Translations under genes and position numbers: made by a program
Shown: in pieces, positions 1-64,000 of the stretch
Layout of the letters: the number at the start of each line of letters is the position of its first letter
How positions within the stretch are numbered: position 1 is the stretch's first letter
Source of the DNA: Cenococcum geophilum
Taxonomy: Eukaryota
DNA length: 64,000 nt
Direction of reading: 5' to 3'
Assembly (NCBI GenBank): GCA_050273025.1
Contig: CP158635.1
Location: 19,468,001-19,532,000 of the forward strand
The notes under the pieces: generated by a model
What the model was told of the DNA's origin: nothing
Database searches by the model: none
Seen by the model: the letters and a program-made list of their open reading frames with translations, nothing else

Positions 1-960
1 GCTAGGAACCTTGCCTTATATCTCCTACTACTAGTTACCGCTGTATAGCTTGTTATAGACTTAGTAGTTGTCGGCATTATAGTCTCTTTAGTGCATATAC
101 TAGTGCATCTTTAAAGGGTTAATAGCCAATTAGAAAGGTAATTATATTTATAACATCCTAGTAAAGAATATAGTATTTCCTCTACTTAGAGCCTTTAATG
201 TTTAATTCCACCTTATACTCTAATCGGAGCTATTATTTGTCTTATATGCTAAATAGAATAGCGGTAATTAGTTCCTCCTATTAATTTGTAGATTGGAAGC
301 TAAGTAGGCTATAAAGTAGGCTAAGGCGGGTGTCTTTAAGCAGTGCGTTAATATCTCCCTTTATATAGTAAATGCGGTGCAGTTATATTAAAAAGGCGTA
401 ATTAAACTCTAAATAAAAAGGATTATATAGTATACTTTGGCTATTGTTATATTATTATATAGTAATATCTAAAATTGTCTGGTTAACTTACTATATATTA
501 TTATCGGTCTTATATAAAATTGGTTTACCCGCCTTTATATTCTTAGTTACTTTAAATATCTTTACTCTAAGTAATAATAATAATAATAGGACGCTTTTTT
601 AATATGGTATACCGCATAGAGGCACTAGGTGGGCATTCTGCTTATATTCTACCGCTACTGGAGTATACTTATTAGTATCCGTGTTTATACCGTCTAGTTA
701 TAATTGCGCGTTATTTAACTAGTTAGAGTGGTAGAATTAATCGCGAATTATAAGTAGTTGGGCCGCAATAAACGTATAAGTGTTATATCTCTCTTCGCGT
801 GTTTTTTTATAGATATATTAGTAGCTAGGCAGCCGCCTTTTGTAGCACTATAGGTGTTAGTAAAGGCTGCCGTAACTCTTAGGGGTATAAGAACACTATA
901 GACAGCTTCGCTGTATTATTGCTAATTATATATTAAATAATATAGTATTATTTCTAGGCG
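1..960 (-). pseudogene. Plavaka transposase, N-terminal part (RIP-mutated, frameshift near 80)
   Basis: Minus strand reads Y*DVINNITFLIGY*PFKDALVYALKRL/YNADNY*VYNKLYSGN***EI*GKVP. De-RIPed this is ...FLIGHxPFKDALVYAPERLYNADNxRVYNELHSGDWWWETQGKVP, the YAPER...GDWWWETQ hallmark of Plavaka transposases. 5' start uncertain. Confidence 0.8.
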
Positions 961-999
961 TAAAGAGTGCGTATTATAGTACTAACGGTTAATTGCCGG

Positions 1000-1993
1000 T
1001 ATTTAATCTAAGTGGCTTAGCTTTATGGCTGCTAAAAGTATACCTCTTATTTTTTTACTAGAACTAGTTATACTAAAGCGTAAGTATAACTAGCTTAATA
1101 CCGAGTTTAAGGACTTAAAAGTCTAAGGCAACTAAACTAGACGCTAAAGCGTAAGTGTGACTAGCTTAATACCGAGCTTAATACTAAGTTTAAGGACTTA
1201 AAAGAGTTTAAAGTAGCTAAACTGTAAACTAAAGACTTAATAGTACCTAAAAAACCTTTATCCGTCTAAATAATAATATATAGTATTCTTAGGCAATAGC
1301 TATAGGACTATAGCTACGGCGAAGATATTATTTACCACTAATATTATAGAGCCTAATAATATTAGCTATCTAGATCTGTGATTCCGTTGTTTCTATATAA
1401 GCTATAGTAAGAAAAAAGGGAGGATTAAGGGTAGTGCTAGTTGAGTTAAGATAACTAAATGAGTTAGTACTTAAAACTATAATATCTGGTCTTAGGTATA
1501 TAGAGTTCTAACTAATATTTAACTTAAGCTGCCGCCCGGAAGTCTTATATTTGTTATTAGGGTAATACTAGAGGGTTAGGCCGGATAACGGGTATCGGCA
1601 ATAATATAAATAATTTGAAGCCCGCGAAGTAACTAAATAGAAAGCCCGTGTCTTGTAGGCTAACTACTTATCTTTAACGGCTTTTAAAAGTTTATTTCTA
1701 GAATTCCTTTTAATACCTCCGGTTTCCTGTTAAATAGATATGTTAGTATAAGCCTATATACTACTAGGGTGCGGAGAGCTAAAATATAGTTAGAGCTCTT
1801 TGAATAATTTAGCAGAAAAGAATGGGTTATTTGGGTTAGTTTGTAGATTGGCTAGCTTAACCTTAATATCCTACCCCAGCTTGTGAAGATTAGGGCCATC
1901 TCTACCTAGTATACTACCGTTAATCTGTATATTGGCATCTCCCTTATTTGTAGCGGCTGAAGAAGCTTTAGGTGTCTAGTCTTTAGAAGGCAT
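1000..1993 (-). pseudogene. Degenerate ORF of unknown function (or 5' exons of the transposase)
   Basis: ATG at 1993 starts MPSKD*TPKASSAATNKGDANIQ..., a coding-like frame with RIP-type stops; ~72-bp tandem duplication at ~1070-1210. Confidence 0.3.
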
Positions 1994-2550
1994 TATAATG
2001 CGGCTTTTAAGAGAGCCTACTCCGCGCTAGGGCACTAGACGCTATATTATAGGTAGAGCTTATAGTAGTTGTATAAGGTGGGATATATTTCTAGGTAGTG
2101 TGTGTTTAGAGAAATTGAGGCCGAGGCAAGCTTAATGTAGCCGTATTTTTGAAGAGAAATTAAGGCTGAGCTAAGCTTAACGTAGTTATATTTTTAAAGA
2201 TAAAGAGGCTATGGTATTGGTTTAGGCGGCTATAGAAGTTTAAAAGATTAAGTGGACAATGGTAGGAAATAGAAGAAAAAGGCGCATAAATAAGAGTATG
2301 GTGTCATAGGGCTAGAGTAATAATAGCTATATTATGGATAGCTTAATATATAATTCGGACTACGGGACCTATATATAAATAAGTCTAGCAAATATCTTTA
2401 ATATAAGGCGTAGTAGCTATAAGTAGGATCTAGGATACTAGTTTTGGGTTGCTTGTATAGTAGACGTAACAGCTTACCTAAAAAAAAGTTGCTTTGTTAG
2501 TGATATAGCTTAAAAATAGGTTATATTTTGGGTGAAAGGGTATTCTAAAG

Positions 2551-2893
2551 CCTTATCTTGCGCTTATAGGATAAAATACCATATTATATTTCACTTTGTT
2601 TTGTATAATCTTAGACTTTTTATAATGTCTTAGATTATTCCCCTACCTCTCTTTACTATGTACTTTACCTTATCTTGCGCTTATGGGATAAAATACCATA
2701 TTATATTTTACTTTTTTTTGTATAATCTTAGACCTTTTATAATGTCTTAAATTATCCCCCTACCTCTCTCTACTATGCATTTTGCTTTACCTTATACTTG
2801 CGGAATAAAATACTATATTATATTTTACTTTTTTGTATAATCTTAGACATTTTTTAATATCTTAGATTATTTTAAACTTGTTTCCCTACCTCT
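2551..2893. repeat. Three tandem copies of a ~105-122-bp unit
   Basis: Unit starting ccttatcttgcgcttatrggataaaataccatattatattt...gtataatcttagac...ccctacctct recurs at 2551, 2668 and ~2790 (third copy more diverged). Confidence 0.9.
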
Positions 2894-3323
2894 TTAGAGC
2901 TGCTTTACTAACTAGTTATAATATAAAGAATAGAATTATCAGCTCTCTTATTGTTATTTACTTAGTTAGTAGCGCAAATCTTATATCTTATCTCGCTATG
3001 TACCTTTTGTTCCGTTTCTTACTCTAAGTCTTATATTTCGTTCTACTGCCTATATTAAAGCTTACATCTTATCCTACTTCTTATATTAAGACTTGTATTC
3101 CGTTTTATTTCTTATATCGCTCTTAAATTGCTCTTATTAGCATTCGCTATTATCTTAAGTTAATACTATTAGTATACCTTCTTATTATAACTGTTAGGAT
3201 TGTCTTATTATATTATTACTAATTATCTAATATATTATCCGCTCCACTGTCTTTGTAAGTTACTCTATACTATTCTGTATTAAGCTTTTACCTACTTATA
3301 AATATATAGGGTCCCTAACTATA

Positions 3324-6300
3324 ATGGCGGCGCCATATCTAGAATCTAGTTAGTACTTAACTACTACAACTAATAAGAACTTATCGTAAATAAGTAGTCT
3401 AAAGCTGCAGTAAGGACTTATAATTAATGAAAAAATATATAGCAAAATCCTCTAATACTGTGCTAGCGAAATTAACAAAGCGTTTAGTGGTAGGTTGCTA
3501 ATGTCTAGACCTATATAAAATGGAGTTAAGCGTATAGTCTTTAACCTTCTTGATACTAAGTATGGGCACGTGTTTAAGAGATCTAATCTACTATTAGAGT
3601 TTAAAGCTTTTACTATTACCGCTAAAAAATCTATATGGTAATACGTAACGACTAATAGACGTAGAGGCGTAGAGGTTACAATAACTAATACTATTTAAAA
3701 GCGTGGCGCCTTATCTTCTAGAGAGCAGTCTATTAACTTATCTAGATTAAGGGCAACCTCTAAGGCTGCCTAGGTGCTCGGTAATCTGTCTATTAAAGCC
3801 CTATAATAGCTAAATACTATACCTATACTATTCTATAAAATGAGCTTTACTATATATAGTTACCTAGACAAAACGCCATTTACTAGGGCCCCCATTCTAT
3901 ACGGATTTGTATTAAAAACTAAGTATAAGCATCTATTGTCCGATTCTTTAGAGAAAATTAATGTATATTACTATGGATATAATAAGCTGCAGGCCACAAT
4001 AAGTAAAAACTTCTTGGCGGATAAATATAGGGATGGCTAGACTATAGTAGATCTAACCACTAGTATACTAATTCTTAACCATATAAACCTAGCATTTATG
4101 GTGCTTTCTATAAAGAAGGTTAGACTTAATATAATTATAATTGGAGTTAAAGATTCTAATCGGATTGTAAAGCGTAAGAGACTTTATAATTTATAAGATT
4201 ATATAATATTATATAGAGTTGTCTAACGTACGTTTATAGGTATAAGATTTAATGAGGGTAATTCTAAGTCTAACTCTAACCCTAATATTGTATAACTGGT
4301 ACTAACTAAGAGAAGAATAGACATACCTGCCTTGGGTTGAAGTAGTTATAAGCAGTTAACCCTAGAGTCTACGCTACCTATACCTAAGCAGTTAAATTTA
4401 AAGCTTATGTTAACTCTAAAGTCTACGCCACCTATACCTACTAATGTATTATTAGCCGTACGGCCGGCTATAATTAAAACTGCTTATAGCTAAACCCGTA
4501 GTAGTAAAGACCAGCCCCTACTAGATAAATTGGAGCTCTTAAAAGGCGTAAATCTAGATAAAGTGTAAATATTTAAGATAATGCTATAGGATAAAATAAA
4601 AGGATAGTATAATAAATGGCTAAAGTCTAATCGCGAAATGTTTATTAATATATTATTTGAGGATATAAATAATAACCCTAACCTAATTTGTATTGGGGAA
4701 ATTAATCTTAACTATATATAGGAGCGCCACCACTTTAACGCCTTAATTAACCCTATTTTAACTAATAAGGAACCGGAAGATAAGCATAAGGATAAAATTG
4801 AGGAGGTTAATTAGGAAGTTAATCACCTAAAGGACGTATAAGAAGTATATATTAACTTAATATTATAGGTAAAGGCGCTATAGTTCCTCTTGTTTCCGTT
4901 AACTGTTTATAATACTCTTTAAGACGCAACCTTCTACTTATACGGCATAAAAAAGGGTAAAGCTATATAGATATATTAGCTGCTTAGTATTACCTATACT
5001 CTTCTTAATTATGTAACCCTAGGTGGGACCTTTCTTGTGGATATAATGGGTTTAGGTAAAATACTTTAAATGCTTTTAATCTAGTATACCAGCGTATTAA
5101 TAACTAAGATTAACCTTAACTGGCTTAATTAGAAAAATTAAAAAGGTAGAGATAAAAGTCTTTACCTTACCCCTAGTATAGATAAACACCCGCAGCCGCC
5201 TAATGCCTAATGCCTGAGTTAAATAGATGGCATGCTATAGTGCTATTGTGTTAAGGGAAGTATCGCTAGAAAATTTCTTAACCGGCTAGTAGGACTAACT
5301 ATATATATTACTAGATATAATCTACTACCCTAAGCAGTTAAAGACGTTAAATTATGGTTTAAGACCTTAGAACTAAATAATTTTATTTCTAGAGGTAAAC
5401 TATAAGTCTATATGCGCCATACGGCTTTTATTAGGTCTAGTATAAAAAAGTATAATTTTACGGATAAAGATAGGGATATTCTTAAACCTATAAAATATAA
5501 AGGAGAAGGTAAAGTGGTCTGATAGAAAATGGACCTAAGATTAGCTTTATATTTTATAATTACAACCTTATAAACTTAGGCAATAACCTAAACCGCTTAG
5601 GAATAGTATAAAACTATTTTTAATCTCTATAGAGACGGTGGTCCTTATTATATTATTAGTGGGATTTTTACTAATGAGTTCTATATAGATAGGTTAGAGA
5701 TAGGTTATCTAATAAAAATCGCCAAATAAGTGTATAATGATTAAGCAGTATTTCCTCGCTTTTAACGCCTGGGCCAGTTTTATAAGGACGGCAATAGTAA
5801 AATAACCTACTATACCTCTTAACCTTTAGTAGTGTTTACTTCTGGTATACTAACTAGCGAAGGTTTTATGAGTCTAATTCCCGCCTTAGAAATTTTTAGG
5901 GCCCCTAATTAGACGGATTCCCTAAATATAAAATTAATTAATAATTGTAATATTAAAGCGTTAATTAAATATAAAAAGCTAGGAGTAGCTAATCGCTCTT
6001 CTTTTCCAAATAAGGTTATTACGGGCTTTAAAAAATACTTCTCTTTAATTATAAAGGTCTTGATTATGCGCAGGATGGGGGAAGACCGATGGTTTAATAG
6101 GAGGGTAATTAATAAGCTACCACTGGTTGTCTACTAAGACTGCTATATAATGAACGATTTAATATTTAAACCGTATATTAAGAAGCTTTGGTATAGAGTA
6201 TCCCTAAAAGCTTTTGAACAGCTAAATAAAGCTTTTAGACACTAGAAAGCTAAAGGAAGAAAAGGAGAAGAACCTATCTTTAATATAGATTAATTTCTGG

Positions 6301-7121
6301 AGGGAGCCGGTTACTTATTAAAAAATTTTGCTATCTTTCTAGGCCTAACTAAGGTAGGAGATAAGTAGTAGGATGTGTAGTAGAAGGATAAAACAAAAGT
6401 TGGAATAAAGCTAAGGTAGATAGTTAACGAGTTCCGTAGCGAAAAATAGGATAAACCTTTGGATAAGAATCTACTTTAGAAGAATTAGAGCACGATTGCT
6501 AACTCTAGGAAACTAAATGGAATTATAAAATATATTAATAAAGTACTTAAAAGGAATCCTAATAAGAGACTACTATTTAGCAGTTACGAACTAGCGGTAT
6601 ATACGCTATTACGCCTTATAAGTTAGCTATTAAACTAGTGGTAAACTGTTACTAATAATATAATATAGTATTTCTATAAAAGGCTCGGCCAGTCTAAATA
6701 TTTAACTATTTGCTAGATAGAGTCTAGGATATCCCTAAAAGACTAGGAGGATATCTGCAAAGCGTTTTGTATTCTAATAGGCGGTTTTTACTAAAATAAT
6801 ATAGTCTAGTTTCTTATTATTAACTGAAGAGTTAAAGAAAAGGGTCTAAATTTAGTCTCTACGCATAGAGTCTATCTACTTAAACTAGTAATAATGGTAG
6901 ATATAGAGGTGCAAGTGTTTGGCTGAGCTGCTAGATCTAGACAGCTAGCGCTAGTAGTTACTGCGTTAATAATGTATAGTACGGATAAGTGGAACCCAAT
7001 TAATATAGTTATATTAGTGAGGCGTATAATAACTAAAAGGATAATAATTAATAAGTTTTATAAAGTGTTTAAAGCCTAACCTACTTAGTAGGCTAATAAT
7101 AATGTAATAAAAATAGCGTAG
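3324..7121 (+). pseudogene. SNF2/SWI2-family helicase-like ATPase (RIP-inactivated)
   Basis: One frame from ATG 3324: GGTFLVDIMGLGKIL at 5022 (motif I), IFTNEFY at ~5665 (DEFH), TSGIL (SGTP), LIMRR. After a probable intron (~6620-6670): KGLNLVSTHRVYLL...EVQVFG*AARSRQ (motifs V/VI). Confidence 0.85.
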
Positions 7122-8286
7122 CTGGTGCAGTTAGAGTAGTAACCCCCTATAATAAGAGTATGTCTTAGTATAATATATATATATATAGACAATATATAAC
7201 TATTTAATATTTTGTAATATATTATCTTAGTATTAACCACCTTATAACTAACTAAACCTTAAAAAGTTTAAATTTTGTCCGGATTAATATTACTCTAGCT
7301 ACTAACTACCTTAATACCTATTAAGTAATCTAGCCTATAACCCTACTAACTCTCGTTCCTAATATACATTAACAATTCCTATTAAGGTGTATCCTCTTTA
7401 CTAACAGACTATATATATATGCCATCTTTATTATTCTAAAAGCCTAATTAGTATATAAGAGGATTATCCTGTAACTAAAGCTCCCTTTATATCTTAAATT
7501 ATTATAAGAAGTAAGACGGCATTAGAATAAATAAACTAATATTTATAACTACCGCTTTTGTCTGCCGATTGTATAGTTGTAGCGTATATACGTAGTTGTC
7601 TGCTATAAGGGGGAACCGTTAGTGGTAGTTTTTGAGATCTTACTATCCTATGTGAAACTTTTACTACTACCTATAACGTCTTAACGACTACCAGCTCCTA
7701 CCTACACGCTATGCGACGTCTATACGAAATCCCTAACGGCGAAGAAAAGCGTACCCTAATTATTCTATTTAATCTGCCTCCTACCTTTTTTTATTAGTAT
7801 AAGATATTGAATTAACCTATAATATAATACTAACTGGAATAATTGGTAAACCTAGCTTCGCTAAACAAATGTGCTTAATTATAAGGACCGAAACCCTGTT
7901 GCTATTAAGCTTGTTATACTATAAAATGAAAGGGCTATTATTAATATTAGTACGTTTTAAAGGCACTTTATTAGCTAGCGCTAATAGATATAAGTTAATA
8001 GACTACCTACTACTTTATATTTAATAGTTTTAAGAACAATAGGGTAAAATATGCTATTATTTATTGTGCTCTTACTAACTATAATATTTAATTCATTATA
8101 GGCCAGAAATTTAACCTTAAAGATAAGTAAAAGGTAGACTTTTGGGATATGTTAGATATATTATAGACGAAACCTTTATATAACCTACCCGCATTAGAAC
8201 ACCTTAATAGCAGTACTATACTATTGGATTTTGCTATTAGGCATTAGTAACTAAGTAACCTTAAATCTTCCCCTTATTGCCCGGCC

Positions 8287-8520
8287 CTAAGCCTTATTAT
8301 ATTGCTAAGACTTATTATATTATTGAGTTTTATTGCATTGCCGCTGAGCCTTATTATGTTGCCGAGTCTTATTATATTGTTAAGTCTTATTATATTGCTA
8401 AGCCTTATTACGTCGCCGAGCCTTATTATATTATTAAGTCTTATTATATTGCTAAGTCTTATTGCATCGCCATCGAGCCTTATTACGTTATTAAGCCCTA
8501 TTATATTGCCGCTGAGCCTC
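8287..8520 (+). repeat. 18/21-bp tandem array (consensus ~gccgagccttattacatt), probably the repetitive end of a degenerate ORF starting ~7700
   Basis: About 12 units, lengths multiples of 3; explains the overlapping spurious ORFs at 8274-8541. Confidence 0.85.
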
Positions 8521-8594
8521 CTAGCTAGATTAAGCAATTAGACGTTGCGTATTTAACTCCTAGGCGTAGCGGGTTCGATTCCCACTTGTCGCGT
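8520..8594 (+). other. tRNA-like/Pol III promoter-like cassette (degenerate)
   Basis: T-arm/B-box gcgGGTTCGATTCCcac at ~8568-8585 and A-box-like tagctagattaag ~50 bp upstream; no convincing acceptor stem. Confidence 0.4.
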
Positions 8595-9433
8595 ATTAAA
8601 AATATTAAAAATATTAAAAAAGAAGGTCGTTTCTTATTAAATTAGGCGTTAGTAAGGCTTTAAATTAAGCTTATATTTTTATACGTGTCCCGCAACGCCT
8701 AAAGTTATATATTTAACGAAATCTTAGCACTATATATTAAGCATATCGGCTCTTCCATGTTAAGTTTTAATTACGTTAGGCTAGCTCTAAATCATAGCAA
8801 GAGGTAGAATGTACTATACTACTACGCTATAAGGACTTTGGAATGTGATCTTATAAATTTAACTAAATTATAACCCCTTTTTAAACCTTATGATTAAACC
8901 AGATCCTTAGGGAGAGATCCCTATATTAAATCTTAAGGAACGTTTGGTTACGACTTTAGATTAAATTTAAAGGCCGCAGAATATATCTAAGCTGAAGCTT
9001 AAATCTAATTCTAACGCAATCGTTTGGTTAATTTAGCAACTTTCTAATCTAAAAGCTCCTTTAGATTGGCAAGCGCGTTAAATTCGTAAGCTATACCGTA
9101 TATAGAATCTAAATTTATAAATATAGGGTATCTCTATTACTGTAGTGGCTACTATAGTAACGGGGGCGCTATATTTTAGTGAGTAGTTAATTTACTATGT
9201 CTCTGCTACTGCAGTAGCGAGGCACCTTAAGTTTAATACCACGCTAAGTATTATAACTTTCCTGTAGTAACTAAGCAACCCTAAACTAAAGCAATTATAG
9301 AACTTACTATGCCACTACGCCGTAAAGGCCCTTAGTTATAGTCTTATGAATTTAATTAAAATATAAACACCTTCCTAAATCTAACAATTAAATATTTCTA
9401 TATATAATACTATGCCAAGGATCACGATATAGA

Positions 9434-9544
9434 TTGCTTAGACATAGCTTTACTATAATGCAACGGCTCTATACTAATTAATTAATCTATAAGAGATTTG
9501 GGCAGTAAAATTACTGCTAAGAGTTACTATCTAGATCCTGGCCG
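9434..9544 (+). repeat. Dispersed duplicate of 47096-47151 + 47229-47283 (3' flank and last codons of the SnoaL-like gene)
   Basis: Near-identical blocks tagctttactataatgcaacggctctatactaattaattaatcta and aagagattyggg...gagttactrtcyrgatcctggccg; differences are transitions. Confidence 0.95.
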
Positions 9545-9595
9545 ACAAATACCTATAACTATAATCTTAGTAAATGGCAAAAAGTATATAGTAGT

Positions 9596-9995
9596 ACTAA
9601 GACAATAGCAGGACAATATAAGACAATAATAGGACAATATAATATAATGGCAGGACAATAACAGGACAATATAATATAATAGTAGGACAATAATAGGACA
9701 ATATAACACAATAGCAGGACAATGGCAGGACAATGTTAGGATAATATAACACAATAGTAGGGCAATAATAGGATAATATAACATAATAGCAGAACAATGT
9801 AATATAATGGCAGGACAATATGACATAATGGTAGGACAATATAACATAATGGTAGGACAATATAACATAATGGTAGGACAATATAATATAATGGCAGGAT
9901 AATGTAATATAATAGCAGGACAATATAGGACAATATAGGACAATATAATATAATGGCAGGACAATGGTAGGACAATATAAGATAATATAAAAAAA
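9596..9995. repeat. Minisatellite built on core AGGACAAT (10/11/21-bp units)
   Basis: Repeated caggacaatataacataatgg and caggacaatgg variants; source of the spurious Cys/Tyr/Ile-rich ORFs. Confidence 0.92.
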
Positions 9996-10139
9996 TAAAA
10001 TATAAGATATAAAAAGAGGGAGCCCTAACGCTTCCTCTTCTTTCTACTCCTACGGCCCTGGCGCCTAATATAGTGTAATATCGTCTATCCGTATAAGCGA
10101 TAGTATTAAGATGGTTAGAAGTATTAGGAAATTTTATAA

Positions 10140-11290
10140 AGTATATATTACTTTAAGTAATATACCTAAATAACTAGTTTAGCGCATGGTTTGTATAACA
10201 TGTGATAATAACAGGGGGATCTCCTATTGTTATATTGCTAAGTAACACCTTTAAAGCCACGTTTTTCTAGTGCCTGGAGGTCTTTAGATTATTATAAGAC
10301 GCTTTATAAGAACTCATTTTAGTATAGTAGCTTAAGATTTGTTAAGCCCTATAGTAGTTATATTTAACCAGTCTTTAAGAATATGAATATTCTTAAATAA
10401 GGAAGCATCCTTAATAGCTATAATTAAACTAAGATCCGTATAAGGCTTATTTATAACGTATTATAGTGCTTTAATATTCTGTTAAACTTAAATAAGGTAT
10501 TCTAATAACGGGAATCTATTAGTGGTTAGATATCTTCTTATTTAGAAAATATTATATACTTACGGCTCTTTTATTAGCTTTTGTAATGCTAATATAGTGT
10601 AGTAACTAACTTTATAAAATCTAGTTTATTCCTTAACCATCGTCTATAATACGGATAAGTTAATCTTAATATCTTTAGGTCTTAAAGAATAAGTTAACCT
10701 TTAAGGGATTCTGTTCTAATACGGCTAATGGTCTCGCCGCCACTATTACAAGTATATATTTTGTTTAAAAATTATTAGTCTTAGGAGTTAAAGCAACTAG
10801 AGACCTGGTGACTAGTCTTTTTAACTAATCCTAATGGATTATCTTCCCTACTCTCCTAAGTAAGAACGCCACGCAGATTACTAGCCCTTAAGGTAAAAAT
10901 ATTATTGAGCTAATATGGACCTTATAGATATTAGGGGATAACTGCTTTAGAATTATAGCATGCTTACCTATTTATATATACCGACTCTATTACTATATCT
11001 AGATTCTAGTAAACTAAAAAGGGTCTACTCTAATTTGACCTACTACCTCTTTTAACGGTTTAATCGTGTCTTCTTTTAAAAGATTGTATTAAGAGCTTAG
11101 ATACTTCTTCGTTAAGCCATATAGACCTAAGATCTTGTTGACTTGTAGTAGAATATCTCCGTTTTCGCTAATGATATTCTGGCCCTTATTAGGGATATTA
11201 AGTATTTTAGTGGAGGTCGGGACCTCTAATTGTGCTAACTAGGCTCTACTAGTTATAGGCTAACTGGGCGTCTTAAAGTATTGGTAAATA
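10140..11290 (-). pseudogene. Truncated, intron-containing fragment of an Hrr1/SAD-3-like (Upf1/ZNFX1-type SF1) RNAi helicase
   Basis: Minus strand: A*LAQLEVPTSTKIL...YLSS*YNLLKEDTIKPLKEVV...SLVALTP...IVAARPLAVLEQNP...LALQKLIKEP...GLNKS*ATILK*VLIKRLIII*RPPGTRKT/ALKVLLSNITIGDPPVIITCYTNHALN*LFRYI. GT-AG introns at 10921-10967 and 10516-10563. Similarity stops right after motif Ia. Confidence 0.85.
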
Positions 11291-11676
11291 TAGTTATTAG
11301 TACATATTAAGCTGCCTAGAAAGGATTTATATATATAGAACTATAGCACTATAGCCTAGAGGCTGTATGCGTATTATTGTATATAGTATAATATAATAAA
11401 TATATAAAAAATATATAAAAAAAAAGTATTGACGAATCCGGGTGTTAAATTAAGCTTATAGACGGAGACGTAAAAGGGATAGGAGGTTATAAGTCTAGGT
11501 GGTATAGCGGGTGAAGAAGCGTTCGCTAATACGCTTATTTATTTCTTATAAGACATTTAACTAATTATTTTATATAATAACCAAACAATATACCTGTCTA
11601 TATAATTCTATACATTAGTCTTAGCGCGTAATTAAGACGTCTTTCCTGCCGCACCTCCCCTAACGCTTCTAGAATT

Positions 11677-13380
11677 ATGGCACTAATAATAGACCTAAGC
11701 TATAACACTAAAGACACTCTTAAGCGAGATCTAGGGCTTATGAACGAACAATATAATACGATCTACTATAATGTTGAAATCAAAATGTCGACGCGCGGGC
11801 TCCTTAGATAGCTACTACGCTCCCTTATAAGCAAGATATAAATACGGCAAATATTAAACGAAATCTCCAACGAATTCCCATCTATGTTTTTAGGTTTACC
11901 TAAGAACCTACGTACTAAATATGTTAAACAGCTTGCCTAGCGCTATAGCTATAACGCGACGTGTTAAATAAATAAAACGGCTCCTACTAGGCAAATTATA
12001 ATAGGCAACTTAGTACTCCCATACTCCGCCATTGCGTATTATCCACTAGCCGGCATACTAAAGGCAATAAGGCAGGAGGGAATACTAAGGTTATATAGAA
12101 CAATAATAATACTAATTTAGCGGGTAGCTGACGAAGAGCTAATAATTATCCTAACCTAAAAGCTAGCGACTAGCAAGAATAACGCTCTAGATATATACGT
12201 TAATAATCTAAGCTTTAATATATTTATAGATATACTAGGCTAGGATATTAACTTTAACCCTAAAAGTAAAACGCTTTACTACTACGTTGGCGATAAGATA
12301 GCTAGAGGACGAATTTAGCTTATAAATAAAGAGAAATAGCGCAGTGCGGTTAAGGATATATTTCTATAAGAAATAGATAGGTTTTTATTTATAATAAAAT
12401 AAAGAAGAATAAGTAGGTTACTACTTAAAGTTAAGCTAGCATTACTAACTTATATTTATAGTCTGCGCTACTAGCTAAAAATAATATAATTACTTACCCT
12501 CTATTTCCGCACCCTTGCCTTTACTAAATAACTTACACTCTATATATATAAGAATAGGTAGAACTAGTAAATGGGTTAATACTAAGGCGATACTTAACCT
12601 ATAGCTGTCCTAAAAAACCTCTCCTAGTTAAAAAAGAGCCCTTACTCTATGCCTTAACCCGCAATAAAAAAGGCAAAGGCAACTATAACCGTAGTATAGA
12701 TTATGCGCCTTAAAGCCACTGCTTTATCTGGAATGCTTATTAGTTTAATGGATTACTATATATAAAGGTAGACGGCTTAATAGAGCCCCTTAGTATACTA
12801 TTAGGCGAGGGAGTTTTAGAATAATATAATCTAAAATATTCTTATAACTTATCCGGCATTCTTAAAACGCCTAAAGGGATTAGACGATAAAGTTTAAGGT
12901 TTATACCCGTTCTTTTTAGTAAACTTGTTAGGGTAATATATGTTAATACCGTCCCCGGCTCGCTCTTAGTATCTAATACCTAATCCTTATATCTATGCTT
13001 GCGCTTTTCTTACTATTCTGCTGAATTTAATTGCTATTATAATATATATGTAGGGGATAGGTTAGGCTTACTATAGGCTAGCGGGGTTAATAACGCGGAA
13101 AAATAACATTAGATATTTATAGTAGAAATACTAGGTGTTGCATAAGGGTATAAAATATAGCGATATAACTATATAGAAGTGTGATTGCTGTCCTATATAC
13201 CGCCTATGCCTACCCTAGCATTATCTACACTGGCGAGCTATATGGATAAGGTAGATAAGCTTCGCTTTAAGCGCGAAACGGGTATTAAACCTAGTATAGG
13301 TAGACTGGAATAAGGTATAGGATCTAAAAGCCAGCGCCCTAGGTGGGTAAAGTGGTTTAATAAGGTACCTCCCTGTTAAA
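11677..13380 (+). pseudogene. RIP-inactivated gene(s) of unknown function inside the Plavaka element
   Basis: Coding-like frame from ATG 11677 (MALIIDLSYNTKDTLKRDLGLMNEQY...) with only TAA/TAG RIP-type stops, and a probable intron near 12410-12460. Confidence 0.5.
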
Positions 13381-13947
13381 TTTAGACATGAGCCTTATTA
13401 GCCTACTGCTTTTGTTATTAGGATTAACGTTTAACCTTTTATATACGTATACCGTATCTGCTAAGGGATATGCTAATAAAATAAAATAGTTTCGCGTATA
13501 ATAGCAAATAGTATTAGACAATCTTTAACTATATAACAATGTTTTCTTAACTACTAACTTAACGCGAGTTAATAGGTTGCGATCGCGGCTTAACCGCAAC
13601 CGGTTAGAACTAGCAGCTAATTATAATAAATACACCCCTATTTAAGTTATTTGTAAGCACCATAGTAATAATACTCCTACTAATACTGCCATTAGTTTAA
13701 TATATATTATACTAGTATACATTCTTTTAAGTTGTTAATCTATATACGCCCTAGACATTATAAAAACAGCCATAAGGTAACCTATTCTAGCTATAAGCTA
13801 TACCTTCTGCTAACTAGGCAAATATAGGAGTGTTACTATAGTAGGTAAACGTAAAAACGCGTTATTAAACACTTAAACTAGTAGCAAGAACCCTACTTTG
13901 AGTTAATATAGGATAAGAAAATGAGGATAACTAGTATAATTAACCTT

Positions 13948-16560
13948 ATGTCTCTACCTAGCCTACTACTAAGAGTTGCCTATGTTCTAGCTAACGGAAG
14001 AAAGAACGCGCTAATAGAGAACGAGTATGTGGAACTTAGCTAGGACGAGTATATGGAACCCAGCTAGAACAAGCACGTAGAACCCAGCTAGAATGAGTAA
14101 TATTATAACTTTAGTCTAGTTATATCTAGGCGCAGAGAGGAGTAGGTATATAATAGACCCCGTTAACATCGAATATAATATATTAAGCTGGCTAACAATA
14201 TATAGAATATATATGGCCGCCTCCGGCTTAAAAGGGTAATATCTAATAATAAGAATAGCGACTCTAGTCTAGTTATATCTGGGTATAGAGAGGAGTAGGC
14301 ATATAATAGACCCTATTAACGTTATATATAATATATTAAGCTAGCTAACAATATATAGAATGTATATGGCCGCCTCTGGCTAAAAAGGGTAATCTCTAAT
14401 AATAAGGATAGTGACTATAAGTCTATACCTGCTTCTTCTATAAAATAATAGCGACTAAATATTAATAAATCTACTAAATTTATTAATAATCTAGTAGCAG
14501 AACTAGCTTAGTTAAAGACGCGAAGTCCTAATCTTTTGGTTAAGGTAGGTTACACCTTTATATATAACTGGAGTCTAACTACAATATTTAATAGTCTCCT
14601 CTACTATTTAGCACTTGGTGAGCCCTAGTAAATAAAACACTCTCTTTACTATCTAACCGCCCACCGCTATAAAAAGCAGCATCTTTATAATATACCTCCT
14701 GCTCTTAATAATTGCGTATTAGTTTAAAATACTCTTCTATACGCCCAATCCGTACCTTACCGCGTAAATAATTGTATGCTAGTTTAAAATACTCTCCTGT
14801 ATGCCTAATCTAAACCTTATCGCGTAAATAACTAATATTTGGCTTTATATTCTTCTTAGTAAGCCGTGTTCGCCTAAACCCTAATATAGCTTCGTCTATA
14901 AAATAAGTAACCTCCCTCTAATATAGAGTATACTAATCTAGTGTTTAATCTAAAGGGGACCTAGATAGCACTAGGGAAAGTAAGGACGAGTCGGACTATA
15001 ACGATTTTGACCTAACTGCCGCGATATAGGCAAGAGAAGAGTACCTTTGGATATTATAACGGCGATATATAAAAGAAAACCCACCTAAGAGATATAAGCC
15101 CATATTTGCGCTTTATAGGTCCATTTTACTAGTAAGGCTAATAACTAACTCTAGGACTTATGACGGGCATCTTATTAACCCGTGGTTTAACCGCTTTCTA
15201 GGCCTTATTAAGGATATAATAAAAAAGGTATAGTTAGAAGCTATTTTAAAGTAGCTAAAAGCAGTATAAAAAAAAGCTAATTATATTCCTGACCCGGTGT
15301 CCGCTTATAAGGTATCTATATACTAGAAATATTGTATTAAATTGTCTACTAATAATCTTAATATTATATATAGCTATTTAATGTAATAGGGAACTTTAGG
15401 AACCACGTAATTATAAAGGCTTATATAGTTATAAGGGAGGTATATAGGCTAGGGTTTAATAATATGCCCGAACTAATTATGGAACTACTAACTAATTATA
15501 ATTTTATTACGCTAGATTATATAAAGGTATTTTGCCTATGCTATTTAGTAAAATGCTAATAAGAGTTAATAGCTAAGTAATAACCGCTTCCGTTCTAACG
15601 CGATAGTTGCTAGCATAGCTAGTATATTTTACGGTAGAGGAAGAAACGGCCTTGCCTAATTACCCTGCTCTTATAATATGTTTAAAAAGCTTACTAGTAA
15701 TACTATTGCTTTTATTTTAATAGTAATATATTATGCAATTAGGGAGTATAGAACTAGGTCTAAGGGAATAGATAACTTTTATGGTACTGTTATTAGCAGT
15801 TAGTATATATCCGGTGTTTTACTACCTATTATTATTCTCTAACCCGTTATAGAAGCCTATGCTAACCTCTTAGGCAGCTAGAACTAGATGTTTAGAAAAC
15901 GGCAATCTAAAATCTAGCTACGGCTTTAGCCCGTAGTTATTAAATATACTATAGGCCTAATGCCGGATTAATTAACTATAGAAATTATTAAGGACCCGTA
16001 TAAAGATGACCTTAACGACCTTATAGCGGATTTAAGCGATAATATAAGAGAGAGGTTCCTTATAAGCCTTAGCAATAACAAAACTAACGCGATTATTAAC
16101 TTAGGCTATTTATTAGTAAGCCGGGCTATACTATCTAATCTACTAAGTCTGTCTTAAAGGGAGAGCTCTAGAGTAGGCTAGACTAGTTTACTAAGTCTGT
16201 CCTAAATAGAGAGCTCTAGAGTAGGCTAAACTAGTCCGTTAAGTCCGTCTTAAAGGGAGAGCCCTAGAGTAAGCTAGAAAATCTAGGGCCCTACTACTAC
16301 TATAATATTTGCTAATTTAACTTTTAGAACTAGCTAAGTTCGTTAGATTTAGCAGAATATATATCCTCTGCCCTAGTATACCACTTTATCCTAAATATAG
16401 GAACCAGTAAGCCTAGGCCGGAAAGGTTTAAATCTAATAAGTTATTTATATAATTTAAGTAGTACTATAGCCTTATAGAGGACAGCTATGGCTAGTATAG
16501 TAATAGAAAAGTAATATTAACTTTAATTAAGAATAAGGAGCAGTATATAAAGTTTGTAAT
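13948..16560 (+). pseudogene. DUF6532-like domain protein with repeat-rich termini (RIP-inactivated)
   Basis: 15580-15920: RFRSNAIVASIASIFYGRGRNGLA...TIAFILIVIYYAIREYRTR...NFYG...AYANLL resembles the DUF6532 pattern (IAL..TAI..AL.EW.TG...F...Y...L). In-frame 153-, 60- and 42-bp tandem repeats and several GT-AG introns. Confidence 0.5.
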
Positions 16561-16989
16561 ATATACTCTGGACTCTAGTATAGAGAAGCCAATAGAGTTT
16601 TTGGTAGGAGATTAGGTATAGGACTTTCCATACTCTTCTATAGGATAACTGCGGCTTCTTTATTATATATACTAGCTCTTAATCTACCTTTCTTTTAGCC
16701 TATATCTGCTACTCTTAGTAGCTACTTTTTGGCTATATATATATGCTATACTAGCAAAGCTAAATACTTATAGTATATTATTGTCGCAGGGAGAGCAGGA
16801 AAGGTCTTATGCTTTTAAAATATATTATAAAACAGTTGGGATATTATATTAAATTATCTAAAACAATATAATAGATTGTATAAAGAAGTGTATATAATTT
16901 GCCTTGCTAGCCTTATAAATAGCTTTAAAGTAGCCTTTGTTTATTATCTAAAATATACTGTTAGTATAAAAGAGGTGGATGGCTCCAAA

Positions 16990-17156
16990 TACAATTGTGG
17001 TTGTAGGTTGCGTGCAGGTTGCGCGTAGGTTGCGCGCAGGCTGCGCGCAGGCTGCGTGTCAAAAAAACACGACATAGGCTAGTCGGTCGAGTTGCTAAAT
17101 GCCCTCAACTGCGCGCCAATTGCGTCAACCACCAACCATTGAGGCCATTGGTAGGG
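16990..17156 (-). repeat. Terminal/subterminal region of the Plavaka element
   Basis: Five 11-bp repeats gYaggYtgcgY at 17003-17057, inverted related motifs (caactgcgcg, caaccac), end ...ccattggtaggg = CCCTA on minus. Confidence 0.7.
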
Positions 17157-17620
17157 TACCATATTTTGCCGATATAGAGGTAAAAAGGAAGAGCTAAATT
17201 AAGAAGCTTTTAAGTAGGAAGCCTCTCTATAAGCTTTTAGTAAATATAATAAAGAGATCGCGCGATAGTAAGAAGTTTTAAAAACCTTAAAGGTTGCTAA
17301 GAATAATATATGGTTATAGACTCTGTTAAATACTACTATGTAAAGACGGCCCGTATTGGCAGAAGTACGTAAATTGGCTTAATACTAAAGAATAAGTATC
17401 TATATATAATATACACCAATATTTTAATATATTTATAGCTTTAGTTAAGACCTTTGGTAATATAGTAGAATAATTAACCGCCTAGGAATGTAGCTTATTA
17501 ATTAATATATACGGGCCATAATTTATAAAACGTAAGTAATAATGTAAGGGATAGGATATACTTAGGTCTATTCTATTATAGGAGGGAAGGTCTCTCTCCA
17601 GACAAGAAGTCACGGTGCCG
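17157..17620 (+). mobile_element. 3' remnant of a piggyBac-like transposon (apparent target of the Plavaka insertion)
   Basis: Frame RKPLYKLLVN...R..RIIYGYRLC*ILLCKDGPYWQKY de-RIPs to RTxYGCxLCxIPLCKDGPCWxEH, the piggyBac C-terminal Cys-rich motif; ends ...cacggtgccg followed by TTAA (17621-17624). Confidence 0.55.
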
Positions 17621-18099
17621 TTAATCTGTCGGTCGGTCGTAGTTAGTTAGTAGAAATTAGTAGGGAAGTAGTTAGTAAGAAGAGAAGAAAAGAGTATATT
17701 ATCTCTTAAAACTGTCAGCCTGTTAAGCCTATTTAAGTTATTAGAAACCCTAGGGCTACGGACCAATCTATATATCTATAGAAGGCCTATATACTCCCTA
17801 GACTATACCTAATCTAAATATTAAATCTAGTAGGCTAATTTACCCTACTATATACCTCCCCTACCTAAGTTATTGTCCCCTAACGACTCCTAAAACTTTA
17901 AAACTCCCTATCTTTAAAATAAAGGTATAGTAGGTAACTATATATACTCCTTGCCCTTACTATAAACCCAAGATAGTAAACAAGGAGACTCTGTTTTAGT
18001 TAAATAAGACCGCTCGCGTCTACCTAGTAGAGTAGTATAAGAGGTATTAGACTAACGGCTCTTAGATAATATAGCTCTTTTATATTCTTCTATTTACTT

Positions 18100-19270
18100 G
18101 GTTTTATCCTATAGTTCTTTAGGTAACTCTATATAACTTTATCCTTCTATAATAATAGGGAGTACTCTACTTAGATCTACTATAATAGTTAAAGGATTAA
18201 TTCTATTGTTAACGCAGTAGAAATACGAGCGGCTATTAAAGCGCTTTATTTTGGCTATATATATAAGCTAAAACGCATTCTTATAGTTTTCGACAGCCCT
18301 AAGACGGTAAAAATATATCTACTTACTAACTTCGTTCCTATTGCCATTAAGAAAAAGGTTATAATTTTAAATTATCGTTAAAGAGTCCTATTATCGTCTA
18401 CCTAAAAGGGCGTTAGATAAGGCGCTGGTAGCTATAAGCTTAACTACAGTAGGGAAGCGGTATAAGATTGCGCTGTAAAGATTAGTATATCCGGATAGTA
18501 TATGGGGTAGTGCTTTTAAGTATTAATAAGTATCTACCAGCTCTACCTAAGTCCCTCCATTTATAACCTTAAGGTTATTATAATCGTCCTAAATACTAAT
18601 AAACTATAGCAGTATTATTTGCTAAGTCCTAGTTAAAGGTCCTTTCGCTCTATAAGGAAGGTAAGGTATAGTTATATATATATCTCCTTTCTTATATAGC
18701 TAAGCTACCTAATTAGTTGCATGTTTTTCTACGTCTTAGTTAGATATCTTATAAATAAATCCATTACCCTTAGTTAATCCTCGCGCCTTAAGATCCTTCT
18801 ACTATAACTCTAGGTGGTAATATATACTAGGTAGAATAATTATATAATTATCCTTAGTTTTATTATCTAGAGAAATGCTTCCTTAGATTATATTAGCACT
18901 GCATCCGCTCTCTAAAAGAGAGGAAATATTAACATTAATATAGTAGAAAGCTGTAGAGTCTCCCTTAATAGCGAATTTTATATAATAAGGGTAGAAGATA
19001 AGTTGTTACTAGCTGTTAGGCCTAAGAGCGTAATAGAGACGGTAATACTAAGGATTCTGCCTTATTAGCTACTAGTAGAGACTATAAACTATCGTTCTTA
19101 ACTAGCTGTAATTTAGCCGCCTATTAATTAGACGCTAATAATAGCGGTATATACGTATTTCCTTATTAATTATTACTAAGATGCTAAAATCCTACTACTA
19201 TTTAAACACGTTTAAAACCATAGATCCTTTTACTCCTATATATCTTGGTTATTTAGTAGCAGCATCTAAT
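18100..19270 (-). pseudogene. PhyH-like 2OG-Fe(II) dioxygenase-fold protein (RIP-inactivated)
   Basis: Single frame de-RIPs to YGWLRTMVYSLxQQLMRQDP...RLISYPYY...FRHIDVNI...MIQGSISLDDE...ILPGMHHHL...KKGDVxITIPHLPHGA, giving the HxD, QGxxxL, PGxH and GD...H pattern. The His/Asp ligands are inferred from RIP-reverted codons. Confidence 0.65.
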
Positions 19271-20224
19271 TAAGCAAAGTCTCTTAGTTATGTCCAAGGG
19301 GGTCTTCTCCTTGAAGCTCTACACGAAGCCCTGCACGAAGATCTACAGCTTTGTTTACGACCAGCTTCCACCCCCCTCTGGCAAAAATTTATTTCGCTAC
19401 AGCTCAATCGCCACCAACTGTATATAGTAATTGTAGCAAACGCCTATGGCTGTACGCAAGGGCTATTTTGGTTGTCTGGGAGAACGGGCACGACTCCTCC
19501 CTTTCAACGACTTGTTGAAGTTTCTTTCCTCCCCCTTTTTGCCTACGCCTACGCCTACGCCTACGTTATAGACTTACAACAGCTAATAAAACGCGATCCT
19601 TCGCCTTCCATCGTCTTCAATATCCTTTATAGCGTGCATAGCTACATTACCTTTGTTAGTTGTCCATTGAACGTAGAGGCCACGTTAAAAGTGGGTCAAC
19701 CAAGGCGTCTTCAAGGCCAACATTATCCAATCCAGCTTCCTCGTTCTTATTTTTCTCAATTCCACTTGCTTCGCTATTTCGAATGTCACTTGGCGTATGC
19801 AGAAAGCCTGTTCAACACGCCTATGCAGTCATGGCTTGGTTCCCGTCTCTAATACCTAGTTCACGGTTCACAAAAGATTGGTTGGGGTTTTGTTTATGGT
19901 TTTAGGTGATCTGTCAAAAGAGCGTTATCCCTACAGCACGAACTCTCCCCCATCCTGGCGTATTTTGCAACCCCATCGAACCATCCATCGAGCCACTCTT
20001 TCTCCACCCCCCTCTTCCTCCACCATGGCACGCCGAAGCCGCCACGCTTCCACGGATCGCCTAGGTAATAACCATGCTAGAACTCATTAACACCACGATT
20101 TCGAAGTTTCTCTGCATTTAATGCCACGGGCCAAAACTTACAAGCTTCCAATAGCGCAGCCGGAAATTGGAAGGTAACAGTTGGTGTCCTGCTGCTTGAC
20201 GCAGGCATGGCAGTAAGTCTTCCC

Positions 20225-20845
20225 ATTAAGCCCGAATTGATTTGAATTGATTACAAAGCAATTCAAATCGATACAATTCACAAAGCGGCGTTGGGCGACA
20301 ATTCTAGTGCAGAGGGGTGGGGCGGCTTGAATTGATTGAATAAAATATAGGTGAGGTTTTTGGTTAAAAAATACCTCTAAGGTGCTAACGAAGGATCTGG
20401 TAAGTGAGCGCTCGGTTACTTTTCTTAGGTCCCGTACTAGTATTCGGCAACTTCCGCTCATCCTGCAGGTCCTCTGCAGGCACCTTAGAGGAATATTTAA
20501 GCCGCCAAGCCCGCCAAAGTTATGGAGTTTACACCTGCCAAAGGTCCTTTCAAAATTTATCATTTATCTACCTATCAACATTACTATCTATTTCCATCTA
20601 TATGGACGCAGAAACTACTTTATTTACACCTTCTACAGGCCCTAGTGAATTATAGTTACCTACAGAGCTTCAGAAGACTCATAACTTTGACAGTCGCGCC
20701 ACTAATGCAGACCTAGCGGGGGACTCAACAAATTTAGAAGCGGACACGTACAAAGGCCTTGACTGGAAGCTATTTCCTGGCTTCCAAATTCCTCCACTAT
20801 CTAAACGAGACCGACGATCGCATATTTGGCAACACTGCTATAAGT
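20225..20845 (+). mobile_element. 5' remnant of an hAT-like element
   Basis: gaattga/caattca subterminal motifs at 20230-20340; ORF remnant from 20601 MDAETTLF...YKGLDWKLFPGFQIPP...RRSHIWQH, like the N-terminus preceding the BED finger of fungal hAT transposases. Confidence 0.5.
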
Positions 20846-21100
20846 AGAGGACTAATAGATGGCAGACGACGACAACCCGATCCTCCACCAAAGCCCTTAA
20901 CACTATATTGATGATGTCATACATCACGGGTTTCATCTTGTGGCCAGCTGCGCTACAAAGAGGAGCTTATGCAAAGGCTCTGCGGGCAAGATTTAGGCGA
21001 ATTAAGTGACTTTTGGTTGCTACACCGTGCCAAGACTTTTAGTAGGGACTATCTTAATAATTCAAGCCTTTCAAATCTTCCGGAACTAGCCCAAGTCAAT

Positions 21101-21742
21101 TCAATTCGGTGATTTTGGAGCGCCAAGCAATTCATTCAAGTCTGAGGTTGTTGGAAGACTTGAAAGGCTTACTGCCATGCCTGGCTTGACGGAGGCGCCG
21201 CCTTGGCAGTTAATATTGCAGAAGGTTTGGACGCCACCTGCGTATGTTAGGCAAGGAGTGGATGGGTGAGGGAGAGGTGCTGGGAAACTCACGAGCCTGG
21301 GAGCTGGAGAAGAAAACGTCGATCTCTACGCGGTTCCAGTTGACACCGACGGGGGCGCTGTAGCAAACGCCATATGTTCCTTCGCCACTAATACGCAGGG
21401 TTAGAGTTCCATGTTTGCCAGACAGTCAAAGCGGTCGTGAAAAAGGGAGAAGCTTACGCTGCGGTGCCGTTCTCGGGCCATGTATCGTCGGGACTGGAGT
21501 TGTGGTCGCAGCCACCATTATCATCTAGATCTGCATTAGAAGATGTCTGGTAGTAGGGAAGAAGGGCCTGAGGCAGGCTCACAGAAACGCCAGTGGAAAT
21601 CACTTCGTCGCATAAGAGGGGAGGTGTCGGCCCTCCTGTCAAGAGGTTGGGCAACCTTATTAAGCTCTGAATTAACCGGGGAGGCGGAGATAGATAGGAT
21701 AGTGAGTGCCATTACGGCAATGGAGCGAAGATTGAACAACAT
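21101..21742 (-). CDS. Small secreted Cys-containing effector-like protein, ~154 aa, 4 exons (21742-21583, 21530-21458, 21387-21293, 21237-21101)
   Basis: Signal peptide MLFNLRSIAVMALTILSISASP, dibasic LDRR/LMRR sites, three GT-AG introns with CTAAY branch sites whose phases join into one frame, 4 Cys. The 3' end could instead use a further donor (GTAAGC at ~21172). Confidence 0.8.
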
Positions 21743-23039
21743 GATTGATCGGCTGGTTGAAAGATTGATCTTGCAGAAGTTAAGAGTAATTCTGAAGGTG
21801 ATTCTAATGAAGATGGTGCTGTTCTCGACTTATATAGGCATTAGAGTCTTGCGTATGGAATTTGACGGAGCACGAAATCCTTCTGGCTCTTACTTCTCGT
21901 ATCACGGCACTGTCTCGGTACGACATAGTTCTCGTATTCAACATGTGCAGTCAAGTATTCTCACGATAGGGTGCCGTTTGTCACCGACCTGCTCGTGTCT
22001 GTATTATAGGCGTGCCGTAGGAGCAGAAACCTTACAATTCCCCCCTCTTTTAATGCTTTCGTTCTAGGATGATGCTAGGGAAGTGTAAATTCTATTCTGT
22101 AGGATTGTCACGGAGTAATTTGAGGGTAATTTGGAAGTGTTTGTCAGCTCATAGAATTCGCCCCTTAACGGAGAGCTGCTGGAACCCTGTGTAAGGTTAG
22201 ATTTTTTTTTCCTTTACTCTCATAGATGAAAATACTAAAGGATCGTTTTGAAGGCGAGTTGAATTGCAATAATGATCCTGTTCCTGAGAGCATGACCGCA
22301 TTGGCGGACCGCGGAAATTCCCCGACTCAATCGACGTCTAGGATTGTGCAGGCTAAGAGATCCTATGGCGCCGTGCCCCTGGATTGTGGCCCAATGCTAA
22401 CTTAACCAAACACAGCCCAACTCAGCCCTGAAGTAAGCCCCCGAAAAGGCCAAGACGCATACACTTTTGGTAAACGGAGATGAGCGGCTCATATTTATAA
22501 AGCTGGGCCCATAAGCTCCGGTGGAGGATTCGCTGGTGATAAGGAGCAGTATGCCCAACGGTCCACCGGTAAGGCTGCGATTCTCATCACGTGATGCATG
22601 TACGTATGACCCGAGTTTAGATTGCGGTATTTTGCCCATTTAGTTCAGTTTAAACGGCTGATTTCGACCCTCTGCCGACAATCGTTGTTGGATAGATAGC
22701 AGTTGGATAGGCTAGAGAGGATAAGGGCGCAGGACCCGGTAGAACAATGCCACAATCGAAGTCAGAATTTTGATGAGGAGAAAGAAAAAAGACGCGGAAG
22801 GATAATCAACGCCCAAGTGCCTGTAAGACGGACCCCACGAGGCAAATTGGATCAAGCTTAATTGAGCCCTATTTAACCAAGGGATACTTGTCGAACCAGC
22901 CTATGTAATATATTTAACTGCTATATACTGCTGTACAAGTAGAAACCATGGCGCTAGTATATCCTATAACGTAAAAATCTTCTTATCCGTGCAATAACTC
23001 GCGTCTTTACGTCGTATATAATCTCTTAGAATCTATAGG

Positions 23040-24470
23040 TAGGAATCCTTAAAACGTGGCCTTTAAGTTATACTAGTAAAGGAAATTTTACCATGGGGTT
23101 TTATATTAGCTAGATCTTTAACAAAATTTATATATATTAGATAACCGTGTCTACCTATATTAGTTTAGCTTTTTTATATTAGGTATAGATTAGGAGTATC
23201 TTAGCAATAGTATATCTATAGTTATATTTGTATAGCTAAATTAGCGGCTAAGTCACGATTACGTAGGCGAGGGGGCCTATACACTTAGCAACTATAGATA
23301 TTACCCTATACCTATATCTAATTTTTAATTGCCAGCGATGTTGCTCTCTTAATACCCATTAAGCGCTATGCGTAGAGCCTACTAAGCGCTTTCTACTTAT
23401 ACTAGAATGGTAAGAATTGGCCGCGGGTTAATAGAGATATTTGCGTTTTAAGTTCCGCGCCGCTATTATATAAGCACACTATACTACACTAAAATATGCC
23501 CCTAGGGGGCTATAGATAAACGCTTTAATAGAGAACCCCCTAGTGTCTTATTAGAAGTTAGATATAAATAATATATATAACTATTTTAAAGCCTTTTTAC
23601 CTGCTTAAAGCCGTTTATAAAGCTAATTTAGTAAGCACTATATCTACTCCTACTATAGATTAACCTACTATATAGCCGCTTCGTTGTTATCATTCTAGGC
23701 CTATATAACCCTTTTAATCTCCTTAATAACCTTAAGCTATAGGGAGTATTATTAGACCTCTTTCTACTAACTAGCCTATTATTTACTACTCTATTTAGAA
23801 CCTAGTACTATTATAAAAGGTTTACCTCTTAGCCCTTTAGTCTGCTTACGCTAAAGGGCCCATATAGAGTTTACTACGCAGCTTATATAGTATATAGGTA
23901 GAGACCTAAACCTAGGCTCTAGCTAAAACTATAGCTCTAGCAGCAGTAGGGGTAGCGGTAGTAGCGGTAGTAGTAGTAGCGGCGAAGCTATATGGGAAGG
24001 AGAGCCTATAGCGCTTACCTAGGCGGATGTATATCTACTAGATCCTATAATAGATAAAGCTAAATAGGCCGCTTTTATAGGCGCATTAGTAGACCGGCCC
24101 TAAGGCTATACCGCTACTACTACTGCCACTACTATAGCTATAGTTAAAGGGGCTTCTAGTTAAAATATAAGGCCTCTAGACGTTAGTAATTAAAGTTATA
24201 AAGACTAGGCCTACTAGGACTTATTTAAATAGTTTAATAAACCTTTAACCTCGCTAGCTATCTATTTGTTTTTAGCGTATAGAGCCTTTAGTTAGTTAGT
24301 AAGAAGTAATAGCTAGTTTAGGCTTCCCTCCTCTTTCTATAGATAGGGCTCTAGATTTCGCGTAAAAGCTTTATACGCCTTATACTAAAAAAATAGGGTG
24401 GCTCTATACTATATAGCTTAGGAATATCTTATAGAGGGCTATTAAGTCCTATAGAATAACCTCGCAGAGG
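23040..24470 (-). mobile_element. Degenerate retroelement ORF, possibly LINE ORF1 (gag-like)
   Basis: RIP-mutated coding-like sequence with an SFAAxxA-type low-complexity tract at ~23940-23990; no decisive motif. Confidence 0.3.
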
Positions 24471-24487
24471 TAAAAGAGAAGGTTTAC

Positions 24488-25130
24488 ATTAGGTAAAACC
24501 AAAGCAGATAGTTATATAGCTGCGAGGCACGTGCCCTGCATGTACTTAGGGAAAACCCTTCCTTACCTCGCACCTTAGACTCCTCCTTTCCCTTAAGGAT
24601 TCATCTGTCTATATAATATACTCTATTATTCTATTAATTAGACTCCCTATCTATATCCTTATCTTATATTTAAATCCTTACTAATCCCCTTAGGAGGATA
24701 GCCGGTTTAATTTTTCTACAATGCCTTGAAAGGTAAGATCGATACATATACTTAACGGTAACACGCTAGAAACACGACCGCAGAGCGCCTTAGAATCTAG
24801 TACTAGAAGTACACTAGTAGAATCTAAGCCACCTTCTAAACCCTAAGACTATTAGACATCTACAAACGCTAGAGACTAGTTTAACTTATATACTTAGACC
24901 TAACAGGAGCTTAGTAAGGTTACTAGCGTCTTACTAAATATTACTAACCTAAAGGAGCTAGATAAGCTGGCTAATAAAATAGCCAACTTATAGGGCATTA
25001 TCAATTTAATAAAGCCCTTCCGTTGCCTCTTTAATAAAGAGTATAAGTTATATATTAAACGTATACGCTAAATAAATCTCAACGCCCTGGTTAAGGAGTT
25101 ACCACCTAATATTAGTAGCACTAACTAAGA
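24488..25130 (-). mobile_element. LTR (~24488-24680) plus adjacent internal fragment, homologous to 51207-51825
   Basis: Colinear similarity with 51207-51825 (ttaggtaaaacc...cccttccttacctcgcac...atccttactaatcccctt); purine-rich tract on minus adjoining the LTR. Confidence 0.7.
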
Positions 25131-26027
25131 TAGTGTAGTACTAAGTTGGAGCGATATATAAAGACTAAGTAAGGGTTAAGTTATATACTAAAAAGATACT
25201 ATAAGTATGGTAAAAAGCTATAAAGCCTAAAAAGTAAAAAGTTATTAAAATATATAGTATAGGATTATAAGATAGAATTAGAATTAGGAACAAGTCTAAG
25301 GTACTTTTTAATCTATAGGCTTACTAAAGAAGAGTTAAGAGTACTTAAAAGGTTTATCTAAGAAAACTTATAAAAGGGATACATCCAACCATTATAGTTA
25401 TTAGTAGAATATTTAGTACTATTCGTACCAAAGAAAAAGAAAAAAATAGTCTATATATTAAATATAAATAGTTAAATAGTATTACTAAAAGCGTTAGGTA
25501 TTCTTTACGCTCAATTAGCAATGCGTAAATCTTTACGAAGATAGATTTAAGATAGGCATACCATTAGATTAGAATTAAGGAAGGTAATAAATAGAAGGCA
25601 GCCTTTAGGTTAAAGGAAGAACTATATAAGCTATTAGTTATATAATTAGAGCTTATAAATGTACCAGCGATATTATAAAAGCGAATTAATAGTATATTAA
25701 AAGAATACCTTAATAAGTTTGTTATAGTATATTTTAATATTATTATCATCTATTTAGTAACTAAGGAAGAGCACAGGGAATACGTTAAATAGGTCTTAAA
25801 GAGACTATAAGTAGAATAGATACTAGTGGAAATCGAGAAATACGAGTTCTTTATAAGGAAGACCAATTTTATTAGATTTATTATTAAACTAGGATATATT
25901 AGTATAGACTTAAAGAAAGTTAAAGATATAGTGGGCTAGTAAAAACTAGAGAATATTACGCAGTTAGAATTATTTTTAGGGTTTTACAACTCCTATAGAA
26001 GGTTTATTATATAGTAGTTAAAGAATA

Positions 26028-29000
26028 GGCACTTACTCTAGACTATATCCCTATCCAGATACAGCTAGACCTAGATACTAAAGCGCAACTAAATAGAAAA
26101 AGATACGCAATAAGGAAGCTTAAGATAGATAGTTTCCTTAATGTAGTTAAACAACAACTTTAAGACCTAGAAGAAATCCACCTAATACCAAATAAGCGAG
26201 GCTTATTAGCTACCCCTGAGGAAATCAACCGAAGACTAGAAAGGATCCAGGCAGCAATTAAAAATAGGCTGGAAGAGTACTGCCCGATCTTAAAACCAGG
26301 CCCCTATGCGCGACACGTATAGTCCATATAATGCGCAGTTCTGGTTGCTAGCTAATAATAAGCAAGAAGGAAATATATAAGCAGCTATAACCCTAAAGAC
26401 GAGAGACGATATAAAGATATAAGAAACCAGCTAAAGAATACCCTAAAAAAAGAAGTAAGGAATAACTAGAGACGGTTTATAAACGAGTATACTTTTAACC
26501 CGAGCCTCCCCTATAATAAGGGCCTTTAGGCTATAGCAAAATAGGTAAAGAAAAAGGCAAGGCGCCTAGCAGAAGACCTATACCTACTACCCCTACGAAG
26601 AGTAGGAGAATTATAGGCCATAAACGACAATAATAAGAAGGCAAAGATCCTTATAAAAAGGTTCTTCCCCTAACCGGCTCTAGTAGACCTTAGTAATATT
26701 ACGGGCGAAACACCGGTAACTCGCCTGCGGGTTAACAGCGACATGACAACAGAGGAAATGGCTAGAACTATTAGCCGCCTTTTAAACAATATAGCACTAG
26801 GACCAGATAGGATTCTAAATAAGGCCCTAAAAACCTATAGGCCACTTATAGCACCTTGGCTTGCAGATATAGCCAGAGCATGCTTTGCTATAGGCTACTA
26901 CCCGCGACTTAGAAGATCTATAACGACGGTTGTCTTATAAAAAGAAGGTAAAGTAGATTACTTAATCCTAGGAAGCTACCGCCCTATTGCCTTAAAAAAC
27001 ACCCTTAGCAAGATCTTAAAAAGGGTAATAGCGGAACGTATAGCAGATATAGTAAAGGAACACGCCCTACTACTATAAAGCTAAATAGGGGTAAGAAAGA
27101 ACCGCTTAACACTATTAGCACTTACGCTACTCGCTGCTACCATTAAATCTACATGGGCGATACAAAAGGACTTTATAGTATTAATGCTTAGCCTAAACAT
27201 TAGTGGTGCCTATGACAATGTACCCTATAAGCGTCTCCTATATATCCTTAGGGCAAAGGGCTTCCTAAAATAGATTATATAATTTGTCTAAGGGTTTATA
27301 AGCTAGAAAGAAACATTATTGGTCTTTAGCAGATACCAGAGCCCCCCTATTACAGTTATAATAGGAATACTATAAGGATTACCCCTCTCGCCTATACTCT
27401 TCCTTTTCTCTATAAGTAACCTACTTAACTCCTTTAAGAAAGGGGCAACCTAGGGGATAGGCTTCGTTAATAATATAAACCTAATTATATACGGGCCAAC
27501 AGCCGTAAAGAATTGCAGAATACTAAAGAAAGCTTATAATACTTATATAGAATAGGCAAAATATTATAGAGTCTAATTCTCACTAGAGAAATACCAGCTA
27601 ATCTATTTTATAAGAAAACGCAACTAATTTGCAGATCTTTAGTATATAATTCGCATCTAAGGCTTTAGGGGTTAACTAGTTTAGGGCCTAAGGGTATTAG
27701 AAGTATAGGTAAATAGTAAGCTCTAGTAAAGCGTATATGCGGCGCAAGCAGCCCGTAAAGGCTAAGTATAGTTTATTACTTTATCTAGGATTATTAATTC
27801 TATATAGGGTCTATACTTCTAGAGGTTACGCCTACTATATATAGCAGTTGTCCGGCCAACTATAACATATAGATCTAGTATTTGGGCCATTGGAGAAACT
27901 AAGAAGGGCCCCCCTAAATTACTCCTTAAACTACTTTAAAAGGTCTAAACAGCCTGCCTTTAAAGTATTATAGGCGGGTATAAGCGAACGGCCACAGCAC
28001 TGCTTAAGAAGAAATCCAATATTCCCCCCCTATAGTTATATATTAAAGTCGCTATAATATAAAGGACATAAAATAAACGCAACTCTAATGTTATAAAGTA
28101 TATTAAGATACGCCTAAGTAAACTATAGAGGGACCTTAGGGTGCCCTATAGGAGAATAAACTAACAACCCTAAAGTAGGGAAGAGATATTAGAGAAATAG
28201 GTAAAGAAAGTAGAAGAAGAATAGTGCCGCTTTAGGGCCTAGGCCTATATAGAGAAGGAAGAGAAATGTATAAGAGGTTAATAAAGATAATAGTAAGACA
28301 GAGAAAGAAGCTAAAGTAGAATATATAAGAACGCTGGGAAACTATCTACCGCAATATAATACTGGTTAGACTAACGCTGGAGAGGCGAATGGGAGTTAAA
28401 GATATAGAGGCTAACTTAGGTAAGACGAACCTAAGCTATAGCATAGTTAATGCTATAGGGGGTAAATATTTAAGGGCTCTGAGAAGGCCTAATAAAGGCA
28501 GAAAATATAATAGCAATACTTTTAAGAATAGGAATAATAGGACTAAAAGATTGGCTTTACTAGGTAGGTGTCCTAGTAGGTAGCCTAAGATGCGAATGTG
28601 GCTAGCTAAGACAGACACTAAAATACGTAATACTGCTATGCCCCCTACGCACTAATTAAGAAATAATGCTCTTAGTAGCTGGCATAGAGAACTATAATAC
28701 ACTGCTCTTAATATAAAAAGGCCTTAAGGCGGTTACCTAGTGGCTTATTAGTTAAAATATACTAAATTAGTTCCGAGTTATAAGGGAAATGGTAATAAAA
28801 GGTAAGGGGGCGAGTAGTAGGTGCCCCCTAGTAACTCTATAGTAGTAGAGTAATAGTTTGTAATACTAGCGCGTTTATAGGCTTGTTACGGCAGCAGTAG
28901 TTCCTAAGGAGGTTAAATAGTAAGGTAGTAGAGCACCATAGGCAACTCGTAGGCGCTAAGTAGGCGAGTCCTAAAAGGCGGGGAGATGGATCACGGGGTT

Positions 29001-29111
29001 TTCTTATTTTTCTTAAATAGAGTTTTCTCCCTATATGTAAATAAGGAGTAGTCCGTGTGGGCCTAATAGGGATCCGAATCGGACGTTAAGTAATGAATTA
29101 TTATTATTATT
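26028..29111 (+). mobile_element. Tad1-like LINE family A, 5'-truncated
   Basis: RT motifs (ALGPDRILN, SYRPIALKNTLSKILK, GIL*GLPLSPILF, GFVNN), (ATT)n tail, TSD ~atatagtagttaaagaata at 26009-26027 and 29112-29130. Confidence 0.92.
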
Positions 29112-31258
29112 ATATAGTAGTTAAAGAATATTAAGCCGTTTACTTAATTAACGAAGAACGAGAAACTGTAAGTATAGGGGAATAAGTAAAGAAATTATTT
29201 ACCTAGGATTTAATTCTTAAAATCTACTAACTAGTATTAGAGACAGTGGTTAAAACAAATGCATTAAACTTTATATTTACTATAGAAGCATTAGGATATA
29301 TAGTATTTAGTAATATACTATAATTAAAAGATAATACTACTAGAACTAAACTATAACATCTATAATAAGGAGTTATTAGGTATAGTTATAGTACTTAAGA
29401 AATAGAGAGCATTCTTATAAGGCATAGAAAAACTATTTATAATTAAGATAGATTATAAGCACCTAACGGGATTCCTAATAATAAAAGAATTTAACTAAAG
29501 ACAAGCTAAATAGGCAGAGATGCTTACAGAATACTATTTTAAAATTTAGTATACTAAGGGTACTAAAAATGCAAGAGCGAATATACTTAGCAGGAAGATA
29601 GAGTTATAAGACAGTAAAAAGCCATTAGGAGCAATATTGCGAAAAGATAAAGATAGGAGAATCAAATATAATTATCTAAAGATTATAGTAACTTAAAAAG
29701 AAAGGATCTATAAGGTATTAGAGAGTATATAGTTATAATAGATTTAAAAAGTATAATTTAAAGATTTAGACTTAAAACAATATAAGTATAGAGAAGCTAT
29801 ATATATCCTAAAGGGAATAATATAAGGATATAATAGAGCTATAGGCTTAGTGTTAAGACCCTAAAAGGAGTGTATTATTTAAGGAATTTAGGAACTAGCG
29901 AGACAAGTTATTAAAAAAACATTTAGATTGCTAAAGGGATAAACTAACGAGGTATAAGCTATATAGAGGGCTATAATCTATTAAAATACCAGAACGTCTA
30001 GAGGAGATAATATAATAGAACTTTATTATAAAGTTTCTAAAGTTAAAAAAAATCCTATTAATAGATAGGAGTATAATGTAATCCTAGTAATATTAGACAA
30101 TTTAACTAAGTAGGGGTATTTTATAGCATATATAGAAGAGATTTTAGCGGAGAATATAACTAAAATCTATATTAAGAAGTATTTGCGAAACACGGAATAT
30201 TAATAAAGATTATATTAGATAGAGATCTAGGACCTATAGTAGTATTTTAGGAAGTCTTTTTAGCAGAATAAGGAGTATAAGTAGTAATCTCTACTATATA
30301 TTACTTATAGATAGATAGTTAAATGGAGAGACTAAACTAGATATTAAAATAGTATCTAAGGTATTATATTAATTATATATATAGAATAATTGGGTATTAT
30401 TACTACTAATTACGCAGTTTATATATAATATAATACTATAAGAAGGAATAGGAACGTTACTATTTAAGGCGAACTACGGATATAAGCTAAGAACATTATT
30501 ATCGCTATATTAAGTAAAGAAAGCGATTAGTATAGCTAAGTAAAGGATACAGACTTTTATGCAATAGTATAGCTAGTATAAGAAACGATAAAAAGGTACT
30601 ATAATGCTAAGAGATCTAAGGGACTAGATCTTAAGGAGGGGGATAAAGTATAGCTACTATATAAAATTTTCCAGAGTTAATAACTAAGTAAGAAATTAGA
30701 CTATGTTAGACTATAACTATTTAAGATCTTAGCAAAGATTTTAGAAGTTATATATTAACTTAACTTACCAATAAGAATAAATATCTACCCTATATAGCAT
30801 ATTATAATGCTAAAGCCAGTATATAAAGACTTAGAACCACTAATATATAAGGCAGATACGTATAGAGGATAAGAGAAAGACAAATAGTAAGTATAAAAGA
30901 TTATTAGTTGTAAGGATATAGTATAAGGTTAGGTAGATAAGCTATAATCAGACTACTTAGGAGCTATTAGACAATCTAAAAAACGCTATAAAAAAAGGTA
31001 TAAGAGTATTAGAAGAAATTAGGTTAGACAACATTAATAAAGAAAAATTACTAAAGAACGAGCTACGTAAGGGAGACCTAAGAGGAGCACCTACTAAGCT
31101 ACTTAGAGTTATTTCCCTCTCTATTAGAGAAGAACCCGTTTTTTTAGCATTAAGTTTAGCTAGACTCTACTTAACTAGCTTCTACTCCTTTAAGCGGACC
31201 TTCTTATAAACCTTCTTAAGGCGGGCTAGCTGAGCGTAAATAGCCAGTTAAGCGTTAA

Positions 31259-31445
31259 TGTTACAGTACGTGCCGACTGTCAAGGTACGAGGTACAAGGT
31301 GACTGTATATCATTAATAAACGATGTCGTGTAAGGAGCTATGTAGGAGGTGAGGCGGTATATATACACGTTGCTTAGGGGTTAGGTCTGTGCTCGTGTTA
31401 TAACAACACTAAGTTATAACAACGTGTCAGGTCAGTGCCGTAACA
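31259..31445. mobile_element. Solo LTR
   Basis: TGTTAC...GTAACA termini and 5-bp TSD GTTAA on both sides. Confidence 0.9.
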
Positions 31446-32367
31446 GTTAAACACTTGCCGCTTTTTAGCGCGAATATACTCCCTATTATCTTAGAGCTTT
31501 TATACCTTAGATAGGGCTAGGGCAAGTTTACCCTTAAGATAAGAGGTCTTGGATTAAACACGAAACCCTATAACAAATTAGATAAGGTATTAAATATTTA
31601 TAGAGAATAATAAAACGCGTATACTTAGCGTTAAAGATAGATAAAACATTATAGGACGATTGTATATTTAATTATATATATTTAGCATAGGGAGAAGGTT
31701 AGCGACAAGATAGAGCCGCAATTATAATATATATTAACCTTTCTCTACATAGCAAGAATAGGATAGTATAACTTTATTAAGTAAAAGGACCAGGGATATA
31801 AGCTAACTATAACGTTTAGATTAAAATGATTTAATAGGAGGTATTATAAATTAGGAAGGTTATTAAATTAAAGACAAGAATACTATACCTCTAATTAATA
31901 ACTTAGAGATATAAAATATCTTTAAGAACGAAGATAAAGGGGAAGGAGATAGTATTACGGTCCTTATATTAGCAGTAGTATAACTACTTAAAGAGGATAT
32001 AAACAAACTAGTAGTAATAGTGTAAGAGGTATTAGAGCTGGTTAAACTATAGAATAAGGGGTAGCTAAGTTATATAATAAGTTATAAGACTATAACTTAG
32101 TACGTTAGTATATAAGTATATATTAATATACTAACGTACTAAGCATATTTTTTAGGAGTTAGATTATATATTTAAAGGATTATAGTCTCTACCTTAAATA
32201 GCTTCTCTCTTTATAGTAAATCTTAGAATATAATTAGAGTTAATCTATTAGATAGCTACTCTACTAGTTATATTTATCCTTATTAACTTTTATTATACCT
32301 ATATACTTAACCTATTAATAAGTCTACCGTAGTTGCTACTATAAGGCTTTATTATATCTATTAGTTA

Positions 32368-35300
32368 CTATAGTAGCAGCGAAACCAGCCCAAAAACTAC
32401 TTAATAAAGCAATCCGATATCGGAATCCTACTCCCCGCACTAAGAAACCCTATAAAACTACGTCGCCCCTATCCGCAAAGCATGGGGGACAACGGAGGGG
32501 CGCAGGCTCCCCGCTAGAGTCGCGAAAGTCGCGACATAATAGAGCCGAACTACGAACTAGGTAGGCAATAACGCGAAAAGGACAGCTGCTAGCTTAACTA
32601 GTAGTGGCAAAAACTAAAGGAAACATTTAGATAAATTAAAGACAATCTTATAAAAGAGGAGGAAGAAACTCTACGGTATTAGATATTTACCTCCGTCTAA
32701 GAGGTAATATAATAAGTTAAAGCCCTTTTAATACGCCCGGCCCCCTAGATAACCTAAAAAAAAAAATTAAGGCCTAGCTTAACCGGATTAAAGCTAGCAT
32801 TAAGAAAATCTAAAAAGAAATGCGTAAAGGAGGACCCCTAGGCCTAGGAGCCCCTTTGGCACAGGGCCAGACCTAGACAGCCGTCGCTGCGTAGGCGGCC
32901 TGCATGGTAAACACAGTTGCGATACTATAAAGAGTAACTGTACGCGTCTAGCTTAAGGAGCCCCAGGGCTATAAACTAGGGGAGCTCCTTAAGACTATCT
33001 AGAAGATAATACTAAGCGTATACGCGGTACGCACCCTTAATAGTAGGGACATAGACGTCTATATCCCCTCCTAAATAATAAAGGACTAAATCTTAAATAG
33101 ACTAAACGCGCTAGAACTAAAAATACTAAGGAAAAACTACCTCCTAGAAGTACCTAGGGTCCCGCTTAAGACCTTAATTAATAGTAAAAGAAATATAGAC
33201 AACGTGGAATTAACCTAATCTATCTATAAAGCTATAAAGCGCCTTATACCTGGGATAATTATTAGCCAAATCTAATAGCTATATAACCCTAAAGCGTAGG
33301 CGAAATGCTAGGTAAACCCTAGTAGCACCTAAAAAGAGCTTAAGAAGACTAGAGGAATAATTATAATTAGTATCCTAACCTAGGCAATTTAACAAAAAAT
33401 TATAAAAAGTGGGATAGTTATTAACTCCTAGCTCTTTAAAACTAGGCTATTTAAGAATAGCCTAATTATAAAGTAATGTTACTGCTATAACTAATAGGGA
33501 TATATATAAAGCATATATAGAAAGTAAATAAAATGTAGGTAATATGCGGGACTATATAGCACTATGGATTGCCCTAAGGAGAGGGTATCCTGCGTTAATT
33601 ACGGTAAAGCCTATAAAGTATAGTAAAAAAAGGAGTATAGGACCTTTTTAAGCTACCTTAAGGGTATCTAAACAAAAAGGATGGCCTTTTTAATGCAGTC
33701 GCTCTATATATAAGAAGCTACAGAAATAATATACTAATCCCTAATACTAGGAAATTTTATAATTATTACTAATAAGAAAAGAGGACGGGAAATATTATAC
33801 CTAGGGACCTAAGAATAACCACTTAAATAGGGACTAGGTAAACTATCGTTTATTAAAAAAGCAAGTAAAGATAAATTATAAGTAAGGCTCTAGCTTCGCG
33901 CTAATAGAGTAATAATAATTACTAGTAAAAATAAAGAGGAATAGGATATAGATATAAATAAGCCCATACCTACTTAAAATAAGTAGGTATATAATTATCT
34001 AGTATAACTACGGAAATGCAAACTAAGGAGCGTATCGCCCCTTCTTTAATAGCGTTACGCTGGCGGACTACTAGGTCCTTATAGTTTAGGAGCCAGTATA
34101 TAATAGATATACTAAATTAACTTACTACCCTAGGGGATTTACGCTTATATATAACGCTCTCCCTATAATAAAGGTCTACTTTATAATTAGCTAGAATATT
34201 AATACCGCGTATTAGAAACGTAGATAGTACGGCCCCTTTATTATAGCTCTATAGCTGCGCCTAAAAGGACTAAAGACTATAATTATTAACGTCTATAACC
34301 TACGCGGAGATGGCCCCTAAATTAGGATATAGCTAAAGGTTAAAACGGCTATTAAGGAGGCTAAGGGAGAAATTATACTTCTAGGCGATTTTAATACCTA
34401 CTACCTAATATAGGGCGGAAAATATATAGCTAGCGAAGAGTAGGCGGAACGCCTTTTAGCCAAAACCAATGCTAAAGGTCTTATACTTATTATACTAAAA
34501 GGAGAACCTATATAGAAAAGAGGGTAATAGGAAAGTGTAATTAACCTTACGTTTATATTACTAGACCTATATAGGAAAGTTAATTTCTATAGTATAGTTA
34601 AGGAATAGGCCCTTATAAAAGACTATATACCTATTTATATCTAAATTAATAACGTAAGCTATCCGCTAGCAGAACGCTAGCGCTTTACCCTTAGGAAGCT
34701 AAACTTATAAGACTTCCTTTAAAGTATTTAGGAGCTTAACTAGGCTATATCCGAAGATCCCCTTTATACCCTTTAGGAAGGGATTAAGTAAGCACTTAAA
34801 GAATACTACCTATAAGTATAGCCTAGTAAGTAGACCTACTAAGAATAGTTGCTATATACTATATAGCTATACGCTAGCGCCTATTAGGCGTAATAACAGC
34901 TCTAAGCTTATAACAACTCCTAGGACTATTAAAGATATTTAGCACTAAGTAATTAACTATAAAAAGAGACTAGGAGAGTTAGTTGTAATAACTAAAGGCG
35001 CTTTATCTATAAACTTACTAAGGACTAGATAAAACCTTATAATAAGGGGCTTTAGATTTTATTAAAGTGGAGTAAAAAAGCAAGTATAGTAAAGGCGGAC
35101 CCCTACCTATTAGACCTTAGGAGGTCTACTAAGGACCCCCTAATAGATAATAACACTATAAAAGCTAAGATTCTTATAGCTAAGTTTTTTCCTAAAACGA
35201 GAATAGTGAACCTAAATAATATTAAGATAGAAGTAATAATGAAATAAAGGGTATTTAATATTAGCCCAATTATTTTAATAGAAGAACTTAGTAAGCTACT

Positions 35301-37621
35301 TAGGAGCCTCCTAAATGGAAAAGCCTTAGGATTAAACGGTATACTAAATAAGGTTTTTAAAGTAGTTACCCTAGTTATTATAAAAGACTTAGCAAATATA
35401 GTTAGTTACTACTTAGCTAGCGGAATAATACTAGAAAGCCTTAAAGAATCTATAACTATAGTTTTATAAAAGAAGGGGAAAAAAGACTATTCTTTTTTAG
35501 GTAGCTATAGACTAATTATTTTTTAAAATACGCTAGTAAAAGTCCTAGAGAAGTATGTAGCTAATATTATATCTAAGGCAGCAGAGGAGTACGGGCTACT
35601 CCCTTAGAACTAGATGGGAGTAAAGCGTAAGCGATCTACACTATTAGTGGTAGGATTGCTTAGCTCCTATATATAAATAGCGTAGTAAACGCGCTATAGG
35701 TGTATAGTGTTAATGCTAAGCCTAGACCTAGTAGGGGTATTTAACAATATCTTATATAAAAGGCTTTTACACATCCTAAAAAAAAAGGGCTTTTTAAAGT
35801 GGCTTATAGACGTTATATAAAGCTTCCTAACAGTATATAAGACCTATATTAAGTTTATAAAATATAAAAGTAACTAGATCTAGACGTAGATAGGTATCCC
35901 CTAGGGGTCTCCCCTATTGCCAATCCTATTTCTCTTCTTTATATTAGAGCTCCTAGAGGAATTCTAAAGCCCTAATAACGGCACGCTAGGATTTAGCTTT
36001 ATAGATAATATAAACTTTATTACTTAGGGGGACTCTATAGCAGAGAACTGTTAATAGTTGGAGACCGCTTGTAACTACTACGCGGCATAGGTAAACTAAT
36101 ATAGCGCGACGTTCGCCCTGGAAAAATACTAACTTATACACTTTATAAGGCGACGGCGCCCCGCCATCGTAGACCTTACGTTTACTATGCGTATTGCTAG
36201 CTATAAGACAGCTCCCTAGAAAACCAGCATACGGGTTTTAGGGATTTAGGTGGACCTTAAGCTCTAGTAGAAAGAATAGGTTAAAAAGGCTGCGAGTAAG
36301 GGCTTAGCAGCCTTTAAAGTAATATTAAGGATTACCACGTCTATATAGGGCCTATTAATACGCCACTTGCGCCTTCTATACACGGCCACAGTTTAACTAG
36401 CAATACTATATAGCGCCTAAGTATAGGGAGTACGGGACAACGCTAGTAAAAAGCCTAATTAAACTACTACGGAAGGTCTAGAATAGGTGTCTCCGTAGGA
36501 TTATAGGGGTATATTAGCGAACACTAATAGCTATAATAGAGAAGGAAGTAGCTATCCCCCTAATATAGCTCTATATAGAAACGATAGCCCTCTAAAGAGC
36601 TACTAAGATAGCTCCTAATAGGGTAGAAAAGAAATCAGTAGAGGCACTTAACGGTATTTAAAAAAACACTAGTAAAGCGCTAGTAAAAAATAAAACGGCT
36701 ACTAGTACTATTAGAAGCGCTTAGAGACCACGTAAGGGATTATAAAAATAAGATATAGGGCTTCCTTATATACTAGAGGGATTATATAGAGTAGGAAGCT
36801 ATAATAAATTCCTATAGGCGTAGCTAGCGGAACGCCGGCAGAACGTAGATAGAGCGCCGCCAATATATAGGAGGTTACCAGTACTACTAGCAGGCAACTA
36901 CCCTTATTACGAAATAGGCCGACCTAAAATAGCGCTAATAGTGTAAAGGCTAAAGACCGTATAGAAACTATATAAAGGACCGTATAGGGTAAACCTATAA
37001 TACTACTATATAAAGACCTAATAAAAGCAGAGGCTATAGTACTGTTTCTTCTTCGTATAGAGGTAATAGGGCTTAATATATAGCTTGCATCTATTAGAGT
37101 ACTAGTAATTCTACTATAGTATAAATGCAGCTAAATAAGATAGATAGTTCACTATATATTACTCCAGTGTCCACGCTATTAAAGGGTAGACTTTATAGTA
37201 AAATACACGTCTAAACGCCTTTAGGATGTCTTAAGTAATAAAAAAAGCGCCTAAGCGGCCGCAAAATAGCTAGTATAGTTAGGTGCCTTAACCCAGTTCT
37301 AGGCTATAAAGGTAATGGATATAAAGGATATAAGTAGATACTAGCCCTTCTAAAGCTTAGAGGACTGGTAAAAGAATATAGGTAAAAGGATAAGGAAAGA
37401 AGGGGTAGAGTGAGATCGTCCGTAATGCGCGGTTAGTCGGCTTAAAATACAGACCTTTAGATAGGTAGAAGGCGAGCCGCTAGCGCCCTAATATTAGAAC
37501 GCTATCGTCTTTTTAGCGCGGCCCGCGACCGGGTTTTCTCTAAGTTAGAGTTTTTCCTATAGAAGGTATTAGCCTGTGTGGACCTACTAGGGGGACCGGG
37601 ACGGGCGGTAAATTGAATTTA
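32368..37621 (+). mobile_element. Tad1-like LINE family B, full length, RIP-inactivated
   Basis: ORF1 with degenerate Zn knuckles (~33470-33640), APE (NVYN, LLGDFNTYY), RT (GIP*GSPLLPILF), C-terminal Zn motif; TSD ttattatatctattagtta at 32349-32367 and 37622-37640. Confidence 0.9.
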
Positions 37622-39883
37622 TTATTATATCTATTAGTTAGTAAAGTAGAGGGGTATATTAGCTAATTGCCTTATAGCCTTATAAGAGTTAAACGTCTTT
37701 AAACTCTAGATCTAACTTCTATGGACTAAAGATAACTGTCTTTTACTAAAAACTTTAAAGCTCTTTATAAAGGATATTTATAACTATATTAATTAGTTCT
37801 AAATAGATATCTGCGGTCTCTATAATTGTATTATAGATTTTCTTATCTTCTAAAAGGCAGTAATAAGTCCCTTTATCTTATTTTTTTATTAGCACTAAGC
37901 TATAGCTACGCTAAAGAAATGTTACTAATGGTCTAATATTAGTCTCGTAAATACTCTAAAATAACTTTAATCCTTTTTTCCTTTAATATCCGCTTAACGG
38001 ATACTCTAGTTAGCGTTTAGAGGTAGGCGTCCGCCGGTTAACTAGTATTATATTTATAGTAGGAGCGGCCGATTTAATTGTTAATATATTACCCATTTGG
38101 CGGCGTTTACTACTTAATATCCTAGGGGCTAATAGGGTAGATATATTAATCGATTATAGAGCTACTTCTATAGATTAATTTAATAGTAATTCTAAGATAA
38201 TAGCTGTTTTAGGGGTATAGATTAATTTCGTTAAAAAAGGTAACTGCTTTATATAAAAAATAAGTCACGTCGCTTAAGAAACGTTGGCAAAGTCTCTTAG
38301 ACCATAGAATTAACTTTTTAACAAAAAAGGTTAGCGATAATGTATTTTATAAGCGAGTTATCTATACAAGCACGTTGACTACTTTTCGCATATACTGTGC
38401 AATAAGTCTTACTTCTTAAATAACTTATAACGCAATGCCTTTACTAACTTGAGAAAAAGATGGTAGATACCTGCTTGCCCTAAATACGTATCGCAATGGT
38501 TAATTTTAAACTATTTATGCTACTGTAACTGCATATAATGTTAATTACAACACCCTTATAGCCCGCAGTAAAGGCTAGCTACTACGCGTTTTTTGCCCAC
38601 CTAATGGTTACAAACTTATAATTACAGAAGAAAAGACTTTAGAGGACTGGATATTATCCTTAGACATGTATAGGCTTCCCCATTACGTCTAAATAATTAG
38701 CTATATAGCTAACCTATTACTAGCTAGTCGTGGTATTACCCCCCCCACTTATAGTCGGCCAAAACTGGGCTATAAACTATATTAATTAATATAATATATT
38801 AAAAACGGCCTACTTTTAGAAGCGTAATAAGTAATAGGCAAAATATCATAATCCAATAATTATCTCTAAGTAGTTTAACTGTATATAGGCCGTAACAACT
38901 TAGTATAATATACACTTAGAAGATAACTTTAACTTTAATAAAACTGGATATATAATAGGTGTAATAGTAACTGTAAAGGTTGTTATAGGAATATTAACGC
39001 ACCATACTGTTTATATTTAGCCTAGAAATAAAAAGTAAATAACTATAGTTAAATATATTTCTATTATAGGATAAGCCCTTTTATCTATGCTTATTTTTGC
39101 TAATAAGGTCTATATTTCTACCTAGTATATAACTAATTTACCTTCTAGATAGACTATAGCGCTTAGTAAAAATAGATGGATAAATAACAAGCTTGAATAT
39201 TACTGGCTTATAGAGATTTTTAATCTATATACACGTAACCGTATAGTAGGCCACTATTAACTTCTTATACTTAATAGCTATAGCAGCTATATTACGCCCA
39301 AATTTAACCAGTACTGCCTTAATTATAATATTATACCCTTATATATGCCGCTGTATTTATCTTATCTATTATAGCCTTTAGATATTGGCTATTTTATAAC
39401 CATAAAATGGTTATATAGTCGATTAATAGAGAACTATATACGTCTTAGCATTCACTATATTACTAAACTAGATTTTATTATAGTATATCTAACTACTTAT
39501 ATAAAAGCTCTAATAGCCAGCAATATATATAACGGGTTTATAGTAGTAGGATTAGTACTATTTAACCCTAGTTAAGTACTATTAAAGTTATAAATCTAAA
39601 TAACTCCTCCTAGATTACCTTATAGGTCTATTTCCTCTATTTAAACTTAAAAAATACCCTATAATATAATATAACTATAAAAATAAGTATTAGTATTTAA
39701 AGGTTTAATTAATAAGGGTAGTTAAAGCTCTTTAAGTTCTGCAGAACGTCTATTTTTATAGATAGTTAAAGGTTTTAAGATAATAATGCAAAATACGGCC
39801 TTACTACTTAAGGAAAATAAGCAGTTACGGGCTGTAAATAGCCGTTAGAAAGTTAAAAGAGCCCTAAAACGTCTATATATATA

Positions 39884-41286
39884 CAGTCCCTCGTTAAAAG
39901 TCCCCGTGCGAGCGCATTTTTTAGACAACTTACCTTGCTAAATTACTATATAATAACCATATAATTAATTCTAAAGCTATAAAAAATATTTTAAGTTTAT
40001 ATTATATATAAAATCTATAACTCCTTTAGAAATCCTATTAATTATTTACTAAAATCTAAAATCCCAAAAATATTATTTCTACTACTAAATATTAAAATTA
40101 TTTTTAAAAAATTTAATATCTTATAGATAACGTATGTGATAGGGTTATGAAGGTGACCCTAGTTATGACCGATTTACATTACCGCCTTCTTATTTAGGCT
40201 AACTTATTGCCTAAAATATACTGCCGCTTTGAACATCAACACATCAAACTTTCCTCCTTACTTCCCTTGCACAGAACTCCATATTACTAAAGCCATGCCT
40301 CGCTAGTCGCGTACTCTAGATGCAGAAGATAGTCTATAAGCAGCTCTAAAAACCTAGCGAATAGCAAGTTTCTATAAAAGCGCTGAACCTTGTGCGAAAG
40401 CCCATGACGTTACGGAGGTCCCTAACAGTTTCACACTAACGTACGCGCAAGCACGGGTGCGTATTTTATAGCCTATATAACGTATCCTAGAGTCTACCCA
40501 GCGTATATTAAGGTATGGAAACAATTAATCGCAGGTAAGCTGCAAAAGCGGGCAGAAGAGTCTTCCGCAGTTACCGCTGCAGCTATAGCTACAGCTTTTA
40601 TTATGCAACCTTAGAAGACCGCTAAGAAGGTAGTAGAAGAAGCTGCTTTACCAAAGGACTCGCAGGAAGGATGATGCGATAATTTGTAATGGCTTTTACT
40701 AATTATTTACCGCCAAATCAGCATTTTGGCAAATTTTGATTTTCAAATCGGTCATAACTAGGGTCACCTTCATAACCCCATCACATACGTTATTTACGTT
40801 TACTATAACTTTTTTATTTAAATTTTTATTTTAAAAGTGTGAAAGTTTATTATAACCCTTTAAACCCTTATTTTTTCAAATTTATATAGGAAATTGCATT
40901 TTTTTTAAAACTCTTTTTTAAGTTTATAACCTTATAACAATTTTTTATACTTTTTAAATAAAAATTTAAGTAAAGAGAGTTTTAATAAAAGTAAATCCCC
41001 ATAAGATCTTAGATTTTTAGGAAAAATTTTAATATCTAGTAATAGAAAATATATGCTAAATATAGTAAGTTTTAGTAGGAAGTTAGTAAAACCCAGAGAC
41101 TTCTAATAAAGGACTATAGATTTTAAATAATAAAAAAGTATCGCGATTACTAGATTATATATCTGTAAGTAGATTTGGATGTTTTTTTAAGCTTTAGAAT
41201 TAATTATGTGACTTTTATATAGCATTTTGGCAAAAAGTGTCATTTTTTGGCGTGACCTCGGCACGGACACTTTTGACAAGGGACTG
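39884..41286. mobile_element. Non-autonomous Tc1/mariner-like element
   Basis: TIRs CAGTCCCTcGTtAAAAGT...ACTTTTGACAAGGGACTG with inverted similarity extending ~100 bp; TA TSD. Confidence 0.85.
40130..40790 (+). mobile_element. Non-autonomous Fot1-like element
   Basis: 46-bp TIR ACGTATGTGATRGGGTTATGAAGGTGACCCTAGTTATGACCGATTT at both ends, TA TSD. Confidence 0.9.
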
Positions 41287-41371
41287 TATCACATTTAACT
41301 ACTTTTACGGCTGTAGAGGATGTGTAACTTGTTTAGCAAAGTAATATTTAAGATATAGCTCCAGTAGTAGA

Positions 41372-42786
41372 CAGTGTGTCCAATAGTCAGCGGACAGCGA
41401 GCTTTGGGGCCTTATAGCTAACTGACTGCAGCCAAGCGGATCGCTCGCCGTCCGCTGCGTCAAAATCAGGTATGCTGACTGTTACGCTACCAGCTCGCTA
41501 TCCTAATTAGGCAATTTGTATAAAATTTATAGTGTTTTATTACGGATTTTAAGCAGCACCTCTATATATACAAATATTAATATTACCCAATTAAAGATAA
41601 CTATAATTTACTTAATATAGTGTTAAATATAGCTAAAATTATCCTCCGCGCCCGTAAGGGTTTAAAAGGGTAAATATTAGGGTTAGTAGTAATATTAGCG
41701 GTAAGAAAGAAAAGTAGTAGTAAAAGCTCCGGAGGCTCTATTTCTATATTAGATTTAATTAAATATTAAGCTAGCTTTTCTACCTCTATAGTTAGCTTAT
41801 GGCTAGTAAAATTAAAATTTAGGCTTATTAACTAGGGTATAGTTATAGCTCTATTAAAGCTAATAGGGTTAATTTAACCACTTAATAAAAGGCCTTTAAT
41901 TAACCACTACTTCTAATATTAATCTACTTTAATTATATCGACTAATAGTTAATTACGCTTATTAGTAATAATCTTTTTAGCTTAACTAAAGGTTTATTTA
42001 TATAGAGCTTATTACTAGTATAAAAAATATATTAAAAGTAATTTTAGTAAGTATTAGGTAAAGAATTTAACTAATTTTAAGCTACTAGTTAAAAGGATTA
42101 GAAACGATATAATTTTACTTATAGCTATTACTGGAACTAATCTTAATAAACTTAAGGCCTATACTATAGTAGTGGTTAAGCTTACTAGCGAGCTTAATCC
42201 GCTTTTATTTACAACTAAAGACTATATATATTTATTAGCTAAATCGTTATTAGATTTATAAGGAACCTTCCTATATTATAGCTTAACTAATTCCTTATCT
42301 TCCTTGTCTACTTACTTATTAATAAAAGTAGTTAATCTATTAGGTCTGCGTGGTATTAAAGGGCGCGTAGATAAAGTTAATAAGGAAAAGGTAGAGGAAG
42401 AAGTAAAGGAAGAAGTAGAGGAAGAAGCTCTACTATCTTACTAGGGCGTAAAATATAATATATTTTATATTTTATATAGGTAATAGAAAGGTAAGTTTAA
42501 ATATAGGGGACTAGGTTTATACTCGTAGTGGAGATTAGGGGAAATGCTCTATTTACTATAGCTAAGTAAGAGATTCCTAAGGGTTTCCTAAATGCTTTAA
42601 AATATTACTAAATCTTCCTTTCCTTACTACTAAGGCAGCGAGCTATTAGCTCGCTGTAGTTTTATTACCGACTGACTGTTAACTGACTGTAACTACCCTA
42701 TACGCAGACTGACTGCTCGCTGACTGCTTATATTATCAGCTTCTTGGCAGCTATGCTGCCAGTGTTGCTAGCTATTGGACACACTG
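41372..42786 (-). mobile_element. Internally deleted hAT element
   Basis: 15-bp TIR CAGTGTGTCCAATAG, 8-bp TSD GTAGTAGA (41364-41371, 42787-42794), ctgactg subterminal repeats, RIP-mutated ORF remnant. Confidence 0.9.
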
Positions 42787-43063
42787 GTAGTAGAGTTAAA
42801 TGGTATACGGCAAAGGGCTCCACTAAAATGTAGTTTATGTAAATCATTGCAATATAATGCTTGTATGTGCCCAAAATGCCAGTAAATATCCCTATATAGA
42901 AAATATTTATTATTATATTGTGGTTAAATATTATATATAGTATATGCGAAAAGTGGTCAACTCGCTTGTGTGGATAACTCGCTTGTGAAATACGTTATAT
43001 GTGTGTCCGCTAATTGATTCTATGGTCTAAGCTTGCTGAGGTAAATCAGCTACGTTAGTAATA

Positions 43064-43401
43064 CAGTAAAATCTCTTTAGTACGATACCGTTTGTTCGGC
43101 CGAGCGTATCGTAATACCAATGGTATTGTTATATCAAGAGTCACGTATTGGGTAAATAAGTAGGAAAAAGAGGAGCTTAATACCTAAAAAGGCTTAGGAT
43201 ATCTACCTCGCGGGCTAAATAAAGCCCTCTCCCATACAAATTCTCTACTGGTTATACCGATATTGGTGGTAGGTGCTTAACGATATTGGCAAAAGTCAGA
43301 TTATCGTAATATTACACCAAAAAAGGCTTGATTAAGGGGTGTAGATCGTAATGTAGAGGTTATCGTTATATACCCCATATCGTATTAAGGAGATTTTACT
43401 G
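43064..43401. mobile_element. Tc1/pogo-type MITE
   Basis: TIR CAGTAAAATCTCYTTARTACGATA, TA TSD, internal atcgtaat/atcgttat repeats. Confidence 0.88.
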
Positions 43402-43719
43402 TAGACGAAGTCGGAAAAAAAATCGGACGGTCAAGTTGCCCAATCGGAGAACGACGTGGAGTGGCTTGGCGAAACGGACCGTGCGGAGAATTTTATTGGT
43501 TGCGGTTGGGGTGAAGCCGGTTTTCCAACGGACTGTATGCCAAAACTAAATAGAATTCGCGATCCGGACGCTTTTGTGTGTCGACGGCGCAATCTGTCCG
43601 TCACCTGACACCCTGCGGGTGCGAACAGTAAACCCTTTCACTTCGTTTCAGGGCATTGATAATTAAAACAAGTCCGGAATCCGATCATAGCGAGCTCCTC
43701 CAAGCTTTTGCTGTCGACC

Positions 43720-46647
43720 ATGGCAGATCATAACTCCTATCTTCGGTACAAACGAGATACGAGATACTTGCTCTACTGGATGATCCACACCTCCAACAGC
43801 ATCATCAAGTCTTCATCTTCGCAGCCAATTCCAGATTCTTCATCTTCGGCACCAATCCCAAATCCCACACCAGTCAGTGTGAATACGACGGGCGAAATTC
43901 CAGTGTCAGCTTTCGTGCCACTCTCGAACCTCATTGCAAAGCACATCAATCCGATCCCTTCGATTATTTACCGCCTCTTCCAATCTGTCATAGACGCGCG
44001 AACTGCTACTCATGCCCTGTTCCAGCAGATTGTCGCTACAAAGCCTGATCTAGAGATCGAAAAGAGCAATGTTTCTCACAGATGTTTCATCGATGCTCTG
44101 ACCGAGGCCTTCAAAGCCCTGGGAGGCGAAGAATGGGCTTCAGCGTCGAAGTCCGAGACCAGTAACCCCGATGAAGAGGGCCTAGACGAGGTGTCATTCA
44201 CGAATAAGTTCTCCACCCTCGGTATCGATAGACCCAGTGACGGGGAGGAGGGTGAGGATGTAGTCGAGGGAGAATCCAACAGTCGTCCGATGCGTCCTGC
44301 AAAGAATTCTACGGCAAAAGAAAAGAAGGGCAAACGAAGAAAGAAAGCGAAAGGAAAGACACCAGCAGTCAAGGAAGCCAACTTCGATGGCATTCCTCTC
44401 GAGAGCTACCGCATCATCGAAGACGAAAATGGCTTTATCACTGATTATCTAATGGCTGTCTACTCGCTCGTCAAAGAGTGGATTGAACTTCGACATTACG
44501 TGCAAGGGCTTTGGCGCGAAGTATCATACGGCGGCCTCAACAGTGGTGTGGCTGGTGCTCTGTCCAATATTGCTATAGCGATGATCAAGCAAACAGAATC
44601 AGCAATTTTCGTCAACTTTCCTGGGCATGAGTCTTACGAGACAGTCATGAAGACTATTACACGTGGGGATCCGGAGAAGGCCCAAGGATCATTTCACATG
44701 GCCCTACACCGAATGGGACCCGGTGCAGAGGCGGCGGAAAAGGTGCAGGAAGTCGACATCGACATCAAAGAACACTTCCTAATACACGCTTATTGGGATC
44801 TTCTCGACTTCATACTGGATTTCCAGAAGACTCGCAGTGGTAAACCAACTAAGCGTATGCTCTCCGAGATTCGCGATTGGGATCCCAATTTCGATCTCCA
44901 ACGAGCTACTAAGGAACAACGCATCAAGTGGCGCCGGGCGTACACAATCAACTGGCTGTACGACTTGGTCAATGTCTTCTCATCAATCGTCGTTCAACGC
45001 AACACCCTGAAAGGTCAGAACTGGGTCCTCGAAACAGTAGATTGGTCCGTAAACGGACCATGGAATCAACATCGCAGACTCTTTGGTTCGAACGAACTTG
45101 CTGGTGATATTACTTCTTTTGCAATGCAAAAGGAAGGTACAGATGTTCGACAGAAGATTCTTCCTCATCATGTTTTTCAGATTCAGTGCATCGTGGATTC
45201 TCTGGCAGTGTCCCGGGGCTGGTCGGTCAACAGTCTTAAAGGTCACATTCTTAATCCGCCGGCACGAGGATTCCGTCCAAGGCGAGATGTTGACCTCTTC
45301 ATGGATCGCCAAAATGAGAGAGTTGGCCATGGATATTGTAATGCGGTTGATGTTTTAACTCAGTTTTTCGAGAAGGATGCTATGATGCACGGAAACCCAA
45401 ATCGCCATCAGCAGCAATCTGAACTGCTGAAAGATTTTATGGACGACTTTGTGAATTGGTTGGGGGAATCTAAGTACATGTACGGCTTGCAGACCATCCC
45501 TCCATCTCGCTTCTCTAACACGAATGCCAACGGCCTCTGGGAGTATTCTCCATTCCTTTGCGGCGTTGGTCTGGTAGAAGCACTGGAGCTTGCGTACGGT
45601 ATGAACTTCTTGGTATGGGACAGAATTCCAGAGCCGATGTGCCTCATACATCTGCACAATATGCTGGTGCAGAAGGGCTATATTAGGCAACCAATCGGAC
45701 TCTATGCTACCCTGCAGGATCTCTTCCCAACTGCATTTTTTGCCAACGGCAAAGTTCCCATCTCTGACTTTAATGGAGCCTTTCATGCAGTTGTCAATGA
45801 GACTGGCTCTCGTCGTGCGACTTTCCAAAGGCGGGGGCTAAACCGGACCGCCGCTCGTACGGCGGTGGACATTCACGGACTCTTGGATACGAACGCGAAT
45901 CGTTTCTTCAAGCAAAAGTCGTTGCTTAGGATCTATCACCAGGCAGAATGGGTGCCAGAGCGCATTCCTGATGAGGATGTTTCCCCGGTTTCCGCGTTGG
46001 GTATGCTCCGGATCGGCCAGACGAAAAAGGTTGTTGATCCAATGACAGGCAAGAGGGTGTTGGAGGATACCGCGCTTATCAGACGTGCAAGATCTGATGG
46101 AATGAGTGATGAGACGATGATTCAGATGGCATCACTGCTACAAGATCGCGGCACCAACCAGCCGCTTCCGGAAGCTTTATTGGCATTACTCCCTGAAGGC
46201 TACAACACGTCCCCTGCCCCTGAAAATAAACGTGGCAAAGGTGTTTTCGGCGGCCGCGAGCTGTTGGACCTTCTCAAACTGGACATCATCAACGATATTT
46301 TTGGCGAGCGACCACTATCGAGTCTGAACTACGTCTGGGTCACCGCGCGGTTTATGCTACTATTTCATCAAATCGAAGACGAGTTAAAGCGCTTGCGCAA
46401 CCCGTCATGGGTCTGCGCATATGAGAAGGAGGCTGTGATGATGCGAGAGAAGAGGGCGTCACTTACTGCACTGGCGCTTACCGGAGAGGATGAGGAGTGT
46501 ATGAGGGTAATTGCTGAAGCGTTTCAGAGCCCAAGGACAGGATTTATGGAGCATATATATTGGGAGGACTTGAAAAGCGCTGCCGAGACAGTGAGTAAGG
46601 ATGCGATAGATGACGATGAGATCGGTGGTTCTTGCACAGTAATGTGA
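43720..46647 (+). CDS. 975-aa DUF6604-like domain protein with C-terminal CaaX (CTVM)
   Basis: Intact single-exon ORF, first ATG at 43720; N-terminal SYLRYKRDT..LLYW...IYRLFQSVIDAR...SH..FI..L pattern typical of fungal DUF6604 proteins. Confidence 0.85.
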   Translation: MADHNSYLRYKRDTRYLLYWMIHTSNSIIKSSSSQPIPDSSSSAPIPNPTPVSVNTTGEIPVSAFVPLSNLIAKHINPIPSIIYRLFQSVIDARTATHALFQQIVATKPDLEIEKSNVSHRCFIDALTEAFKALGGEEWASASKSETSNPDEEGLDEVSFTNKFSTLGIDRPSDGEEGEDVVEGESNSRPMRPAKNSTAKEKKGKRRKKAKGKTPAVKEANFDGIPLESYRIIEDENGFITDYLMAVYSLVKEWIELRHYVQGLWREVSYGGLNSGVAGALSNIAIAMIKQTESAIFVNFPGHESYETVMKTITRGDPEKAQGSFHMALHRMGPGAEAAEKVQEVDIDIKEHFLIHAYWDLLDFILDFQKTRSGKPTKRMLSEIRDWDPNFDLQRATKEQRIKWRRAYTINWLYDLVNVFSSIVVQRNTLKGQNWVLETVDWSVNGPWNQHRRLFGSNELAGDITSFAMQKEGTDVRQKILPHHVFQIQCIVDSLAVSRGWSVNSLKGHILNPPARGFRPRRDVDLFMDRQNERVGHGYCNAVDVLTQFFEKDAMMHGNPNRHQQQSELLKDFMDDFVNWLGESKYMYGLQTIPPSRFSNTNANGLWEYSPFLCGVGLVEALELAYGMNFLVWDRIPEPMCLIHLHNMLVQKGYIRQPIGLYATLQDLFPTAFFANGKVPISDFNGAFHAVVNETGSRRATFQRRGLNRTAARTAVDIHGLLDTNANRFFKQKSLLRIYHQAEWVPERIPDEDVSPVSALGMLRIGQTKKVVDPMTGKRVLEDTALIRRARSDGMSDETMIQMASLLQDRGTNQPLPEALLALLPEGYNTSPAPENKRGKGVFGGRELLDLLKLDIINDIFGERPLSSLNYVWVTARFMLLFHQIEDELKRLRNPSWVCAYEKEAVMMREKRASLTALALTGEDEECMRVIAEAFQSPRTGFMEHIYWEDLKSAAETVSKDAIDDDEIGGSCTVM

Positions 46648-47262
46648 ACAAGGAGCCTTTCAGGAATGAACTAGAGTGAGCGAATTGTATCTGTCTGAGT
46701 TACCCATAATGCATGTAAGAAGGCTCCTCCAGCAGCTGAACACTGCACATAGCTCCCATTATTGGATTGTAGATTCCACAGCTGGGCAAGTAGTCGGTGA
46801 AGTAAAAGTGAAATTATTGCCGCAGAAGATGTTCAGACCTTTCGTGAGTGCAGCCCAAACAAGCCTCGAATACAGGCATTGAATCTCCTGCTACACCTGA
46901 ATGGTAACCAGAGGATCAAGCAAAGCGATTCGCACCTCCTAGCTTCTCGTGGGAATCAGCGCTTGACAAGGGAACTTGATGAGAAGGCGAGTGACGCATC
47001 AGGTTGAATACGCGTCAGAATGAGGAGGTGTTGTCGCGTCCGATTCAGAAGGGAATATTTGAATCGCAGTAAGAGTTGTCTTAAAAATCAGACGCTTACT
47101 TAGATATAGCTTTACTATAATGCAACGGCTCTATACTAATTAATTAATCTACAGCTCTAAAATCTAGATCTATAACACTAAAAATAAGCTCTAAGCTACT
47201 GATTTTATACCGGCAGAATGAAACTTGGCAAGAGATTCGGGTAGTAAAGTTACTGCCAAGAG

Positions 47263-47819
47263 TTACTGTCCGGATCCTGGCCGGGGAATTAGACCTAGTT
47301 GCTGCATTGCATTCAGGCCCGACTCCTCGCCAACTTCTTGCACGATCAGTCCATCTCTAAGTGTGTAGATAGTCGTTCCGGTGAAATACATTTCTGTGCC
47401 GGTGTTGGGCTGGTTTAGCGCGCCAACAGGCAGGTCTGCTCCGGTATGCTTCCCACCACCAATCCAGCGCACAACCACATAGTTTTGATCCGCGATCAAT
47501 GGATATGGGCCATAAGAATGGAATGAAACGTTCGAAAACGCCTAACGAATTTCTCGCATTAATATTTGGTCCACTCGCAGCAGCAGTAAATGCGAATACA
47601 TAACCTTGCATGTATAGAAATACGTACTCTTTTAAATTCAAGAAGCATCTGCTTTGCGGCTTCTCTGCCCTGACGAGGTCCATGCATCGGGTAATTCACA
47701 ATGAAGTCTTCTGCGCAGAGTTTGTCCACAATATCAGGATTTCCAAGTGTCCAGTATTCCCGATAATATTCAGCAACTATTTGTTTGTTCCTATCTTGAA
47801 GAGACATGCTAGCCGCCAT
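47263..47819 (-). CDS. SnoaL-like (NTF2-fold) polyketide/ester cyclase family protein, 156 aa, 2 exons (intron 47542-47627)
   Basis: NKQIVAEYYREYW..GNPDIVDKL...GPRQGRE...VVVRWIGGGKHTG...TGTTIYTLRDGLIVQEVGEE; a GTACGT...TAG intron joins the two ORF-track pieces in frame. Confidence 0.9.
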
Positions 47820-48343
47820 GGTCGGAATGTCGCTGTTTGCTAAGGTGGTTGATGATTTGGTGACAGCTCGAAGTGGATTTTTTGACTTGCAAAGCAGAAA
47901 ATGAAGAAGAAATAATCGGACTATTGAATTCGGGCAGACTTTTCACTTTATGATGAATACAAGACAGCCACATCGACCCATATATTTTGAATGAATTATA
48001 TATATTTGATTTTTGCTCGTTGTTGACAGAACTCTAGAACGCGTTTCACAAAACGGCCGCGGAAACACGACTTCGCGAGGCGCTCACACGTATGATGACG
48101 TGAGTGCAAGTGCATTTGTCACTTTGAGATGAGTAAACCTGAGCGCAAGGAGTCACGATGGCTTTGACTAAGTAGAACCGAGTCACAGATTCCATATAAG
48201 CGGCGATGTGCAGATCTGCCGAAGACGGTATGTTGAGGAGTCTTGGTGTGTTGAGTTGGACGAAGTTCGGCGTGGGCACCCTGAAGGCTCTCGGTTACCG
48301 TGCAGGTGGCTGGTACATTCTAACCGCATTTGGAATATTCAGG

Positions 48344-50092
48344 TTATTGCTCCCATATCGAATGTAAAATGTTAAAAGTCCTCGCAATGTTCGATGACTT
48401 GACTCGTTCATACACACCTGCCAAGCGCCCGGCGAAAAATTCCCGATGCACAGTACTGGAGCTCTCTGCGGCAGTAAGAAAATAAACCCAAATTAGGGCA
48501 TGCTCGCCGGGGATGCCGATGGGGATCTCTTCAACCGTAGCTTTGAGTTTGTCGAGCAAGTCAGCAATGCCCGAATCTTTTCCTTGTGACTGGTCGCTTA
48601 GAACTCGACGCGCATAGATTTTGCATGCTTGATCTATAGCGCTTTCCAATCGGGTGAAGATATCAAGGGGTTGAAAATCGCCACGGAGGAAACTTGGGGC
48701 CCGAATGCCGATCAATGGCTCTATCATGAGTTCCATACTAGAGCTCATGTAAGCCTATGCACGCAAGATCTGATTCCATCGAAAGCTAAGCAGATCTTGG
48801 AAGATGATATCATGAAAAGCTTACAAATTAATCTGTTCCTTCAAGAATTGGATGAGAGGCTTCTCCCTAGAATACTGTGTGTCACCAAAGGCCAGTATCC
48901 AGGACTTCGCCATGCCAATAAGTAGCCGGAAGTCACGGCATCCTGTTACCATATCATTAACTAGAAGAAGTACGATTGTCGCTAGTGTGGTTGCGCCGGT
49001 GTTGATTTGACCTTGGGTGGCATTTGCAGCCCCCCTCAACGAAGCGATTGCAGTGGTCTGATATCGTGTTGCTGTAGGAGCCAATTCCGGTTTCTTCAAT
49101 CGCAGATGGTTTGCAGAAGATGCAAGGAGTGCATACCGCACCAGTTCGTGCTCGCATGCAAGCGGGAGCAAAATGGTCCTGAATCCATTCCTTGGTCCAT
49201 CAATTGGTACCATCGTGGGGGCTATGTCTTCTGAAACTGTCCCATTCGTCAGCTGTCTCCAGATTTGTTTCCATATCACCTACAATTAAAAAGTAACATT
49301 CTTGTTGATGAGTCAAAGAGCTCTAAGCTTGGAGATATCTTGCTGCTAAGGCCGACTTGGCTTTCCATCATACCAACGAACGCTGCCTTAAGACAGTTAT
49401 CCACTAACGTTGGTCCGTTACTGATAGGCGAATCTTCATTGGGTAGACCGGGCGCTTCCGGTTCGTTGGTTATGATAGCGAGTGGTGATTCTGGTCCGGA
49501 GTCGTACCTCGTAATCGCGGTCCCAGGGTCCGCCCGGGTAGCCACGAACAAGCCTGGTGCAATCTGGCCATTACAGCACTCTACCAAGATCTGATCTGAG
49601 AGGCTTGTACTTTTTTGAATGTCATCTTTTGCTTCAATACGATATTTGAGTTCGTTAAGTGATGCTGTGGCATTATCGTGGGCTGCCCGAAGGCGAAGAA
49701 CCTCGCTTTCTAGTTCTGCTATGTATTCTTGGTTCTGGTGGCGATGTTTACTGGCAATGTTTACGTTAGGACCTACAACTTTAAACTACACAGGCCAAGC
49801 AAATACGCGCTAATTTACCGCTGGGCCTGGAGGACCTGACGACGCCTTTTTTCCCCTGACGAGCCTATATTTTTTGATCTGTTGGTAGACACTTCTGCAC
49901 TCTCTTACGATTAGGAGTCAAGTCCGGCAAAATCAGAGTGTGGGATGACGTAAACCTGAAGCACTGACCCGGTTGTTGATGTTGGATGATATGTAAGAAT
50001 CGTGGTCCCAGAATCTTGTTGCGCCGTTGCTCAAGAGTCTGCTTTCGACTCTTGCCATTATTCAAATCTTGTAGTTGGTCTGGGGAAGGCAT
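48344..50092 (-). CDS. ~493-aa transcription factor: bZIP-like basic/zipper region plus fungal-specific TF domain (Fungal_trans_2/DUF3468-like), 5 exons
   Basis: Exons 50092-49969, 49903-49819, 49750-49284, 49236-48825, 48737-48344 splice in frame; EKRRRQVLQAQRKHRHQNQEYIAELESEVLRLR; DGPRNGFRTILLPLA...ALLASSANHL...LATIVLLL...LIWVYFLTAAES. Confidence 0.8.
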
Positions 50093-50847
50093 TTTTAGCC
50101 GTTGTCATCAGATTGGCAAAGCTGGAATTGCAGAAGTTGTGTTGATTATGCTTCTATAAAGTCAGCTTCGATGTCTCTACCCCCGCTAGGAGTATGACTC
50201 AGCATGCGTAAGATCACAGACTAACTCAGTGTAAGATTTTCATCTCTTTCTCTAAGCCCCAAATGCTAAGTTCTAAGTCTGTGTTTCATAATTGAAGATT
50301 GGGGTCACTATAATCACGACCTTCAAAACTTCTCGAAACTCCTTGTAGAATATATTATTCCCGAGTAATGCGACTTTTTAAAACAATACCAAAATGCTTT
50401 TTTCCGTATCGGCTACATCCCGTCTAGCACCTTCTTCTTCGCTTCTGAAGCAAAGGCCTCTATGCAGACTTAGTAATTAACAAGCTGTCAAGCCCGCATG
50501 GACAAGTATGGTTGTCTCAGCAGGCAACCATGACAGTAAATGTTGCTAGTACTTAACTGGTATAGCTTTACAAACCCTTACTAGTGCGATATAATTAGGG
50601 TTAGTTAATAATACTGTTGCCATCTAAGGGCCTTTAGTGCGAAAATATAGGAGGGTCGACTTAAGACTGGTACCTTTGTCAGGAAAACCGGAGACTGGCA
50701 AGGGCTAGCCCCGGGGCTAGCCCAGGGTACCTTTAGCCAAATCCGCCAATCTGCTTATGTACACCTCTTAAACGGGGGATACTTTTAGCTAGAATTATGT
50801 AACGTGTCCCGCTCACGTCGCCAAATGGCCAACTGTTGCAGGATCTA

Positions 50848-50978
50848 CAAGGGGTAACATAAACGGGTCAAACGGCCCTCCCTGCTAGTATGTTATCAAA
50901 ATAAGCGAACCTTTGCAAAATGGTTGGGCTGTATTATTCTGCTAGTACACTAGCAGGGAGGGCCGTCTGACCCCCTTG
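50848..50978. mobile_element. Short Tc1/mariner-like MITE
   Basis: Inverted repeats caagggg...ggtcaaacggccctccctgctagt / actagcagggagggccgtctgacccccttg, flanked by TA. Confidence 0.75.
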
Positions 50979-53495
50979 TAATATATATACTCTTACAAAT
51001 TAAGTCCGAGTTAAGCCCAAGTTAACGTGCTTCCCTATGTAACGAGATATCCTTCAAGCGAGCCACCTCGATTACCTAATTCTAAGCCACGCTTATTAAA
51101 ATAATATTTTATTAAATCTATTTCTAAAATAAACTATCTATTTATACTATCTATTTAGAAAATTATTTTATTAAATAGAAAGGGAGATATAAATATACTA
51201 TAATTATGTTAGGTAAAACCTAAGTAGATAGTTTTGTAACCGCAAGGTACGGGCGACCCAGCGACTCGCCTGTGAGGCACGTACGCTACACATGCTTAGG
51301 GAAACCCCTTCCTTACCTCGCACATAGACTCCTCTTTTTCCCTTAAGGATTTGTCTATCTATATAATATACCCTAGTATTCTATTATTGGACTCCTTATT
51401 TATATCCTTACCTTATATTTAAATCCTTACTAATCCCCTTAAAAGGATAGTTAGTTTAATTTTCTATAATACCTTTAAAAAGAAGACTAACACCTATACC
51501 TAATAGTAATACGCTAGCAACATAACTTTAAAACGCTTTAGGATCTAGTATAGACAAAACCGCTAGAAGTATACTAGTAGAATTTAAGCTACCTTCCGAA
51601 CCTTAAACTAATTAAATAGATATAAACGCTAAAGACTAGTTTAGCTTATATACCTAGGCTTAAAAGAAGCTTAGTAAGATTACTAGTATTTTACTAAATA
51701 CTACTAATATAAAAAAGCTAGACGAGTTAACTAAGAAAATAACTAACTTATAAAGCATTATTAATTTAATAAAGCCCTCTCGTTGCCTTTTTAGTAAAGA
51801 GTATAAATTATATAGCGAACGTATAAAGTCTTAATACTAAGCCCGTAGCTCTATTATGCCCCTATATTATTCCCTTATAGAAGTTTTTAATAAATTCTTC
51901 TACTATTCCTCTTAGAATATATATATTTGTTTTCTACTTATACTAATCTATTTCTAGGTCCTTAAATTATACCTCTTAAATCCTTTTTATTTAATTACTT
52001 TCTGGTAGCTTATACTCTTAGGTTACTATAATCTTAAGGTAATTATACCTAATTAATCTATTACTGTTTCTATATAGTATTACTTCTAATAGTTTTTTAT
52101 TATTTTATAGCTTAGCTTTCCTACTAAGTACGTTTACTCTTATATTTTCTACACCTTTAGTATACTAAATCTTAAAATAGTATTCCGTAAGTATCTCTGC
52201 CTATTTAACCTATTTTTAATTAAGTTCTTTTATTATTAGGAACCCTATTAGGTTTTTATAATCTGTCTTAACTATAAATAGTTTCTCTATGCCTTATAAG
52301 AATGCTATCTATTCCTTAAGTACTATAACTATACCTAATAACTCCTTATTGTAGATATTGTAGTTTAACTTTAGTAGTGTTATTTTTTAACTATAGTATG
52401 TTACTAGATGCTATATATTCCTATACTTCTATAATAAGTATACTCCTAGTATAAAGTTTAATACGTTTATCTCTATAACCGTCTCTAGTCCTAGTTAATA
52501 GATTTTTAAGGATTAGTTCCTAGGTAAACAATTTCTTAAGTTCTTTAAATAATTTTCTTTATCTGTCTTCCTAAACCTATAGTTCCTCTTTCTTTATAAG
52601 CCTAGTAAAGGGTTTAATATTCTTTAACTATTATGCTATAAACCTTCTATAGTAATTATAAACCCCTAAAAATAATCTTAACTATATTATATTTTCTAGT
52701 TTTTACTAACTTACTATAGCTTTAATCTTCTTTAGGTCCACACTAATATAACCTAATTTAATAATAAATTTAATAAAATCTATCTTTCTAGTAAGAGCTT
52801 ATATTTCTTAATTGCTATTAGCATTTATTCTTTTTATAGTCTTTTTAAAACCTATTTAATATATTCTCCGTATTCTTCCTTAGTTATTAAGTAGATAATA
52901 ATAATATTAAGGTATGCTATAATAAACTTATTAAGGTATTCCCCTAATACGCTATTAATCCGCTTCTAAAACATCGCTAGTGCGTTTATAAGTCTAAATT
53001 ATATAACTAATAGCTTATATAGTCCTTCCTTTAACCTAAAGGCTGCCTTTTATTTATTACCTTCCTTAATCCTAATTTAGTAGTACGCCTATCTTAGATC
53101 TATCTTTATAAAGATTTGCGCATTACCTATTTAGTCCTAAATTTTGCTAATTAATAGTAAAGGATACCTATCCTTTTTAGTAATACTATTTAATTATCTA
53201 TAGTTAATATATAGCCTAAGTTTTCCGTTCTTCTTTAGTATAAATAGTACTAAATAACCTACTAATAACTATAATGGTCTAATATATCCCTTTTATAGGG
53301 TTTCTTAGATAAACTCTTTAAGTGCTCTTAACTCTTCTTTAGCTAGCTTATAAATTAGAAAAAACTTTAAACTTATTTCTAGCTCTAATTCTATCTTATA
53401 GTCCTATACTATATACTTTAATAGCTTTTTACTTTCTAGGCTCTATAGCCTTTTACTATACTTATAGTATCTCTTTAGTATATAGGATAACCCCT

Positions 53496-55813
53496 CAATA
53501 CAGCACTAGGACTAGATGGGATTCCAAATAAGGCCCTAAAAACCTGTGGGCCACTTATAGCACCTTGGCTTGCAGATGTAGCCAGAGCATGCTTTGCTAT
53601 AGGCTACTACCCGCGACTTGGAAGATCTATAACGACGGTTATCTTATAAAAAGAAGGTAAAGCAGATTACTCAATCCCAGGAAGCTACCGCCCTATTGCC
53701 TTAGAAAACACCCTTAGCAAGATCTTAGAAAGGGTAATAGCGGAACGCATAGCAGACACGGTAAAGGAACATGCCCTACTACCACAAAGCCAAATAGGGG
53801 CAAGAAAGAACCGCTTAATACTATTAGCACTTACGCTACTCGCTGCCACCATTAAATCTACATAGGCGATGTGAAAGGACTTTATAATATTAATGCTTAG
53901 CCTAGATATCAGTGGTGCCTACGATAATGTACCCTATAAGCGTCTCCTGCATATCCTTAAGGTAAAGGGCTTTCTAGAATGGATTATATAATTTGTCTAA
54001 GGGTTTATAGGCCAGAAAGAAATATTACTGGTCTTCAGCGAATACCAGAGCCCCCCTATTGTAGTTGTAATAGGAATACCATAAGGATTACCCCTCTCGC
54101 CTATACTCTTCCTTTTCTTTATAAGCAACCTACTTAACTCCTTTAAGGAAGGGGCAACCTAGGGGATAGGCTTCGTTAATAATACAAACCTAATTATATA
54201 CGGGCTAACAGCCGCAAAGAATTACAGAACACTAGAGAAAGCCTATAACACTTATATAAAATAGGCAAAACATTATAGAGTTTAATTCTTACTAAAGAAA
54301 TACCAGCTAATCTATTTTATAAGAAAACGCAACCAATCTACAGATCTCTAGCATATAATTCGTATCTAAAGCTTTAAGGGTTAACCAGTTTAGGGCCTAA
54401 GGGTATTAGAAGTATAGGTAAATAGTAAGCTCCGGTAAAGCGTATATACGGCACAAGCGGCCCATAAAGGCTAAGCACAGTTTATCGCTTTATCTAGGAT
54501 TGTTAATTCTATATAGGGTCCATGCTTCTAAAGGTCACGCCTACTATATACAGCAGTCGTCTGGCCAACTATAATATATAAATCCAGTATTTGGGCCATT
54601 AAAGAAACTAAGAAGGGCCCCCCTAAATTACTCCTTAAACTACTTTAAAAGGTCTAAACAGCCTATCTTTAGAGTATTATAGGCGGGTATAAGCGAACGG
54701 CCACAGTACTGCTTAAGAAGGAATCTAATATTCCCCCCCTATAGTTATATATTAAAGCCGCTATAATATAAAGGACGTAAAATAAACGTAACTCTAATAT
54801 TATAAAGTACATTAAGACACGCCTAAGTAAACTATAGAGGGACCCTAGGGTGCCCTATAGGAGAACAAACTAACAACCCTAAAGTAGGGAAGAGATATTA
54901 GAGAAACAGGTAAAAAAAGCAAAAGAAGAATAGTGCTGCTTTAGGGCCTAGGCCTATATAGAGGAGAAAGGGAGACGTATAAGAGGTTAGTAAAGATAAT
55001 AGTAAGATAGAGAAAGGAGCTAAAGTAGAACATGTAAGAACGCTAGGAAACCATCTACCGTAATATAATACTGGTTAGACTAACACTAGAGAGGTAAATG
55101 GGAGTTAAAGGTATAGAGGCTAACTTAGGTAAGACGAACCTAAGCTATAGCATAGTTAATACTATGGGGGGTAAATACCTAAGGGCTTTAAGAAGGCCTA
55201 ATAAAGGCAGAAAACATAATAGTAATACTCTTAAGAATAGGAATAATAGGACTAAAAGATTGGCTTTACTAGGTGGGTGTCCTAATAGATAGCCCGAGAT
55301 GCGAATATAGCTAGCTAAGATAAACACTAAAACATATAATACTGCTATACCCCCTACGCACCAATTAAGAAATAATACTCTTAGTAGCTAGCATAGAGAA
55401 CTATAATACACTGCTCTTAATATAAAAAGGCCTTAAGGCGGTTACCTAGTGGCTTATTAGTTAAAATATACTAAATTAGTTCCAGGTTGCAAGGGAAATA
55501 GTAATAAAAGGTAAAGGGGCGAGCAGTAGGTGCCCCCTAGTAACTCTACAGTAGTAGAGTAATAGTTTGTAATACTAGCGCGTCCGTAGGCTTGTTACGG
55601 CAGCAGTGGTTCCTAAGGGGGTTAAATAGTAAGGTAGTAGAGCACTATAGGCGACTTATAGGCGCTAAGTAGGCGAGTTCTAAAAGGCGGGGAGATAGAT
55701 TACGGGGTTTTCTTATTTTTCTTAAATAGAGTTTTCTCCCTATATATAAATAAGGAGTAGTCCGCATAGGCCTAATAGGGATCCAAATCGGACGTTAAGC
55801 AATGAATTATTAT
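53496..55813 (+). mobile_element. Tad1-like LINE family A, 5'-truncated
   Basis: Colinear with ~26785-29111; (ATT)n tail; TSD tataggataacccct at 53481-53495 and 55814-55828. Confidence 0.93.
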
Positions 55814-56677
55814 TATAGGATAACCCCTTCTTAGTTTCCTTATATATTACTCTAACTTAGTACTATATTAACTTAGTTACTATACACCTTTTATATTATT
55901 AAGTATCTCTAATATTAACCTAACCTATAATCTAGTTAATATTTAGATTATATTTTTATAATTAAGGCATTCCTAGTACTACCTTATCCCGTCCTAATAG
56001 TAGGATATTAAAAGACATTTTAATTTATCTCCCTTTAATAGTTATCTAAATAGGTCTTATTTTAAGGTTAATAATACCTCCTTTATAGGCTATTAGATCT
56101 TTTAAAATTATAACTAATAAATAAGGGTACTCCTTCTATCTATAAGGTAGTCCTATTCATTTAACTGCTACTAGTAAAATATAGTTCCTTATTACTTTAC
56201 TATCTATTAATACTTTAAACTATTAATCTTACTAATTAGCTTATAAATTTAGGTGTTATTCTTAAATTCCTTTAAGGGTCTAAGGCTTTACTACTAGCTC
56301 CCTTTAGTCTTATAGGCCTCTACTTTTCCTAACTATTAGCTACTTAATCCTATTATACTTAGCTTACTCTTTAGCTAATACTTAGTTTACTTTTTATCCT
56401 TAATATACTATAGATATATATTCTCTAGGTATTCCTACTACTATCGTTTATCTAAGCATTCTTCTATAAGGAATCTTTCTAATTAAAGTATTAGATCTTT
56501 TAATCGCTAAACTTTTAATAAATACTATATATATATATACTTAGCATTTTTATACTATTGCTTATATAGCGCCTAATATATTCTTATAAGGTACTTTTAA
56601 TCCTTTTCCTTTAGATTTTTATGTATATTATATATATTATCTATATATACAATCCATATTAATATATAATACGCCAA

Positions 56678-59600
56678 CGTATATCAATATACCTCCCGGT
56701 CCAGACTTAGGAGCTCTTGCTATACCCGGCCCAAAAAAACCAAAACCAACCAAAAGAACCCTAAAAAACACCCAGAGAATCCCCCTAAGATGTATGCATC
56801 ACAGGGGAGGCATACGTCAAACGACGGTGGCTCGCACTCGCGCGCGACCGCTAGAACTACGTCTAGTAATAGCCCTCCACAACAAAGACAGGCGAATACC
56901 ACACTATAAAGCGGAAATACCTCTATTAAAAAGGCATCTAATAAAATATAAAGCCTATTAAACGCGTCTAGTATCTAGAATTATAGGGGAGTAACCGTTA
57001 GCTATAACGAACTAATACAGCTAGTAAAATAGCTCCGCTAGTCCAGCGAACCTTAGGCACCCCTCTAGTAAACCCTTAATTAAATCCTCTAATAGCTAAG
57101 CAAAATTAAAAACAAGTATAACCCCCCTTTACCGGCGAACCGCACCTAGGCCGCTATAGCTACGCTTTTACAATATAGGGAACCTACCCCCCTTAAATTA
57201 ACAACTGGGTATATAATTATAATATAACCAAATATAGAATAAGCAGAGGGGCTTAGGGGATAATTAAAAATAGAAGTCCTTATAGAGATATATAAAGAGG
57301 TCTATAACGCTGTTATAGTCCAACACCTTAAGAGCGGAGACATTAGAGTTACCCTAAAGGACTAATAGGTAAAGGAACGAGCCATAAGGGTAGGGGATAG
57401 GCTAGGAGAACGTATTAGCATAAAAGTACTCTATAAGGATTACCTAGTTAAAGTCCTAGCAGTTCCTATAAGCCTTAAGGTAGAAAAGGGACGCTAAGCG
57501 GACAACATAGCAATTATATAGAAGATAGTAAGACAAACGGAACGCCTTATACTAGAACTCAAAATCACCTAAATCCAATAGCTTTAATAGGAAAATGCAA
57601 ACTAAGTATATAATAAGAATAATAAGAGGATATAAGGGTCGCCAGAGACTCGCTAGGGAGACGCTAAACGAACACATAGCTCCCTTATTATTAGCACACA
57701 TACACTAGGAATATAAAAACTCCTTATCTAAAAAGGAATAATTATAAATAGCCTTATATATAATATAAGGCTCTATAACTATAGACTACGCCTAAAACAA
57801 TGCTATTATTATATATAATAGGGACACACCTAATCTATATACGCAGTATAGGTGTGCTACGGCCACTATACAGGCCCCTATAATACAAGATATTACTTAA
57901 ATTAAAACTAAACAAAATACGCGAACTGCCATTAAAGCACATATAAGGCGTAGGAGAAAGAAGACTGCATTAAATACAGGAGACGAAAGGTAAGGGCTTA
58001 ATAGCTGCGGGAATAACTACACGCTAGGTTATATAAATAGAAATAATAGGTAATAAGCTAGGGGGACATAGGCGCCTTCCTAGCGTTTCCTACCTTTAAC
58101 ACTAAAGGGCTAGGCCAGCTATCCCAAGCCTTAATAGGCTAGAAGCGACGCCGCGCGATATTACCAAACTAATTAGGGATATAAGGGTTACAGGGGATAT
58201 AAGGGAGAGGACGCCCTATAGGAAGACCCCTATAGACAGTAATAGTAGGCTTAAGACTAGGATAATTAAGAATTAGACTTAATACGGTAAATATAATATT
58301 TACAGCCGACCTATAAAGGGCATATAGCCAACTAGTAAGAATAGGGGAAGAACCGGTAATAATAATAGATTTAGATATAGAAGCGCTAATAGGAATATAA
58401 GATATAGAAATAAAAAGCTTTATATAAAATAAGTAGTAACTAGGGTATAGATATAAGAGATAGAAGCTCCAAATATTCTAGAGAAAGTAGAAATAGAAGA
58501 AGTGAGGAATAAAGAAGAGTTAAAGGACCCTTACTAGGGGTCCGCTACCTATCTATTATATAGTATAACTACGGCAATATAAACCACCGCCTTATAAGGC
58601 CCCTACTAGACAGTCTAGACCTAGAGAAACACTATATCCTTACTATACAAGAACCGTATTATAATACCTTTATATAATCAATATACTGCCCCTAAGGATT
58701 CCAGCTCCTATATAAACTAAAAGCAGCTATATGCGTATACTTTATAATTAGCAAGGCTATTAGCCTATCCTTATAGTTATAGCAGGTAGTTAACCTAGAT
58801 ATTATAGTTATAATAATCTAAACATATAGGGGACCGGTATAAATTATTAATGTGTATAACCCTAGGGTTAAAGGGGTCCTATAAACAGAGAATATTATAT
58901 CGGTAATAAGCTTACTAGAAACCGAAGGTATAGAGTCTATCCTACTAGAAGATATAAACCTCCACTACCCGCGGTAGGGGGGTATCCATATTACTGTAGA
59001 TTAACAGTTAGAGTGCCTACTAAGAGCTATAAATATCTAGGGCCTTAAGCTAGCTATCCCCCTAGGAGCAATTATATAGCAACGAGGCACCGCCAAAAAT
59101 ACAATTAACCTTATATTTATAGACAAAGGCCTATACTAGAGACTTAAAAGGTGCAACCCTAAAGAAGAATGGGCACTTACCCTAGACTATATCCCTATCT
59201 AGATATAGCTAGACCTAGATACTAAAGCGCAATTAAATAGAAAAAGATATATAATAAGGAAGCTTAAGATAGACAGTTTCCTTAATACGGTTAAATAACA
59301 ATTCTAAAACCTAGAAGAAATCCACCTAATACTAAATAAGCGAGGCTTATTGGCTACCCCCAAGGAAATTAACTAAAGACTAGAAAGGATCCAGGCAGCA
59401 ATTAAAAATAGGCTAGAAGAGCACTACCCGATCTCAAAACTAGGCCCCTATACGCGACACGCATAGTCTATATAATACGCAGTTCTAGTTACCAGCTAAT
59501 AATAAGTAAGAAGGAAATATATAAGTAGCCACAACTCTAAAAACAAGAAATAATATAAAGATATAAGAAACTAGCTAAAGAATACCCTAAAAAAAGAAGT

Positions 59601-62254
59601 AAGGAATAACTAGAGATAGTTTATAAATAAGCATACTTCTAACCTAAGCCTCCCCTATAATAAGGGCCTTTAGGCTATAGCAAAATAGGTAAAGAAAAAG
59701 GTAGGGCGCCTAATAGAAGACCTATACCTACTACCCCTACAAAGAGTAGGAAAATCATAGGCTATAAATAACAATAATAAGAAGGCAAAGATCCTTATAG
59801 AAAGGTTCTTCCCCTAACCAGCTCTAGTAAACCTTAGTAATATTACGGGCAAAACACTAGTAACTCGCCTACGGGTTAACAGTGATATAATAATAGAGGA
59901 AATAGCTAGAACTATTAGCCGCCTTTTAAATAATACAGTACTAGGACCAGATGGGATTTTAAATAAGGCCCTAAAAACCTATAGGCCACTTATAGTACCT
60001 TAGCTTATAGATATAGCTAGAGCATACTTTGCTATAGGCTACTACCCGCGACTTAGAAGATCTATAATAACGGTTATTTTATAAAAAGAAGGTAAAGCAG
60101 ATTACTTAATTCTAAGAAGCTACCGCCCTATTACCTTAGAAAACACCCTTAGTAAGATTTTAGAAAGGGTAATAGCGGAATATATAGTAGATACGGTAAA
60201 GGAACACGCCCTACTACCATAAAGCTAAATAGGGGTAAGAAAGAACCGCTTAACACTATTAGCACTTACGCTACTTGCTACCACCATTAAATCTACATAG
60301 GCGATGTAAAAGAACTTTATAATATTAATACTTAGCCTAGATATTAGTAATGCCTATAATAATATACCCCATAAGCGTCTCATATATATCTTTAGGGCAA
60401 AGGGCTTCTTAGAATAGATTATATAATTTATCTAAGGGTTTATAGGCTAGAAAGAAATATCACTAGTCTTTAGCGGATACTAGAGCCCCCCTATTATAGT
60501 TATAATAGGAATACTATAAGGATTACCCCTCTTACCTATACTCTTCCTTTTCTTTATAAGCAACCTACTTAACTTCTTTAAGGAAGGGGCGACCTAGGGG
60601 ATAGGCTTCGCTAATAATACAAACCTAATTACATATAGGCTAATAGCTGTAGAGAATTGCAGAACATTAGAGAAAGCCTATAACACTTATATAGAATAGG
60701 CAAAACGTTATAAAGTTCAATTCTTACTAGAGAAATACCAGCTAATCTATTTTATAAGAAAACGCAACTAATCTACAGATCTTTAGCATATAATTCGTAT
60801 TTAAGGCTTTAAGGGTTAACTAGTTTAGGGCCTAAGGGTATTAAAAGTATAGGTAGACAGTAAGCTCCGGTGGAGCGTATATATAGCGTAAGCGGCCTAT
60901 AAAGGCTAAGTATAGTTTATTACTTTATCTAGGATTGTTAATTCTATATAGGGTCCATGCTTTTAGAGGTCACGCCTACTATATATAGTAGTTGTCCGGC
61001 TAACTATAATATATAGATCTAGTATTTAGGCCATTAGAGAAACTAAGAAGGGCCCCCCTAAATTACTCCTTAAACCACTTTAAAAGGTCTAAATAGCCTG
61101 CCTTTAGAGTATTATAGGCGGGTATAAGCGAACGGCCACAGTACTACTTAAGAAGGAATCTAATATTCCCCCCCTATAGTTATATATTAAAGCCGCTATA
61201 ATATAAAGGACGTAAAATAAATATAACTCTAATATTATAAAGTATATTAAGATACGCCTAAGTAAACTATAGAGGGACTTTAGGGTACTCTATAGGAGAA
61301 TAAACTAATAACCCTAAAGTAGGGAAGAGATATTAGAGAAACAGGTAAAGAAAGCAAAAGAAAAATAGTGCCGCTTTAGGGCCTAGGCCTATATAGAGGA
61401 GGAAGGAAGACGTATAAGAGGTTAGTAAAGATAACAGTAAGATAAAAAAAGGAGCTAAAGTAGAACATGTAAGAACGCTAGGAAACTATCTACCGCAATA
61501 TAATACTGGTTAGACTAACGCTAGAGAAGTAAATAGGAGTTAAAGGTATAGAGGCTAACTTAGGCAAGACGAACCTAAGCTATAGCATAGTTAACACTAT
61601 AGGGGGTAAATACCTAAGGGCTCCGAGAAGGCCTAATAAAGGCAGAAAATATAATAGCAACACTTTTAAGAACAGAAATAATAGGACTAAAAGATTGGCT
61701 TTACTGGGTAAGTGTCCTAGTAGGTAGCCTAAGATGCGAATATGGCTGGCTAAGACAGACACCAAAACACGTAATACTGCTATGCCCCCTACGCACCAAT
61801 TAAGAAATAATACTCTTAGTAGCTAGCATAGAGAACTATAATATACTGCTCTTAATATAAAAAGGCCTTAAGGCGGTCACCTAGTGGCTTATTAGTTAAA
61901 ATATGCTAAATTAGTTCTAGGTTATAAGGGAAATAGTAATAGAAGGTAAGGGGGCGAGCAGCAAGTGCCCCCTAGTAACTCTATAGTAGTAGAGTAATAG
62001 TTTATAATACTAGCGCGTCCGTAGGCTTGTTACGGCAGCAGTGGTTCCCAAAAAGGTCAAACAGTAAAGTAGTAGAGCACTATAGGTGACTTATAGGCGC
62101 TAAGTAGGCGAGTCCCAAAAGGCGGGGAGATAGATTATAGGGTTTTCTTATTTTTCTTAAATAGAGTTTTCTCCCTATATATAAATAAGGAGTAGTCCGC
62201 GTAGGCCCAATAGGGATTTAAATCGGACGTTAAGCAATAAATTATTATTATTAT
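56678..62254 (+). mobile_element. Tad1-like LINE family A, full length, RIP-inactivated
   Basis: ORF1, APE (INVYNP, EDINLHYP) and RT; (ATT)n tail; TSD tatataatacgcyaa at 56663-56677 and 62255-62269. Confidence 0.93.
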
Positions 62255-64000
62255 TATATAATACGCTAAATGCTTTAAGTTAACTTTTAGCTTATCTTTA
62301 TTTATAAGTTTAAACCTCTATTTAGCTAATCTAAATACTAATTTATTATTTGCTGGTATTATAATTTACCTCTTACTTCTCTAGTCCTCTAATCTTTCTT
62401 CTAGATTTCTTAATATTATAATTAATGCTCCTTTAATATAACTTATACGTTTTTCTATAATTACTTAGTCTTAAATAACTCTTTCGTCTAGCTATATATA
62501 AAAGTCTTTTTAATTATTATTATATTACTATCTATACTACTTTTAGTACAGCTCCGTAAGCGTATATAACCTATCTATAAGGAAATATCTTATTATTACT
62601 ACGTTGTTATAACCTTTAGTATATTAATCTTTAAATCTAGTTAAAACCTCTAGGTCCTCTTCTTATTCCAGTTCTTTAAGCTACTTTATTTTTAGCATAC
62701 CTACTCTTAGCCTATTAGTAATCTTCTATATAGGTGCTCTAACCTTAAGTCTACCTGGTGTTTTTAACCCTTAGTAGCCTCTTTATTCTTACTACGCTTT
62801 AATTTAATTCCTAAATTCTTTTTAGTTTCTCCTAGTCTATATCTAGCCCTAAGATCCTCTAAATCTATAAACCTTATAATTCTAGTATTAACTATTTAAC
62901 CCTAAGGCTAAACACTTTATTTATCTATTATAGGTGTTTTAACTCCCTTTTAAGTCGTACCCCTACTTTAGTCTATTTAGGTCCTTATGCTCTTATTATT
63001 TCTTATTAAAAGTTTTAGGTTTTACTTACCTTATCTTAAGAATTTTATATTATTAGGAATTGTTATCCTATACTTACTTATATATCATTAAACTAAGCTA
63101 CTACTCTACTCTATTAATTTTTATTTATTATAGGTCCTTAAGCTTATCTTATCCTATCTTAGGAATCTTAAATATCTCTTATCTCTTTTTAAGAATTTTA
63201 AGCCTTTAGCTTTTTGCCTTTATTAAGTACTAAAGTAGTTTACTAACCTACTTCTCTTATATCTTATAAAGTAATAGATAGTATTTCTAATAGAGTCTTA
63301 ATCCCTATTACTAATTCTTCCTCTATAGTGGATTTAACTTCTACTTTTATTATAATATCTCTAAGGTCTATATACTTCTAGTAAGCTACCTTTATTACCT
63401 TATTATCGCTAAATATTTCACCTACGTTAAATTTATTGTCCTTAATATCCAATTTATAAGATAGTTTATTAATTCCTCTAAACTTTAATAATTTTAGCTC
63501 TTATAGCCAATAGCTTGCGCTATACTTAGCGTCTTTATAAATTTGGTATATATTATTATAATAAAACACAAAACTCTTAATTAAACACTCTTTAGTTCCT
63601 TATAGTACACTATTATCCCTTTATACGTGTATATTGTTTATTAGTTTAATTCCCTTTACCGCGTAATTACTCTAACCATCTTTATAATTTTTAGCAAAAT
63701 AACTTTATTTTCCGCAATTTATATAAGCTTCTTTTTTAAACTATTTTTCTTATTATAGAGTCCGCCTAAAAGTTTTCTACTATTAAGATCTCTGGTTTAG
63801 CCTCTACTTTTTAAACCTTTAATTACTTAATCCTTATCCTCTGGGTTTCTATAGTTGTTTACTTTTATACTCTTTAGTACTACTTAGGTCTATTAGCTTT
63901 AGTCCGCCATTTTATAGTTTCTAACTTAGTTAATATATGCTCTACGCCTTATATAACTATAGAACTTTATCTTAACCTTTCTTAGCCTATTTTTGTTGGT

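Follow-up and report, generated by a model that had tools for sequence, protein, structure and literature searches.

What occupies the first 17 kb of this locus, which is nearly blank to gene callers and to Pfam? The window, meaning the whole 64,000-nucleotide stretch of Cenococcum geophilum DNA that was analysed, is AT-rich over positions 1-19200 (GC 0.29-0.36) and shows strong RIP indices across the same interval (TpA/ApT 1.3-1.7, composite index 0.5-1.25). A first-pass annotation had read here a Plavaka transposon of more than 17 kb, invisible to ORF callers and with most of its transposase and its other end outside the window. In agreement, only six ORFs of at least 80 aa were found in 1-20000, four of them in minisatellites and two past 19.4 kb. 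A tRNA scan and Rfam found nothing in 1-19500, and a tRNA-like string near 8560-8600 was rejected as a gene on this result. We consider that positions 1-17174 very probably represent the rightmost 17.2 kb of an inactivated copy of a long, high-copy DNA transposon of autonomous type from the Plavaka lineage. This lineage is placed in the CACTA/EnSpm-related CMCT clade, and the element is PlavakaB-like. At least 17.2 kb of it lie within the window and its full length is probably at least 20 kb; none of the loci examined showed a long-form copy complete at both ends.

The identity of the element comes from its left side, where the 5' part of a Plavaka transposase gene is found at 2..1000 on the minus strand. 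It holds about the N-terminal 330 codons with many stops, and the gene continues leftward so that its catalytic residues fall outside the window. A phmmer search with this piece (2-1000, minus strand) against 1.84 billion representative proteins gave 37 matches at E<=0.001 (best distant match 7.8e-12), and PF18759 (Plavaka) was present in 16 of the 16 that were scanned, which confirms the transposase motif reported earlier at the window start. On the minus strand, nt 71-463 are homologous to Plavaka transposases and nt 494-697 to close short fragments (tblastn matches at 80-421 and 494-697). The BLASTP match to P0006 (E 3e-18) spans the region preceding the Pfam domain together with approximately the first 75 domain positions, and another relative, P0008, is labelled Plavaka transposase by its source. 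Direct Pfam scans of all frames of the window gave no Plavaka domain, even at E<=10, because only those ~75 domain positions lie inside it. PiggyBac elements are recognised by a DDE_Tnp_1_7 transposase, a TTAA target duplication and CCC..GGG tips. The name piggyBac, also used in the first-pass annotation, finds no support here, as there is no Pfam match to DDE_Tnp_1_7, the target duplications of the family are 2-3 bp long and the CCCTA motif lies 18 bp inside the element.

This last point concerns the right boundary, which had been set at a CCCTA terminus at 17156. We found the exact 21-mer of that terminus in at least 121 metagenome loci and, among the matches listed, the same 18 bases follow it outward in 121 of 121 loci, the flanks diverging before CATCGG; the true tip is thus at 17174, and the earlier placement was short by 18 bp. 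The conserved family end, or end A (17052..17174, minus strand), has a 14-bp inverted-repeat tip at 17161-17174. Read on the minus strand, the tip of the window copy is 5'-TATCGGCAAAATAT, its TATCGG being a C-to-T change from the family consensus CATCGG. Directly outside the tip, TA occurs in 66 of the 121 loci among the matches listed, against a background of 0.16, and in the window copy the flank TAG at 17175..17177 (TA or CTA on the opposite strand) is likely one copy of a 2-3 bp target duplication whose partner lies outside the window.

The other end is provided by six complete short relatives, which finish in ...AATATTTTCCCGATG (...CCGATG) and have a 14-bp inverted repeat and target duplications of 2 or 3 bp. 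Such duplications fit in all six, four with 2 bp exactly and three with 3 bp when transitions are allowed, one element fitting both, and in 5 of 30 crossed pairs used as control. Duplication length is therefore mixed within the family, L027 fitting 2 bp only and two elements 3 bp only. The upstream search with the same 21-mer that had been proposed for locating the left end would fail, because the second end of the short relatives shares only ~14 bp with the first. No locus contained an inverted second copy of end A; L027 and L028, located 27 kb apart on one contig, proved to be distinct short elements. The six frames of a lone end-B arm (L064:1-1685) gave no Pfam match. With its true ends, second end, target duplication and short derivatives, the family becomes annotatable in DNA that is otherwise almost blank to standard tools.

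Is the stretch between the transposase and end A one element? It might instead be a chance patchwork of RIP-mutated repeats that have nothing to do with each other, one side holding a Plavaka fragment and the opposite side a terminus of other origin. Several features would suit that explanation: the loci often contain nested insertions, none of the loci compared holds a second copy spanning 5000-7250, and the L049 copy, colinear with window 486-4997, ends at both points and carries an inversion over window 1169-1726. Also, contig depth peaks at 10673-12006 (x3) and 16676-17342 (x8), showing that these parts occur on their own too. Against it, five independent loci (L003, L009, L070, L077 and L078) are colinear with window 7250-17174 at 86-91% identity over their available length, which reaches 5-10 kb into the element from the same terminus, in accordance with the single colinear unit, rather than scattered genes, that had been claimed. 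In run X1, 24 of the 26 bins that reach to 17342 have a summed contig depth of ~11,500-18,000, compared with ~92 for a single-copy contig, and the ratios in runs X5 and X8 are similar, which gives an order of roughly a hundred copy equivalents; runs with small word shares were left out of this evidence. Over these 24 bins the depth is even within ~1.5-fold in the three runs, whereas it varies 7-fold in the right-hand flanks; other copies cover every contig-depth bin. Moreover, according to the consulted part of its published description, the transposase family identified at the opposite side has ends of this type. We judge a patchwork improbable and continue with a single Plavaka element. Its transposase part left of the window was in none of the loci compared by tblastn, and 36 Plavaka-type proteins compared with all loci in the same manner matched the window and L049 only. 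Pfam scans of 26 of the 29 ORFs of at least 200 aa in the loci (three overlapping ones were omitted) identified host genes and a Tc5-type fragment, and no Plavaka.

All the long copies seen are full of C-to-T and G-to-A changes (RIP), the differences between copies are almost all transitions, and the stop-codon changes examined in one ORF are mostly present in some copies only. The de-RIPed consensus suggested by the first-pass annotation could be built from six copies by correcting transitions and has a GC of 0.45, but its longest ORF does not exceed 206 codons.

Starships of Pezizomycotina are large, low-copy, gene-carrying mobile DNAs with a DUF3435 tyrosine recombinase. A carrier of this type, or of another tyrosine-recombinase type, with the Plavaka piece as a mere passenger, would agree with the size of the present element, with its several genes on both strands and with a host from Pezizomycotina (insertions in the loci adjoin host genes that encode HET and NB-ARC/TPR domains). 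We find this hardly credible, since six-frame scans of 1-19500 gave no match to DUF3435 or another recombinase, the copy equivalents number about a hundred, and the inverted tips with 2-3 bp duplications are shared by short derivatives. In this sense, the distinction from Starships drawn earlier holds: both are large and gene-carrying in filamentous ascomycetes, whereas the present element has DDE-type relatives. It follows that, in an ascomycete capable of RIP, a length of at least 17 kb and a number of about a hundred copies can be attained not only by retrotransposons and Starships, but also by a DDE transposon of the Plavaka type, which at this number would fill megabases of AT-rich blocks.

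At least four further RIP-killed genes had been predicted beside the transposase. Four further coding remnants were indeed recovered, but one is a truncated fragment and another is SNF2-like by its motifs only. The truncated one, at 9994..11301 on the minus strand, is a piece of an Hrr1/ZNFX1-type SF1 helicase gene (PF25396, E 1.4e-10; P0041, E 1.3e-76; tblastn). Helicases of this type have a ZNFX1 domain followed by a core of AAA_11 and AAA_12. The ZNFX1 domain is found at ~10678-10923 (41.5 bits, cut-off 27) and the Walker A motif is legible in three other copies. The remnant corresponds to the N-terminal 38%, residues ~34-439 of a 1162-aa relative, and by tblastn the core past motif Ia (after residue ~439) is missing in 5 of the 5 copies covering the place. 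As judged from the sequence, it is a gene fragment and no whole Hrr1/ZNFX1 member. The related genes look ordinary, encode 1035-1360 aa and are mostly located on long contigs (the longest of 2.4 Mb); the nearest named relative is from a Dothideomycete. One of these relatives is labelled 'helicase required for RNAi-mediated heterochromatin assembly' by its source.

On the plus strand, frame 3 of 3003..7100 has the lowest stop density and contains the strings DIMGLGK at 5040, LLFSSY at 6570, GLNL at 6843 and QVFG*AARSRQ at 6912. They resemble SNF2 motifs I, IV, V and VI and follow each other in the expected order within one frame of ~1360 codons; SNF2 family ATPases contain SNF2_N and Helicase_C domains with motifs I-VI. 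The combination appeared in 0 of 300 shuffles, with regexes written after the sequence was seen. Pfam (shorter pieces included), phmmer against PDB and a homologue search among proteins of 751-2391 aa gave no match to this ORF, and these motifs, its sole support, make it a probable SNF2-like ATPase remnant. Further along the same strand, a 294-codon orphan ORF (11677..12561) has 77% identity to the intact hypothetical protein P0001; the 309-codon stretch that holds it (11632-12558) contains 14 stops. Because it has only three relatives in 5.8 billion proteins (E 4e-157) and its intact 294-aa counterpart is present on five contigs, this ORF looks element-specific. P0001 has neither a Pfam match nor a protein atlas match at >=0.9, the weak PB1-like structural rows (TM 0.26-0.36) being leads only. 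The last remnant, at 15450..15950 on the plus strand, is DUF6532-like (PF20149), with six of six copies matching (best E 9.8e-10; the window copy has 31.1 bits, cut-off 24) over positions 101-184 of 194 only, at nt 15537-15807. Two consensus-ORF regions, 12713-13168 and 14999-15373, gave no Pfam match in several copies.

Repeat finding located eight tandem arrays, where the first-pass annotation had noticed several. Three lie in the interval 1073..2870, from which the transposase and SNF2-like genes diverge, at 1073-1234, 2108-2204 (45 bp x2.2) and 2551-2870 (117 bp x2.8). They are followed by an 18/57-bp array at 8287..8509, by a 21/42-bp minisatellite at 9598..9990 which is also present in other copies and at which the helicase fragment stops, and by arrays of 24 bp x3.4 and 153 bp x2.1 at 14018..14425. 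Two are subterminal: 48 bp x3 at 16135..16278, and 11 bp x4.7 (GGTTGCGCGCA-like) at 17005..17056. A Pfam LbR_Ice_bind match at 9.6-9.9 kb was discarded as a minisatellite artefact.

In a live element, the DDE transposase would be expressed from a minus-strand gene close to the left end and would recognise the 14-bp inverted tips (5'-CATCGGSAAAATAT), probably together with the subterminal repeat arrays as putative binding sites. The element would then be cut out and pasted, preferably at YTA-like sites, with duplication of 2 or 3 bp, and the same ends may have moved the more numerous non-autonomous derivatives of 1.4-2.2 kb, which consist of end A, satellite arrays and end B. Beside the transposase, the cargo of the long element includes the probable SNF2-like ORF, the truncated helicase gene, the orphan ORF and the DUF6532 gene.

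A possible explanation for this cargo, to which we give somewhat less than an even chance, is transduplication, in which the extra genes would be captured pieces of host genes, functionless for the element even before RIP; CACTA and Mutator elements carry gene fragments in a comparable way. The helicase remnant, with its core gone in all covering copies and its ordinary-looking relatives on long contigs, argues for capture, and so does a 110-bp piece of the element (9437-9544) that is found again elsewhere in the window, between genes and in DNA of normal GC. The orphan ORF, intact in its counterparts and apparently element-specific, argues against it, as do the SNF2-like strings, which are ordered as in a whole gene. 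We regard as rather doubtful that the SNF2-like, helicase, DUF6532 and orphan genes constitute an old accessory module of a giant PlavakaB-like lineage in filamentous ascomycetes, which in live copies would counter RNAi or chromatin silencing and here would have decayed, the helicase being truncated later. If intact relatives carry these genes whole, they would be candidates for transposon accessory functions, above all the helicase type labelled for RNAi and heterochromatin. No description of a helicase or SNF2 gene within a Plavaka element was found in the consulted parts of the literature on Plavaka with helicase or SNF2.

The giant ascomycete Plavaka announced by the first-pass annotation is supported in its identity, but both giant and ascomycete Plavaka elements were already published. 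In the consulted part of the report on PlavakaB of Agaricomycotina, its termini read 5'-CATCA..TGATG-3' with target duplications of 2 or 3 bp, and the ends of the CMCT clade are 5'-CA..TG-3' (PMC12730594). The present family shares with PlavakaB the PF18759-type transposase, CATC..GATG termini, duplication lengths and CMCT clade, but the fifth base of its tip is G (5'-CATCGG..CCGATG-3') instead of A, and the window showed no TET/JBP gene, unlike PlavakaB as described there (PMC12730594). It also differs in its ascomycete host, its length of at least 17.2 kb, its other extra genes and the RIP mutation of all long copies seen. As far as the consulted text of the corresponding preprint goes, the giant Plavaka of the red alga Bostrychia moritziana likewise has 17-19 kb, accessory genes, internal tandem arrays and a very high copy number with most copies degenerate, although the host belongs to another kingdom, the decay here occurs through RIP, and the algal accessory genes are PAG1-3 (DNA methylase/SET, ParB-like/2OG oxygenase) and not a helicase fragment, SNF2-like, DUF6532 and orphan genes (bioRxiv 10.1101/2025.02.11.637652). 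The Plavaka of the Chinese white truffle resembles ours in its ascomycete host, short target duplications and tips starting with CAT, but has 2-bp duplications and a 5'-CATAC-3' motif, and the consulted part of its description does not mention giant size or extra genes (PMC12581995). What the present locus adds to these is one more family, with unusual passenger genes.

The reading of the first ~17 kb of the window as part of a giant Plavaka transposon, which was put forward in the first-pass annotation, holds. No Plavaka, KDZ or piggyBac domain was matched by Pfam in any window frame, including at E<=10, and the piggyBac identity that had been given to the transposase does not hold. When minus-strand nucleotides 2-1000, with stops entered as X, were used as the query of a full HMMER search against 1.84 billion representatives, 37 matches were obtained at E<=0.001, including three at E<=1e-10. 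Query residues 180-310 (nt 463-71) align to proteins of 150-460 aa with 24-36% identity; one matched protein carries the source label Plavaka transposase, and the Plavaka domain PF18759 was present in all 16 of the 37 matches that were scanned. This piece can be aligned with the region immediately preceding the Pfam domain and with about the first 75 domain positions (E 3e-18); the gene therefore starts near nt 700-1000 and continues leftward beyond the window, in agreement with the earlier proposal. No further transposase sequence was found in the other loci examined.

At the right side, the element had been thought to end at 17156, at the CCCTA of a 21-mer that follows a series of 11-bp repeats and occurs once in the window, where chance would give none. 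Among metagenome contigs, at least 121 loci carry this 21-mer without a mismatch. In all 121 loci among the matches listed, the same 18 bases continue outward of CCCTA, barring transitions and one variable base, and the flanks lose similarity only before 5'-CATCGG. The element therefore ends at window 17174, where the tip reads TATCGG, a C-to-T change with respect to CATCGG. Outside the tip, base -2 is T in 84 and base -1 is A in 86 of the 121 listed loci; the dinucleotide TA adjoins the tip in 66 of them (background 0.16), and position -3 is C or T in most.

The terminal ~170 bp (window 17005-17174 and its counterparts in L003, L009, L070, L077 and L078, five metagenome contig loci) have a GC content of 0.47-0.57 with many CpA/TpG unmutated. 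Across this part the six long copies are 90-98% alike, reaching 95-98% in its first 150 bp, the interior by comparison having GC 0.17-0.40 and being 90-93% alike, figures biased by the selection of loci on the exact 21-mer, a bias that leaves the window's own copy unaccounted for. This family end (end A) is split in locus L001 at position ~96 by an insert of ~5.5 kb; L012 and L048 also leave end A at ~96 and carry the same inserted sequence, and L073 leaves it at ~45 with part of the L001 insert in common. Either a copy bearing the insert has multiplied or the insert prefers the site at ~96.

The opposite end (end B) is known from short relatives. Among the listed loci, 59 arms have at least 300 bp inside the element, being 11 of the window type, 41 of a second type and seven of neither; 47 of the 121 loci lie on contigs that end no more than 160 bp from the tip. 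The second type corresponds to complete short elements of 1.3-2.2 kb, in which ~280 bp like the window's end are followed by satellite arrays and then by the end ...CCTGCGAATATTTTCCCGATG. The first-pass annotation expected a mirror copy of the 21-mer at the other end, and none was found inverted in the loci, because the two ends share only ~14 bp of inverted identity (CATCGGSAAAATAT). In six complete short elements, target duplications are 2 bp and exact in four (TA, GA, TA, TT) and 3 bp with transitions allowed in three (TTA/CTA, AAG/GAG, CTT/TTT), one element being compatible with both; a 2- or 3-bp duplication thus fits all six, and 5 of 30 crossed pairs used as control. We infer an end of type B at the left of the long element. 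An isolated end-B arm (L064) diverges from the short elements after ~370 bp, and no gene was found in it.

The long element behaves as one unit present in many copies. Contigs from four public sequencing runs were aligned to window 1-20000 at 80% likeness and their depths summed. Run X1 gives a summed depth of ~11,500-18,000 in 24 of the 26 bins up to 17342, compared with ~92 for the single-copy contig at 19512-20000; X5 and X8 show similar ratios and X21 lower ones. This corresponds to roughly a hundred copy equivalents, the summed depth itself not being a copy number. Mismatches between run contigs and window are nearly all transitions. Depth peaks within the element at 10673-12006 (x3) and 16676-17342 (x8). 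The first of these, at ~3x the depth of the remaining element in X1, X5 and X8, spans the 5' part of a helicase fragment and the start of an orphan ORF, which implies that this piece is also present outside the long element.

Loci L003, L009, L070, L077 and L078 are colinear with window 7250-17174 over the 5.4-10 kb that they cover, with 86-91% identity; L038 contains part of the long element, and L049 corresponds to window 486-4997 with one piece inverted. Window 5000-7250 is spanned by no other locus examined, so that the evidence for this join is the window itself together with the even depth. At L059 4756-5689, the end-B terminus of a second family member abuts a long-element arm at the point equivalent to window 16591, one member of the family having inserted into another. 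The insertion flanks in L007, L015, L016, L022, L023, L035, L068, L074 and L077 carry ordinary fungal genes (two HET, NB-ARC/TPR, patatin, ATG13, tyrosinase, two SET, a ribonuclease and ribosomal L5); the family therefore also adjoins gene space of normal GC.

An AT-rich block with a GC content of 0.29-0.36 occupies window 1-19200 and shows a strong RIP signal throughout (TpA/ApT 1.3-1.7, composite RIP index 0.5-1.25); gene islands of normal GC are situated at 19.2-23 kb and 43-51 kb, and GC-normal parts of the window have a composite index below 0. All six frames of the block are rich in stops, and it would be blank to gene callers. The claim that the element escapes ORF callers is borne out: window 1-20000 has only six ORFs of at least 80 aa, four of them inside minisatellites and the remaining two beyond 19.4 kb. 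Tandem Repeats Finder confirmed eight tandem arrays.

The orphan ORF lies at 11677-12561 on the plus strand (294 codons). The 309-codon stretch around it (11632-12558) has 14 stops in the window and 8-13 in the other five copies, individual stops being common to one to six of the six copies, a pattern that fits largely separate RIP in each copy. Only three relatives were found among 5.8 billion proteins, including P0001, an intact hypothetical protein of 294 aa that is 77% identical to the orphan ORF (E 4e-157) and that matched no Pfam family. Five public contigs of up to 21 kb encode P0001, which means that the orphan gene, at least, exists in unmutated form; the weak PB1-like structural matches of P0001 (TM 0.26-0.36) are leads only. 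DUF6532 was matched in all six copies (best E 9.8e-10).

On the minus strand, Pfam places a ZNFX1 domain at ~10678-10923 (E 1.4e-10). A three-copy profile matches 13 proteins of 1035-1360 aa, all with AAA_11, AAA_12 and ZNFX1; the best relative, labelled Glonium stellatum by its source, shows 45% identity (E 1.3e-76), and another bears the source label helicase required for RNAi-mediated heterochromatin assembly. By tblastn, the element retains only residues ~34-439 of 1162 (window 11301 to 9994), and the piece stops at a minisatellite in all five copies covering the place. The remnant is a truncated gene. In window 3003-7100, stops are fewest in frame 3, where DIMGLGK, LLFSSY, GLNL and QVFG*AARSRQ follow one another; these strings resemble motifs I, IV, V and VI of SNF2 ATPases and come in their order. 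The combination appeared in none of 300 shuffles, the patterns having been drawn up after the sequence was seen, and no database test gave a match; the region is a probable SNF2-like ORF. The stretches at 7100-8250, 8540-9590 and 12600-15400 have no recognisable content, including by Pfam.

In the part of the literature surveyed, no Plavaka element is described as carrying a helicase gene or an SNF2 gene. PlavakaB has 5'-CATCA..TGATG-3' termini with duplications of 2 or 3 bp, and the clade of Plavaka, EnSpm, Mirage, Chapaev and Transib has 5'-CA..TG-3' ends with duplications of 2-5 bp (PMC12730594). Published Plavaka elements of a truffle, also an ascomycete, are described with 2-bp duplications and CATAC tips (PMC12581995), and giant families of a red alga measure 17.4-19.1 kb and contain internal repeat arrays besides three accessory genes (10.1101/2025.02.11.637652). 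The present element is a new family of an already known kind, of moderate interest for its size, copy number and extra genes.

Other repeats are found in the window. A RIP-mutated unit of 4.66 kb (38337-42998) carries inverted repeats of 60 bp at its borders (87% alike), and its tips differ from those of the Plavaka family; a relative of its left flank is present in L042 at ~1030-1680. Three copies of a separate repeat family, 90-92% alike, occupy 26021-29119, 53496-55816 and 59165-62263. Finally, a segment of ~110 bp from the element (9437-9544) is repeated at 47096-47283, in intergenic DNA of normal GC that lies behind an ORF of 979 codons. It is present there as two blocks (96% and 87%) separated by 77 additional bases, and may represent either a captured fragment or a small mobile piece.

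Follow-up and report, generated by a model that had tools for sequence, protein, structure and literature searches.

Features of the locus

The window (the whole stretch of 64 kb of Cenococcum geophilum DNA analysed here) has a GC content of 30-34% over most of its length, interrupted by GC-normal islands at ~19-23 kb and 43-51 kb, and contains an AT-rich block of 19 kb, with several tandem sub-repeats, in which lies the relic of a helicase gene (Table 1). We scanned window positions 1-63000 against Pfam in six frames with stops masked (read as X), at thresholds of E <= 1 for 6001-15000, E <= 0.1 for 1-6000 and 15001-18000, and E <= 0.01 elsewhere. Ordinary genes (DUF6604, Fungal_trans_2 and SnoaL) were recovered along with transposon relics, namely Ty3-type and LINE reverse transcriptases and a DDE_1 transposase. 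At E <= 1, the interval 6001-15000 yielded the ZNFX1 domain of the helicase relic and two below-cutoff matches (BTB and LbR_Ice_bind), and no transposon domain. Besides the helicase relic, the sole protein-domain trace in the 19-kb block is a DUF6532 relic, whose stop-masked frame found no relatives at E <= 1e-3 in a word-based protein search. ARAGORN detected no tRNA, and Rfam (E <= 0.1) no RNA family in 8000-12000; a string resembling a tRNA T-arm occurs near 8560.

Published figures for the C. geophilum genome fit the window: of its 178.5 Mb, 78% is reported to be TEs; RIP has affected 94% of these, about 18% of them lack a classification, and the large RIP-affected regions have a mean size of about 20 kb (PMC12910237).

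Table 1. Features at and around the helicase relic (window coordinates)
Feature	Position	Strand	Remarks
Many-copy, AT-rich, RIP-type repeat stretch	8000-13000		Short contigs from three DNA runs
Relic, retained intron 2, 48 nt (GTAAGT...AATAG)	10516-10563	-	Projected from L001 intron 10914-10961
Relic, first ~121 codons of parent exon 4	10153-10515	-	Walker A and motif Ia relics; exon projection
Relic, parent exon 3 with ZNFX1 domain	10564-10920	-	PF25396; 2-nt deletion near 10684
Relic, retained intron 1, 47 nt (GTAAGC...ATAAG)	10921-10967	-	Projected from L001 intron 10508-10554
Relic, remainder of parent exon 2 (..QYFETPSQP...GIYEQ)	10968-11283	-	1-nt insertion at 11020; in-frame stops
Retroposon-like insertion splitting the relic, 139 bp	11284-11422	+	A-rich tail on + strand
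Relic, 5' piece, parent exon 2 start (..|MNEHISERF)	11423-11546	-	RIP-mutated, small deletions; blastn to L001
DUF6532 relic (PF20149)	15537-15806	+	E 4-5e-6, 27 bits vs cutoff 24

Identity and extent of the helicase relic

The helicase relic is real and far above chance: PF25396 (ZNFX1) matches it at ~10678-10923, on the minus strand, with an E of 1.3e-10 and 41.7 bits against a cutoff of 27. When one stop-masked frame of the relic (P0002, with 33 stops in 400 codons) was queried against 1.84 billion representative proteins, 147 matched at E <= 1e-3; 62 of these passed E <= 1e-10 and not one passed E <= 1e-30. Most of the matches were helicases of ~1100-1300 aa, and the best match (P0003) and its 40-member cluster were short metagenome ORFs. 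A metagenome-contig scan with P0160 returned four loci, of which L001 and L002 are full-length, intact, GC-normal helicase genes, matching P0005 residues 51-1126 and 51-1175, respectively, and L004 holds a RIPed sub-fragment of 158 bp. A named member of the parent's 90% cluster is an intact C. geophilum protein of 1273 aa (P0285), and the next named relative comes from Glonium stellatum, at 89%, which makes C. geophilum or a near relation the most likely source of the window.

By blastn against L001 the relic falls into two minus-strand pieces, a main piece with 80.4% identity over 1146 nt (L001 10193-11337) and a 5' piece with 78.2% identity over 133 nt (L001 10069-10201), which overlap by 9 nt in L001. 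In the window they occupy 10153-11283 and 11423-11546, and they are a genomic copy of P0285 residues 106-495 of 1273 (31%). The initial annotation had given the fragment a span of 10140-11290, which is too short, the relic continuing to 11546 past the 139-bp insertion; the latter is flanked by an exact 9-bp target duplication, AAAGTATTG, at 11275-11283 and 11423-11431. That annotation had further described the N-terminal half of an Hrr1-type helicase. The family stands, given the PF25396 match and the nearest solved structure of the parent (9q9z, see below), and the N-terminal half gives way to residues 106-495.

The relic begins no more than 2 nt from where the second coding exon of the parent starts, and is without the parent's first 105 codons, promoter and start codon. 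The retention of two introns, already described from the initial reading, holds, with GT..AG ends preserved in both. So does the truncation right after motif Ia: homology to the parent stops at 10153, mid-exon, after the codon for ..RHVAQ, and tblastn with seven full-length relatives found none of the parent's C-terminal two thirds in the 64-kb window (short matches only, E >= 0.76). The motifs QGPPGTGKT and TNHALDQ, which had been reported for the fragment itself, are intact in the parent and are not literally present in the window DNA, which carries RIP-mutated forms of them, '*RPPGTRKT' for Walker A at 10260-10286, with a 13-nt deletion directly after it, and 'CYTNHALN*' for motif Ia at 10174-10200 (both minus strand). 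Self-blastn of the 64-kb window found no second copy of the relic and no long terminal repeats around it.

The parent gene and its family

The parent protein has a ZNFX1 domain (PF25396) N-terminal to a Upf1-like SF1 core (AAA_11 and AAA_12). E values for L001 are 5.8e-33 for ZNFX1, 2.6e-38 for AAA_12 and 9.3e-26 for AAA_11, and the ZNFX1 domain of P0005 scores 2.3e-32. Compared by phmmer with solved structures in the PDB, the parent is nearer ZNFX1 (9q9z, E 4.9e-85) than Upf1 (5.3e-33), Sen1, Aquarius or IGHMBP2, the others being weaker. Because ZNFX1 is best and Upf1 well separated, derivation from another SF1 helicase, which the initial annotation had named as the outcome that would undo its reading, is excluded at family level. 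These comparisons support placing the parent, at family level, as a ZNFX1/Hrr1/SAD-3-family SF1 helicase and not Upf1. The name Hrr1 for the parent comes solely from automatic labels, and from N. crassa a trio of related helicases is reported: Sad-3, NCU09357 and NCU05861 (PMC5384783).

Decay of the relic by RIP

The relic carries a RIP pattern, that is, an excess of C>T and G>A changes with a bias to CpA and CpG. Between the main piece and L001 there are 209 mismatches in 1130 aligned sites, of which 187 are of RIP type (96 G>A and 91 C>T); the remaining 22 (1.9% of 1130) are at the background level seen between L001 and L002 (74 in 3600). By context, C>T changes affected 108 of 161 CpA sites (67%) and 56 of 108 CpG sites (52%), vs. 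10 of 121 CpC sites (8%) and 13 of 146 CpT sites (9%). RIP indices for the relic are 1.58 for TpA/ApT and 0.47 for (CpA+TpG)/(ApC+GpT); the same pair is 0.61/1.25 in the captured interval of the host gene and 0.68/1.23 in the rest of that gene.

The reading frame is thoroughly broken, with ~22 in-frame stops along the homologous reading path, three frame-breaking indels (+1, -2 and -13 nt) and 33-43 stops per 400-codon frame in the relic region; there is no stop-to-stop ORF of at least 50 aa in 10153-11373 on either strand. With these stops and indels and no start codon, the dominant-negative peptide proposed in the initial annotation is not supported.

A many-copy repeat carries the relic

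Part of the stretch 9400-12400 is contained in 20 DNA runs from nine studies, and no RNA run was among the runs found to contain it. In three of the DNA runs, from three studies (X1, X5 and X10), contigs of ~110-160 nt were placed on 8000-13000 at >=90% identity, numbering 6390, 11094 and 4445, respectively. Depth was roughly even over all 30 bins of 8000-13000 in the three runs, with no dip over the relic; in X1 the relic had a summed word depth of ~12,000-22,000 and its flanks one of ~7,000-17,000, and the single X1 unitigs listed had depths of 77-139. Since summed word depth is not copy number, and the runs' single-copy depth gives no baseline, we read these values only as indicating tens to hundreds of diverged copies. 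The 139-bp insertion was ~10x deeper than its flanks in the three DNA runs.

Variants among the placed contigs were almost all transitions. A total of 1133 X1 contigs matched 8000-13000 at >=99%, which may reflect some amplification after RIP, or RIP saturation of the same sites in every copy. A further copy, from a second source, is represented by P0113 (60 aa, 3 contigs), an ORF that is less altered by RIP and crosses the identical 3' junction (..LDQLFRHVVQ|SNIYFINF..); one of its codons has A>V against A>T in the window copy, showing that RIP acted independently in different copies. A search with P0113 as query returned P0113 alone. Two other ORFs with a ZNFX1 domain (P0062 and P0284) are partly RIPed.

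An RNA-seq run (X21, taken as raw reads, about 12% of the run) gave 40 reads on 8000-13000, each partial, 36 of them at 90-95% likeness and six with loose ends resembling the unmutated gene. We take these reads as coming from elsewhere and not from expression of the window copy, although reads of this kind weigh little either way.

The many-copy status of a stretch that includes the relic, together with the shared 3' junction of P0113, supports the view that the relic is repeat-borne. The carrier is unclassified: self-blastn of the 64 kb and an inverted-repeat search of 1-20000 found no TIRs, LTRs, termini or target duplications for it, the latter search returning only AT-rich, chance-like pairs. 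With the carrier's ends not found, mobility of the unit is deduced from copy number only. This leaves some room for a stretch that was never mobile, either the relic of a segmental duplication or a host locus split by nested insertions, in generally repetitive DNA, to which the absence of defined element termini and the uniqueness of the relic within the 64-kb window would both be suited. We regard it as very improbable, because the DNA flanking the intact gene in L001 and L002 has no synteny to the window, thousands of distinct short contigs cover the relic and both of its flanks in three runs, the identical 3' junction recurs in the 3 contigs of P0113, and a single search returned both an intact gene (L001) and a RIPed sub-fragment (L004). 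The simpler reading of the window locus as the broken host gene itself was rejected on the same lack of flank synteny with L001 or L002.

The initial annotation had assigned the carrier to a Plavaka transposon, and while the repeat-borne part of that claim is supported, the Plavaka part is not: the six-frame stop-masked scan found no Plavaka transposase (PF18759) in window positions 1-63000. RVT_1, RT_RNaseH and DDE_1 relics in the window, RIPed to the same degree as the helicase relic, were still recognised at E 1e-9 to 1e-15, so that a similarly decayed Plavaka transposase should have shown. One could still propose that the relic is cargo of a giant Plavaka/CACTA-type DNA transposon with its transposase outside the window or mutated past recognition. 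The DUF6532 relic 4 kb away would agree with this proposal, DUF6532 co-occurring with KDZ, Plavaka and CxC2 domains in some fungi (PMC8955403), as would the several tandem sub-repeats within the block. Plavaka termini are reported to be 5'-TGT..ACA-3' or 5'-CATCA..TGATG-3' with 2-3-bp target duplications (PMC12730594); inverted termini were not found in 1-20000, although RIP would blur such short ones. The main text of PMC12910237 has 0 occurrences of 'Plavaka' or 'CACTA' (nor does it have any of 'helicase', 'RNAi' or 'MSUD'). We hold such cargo to be highly unlikely.

Proposed capture, amplification and decay

We consider it quite likely that the window relic is an inert, RIP-destroyed fragment of a host helicase gene, captured neutrally (Pack-TE-like) into an unclassified repeat, amplified with it and then RIPed; neutral Pack-TE capture, which the initial annotation had offered as its alternative, is the reading that fits best. 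What is directly observed is the homology with its boundaries, the spectrum of mutations, the presence of many copies and an undamaged host gene. A plausible course of events would begin with capture of a genomic piece that opens at exon 2, ends midway through exon 4 and includes both introns in between (~31% of the coding sequence), and its joining to an unclassified, apparently non-coding AT-rich repeat. The piece would have multiplied along with the repeat, reaching something like tens to hundreds of copies, RIP would then have mutated the copies, independently in different ones, and a small retroposon would later have inserted into the window copy. We infer the order of capture, amplification and RIP, which is not settled, and we take neutral, Pack-TE-like hitch-hiking rather than selection as the default for the capture, neutrality being presumed and not demonstrated.

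The position of the relic's 5' end within 2 nt of an exon start is not predicted by pure chance capture. RNA-mediated capture was considered for this exon-start end; the retention of two introns, and the failure to observe either a poly(A) or a target duplication for the unit, leave it unsupported.

Does the relic act against silencing?

The initial annotation had suggested that the fragment could disarm host defence. In the form weighed here, small RNAs or RIP/MSUD-type homology sensing directed against the repeat, now or in the past, would also strike the host helicase and weaken silencing. Several things make the idea worth weighing. The parent falls within the ZNFX1/Hrr1/SAD-3 helicase family, and the relic sits in a many-copy repeat whose depth does not drop across the relic, in a genome reported as 78% TE (PMC12910237). 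Precedents exist as well: the roles ascribed to SAD-3 and Hrr1 (PMC5384783) and the silencing of MSUD by its own genes when unpaired (PMC6468904) were both soundly invoked; TART-A has acquired nxf2 sequence and gives rise to antisense piRNAs (PMC7785250), and TET/JBP genes were captured by fungal DNA transposons (PMC12730594).

The window copy itself, however, has only 6 of 1125 21-mers in common with the parent, with a single exact run of at least 21 nt (26 nt). For this copy, such identity to the host transcript is insufficient for small-RNA targeting, so that siRNA aimed by it at the host gene, as originally suggested, finds no footing. The present copy is without coding, promoter or small-RNA-targeting capacity.

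Neither does the host gene bear marks of attack. It is intact in L001, L002 and P0285, and its captured interval shows no RIP by the indices given above (0.61/1.25 vs. 0.68/1.23), against the proposal that RIP had been turned on it. Nor was accelerated evolution of that interval seen in comparisons with the Glonium ortholog and between L001 and L002: the captured part is 83.6% identical to its Glonium counterpart, the core 89.8% and the tail 61%, and L001 and L002 differ at 1.9% of the captured part as against 3.0% further downstream. MSUD is not known from Dothideomycetes, which we also count against the decoy. The parent, moreover, is placed at family level only, N. crassa alone having three related helicases (PMC5384783).

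We therefore argue against a present-day decoy role and leave anti-silencing in the past as a low-probability historical possibility; taking past and present together, a decoy of any kind strikes us as decidedly unlikely. A more specific version would have near-identical early copies drawing the host's small-RNA or homology-dependent silencing onto the helicase by way of the captured 1.27-kb piece, much as for TART-A and nxf2, and to this we give slightly less credence still. If it were true, the early decoy could have aided the repeat bursts behind the 78% TEs, and the RIP-killed copies would be its fossils.

At face value the relic is what a fungal genome rich in repeats and active in RIP would ordinarily produce, the capture of gene fragments with subsequent RIP being of a known kind. 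It has uses nonetheless. With the intact parent as an exact unmutated reference, the relic family can measure RIP, and could serve as a marker, from copy to copy and isolate to isolate, of the spectrum and timing of RIP and of its independent histories. It also offers a concrete, checkable case for asking whether repeats in fungi ever take up silencing-pathway sequence as a means of counter-defence, in the manner reported for TART-A and nxf2 in flies.

Comparison with known systems

Host gene fragments are carried by several kinds of transposon, including Pack-MULEs, Helitrons and CACTA elements. Our preferred reading of neutral capture resembles such Pack-type cases in that a piece of a host gene, introns included, resides in a non-coding multi-copy element, co-amplified and with no intact ORF. 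It differs in that the carrier here is unclassified, with no TIRs, target duplications or transposase found, in that the 5' end falls on an exon boundary, and in that RIP, which is a fungal process, subsequently destroyed the copies.

Fungal DNA transposons carrying TET/JBP genes, Plavaka among them, have likewise picked up a host gene related to epigenetics or silencing; these transposons carry whole coding genes beside a transposase, whereas here the fragment is truncated and non-coding, and no Plavaka transposase was found with it (PMC12730594). In Drosophila, the TART-A family contains part of a gene from a silencing-related family, as does the repeat described here, and antisense piRNAs are reported there together with rapid evolution of the host region and lowered host expression (PMC7785250). 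The relic, in contrast, is 80% identical to its parent with almost no common 21-mers, and the host interval is neither RIPed nor fast-evolving. With the Neurospora case of MSUD 'silencing the silencer' the likeness lies in the family of the parent, that of the SAD-3/Hrr1 helicases (PMC6468904, PMC5384783), but the relic is now too diverged to be a good trigger and its parent is placed at family level. Within the species, the RIP blocks described for C. geophilum share with the one studied here a size of ~20 kb, AT-rich and transition-rich repeats, and a CpA-biased signature (PMC12910237).

Boundary and disruption of the helicase fragment

The captured portion of the ZNFX1/Hrr1-family helicase gene has its 5′ end (window 11546, minus strand) no more than 2 nt from where one of the parent gene's exons begins, as judged against L001, a metagenome locus that carries the parent gene intact (position 10069), and despite this end at an exon boundary the two introns that follow the exon start were kept. 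The placement may be coincidence, or it may hint at an RNA-level step during capture.

The relic is split by an A-tailed insert, bracketed by a 9-bp target duplication, AAAGTATTG, both copies of which are exact (window 11275–11283 and 11423–11431). Read depth over the insert was ~10-fold that of its flanks in three DNA runs; it is therefore a very high-copy, short retroposon-like element, either a SINE or a 5′-truncated LINE end.

Another RIPed piece of the same gene was found in a second metagenome locus, L004, where it is immediately adjoined by a tRNA-T-arm-like sequence (GGTTCGATTCC-type). Sequence of this type also occurs at window 8545–8900, ~1.5 kb from the relic; its orientation relative to the helicase piece in L004 is opposite to that in the window, and neither ARAGORN nor Rfam called a tRNA there.

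Features around the helicase relic and in locus L004
Feature	Location	Strand	Remarks
Tandem sub-repeat arrays	window 2551–2870, 8274–8509, 9598–10009, 14108–14425		AT-rich block, flanking helicase relic
A-tailed insert	window 11284–11422		139 bp, within helicase relic
DUF6532 domain relic	window 15537–15806	+	E ~4e-6, passes Pfam cutoff; RIPed DNA
Nested RIPed retroelements and DDE_1 relic	window 24520–29835, 51270–55816, 59165–62263, 34–36.5 kb, 39.0–39.5 kb
Host gene, DUF6604 protein	window 43.7–44.6 kb	+	E 7e-49; GC-normal island, apparently intact
Host gene, SnoaL-like protein	window ~47.3–47.8 kb	-	GC-normal island, apparently intact
Host gene, fungal-specific transcription factor domain	window ~48.8–49.2 kb	-	GC-normal island, apparently intact
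RIPed helicase sub-fragment and adjoining tRNA-T-arm-like sequence	L004 9996–10154 and 10172–10465		helicase piece 158 bp; AT-rich locus

Repeats in the window

The only protein traces in the 19-kb AT-rich block are the helicase and DUF6532 relics. Its tandem arrays vary in length across copies or isolates (skips of 52–260 nt in reads). Among the other mobile-element relics, a Ty3-type element (RVT_1, RT_RNaseH and SH3_Tf2-1 domains) is broken by an inserted LINE that has three copies in the window, at 90–92% identity; an additional LINE carries an endonuclease domain, and the DDE_1 transposase relic is of pogo/Fot type. One 56-bp stretch is shared, at 96% identity, between the AT-rich block (window 9434–9489) and the GC-normal region (47096–47151, directly downstream of the SnoaL-like gene), with a related tail at 9482–9520 and 47229–47260; this is apparently a short, MITE-like repeat.
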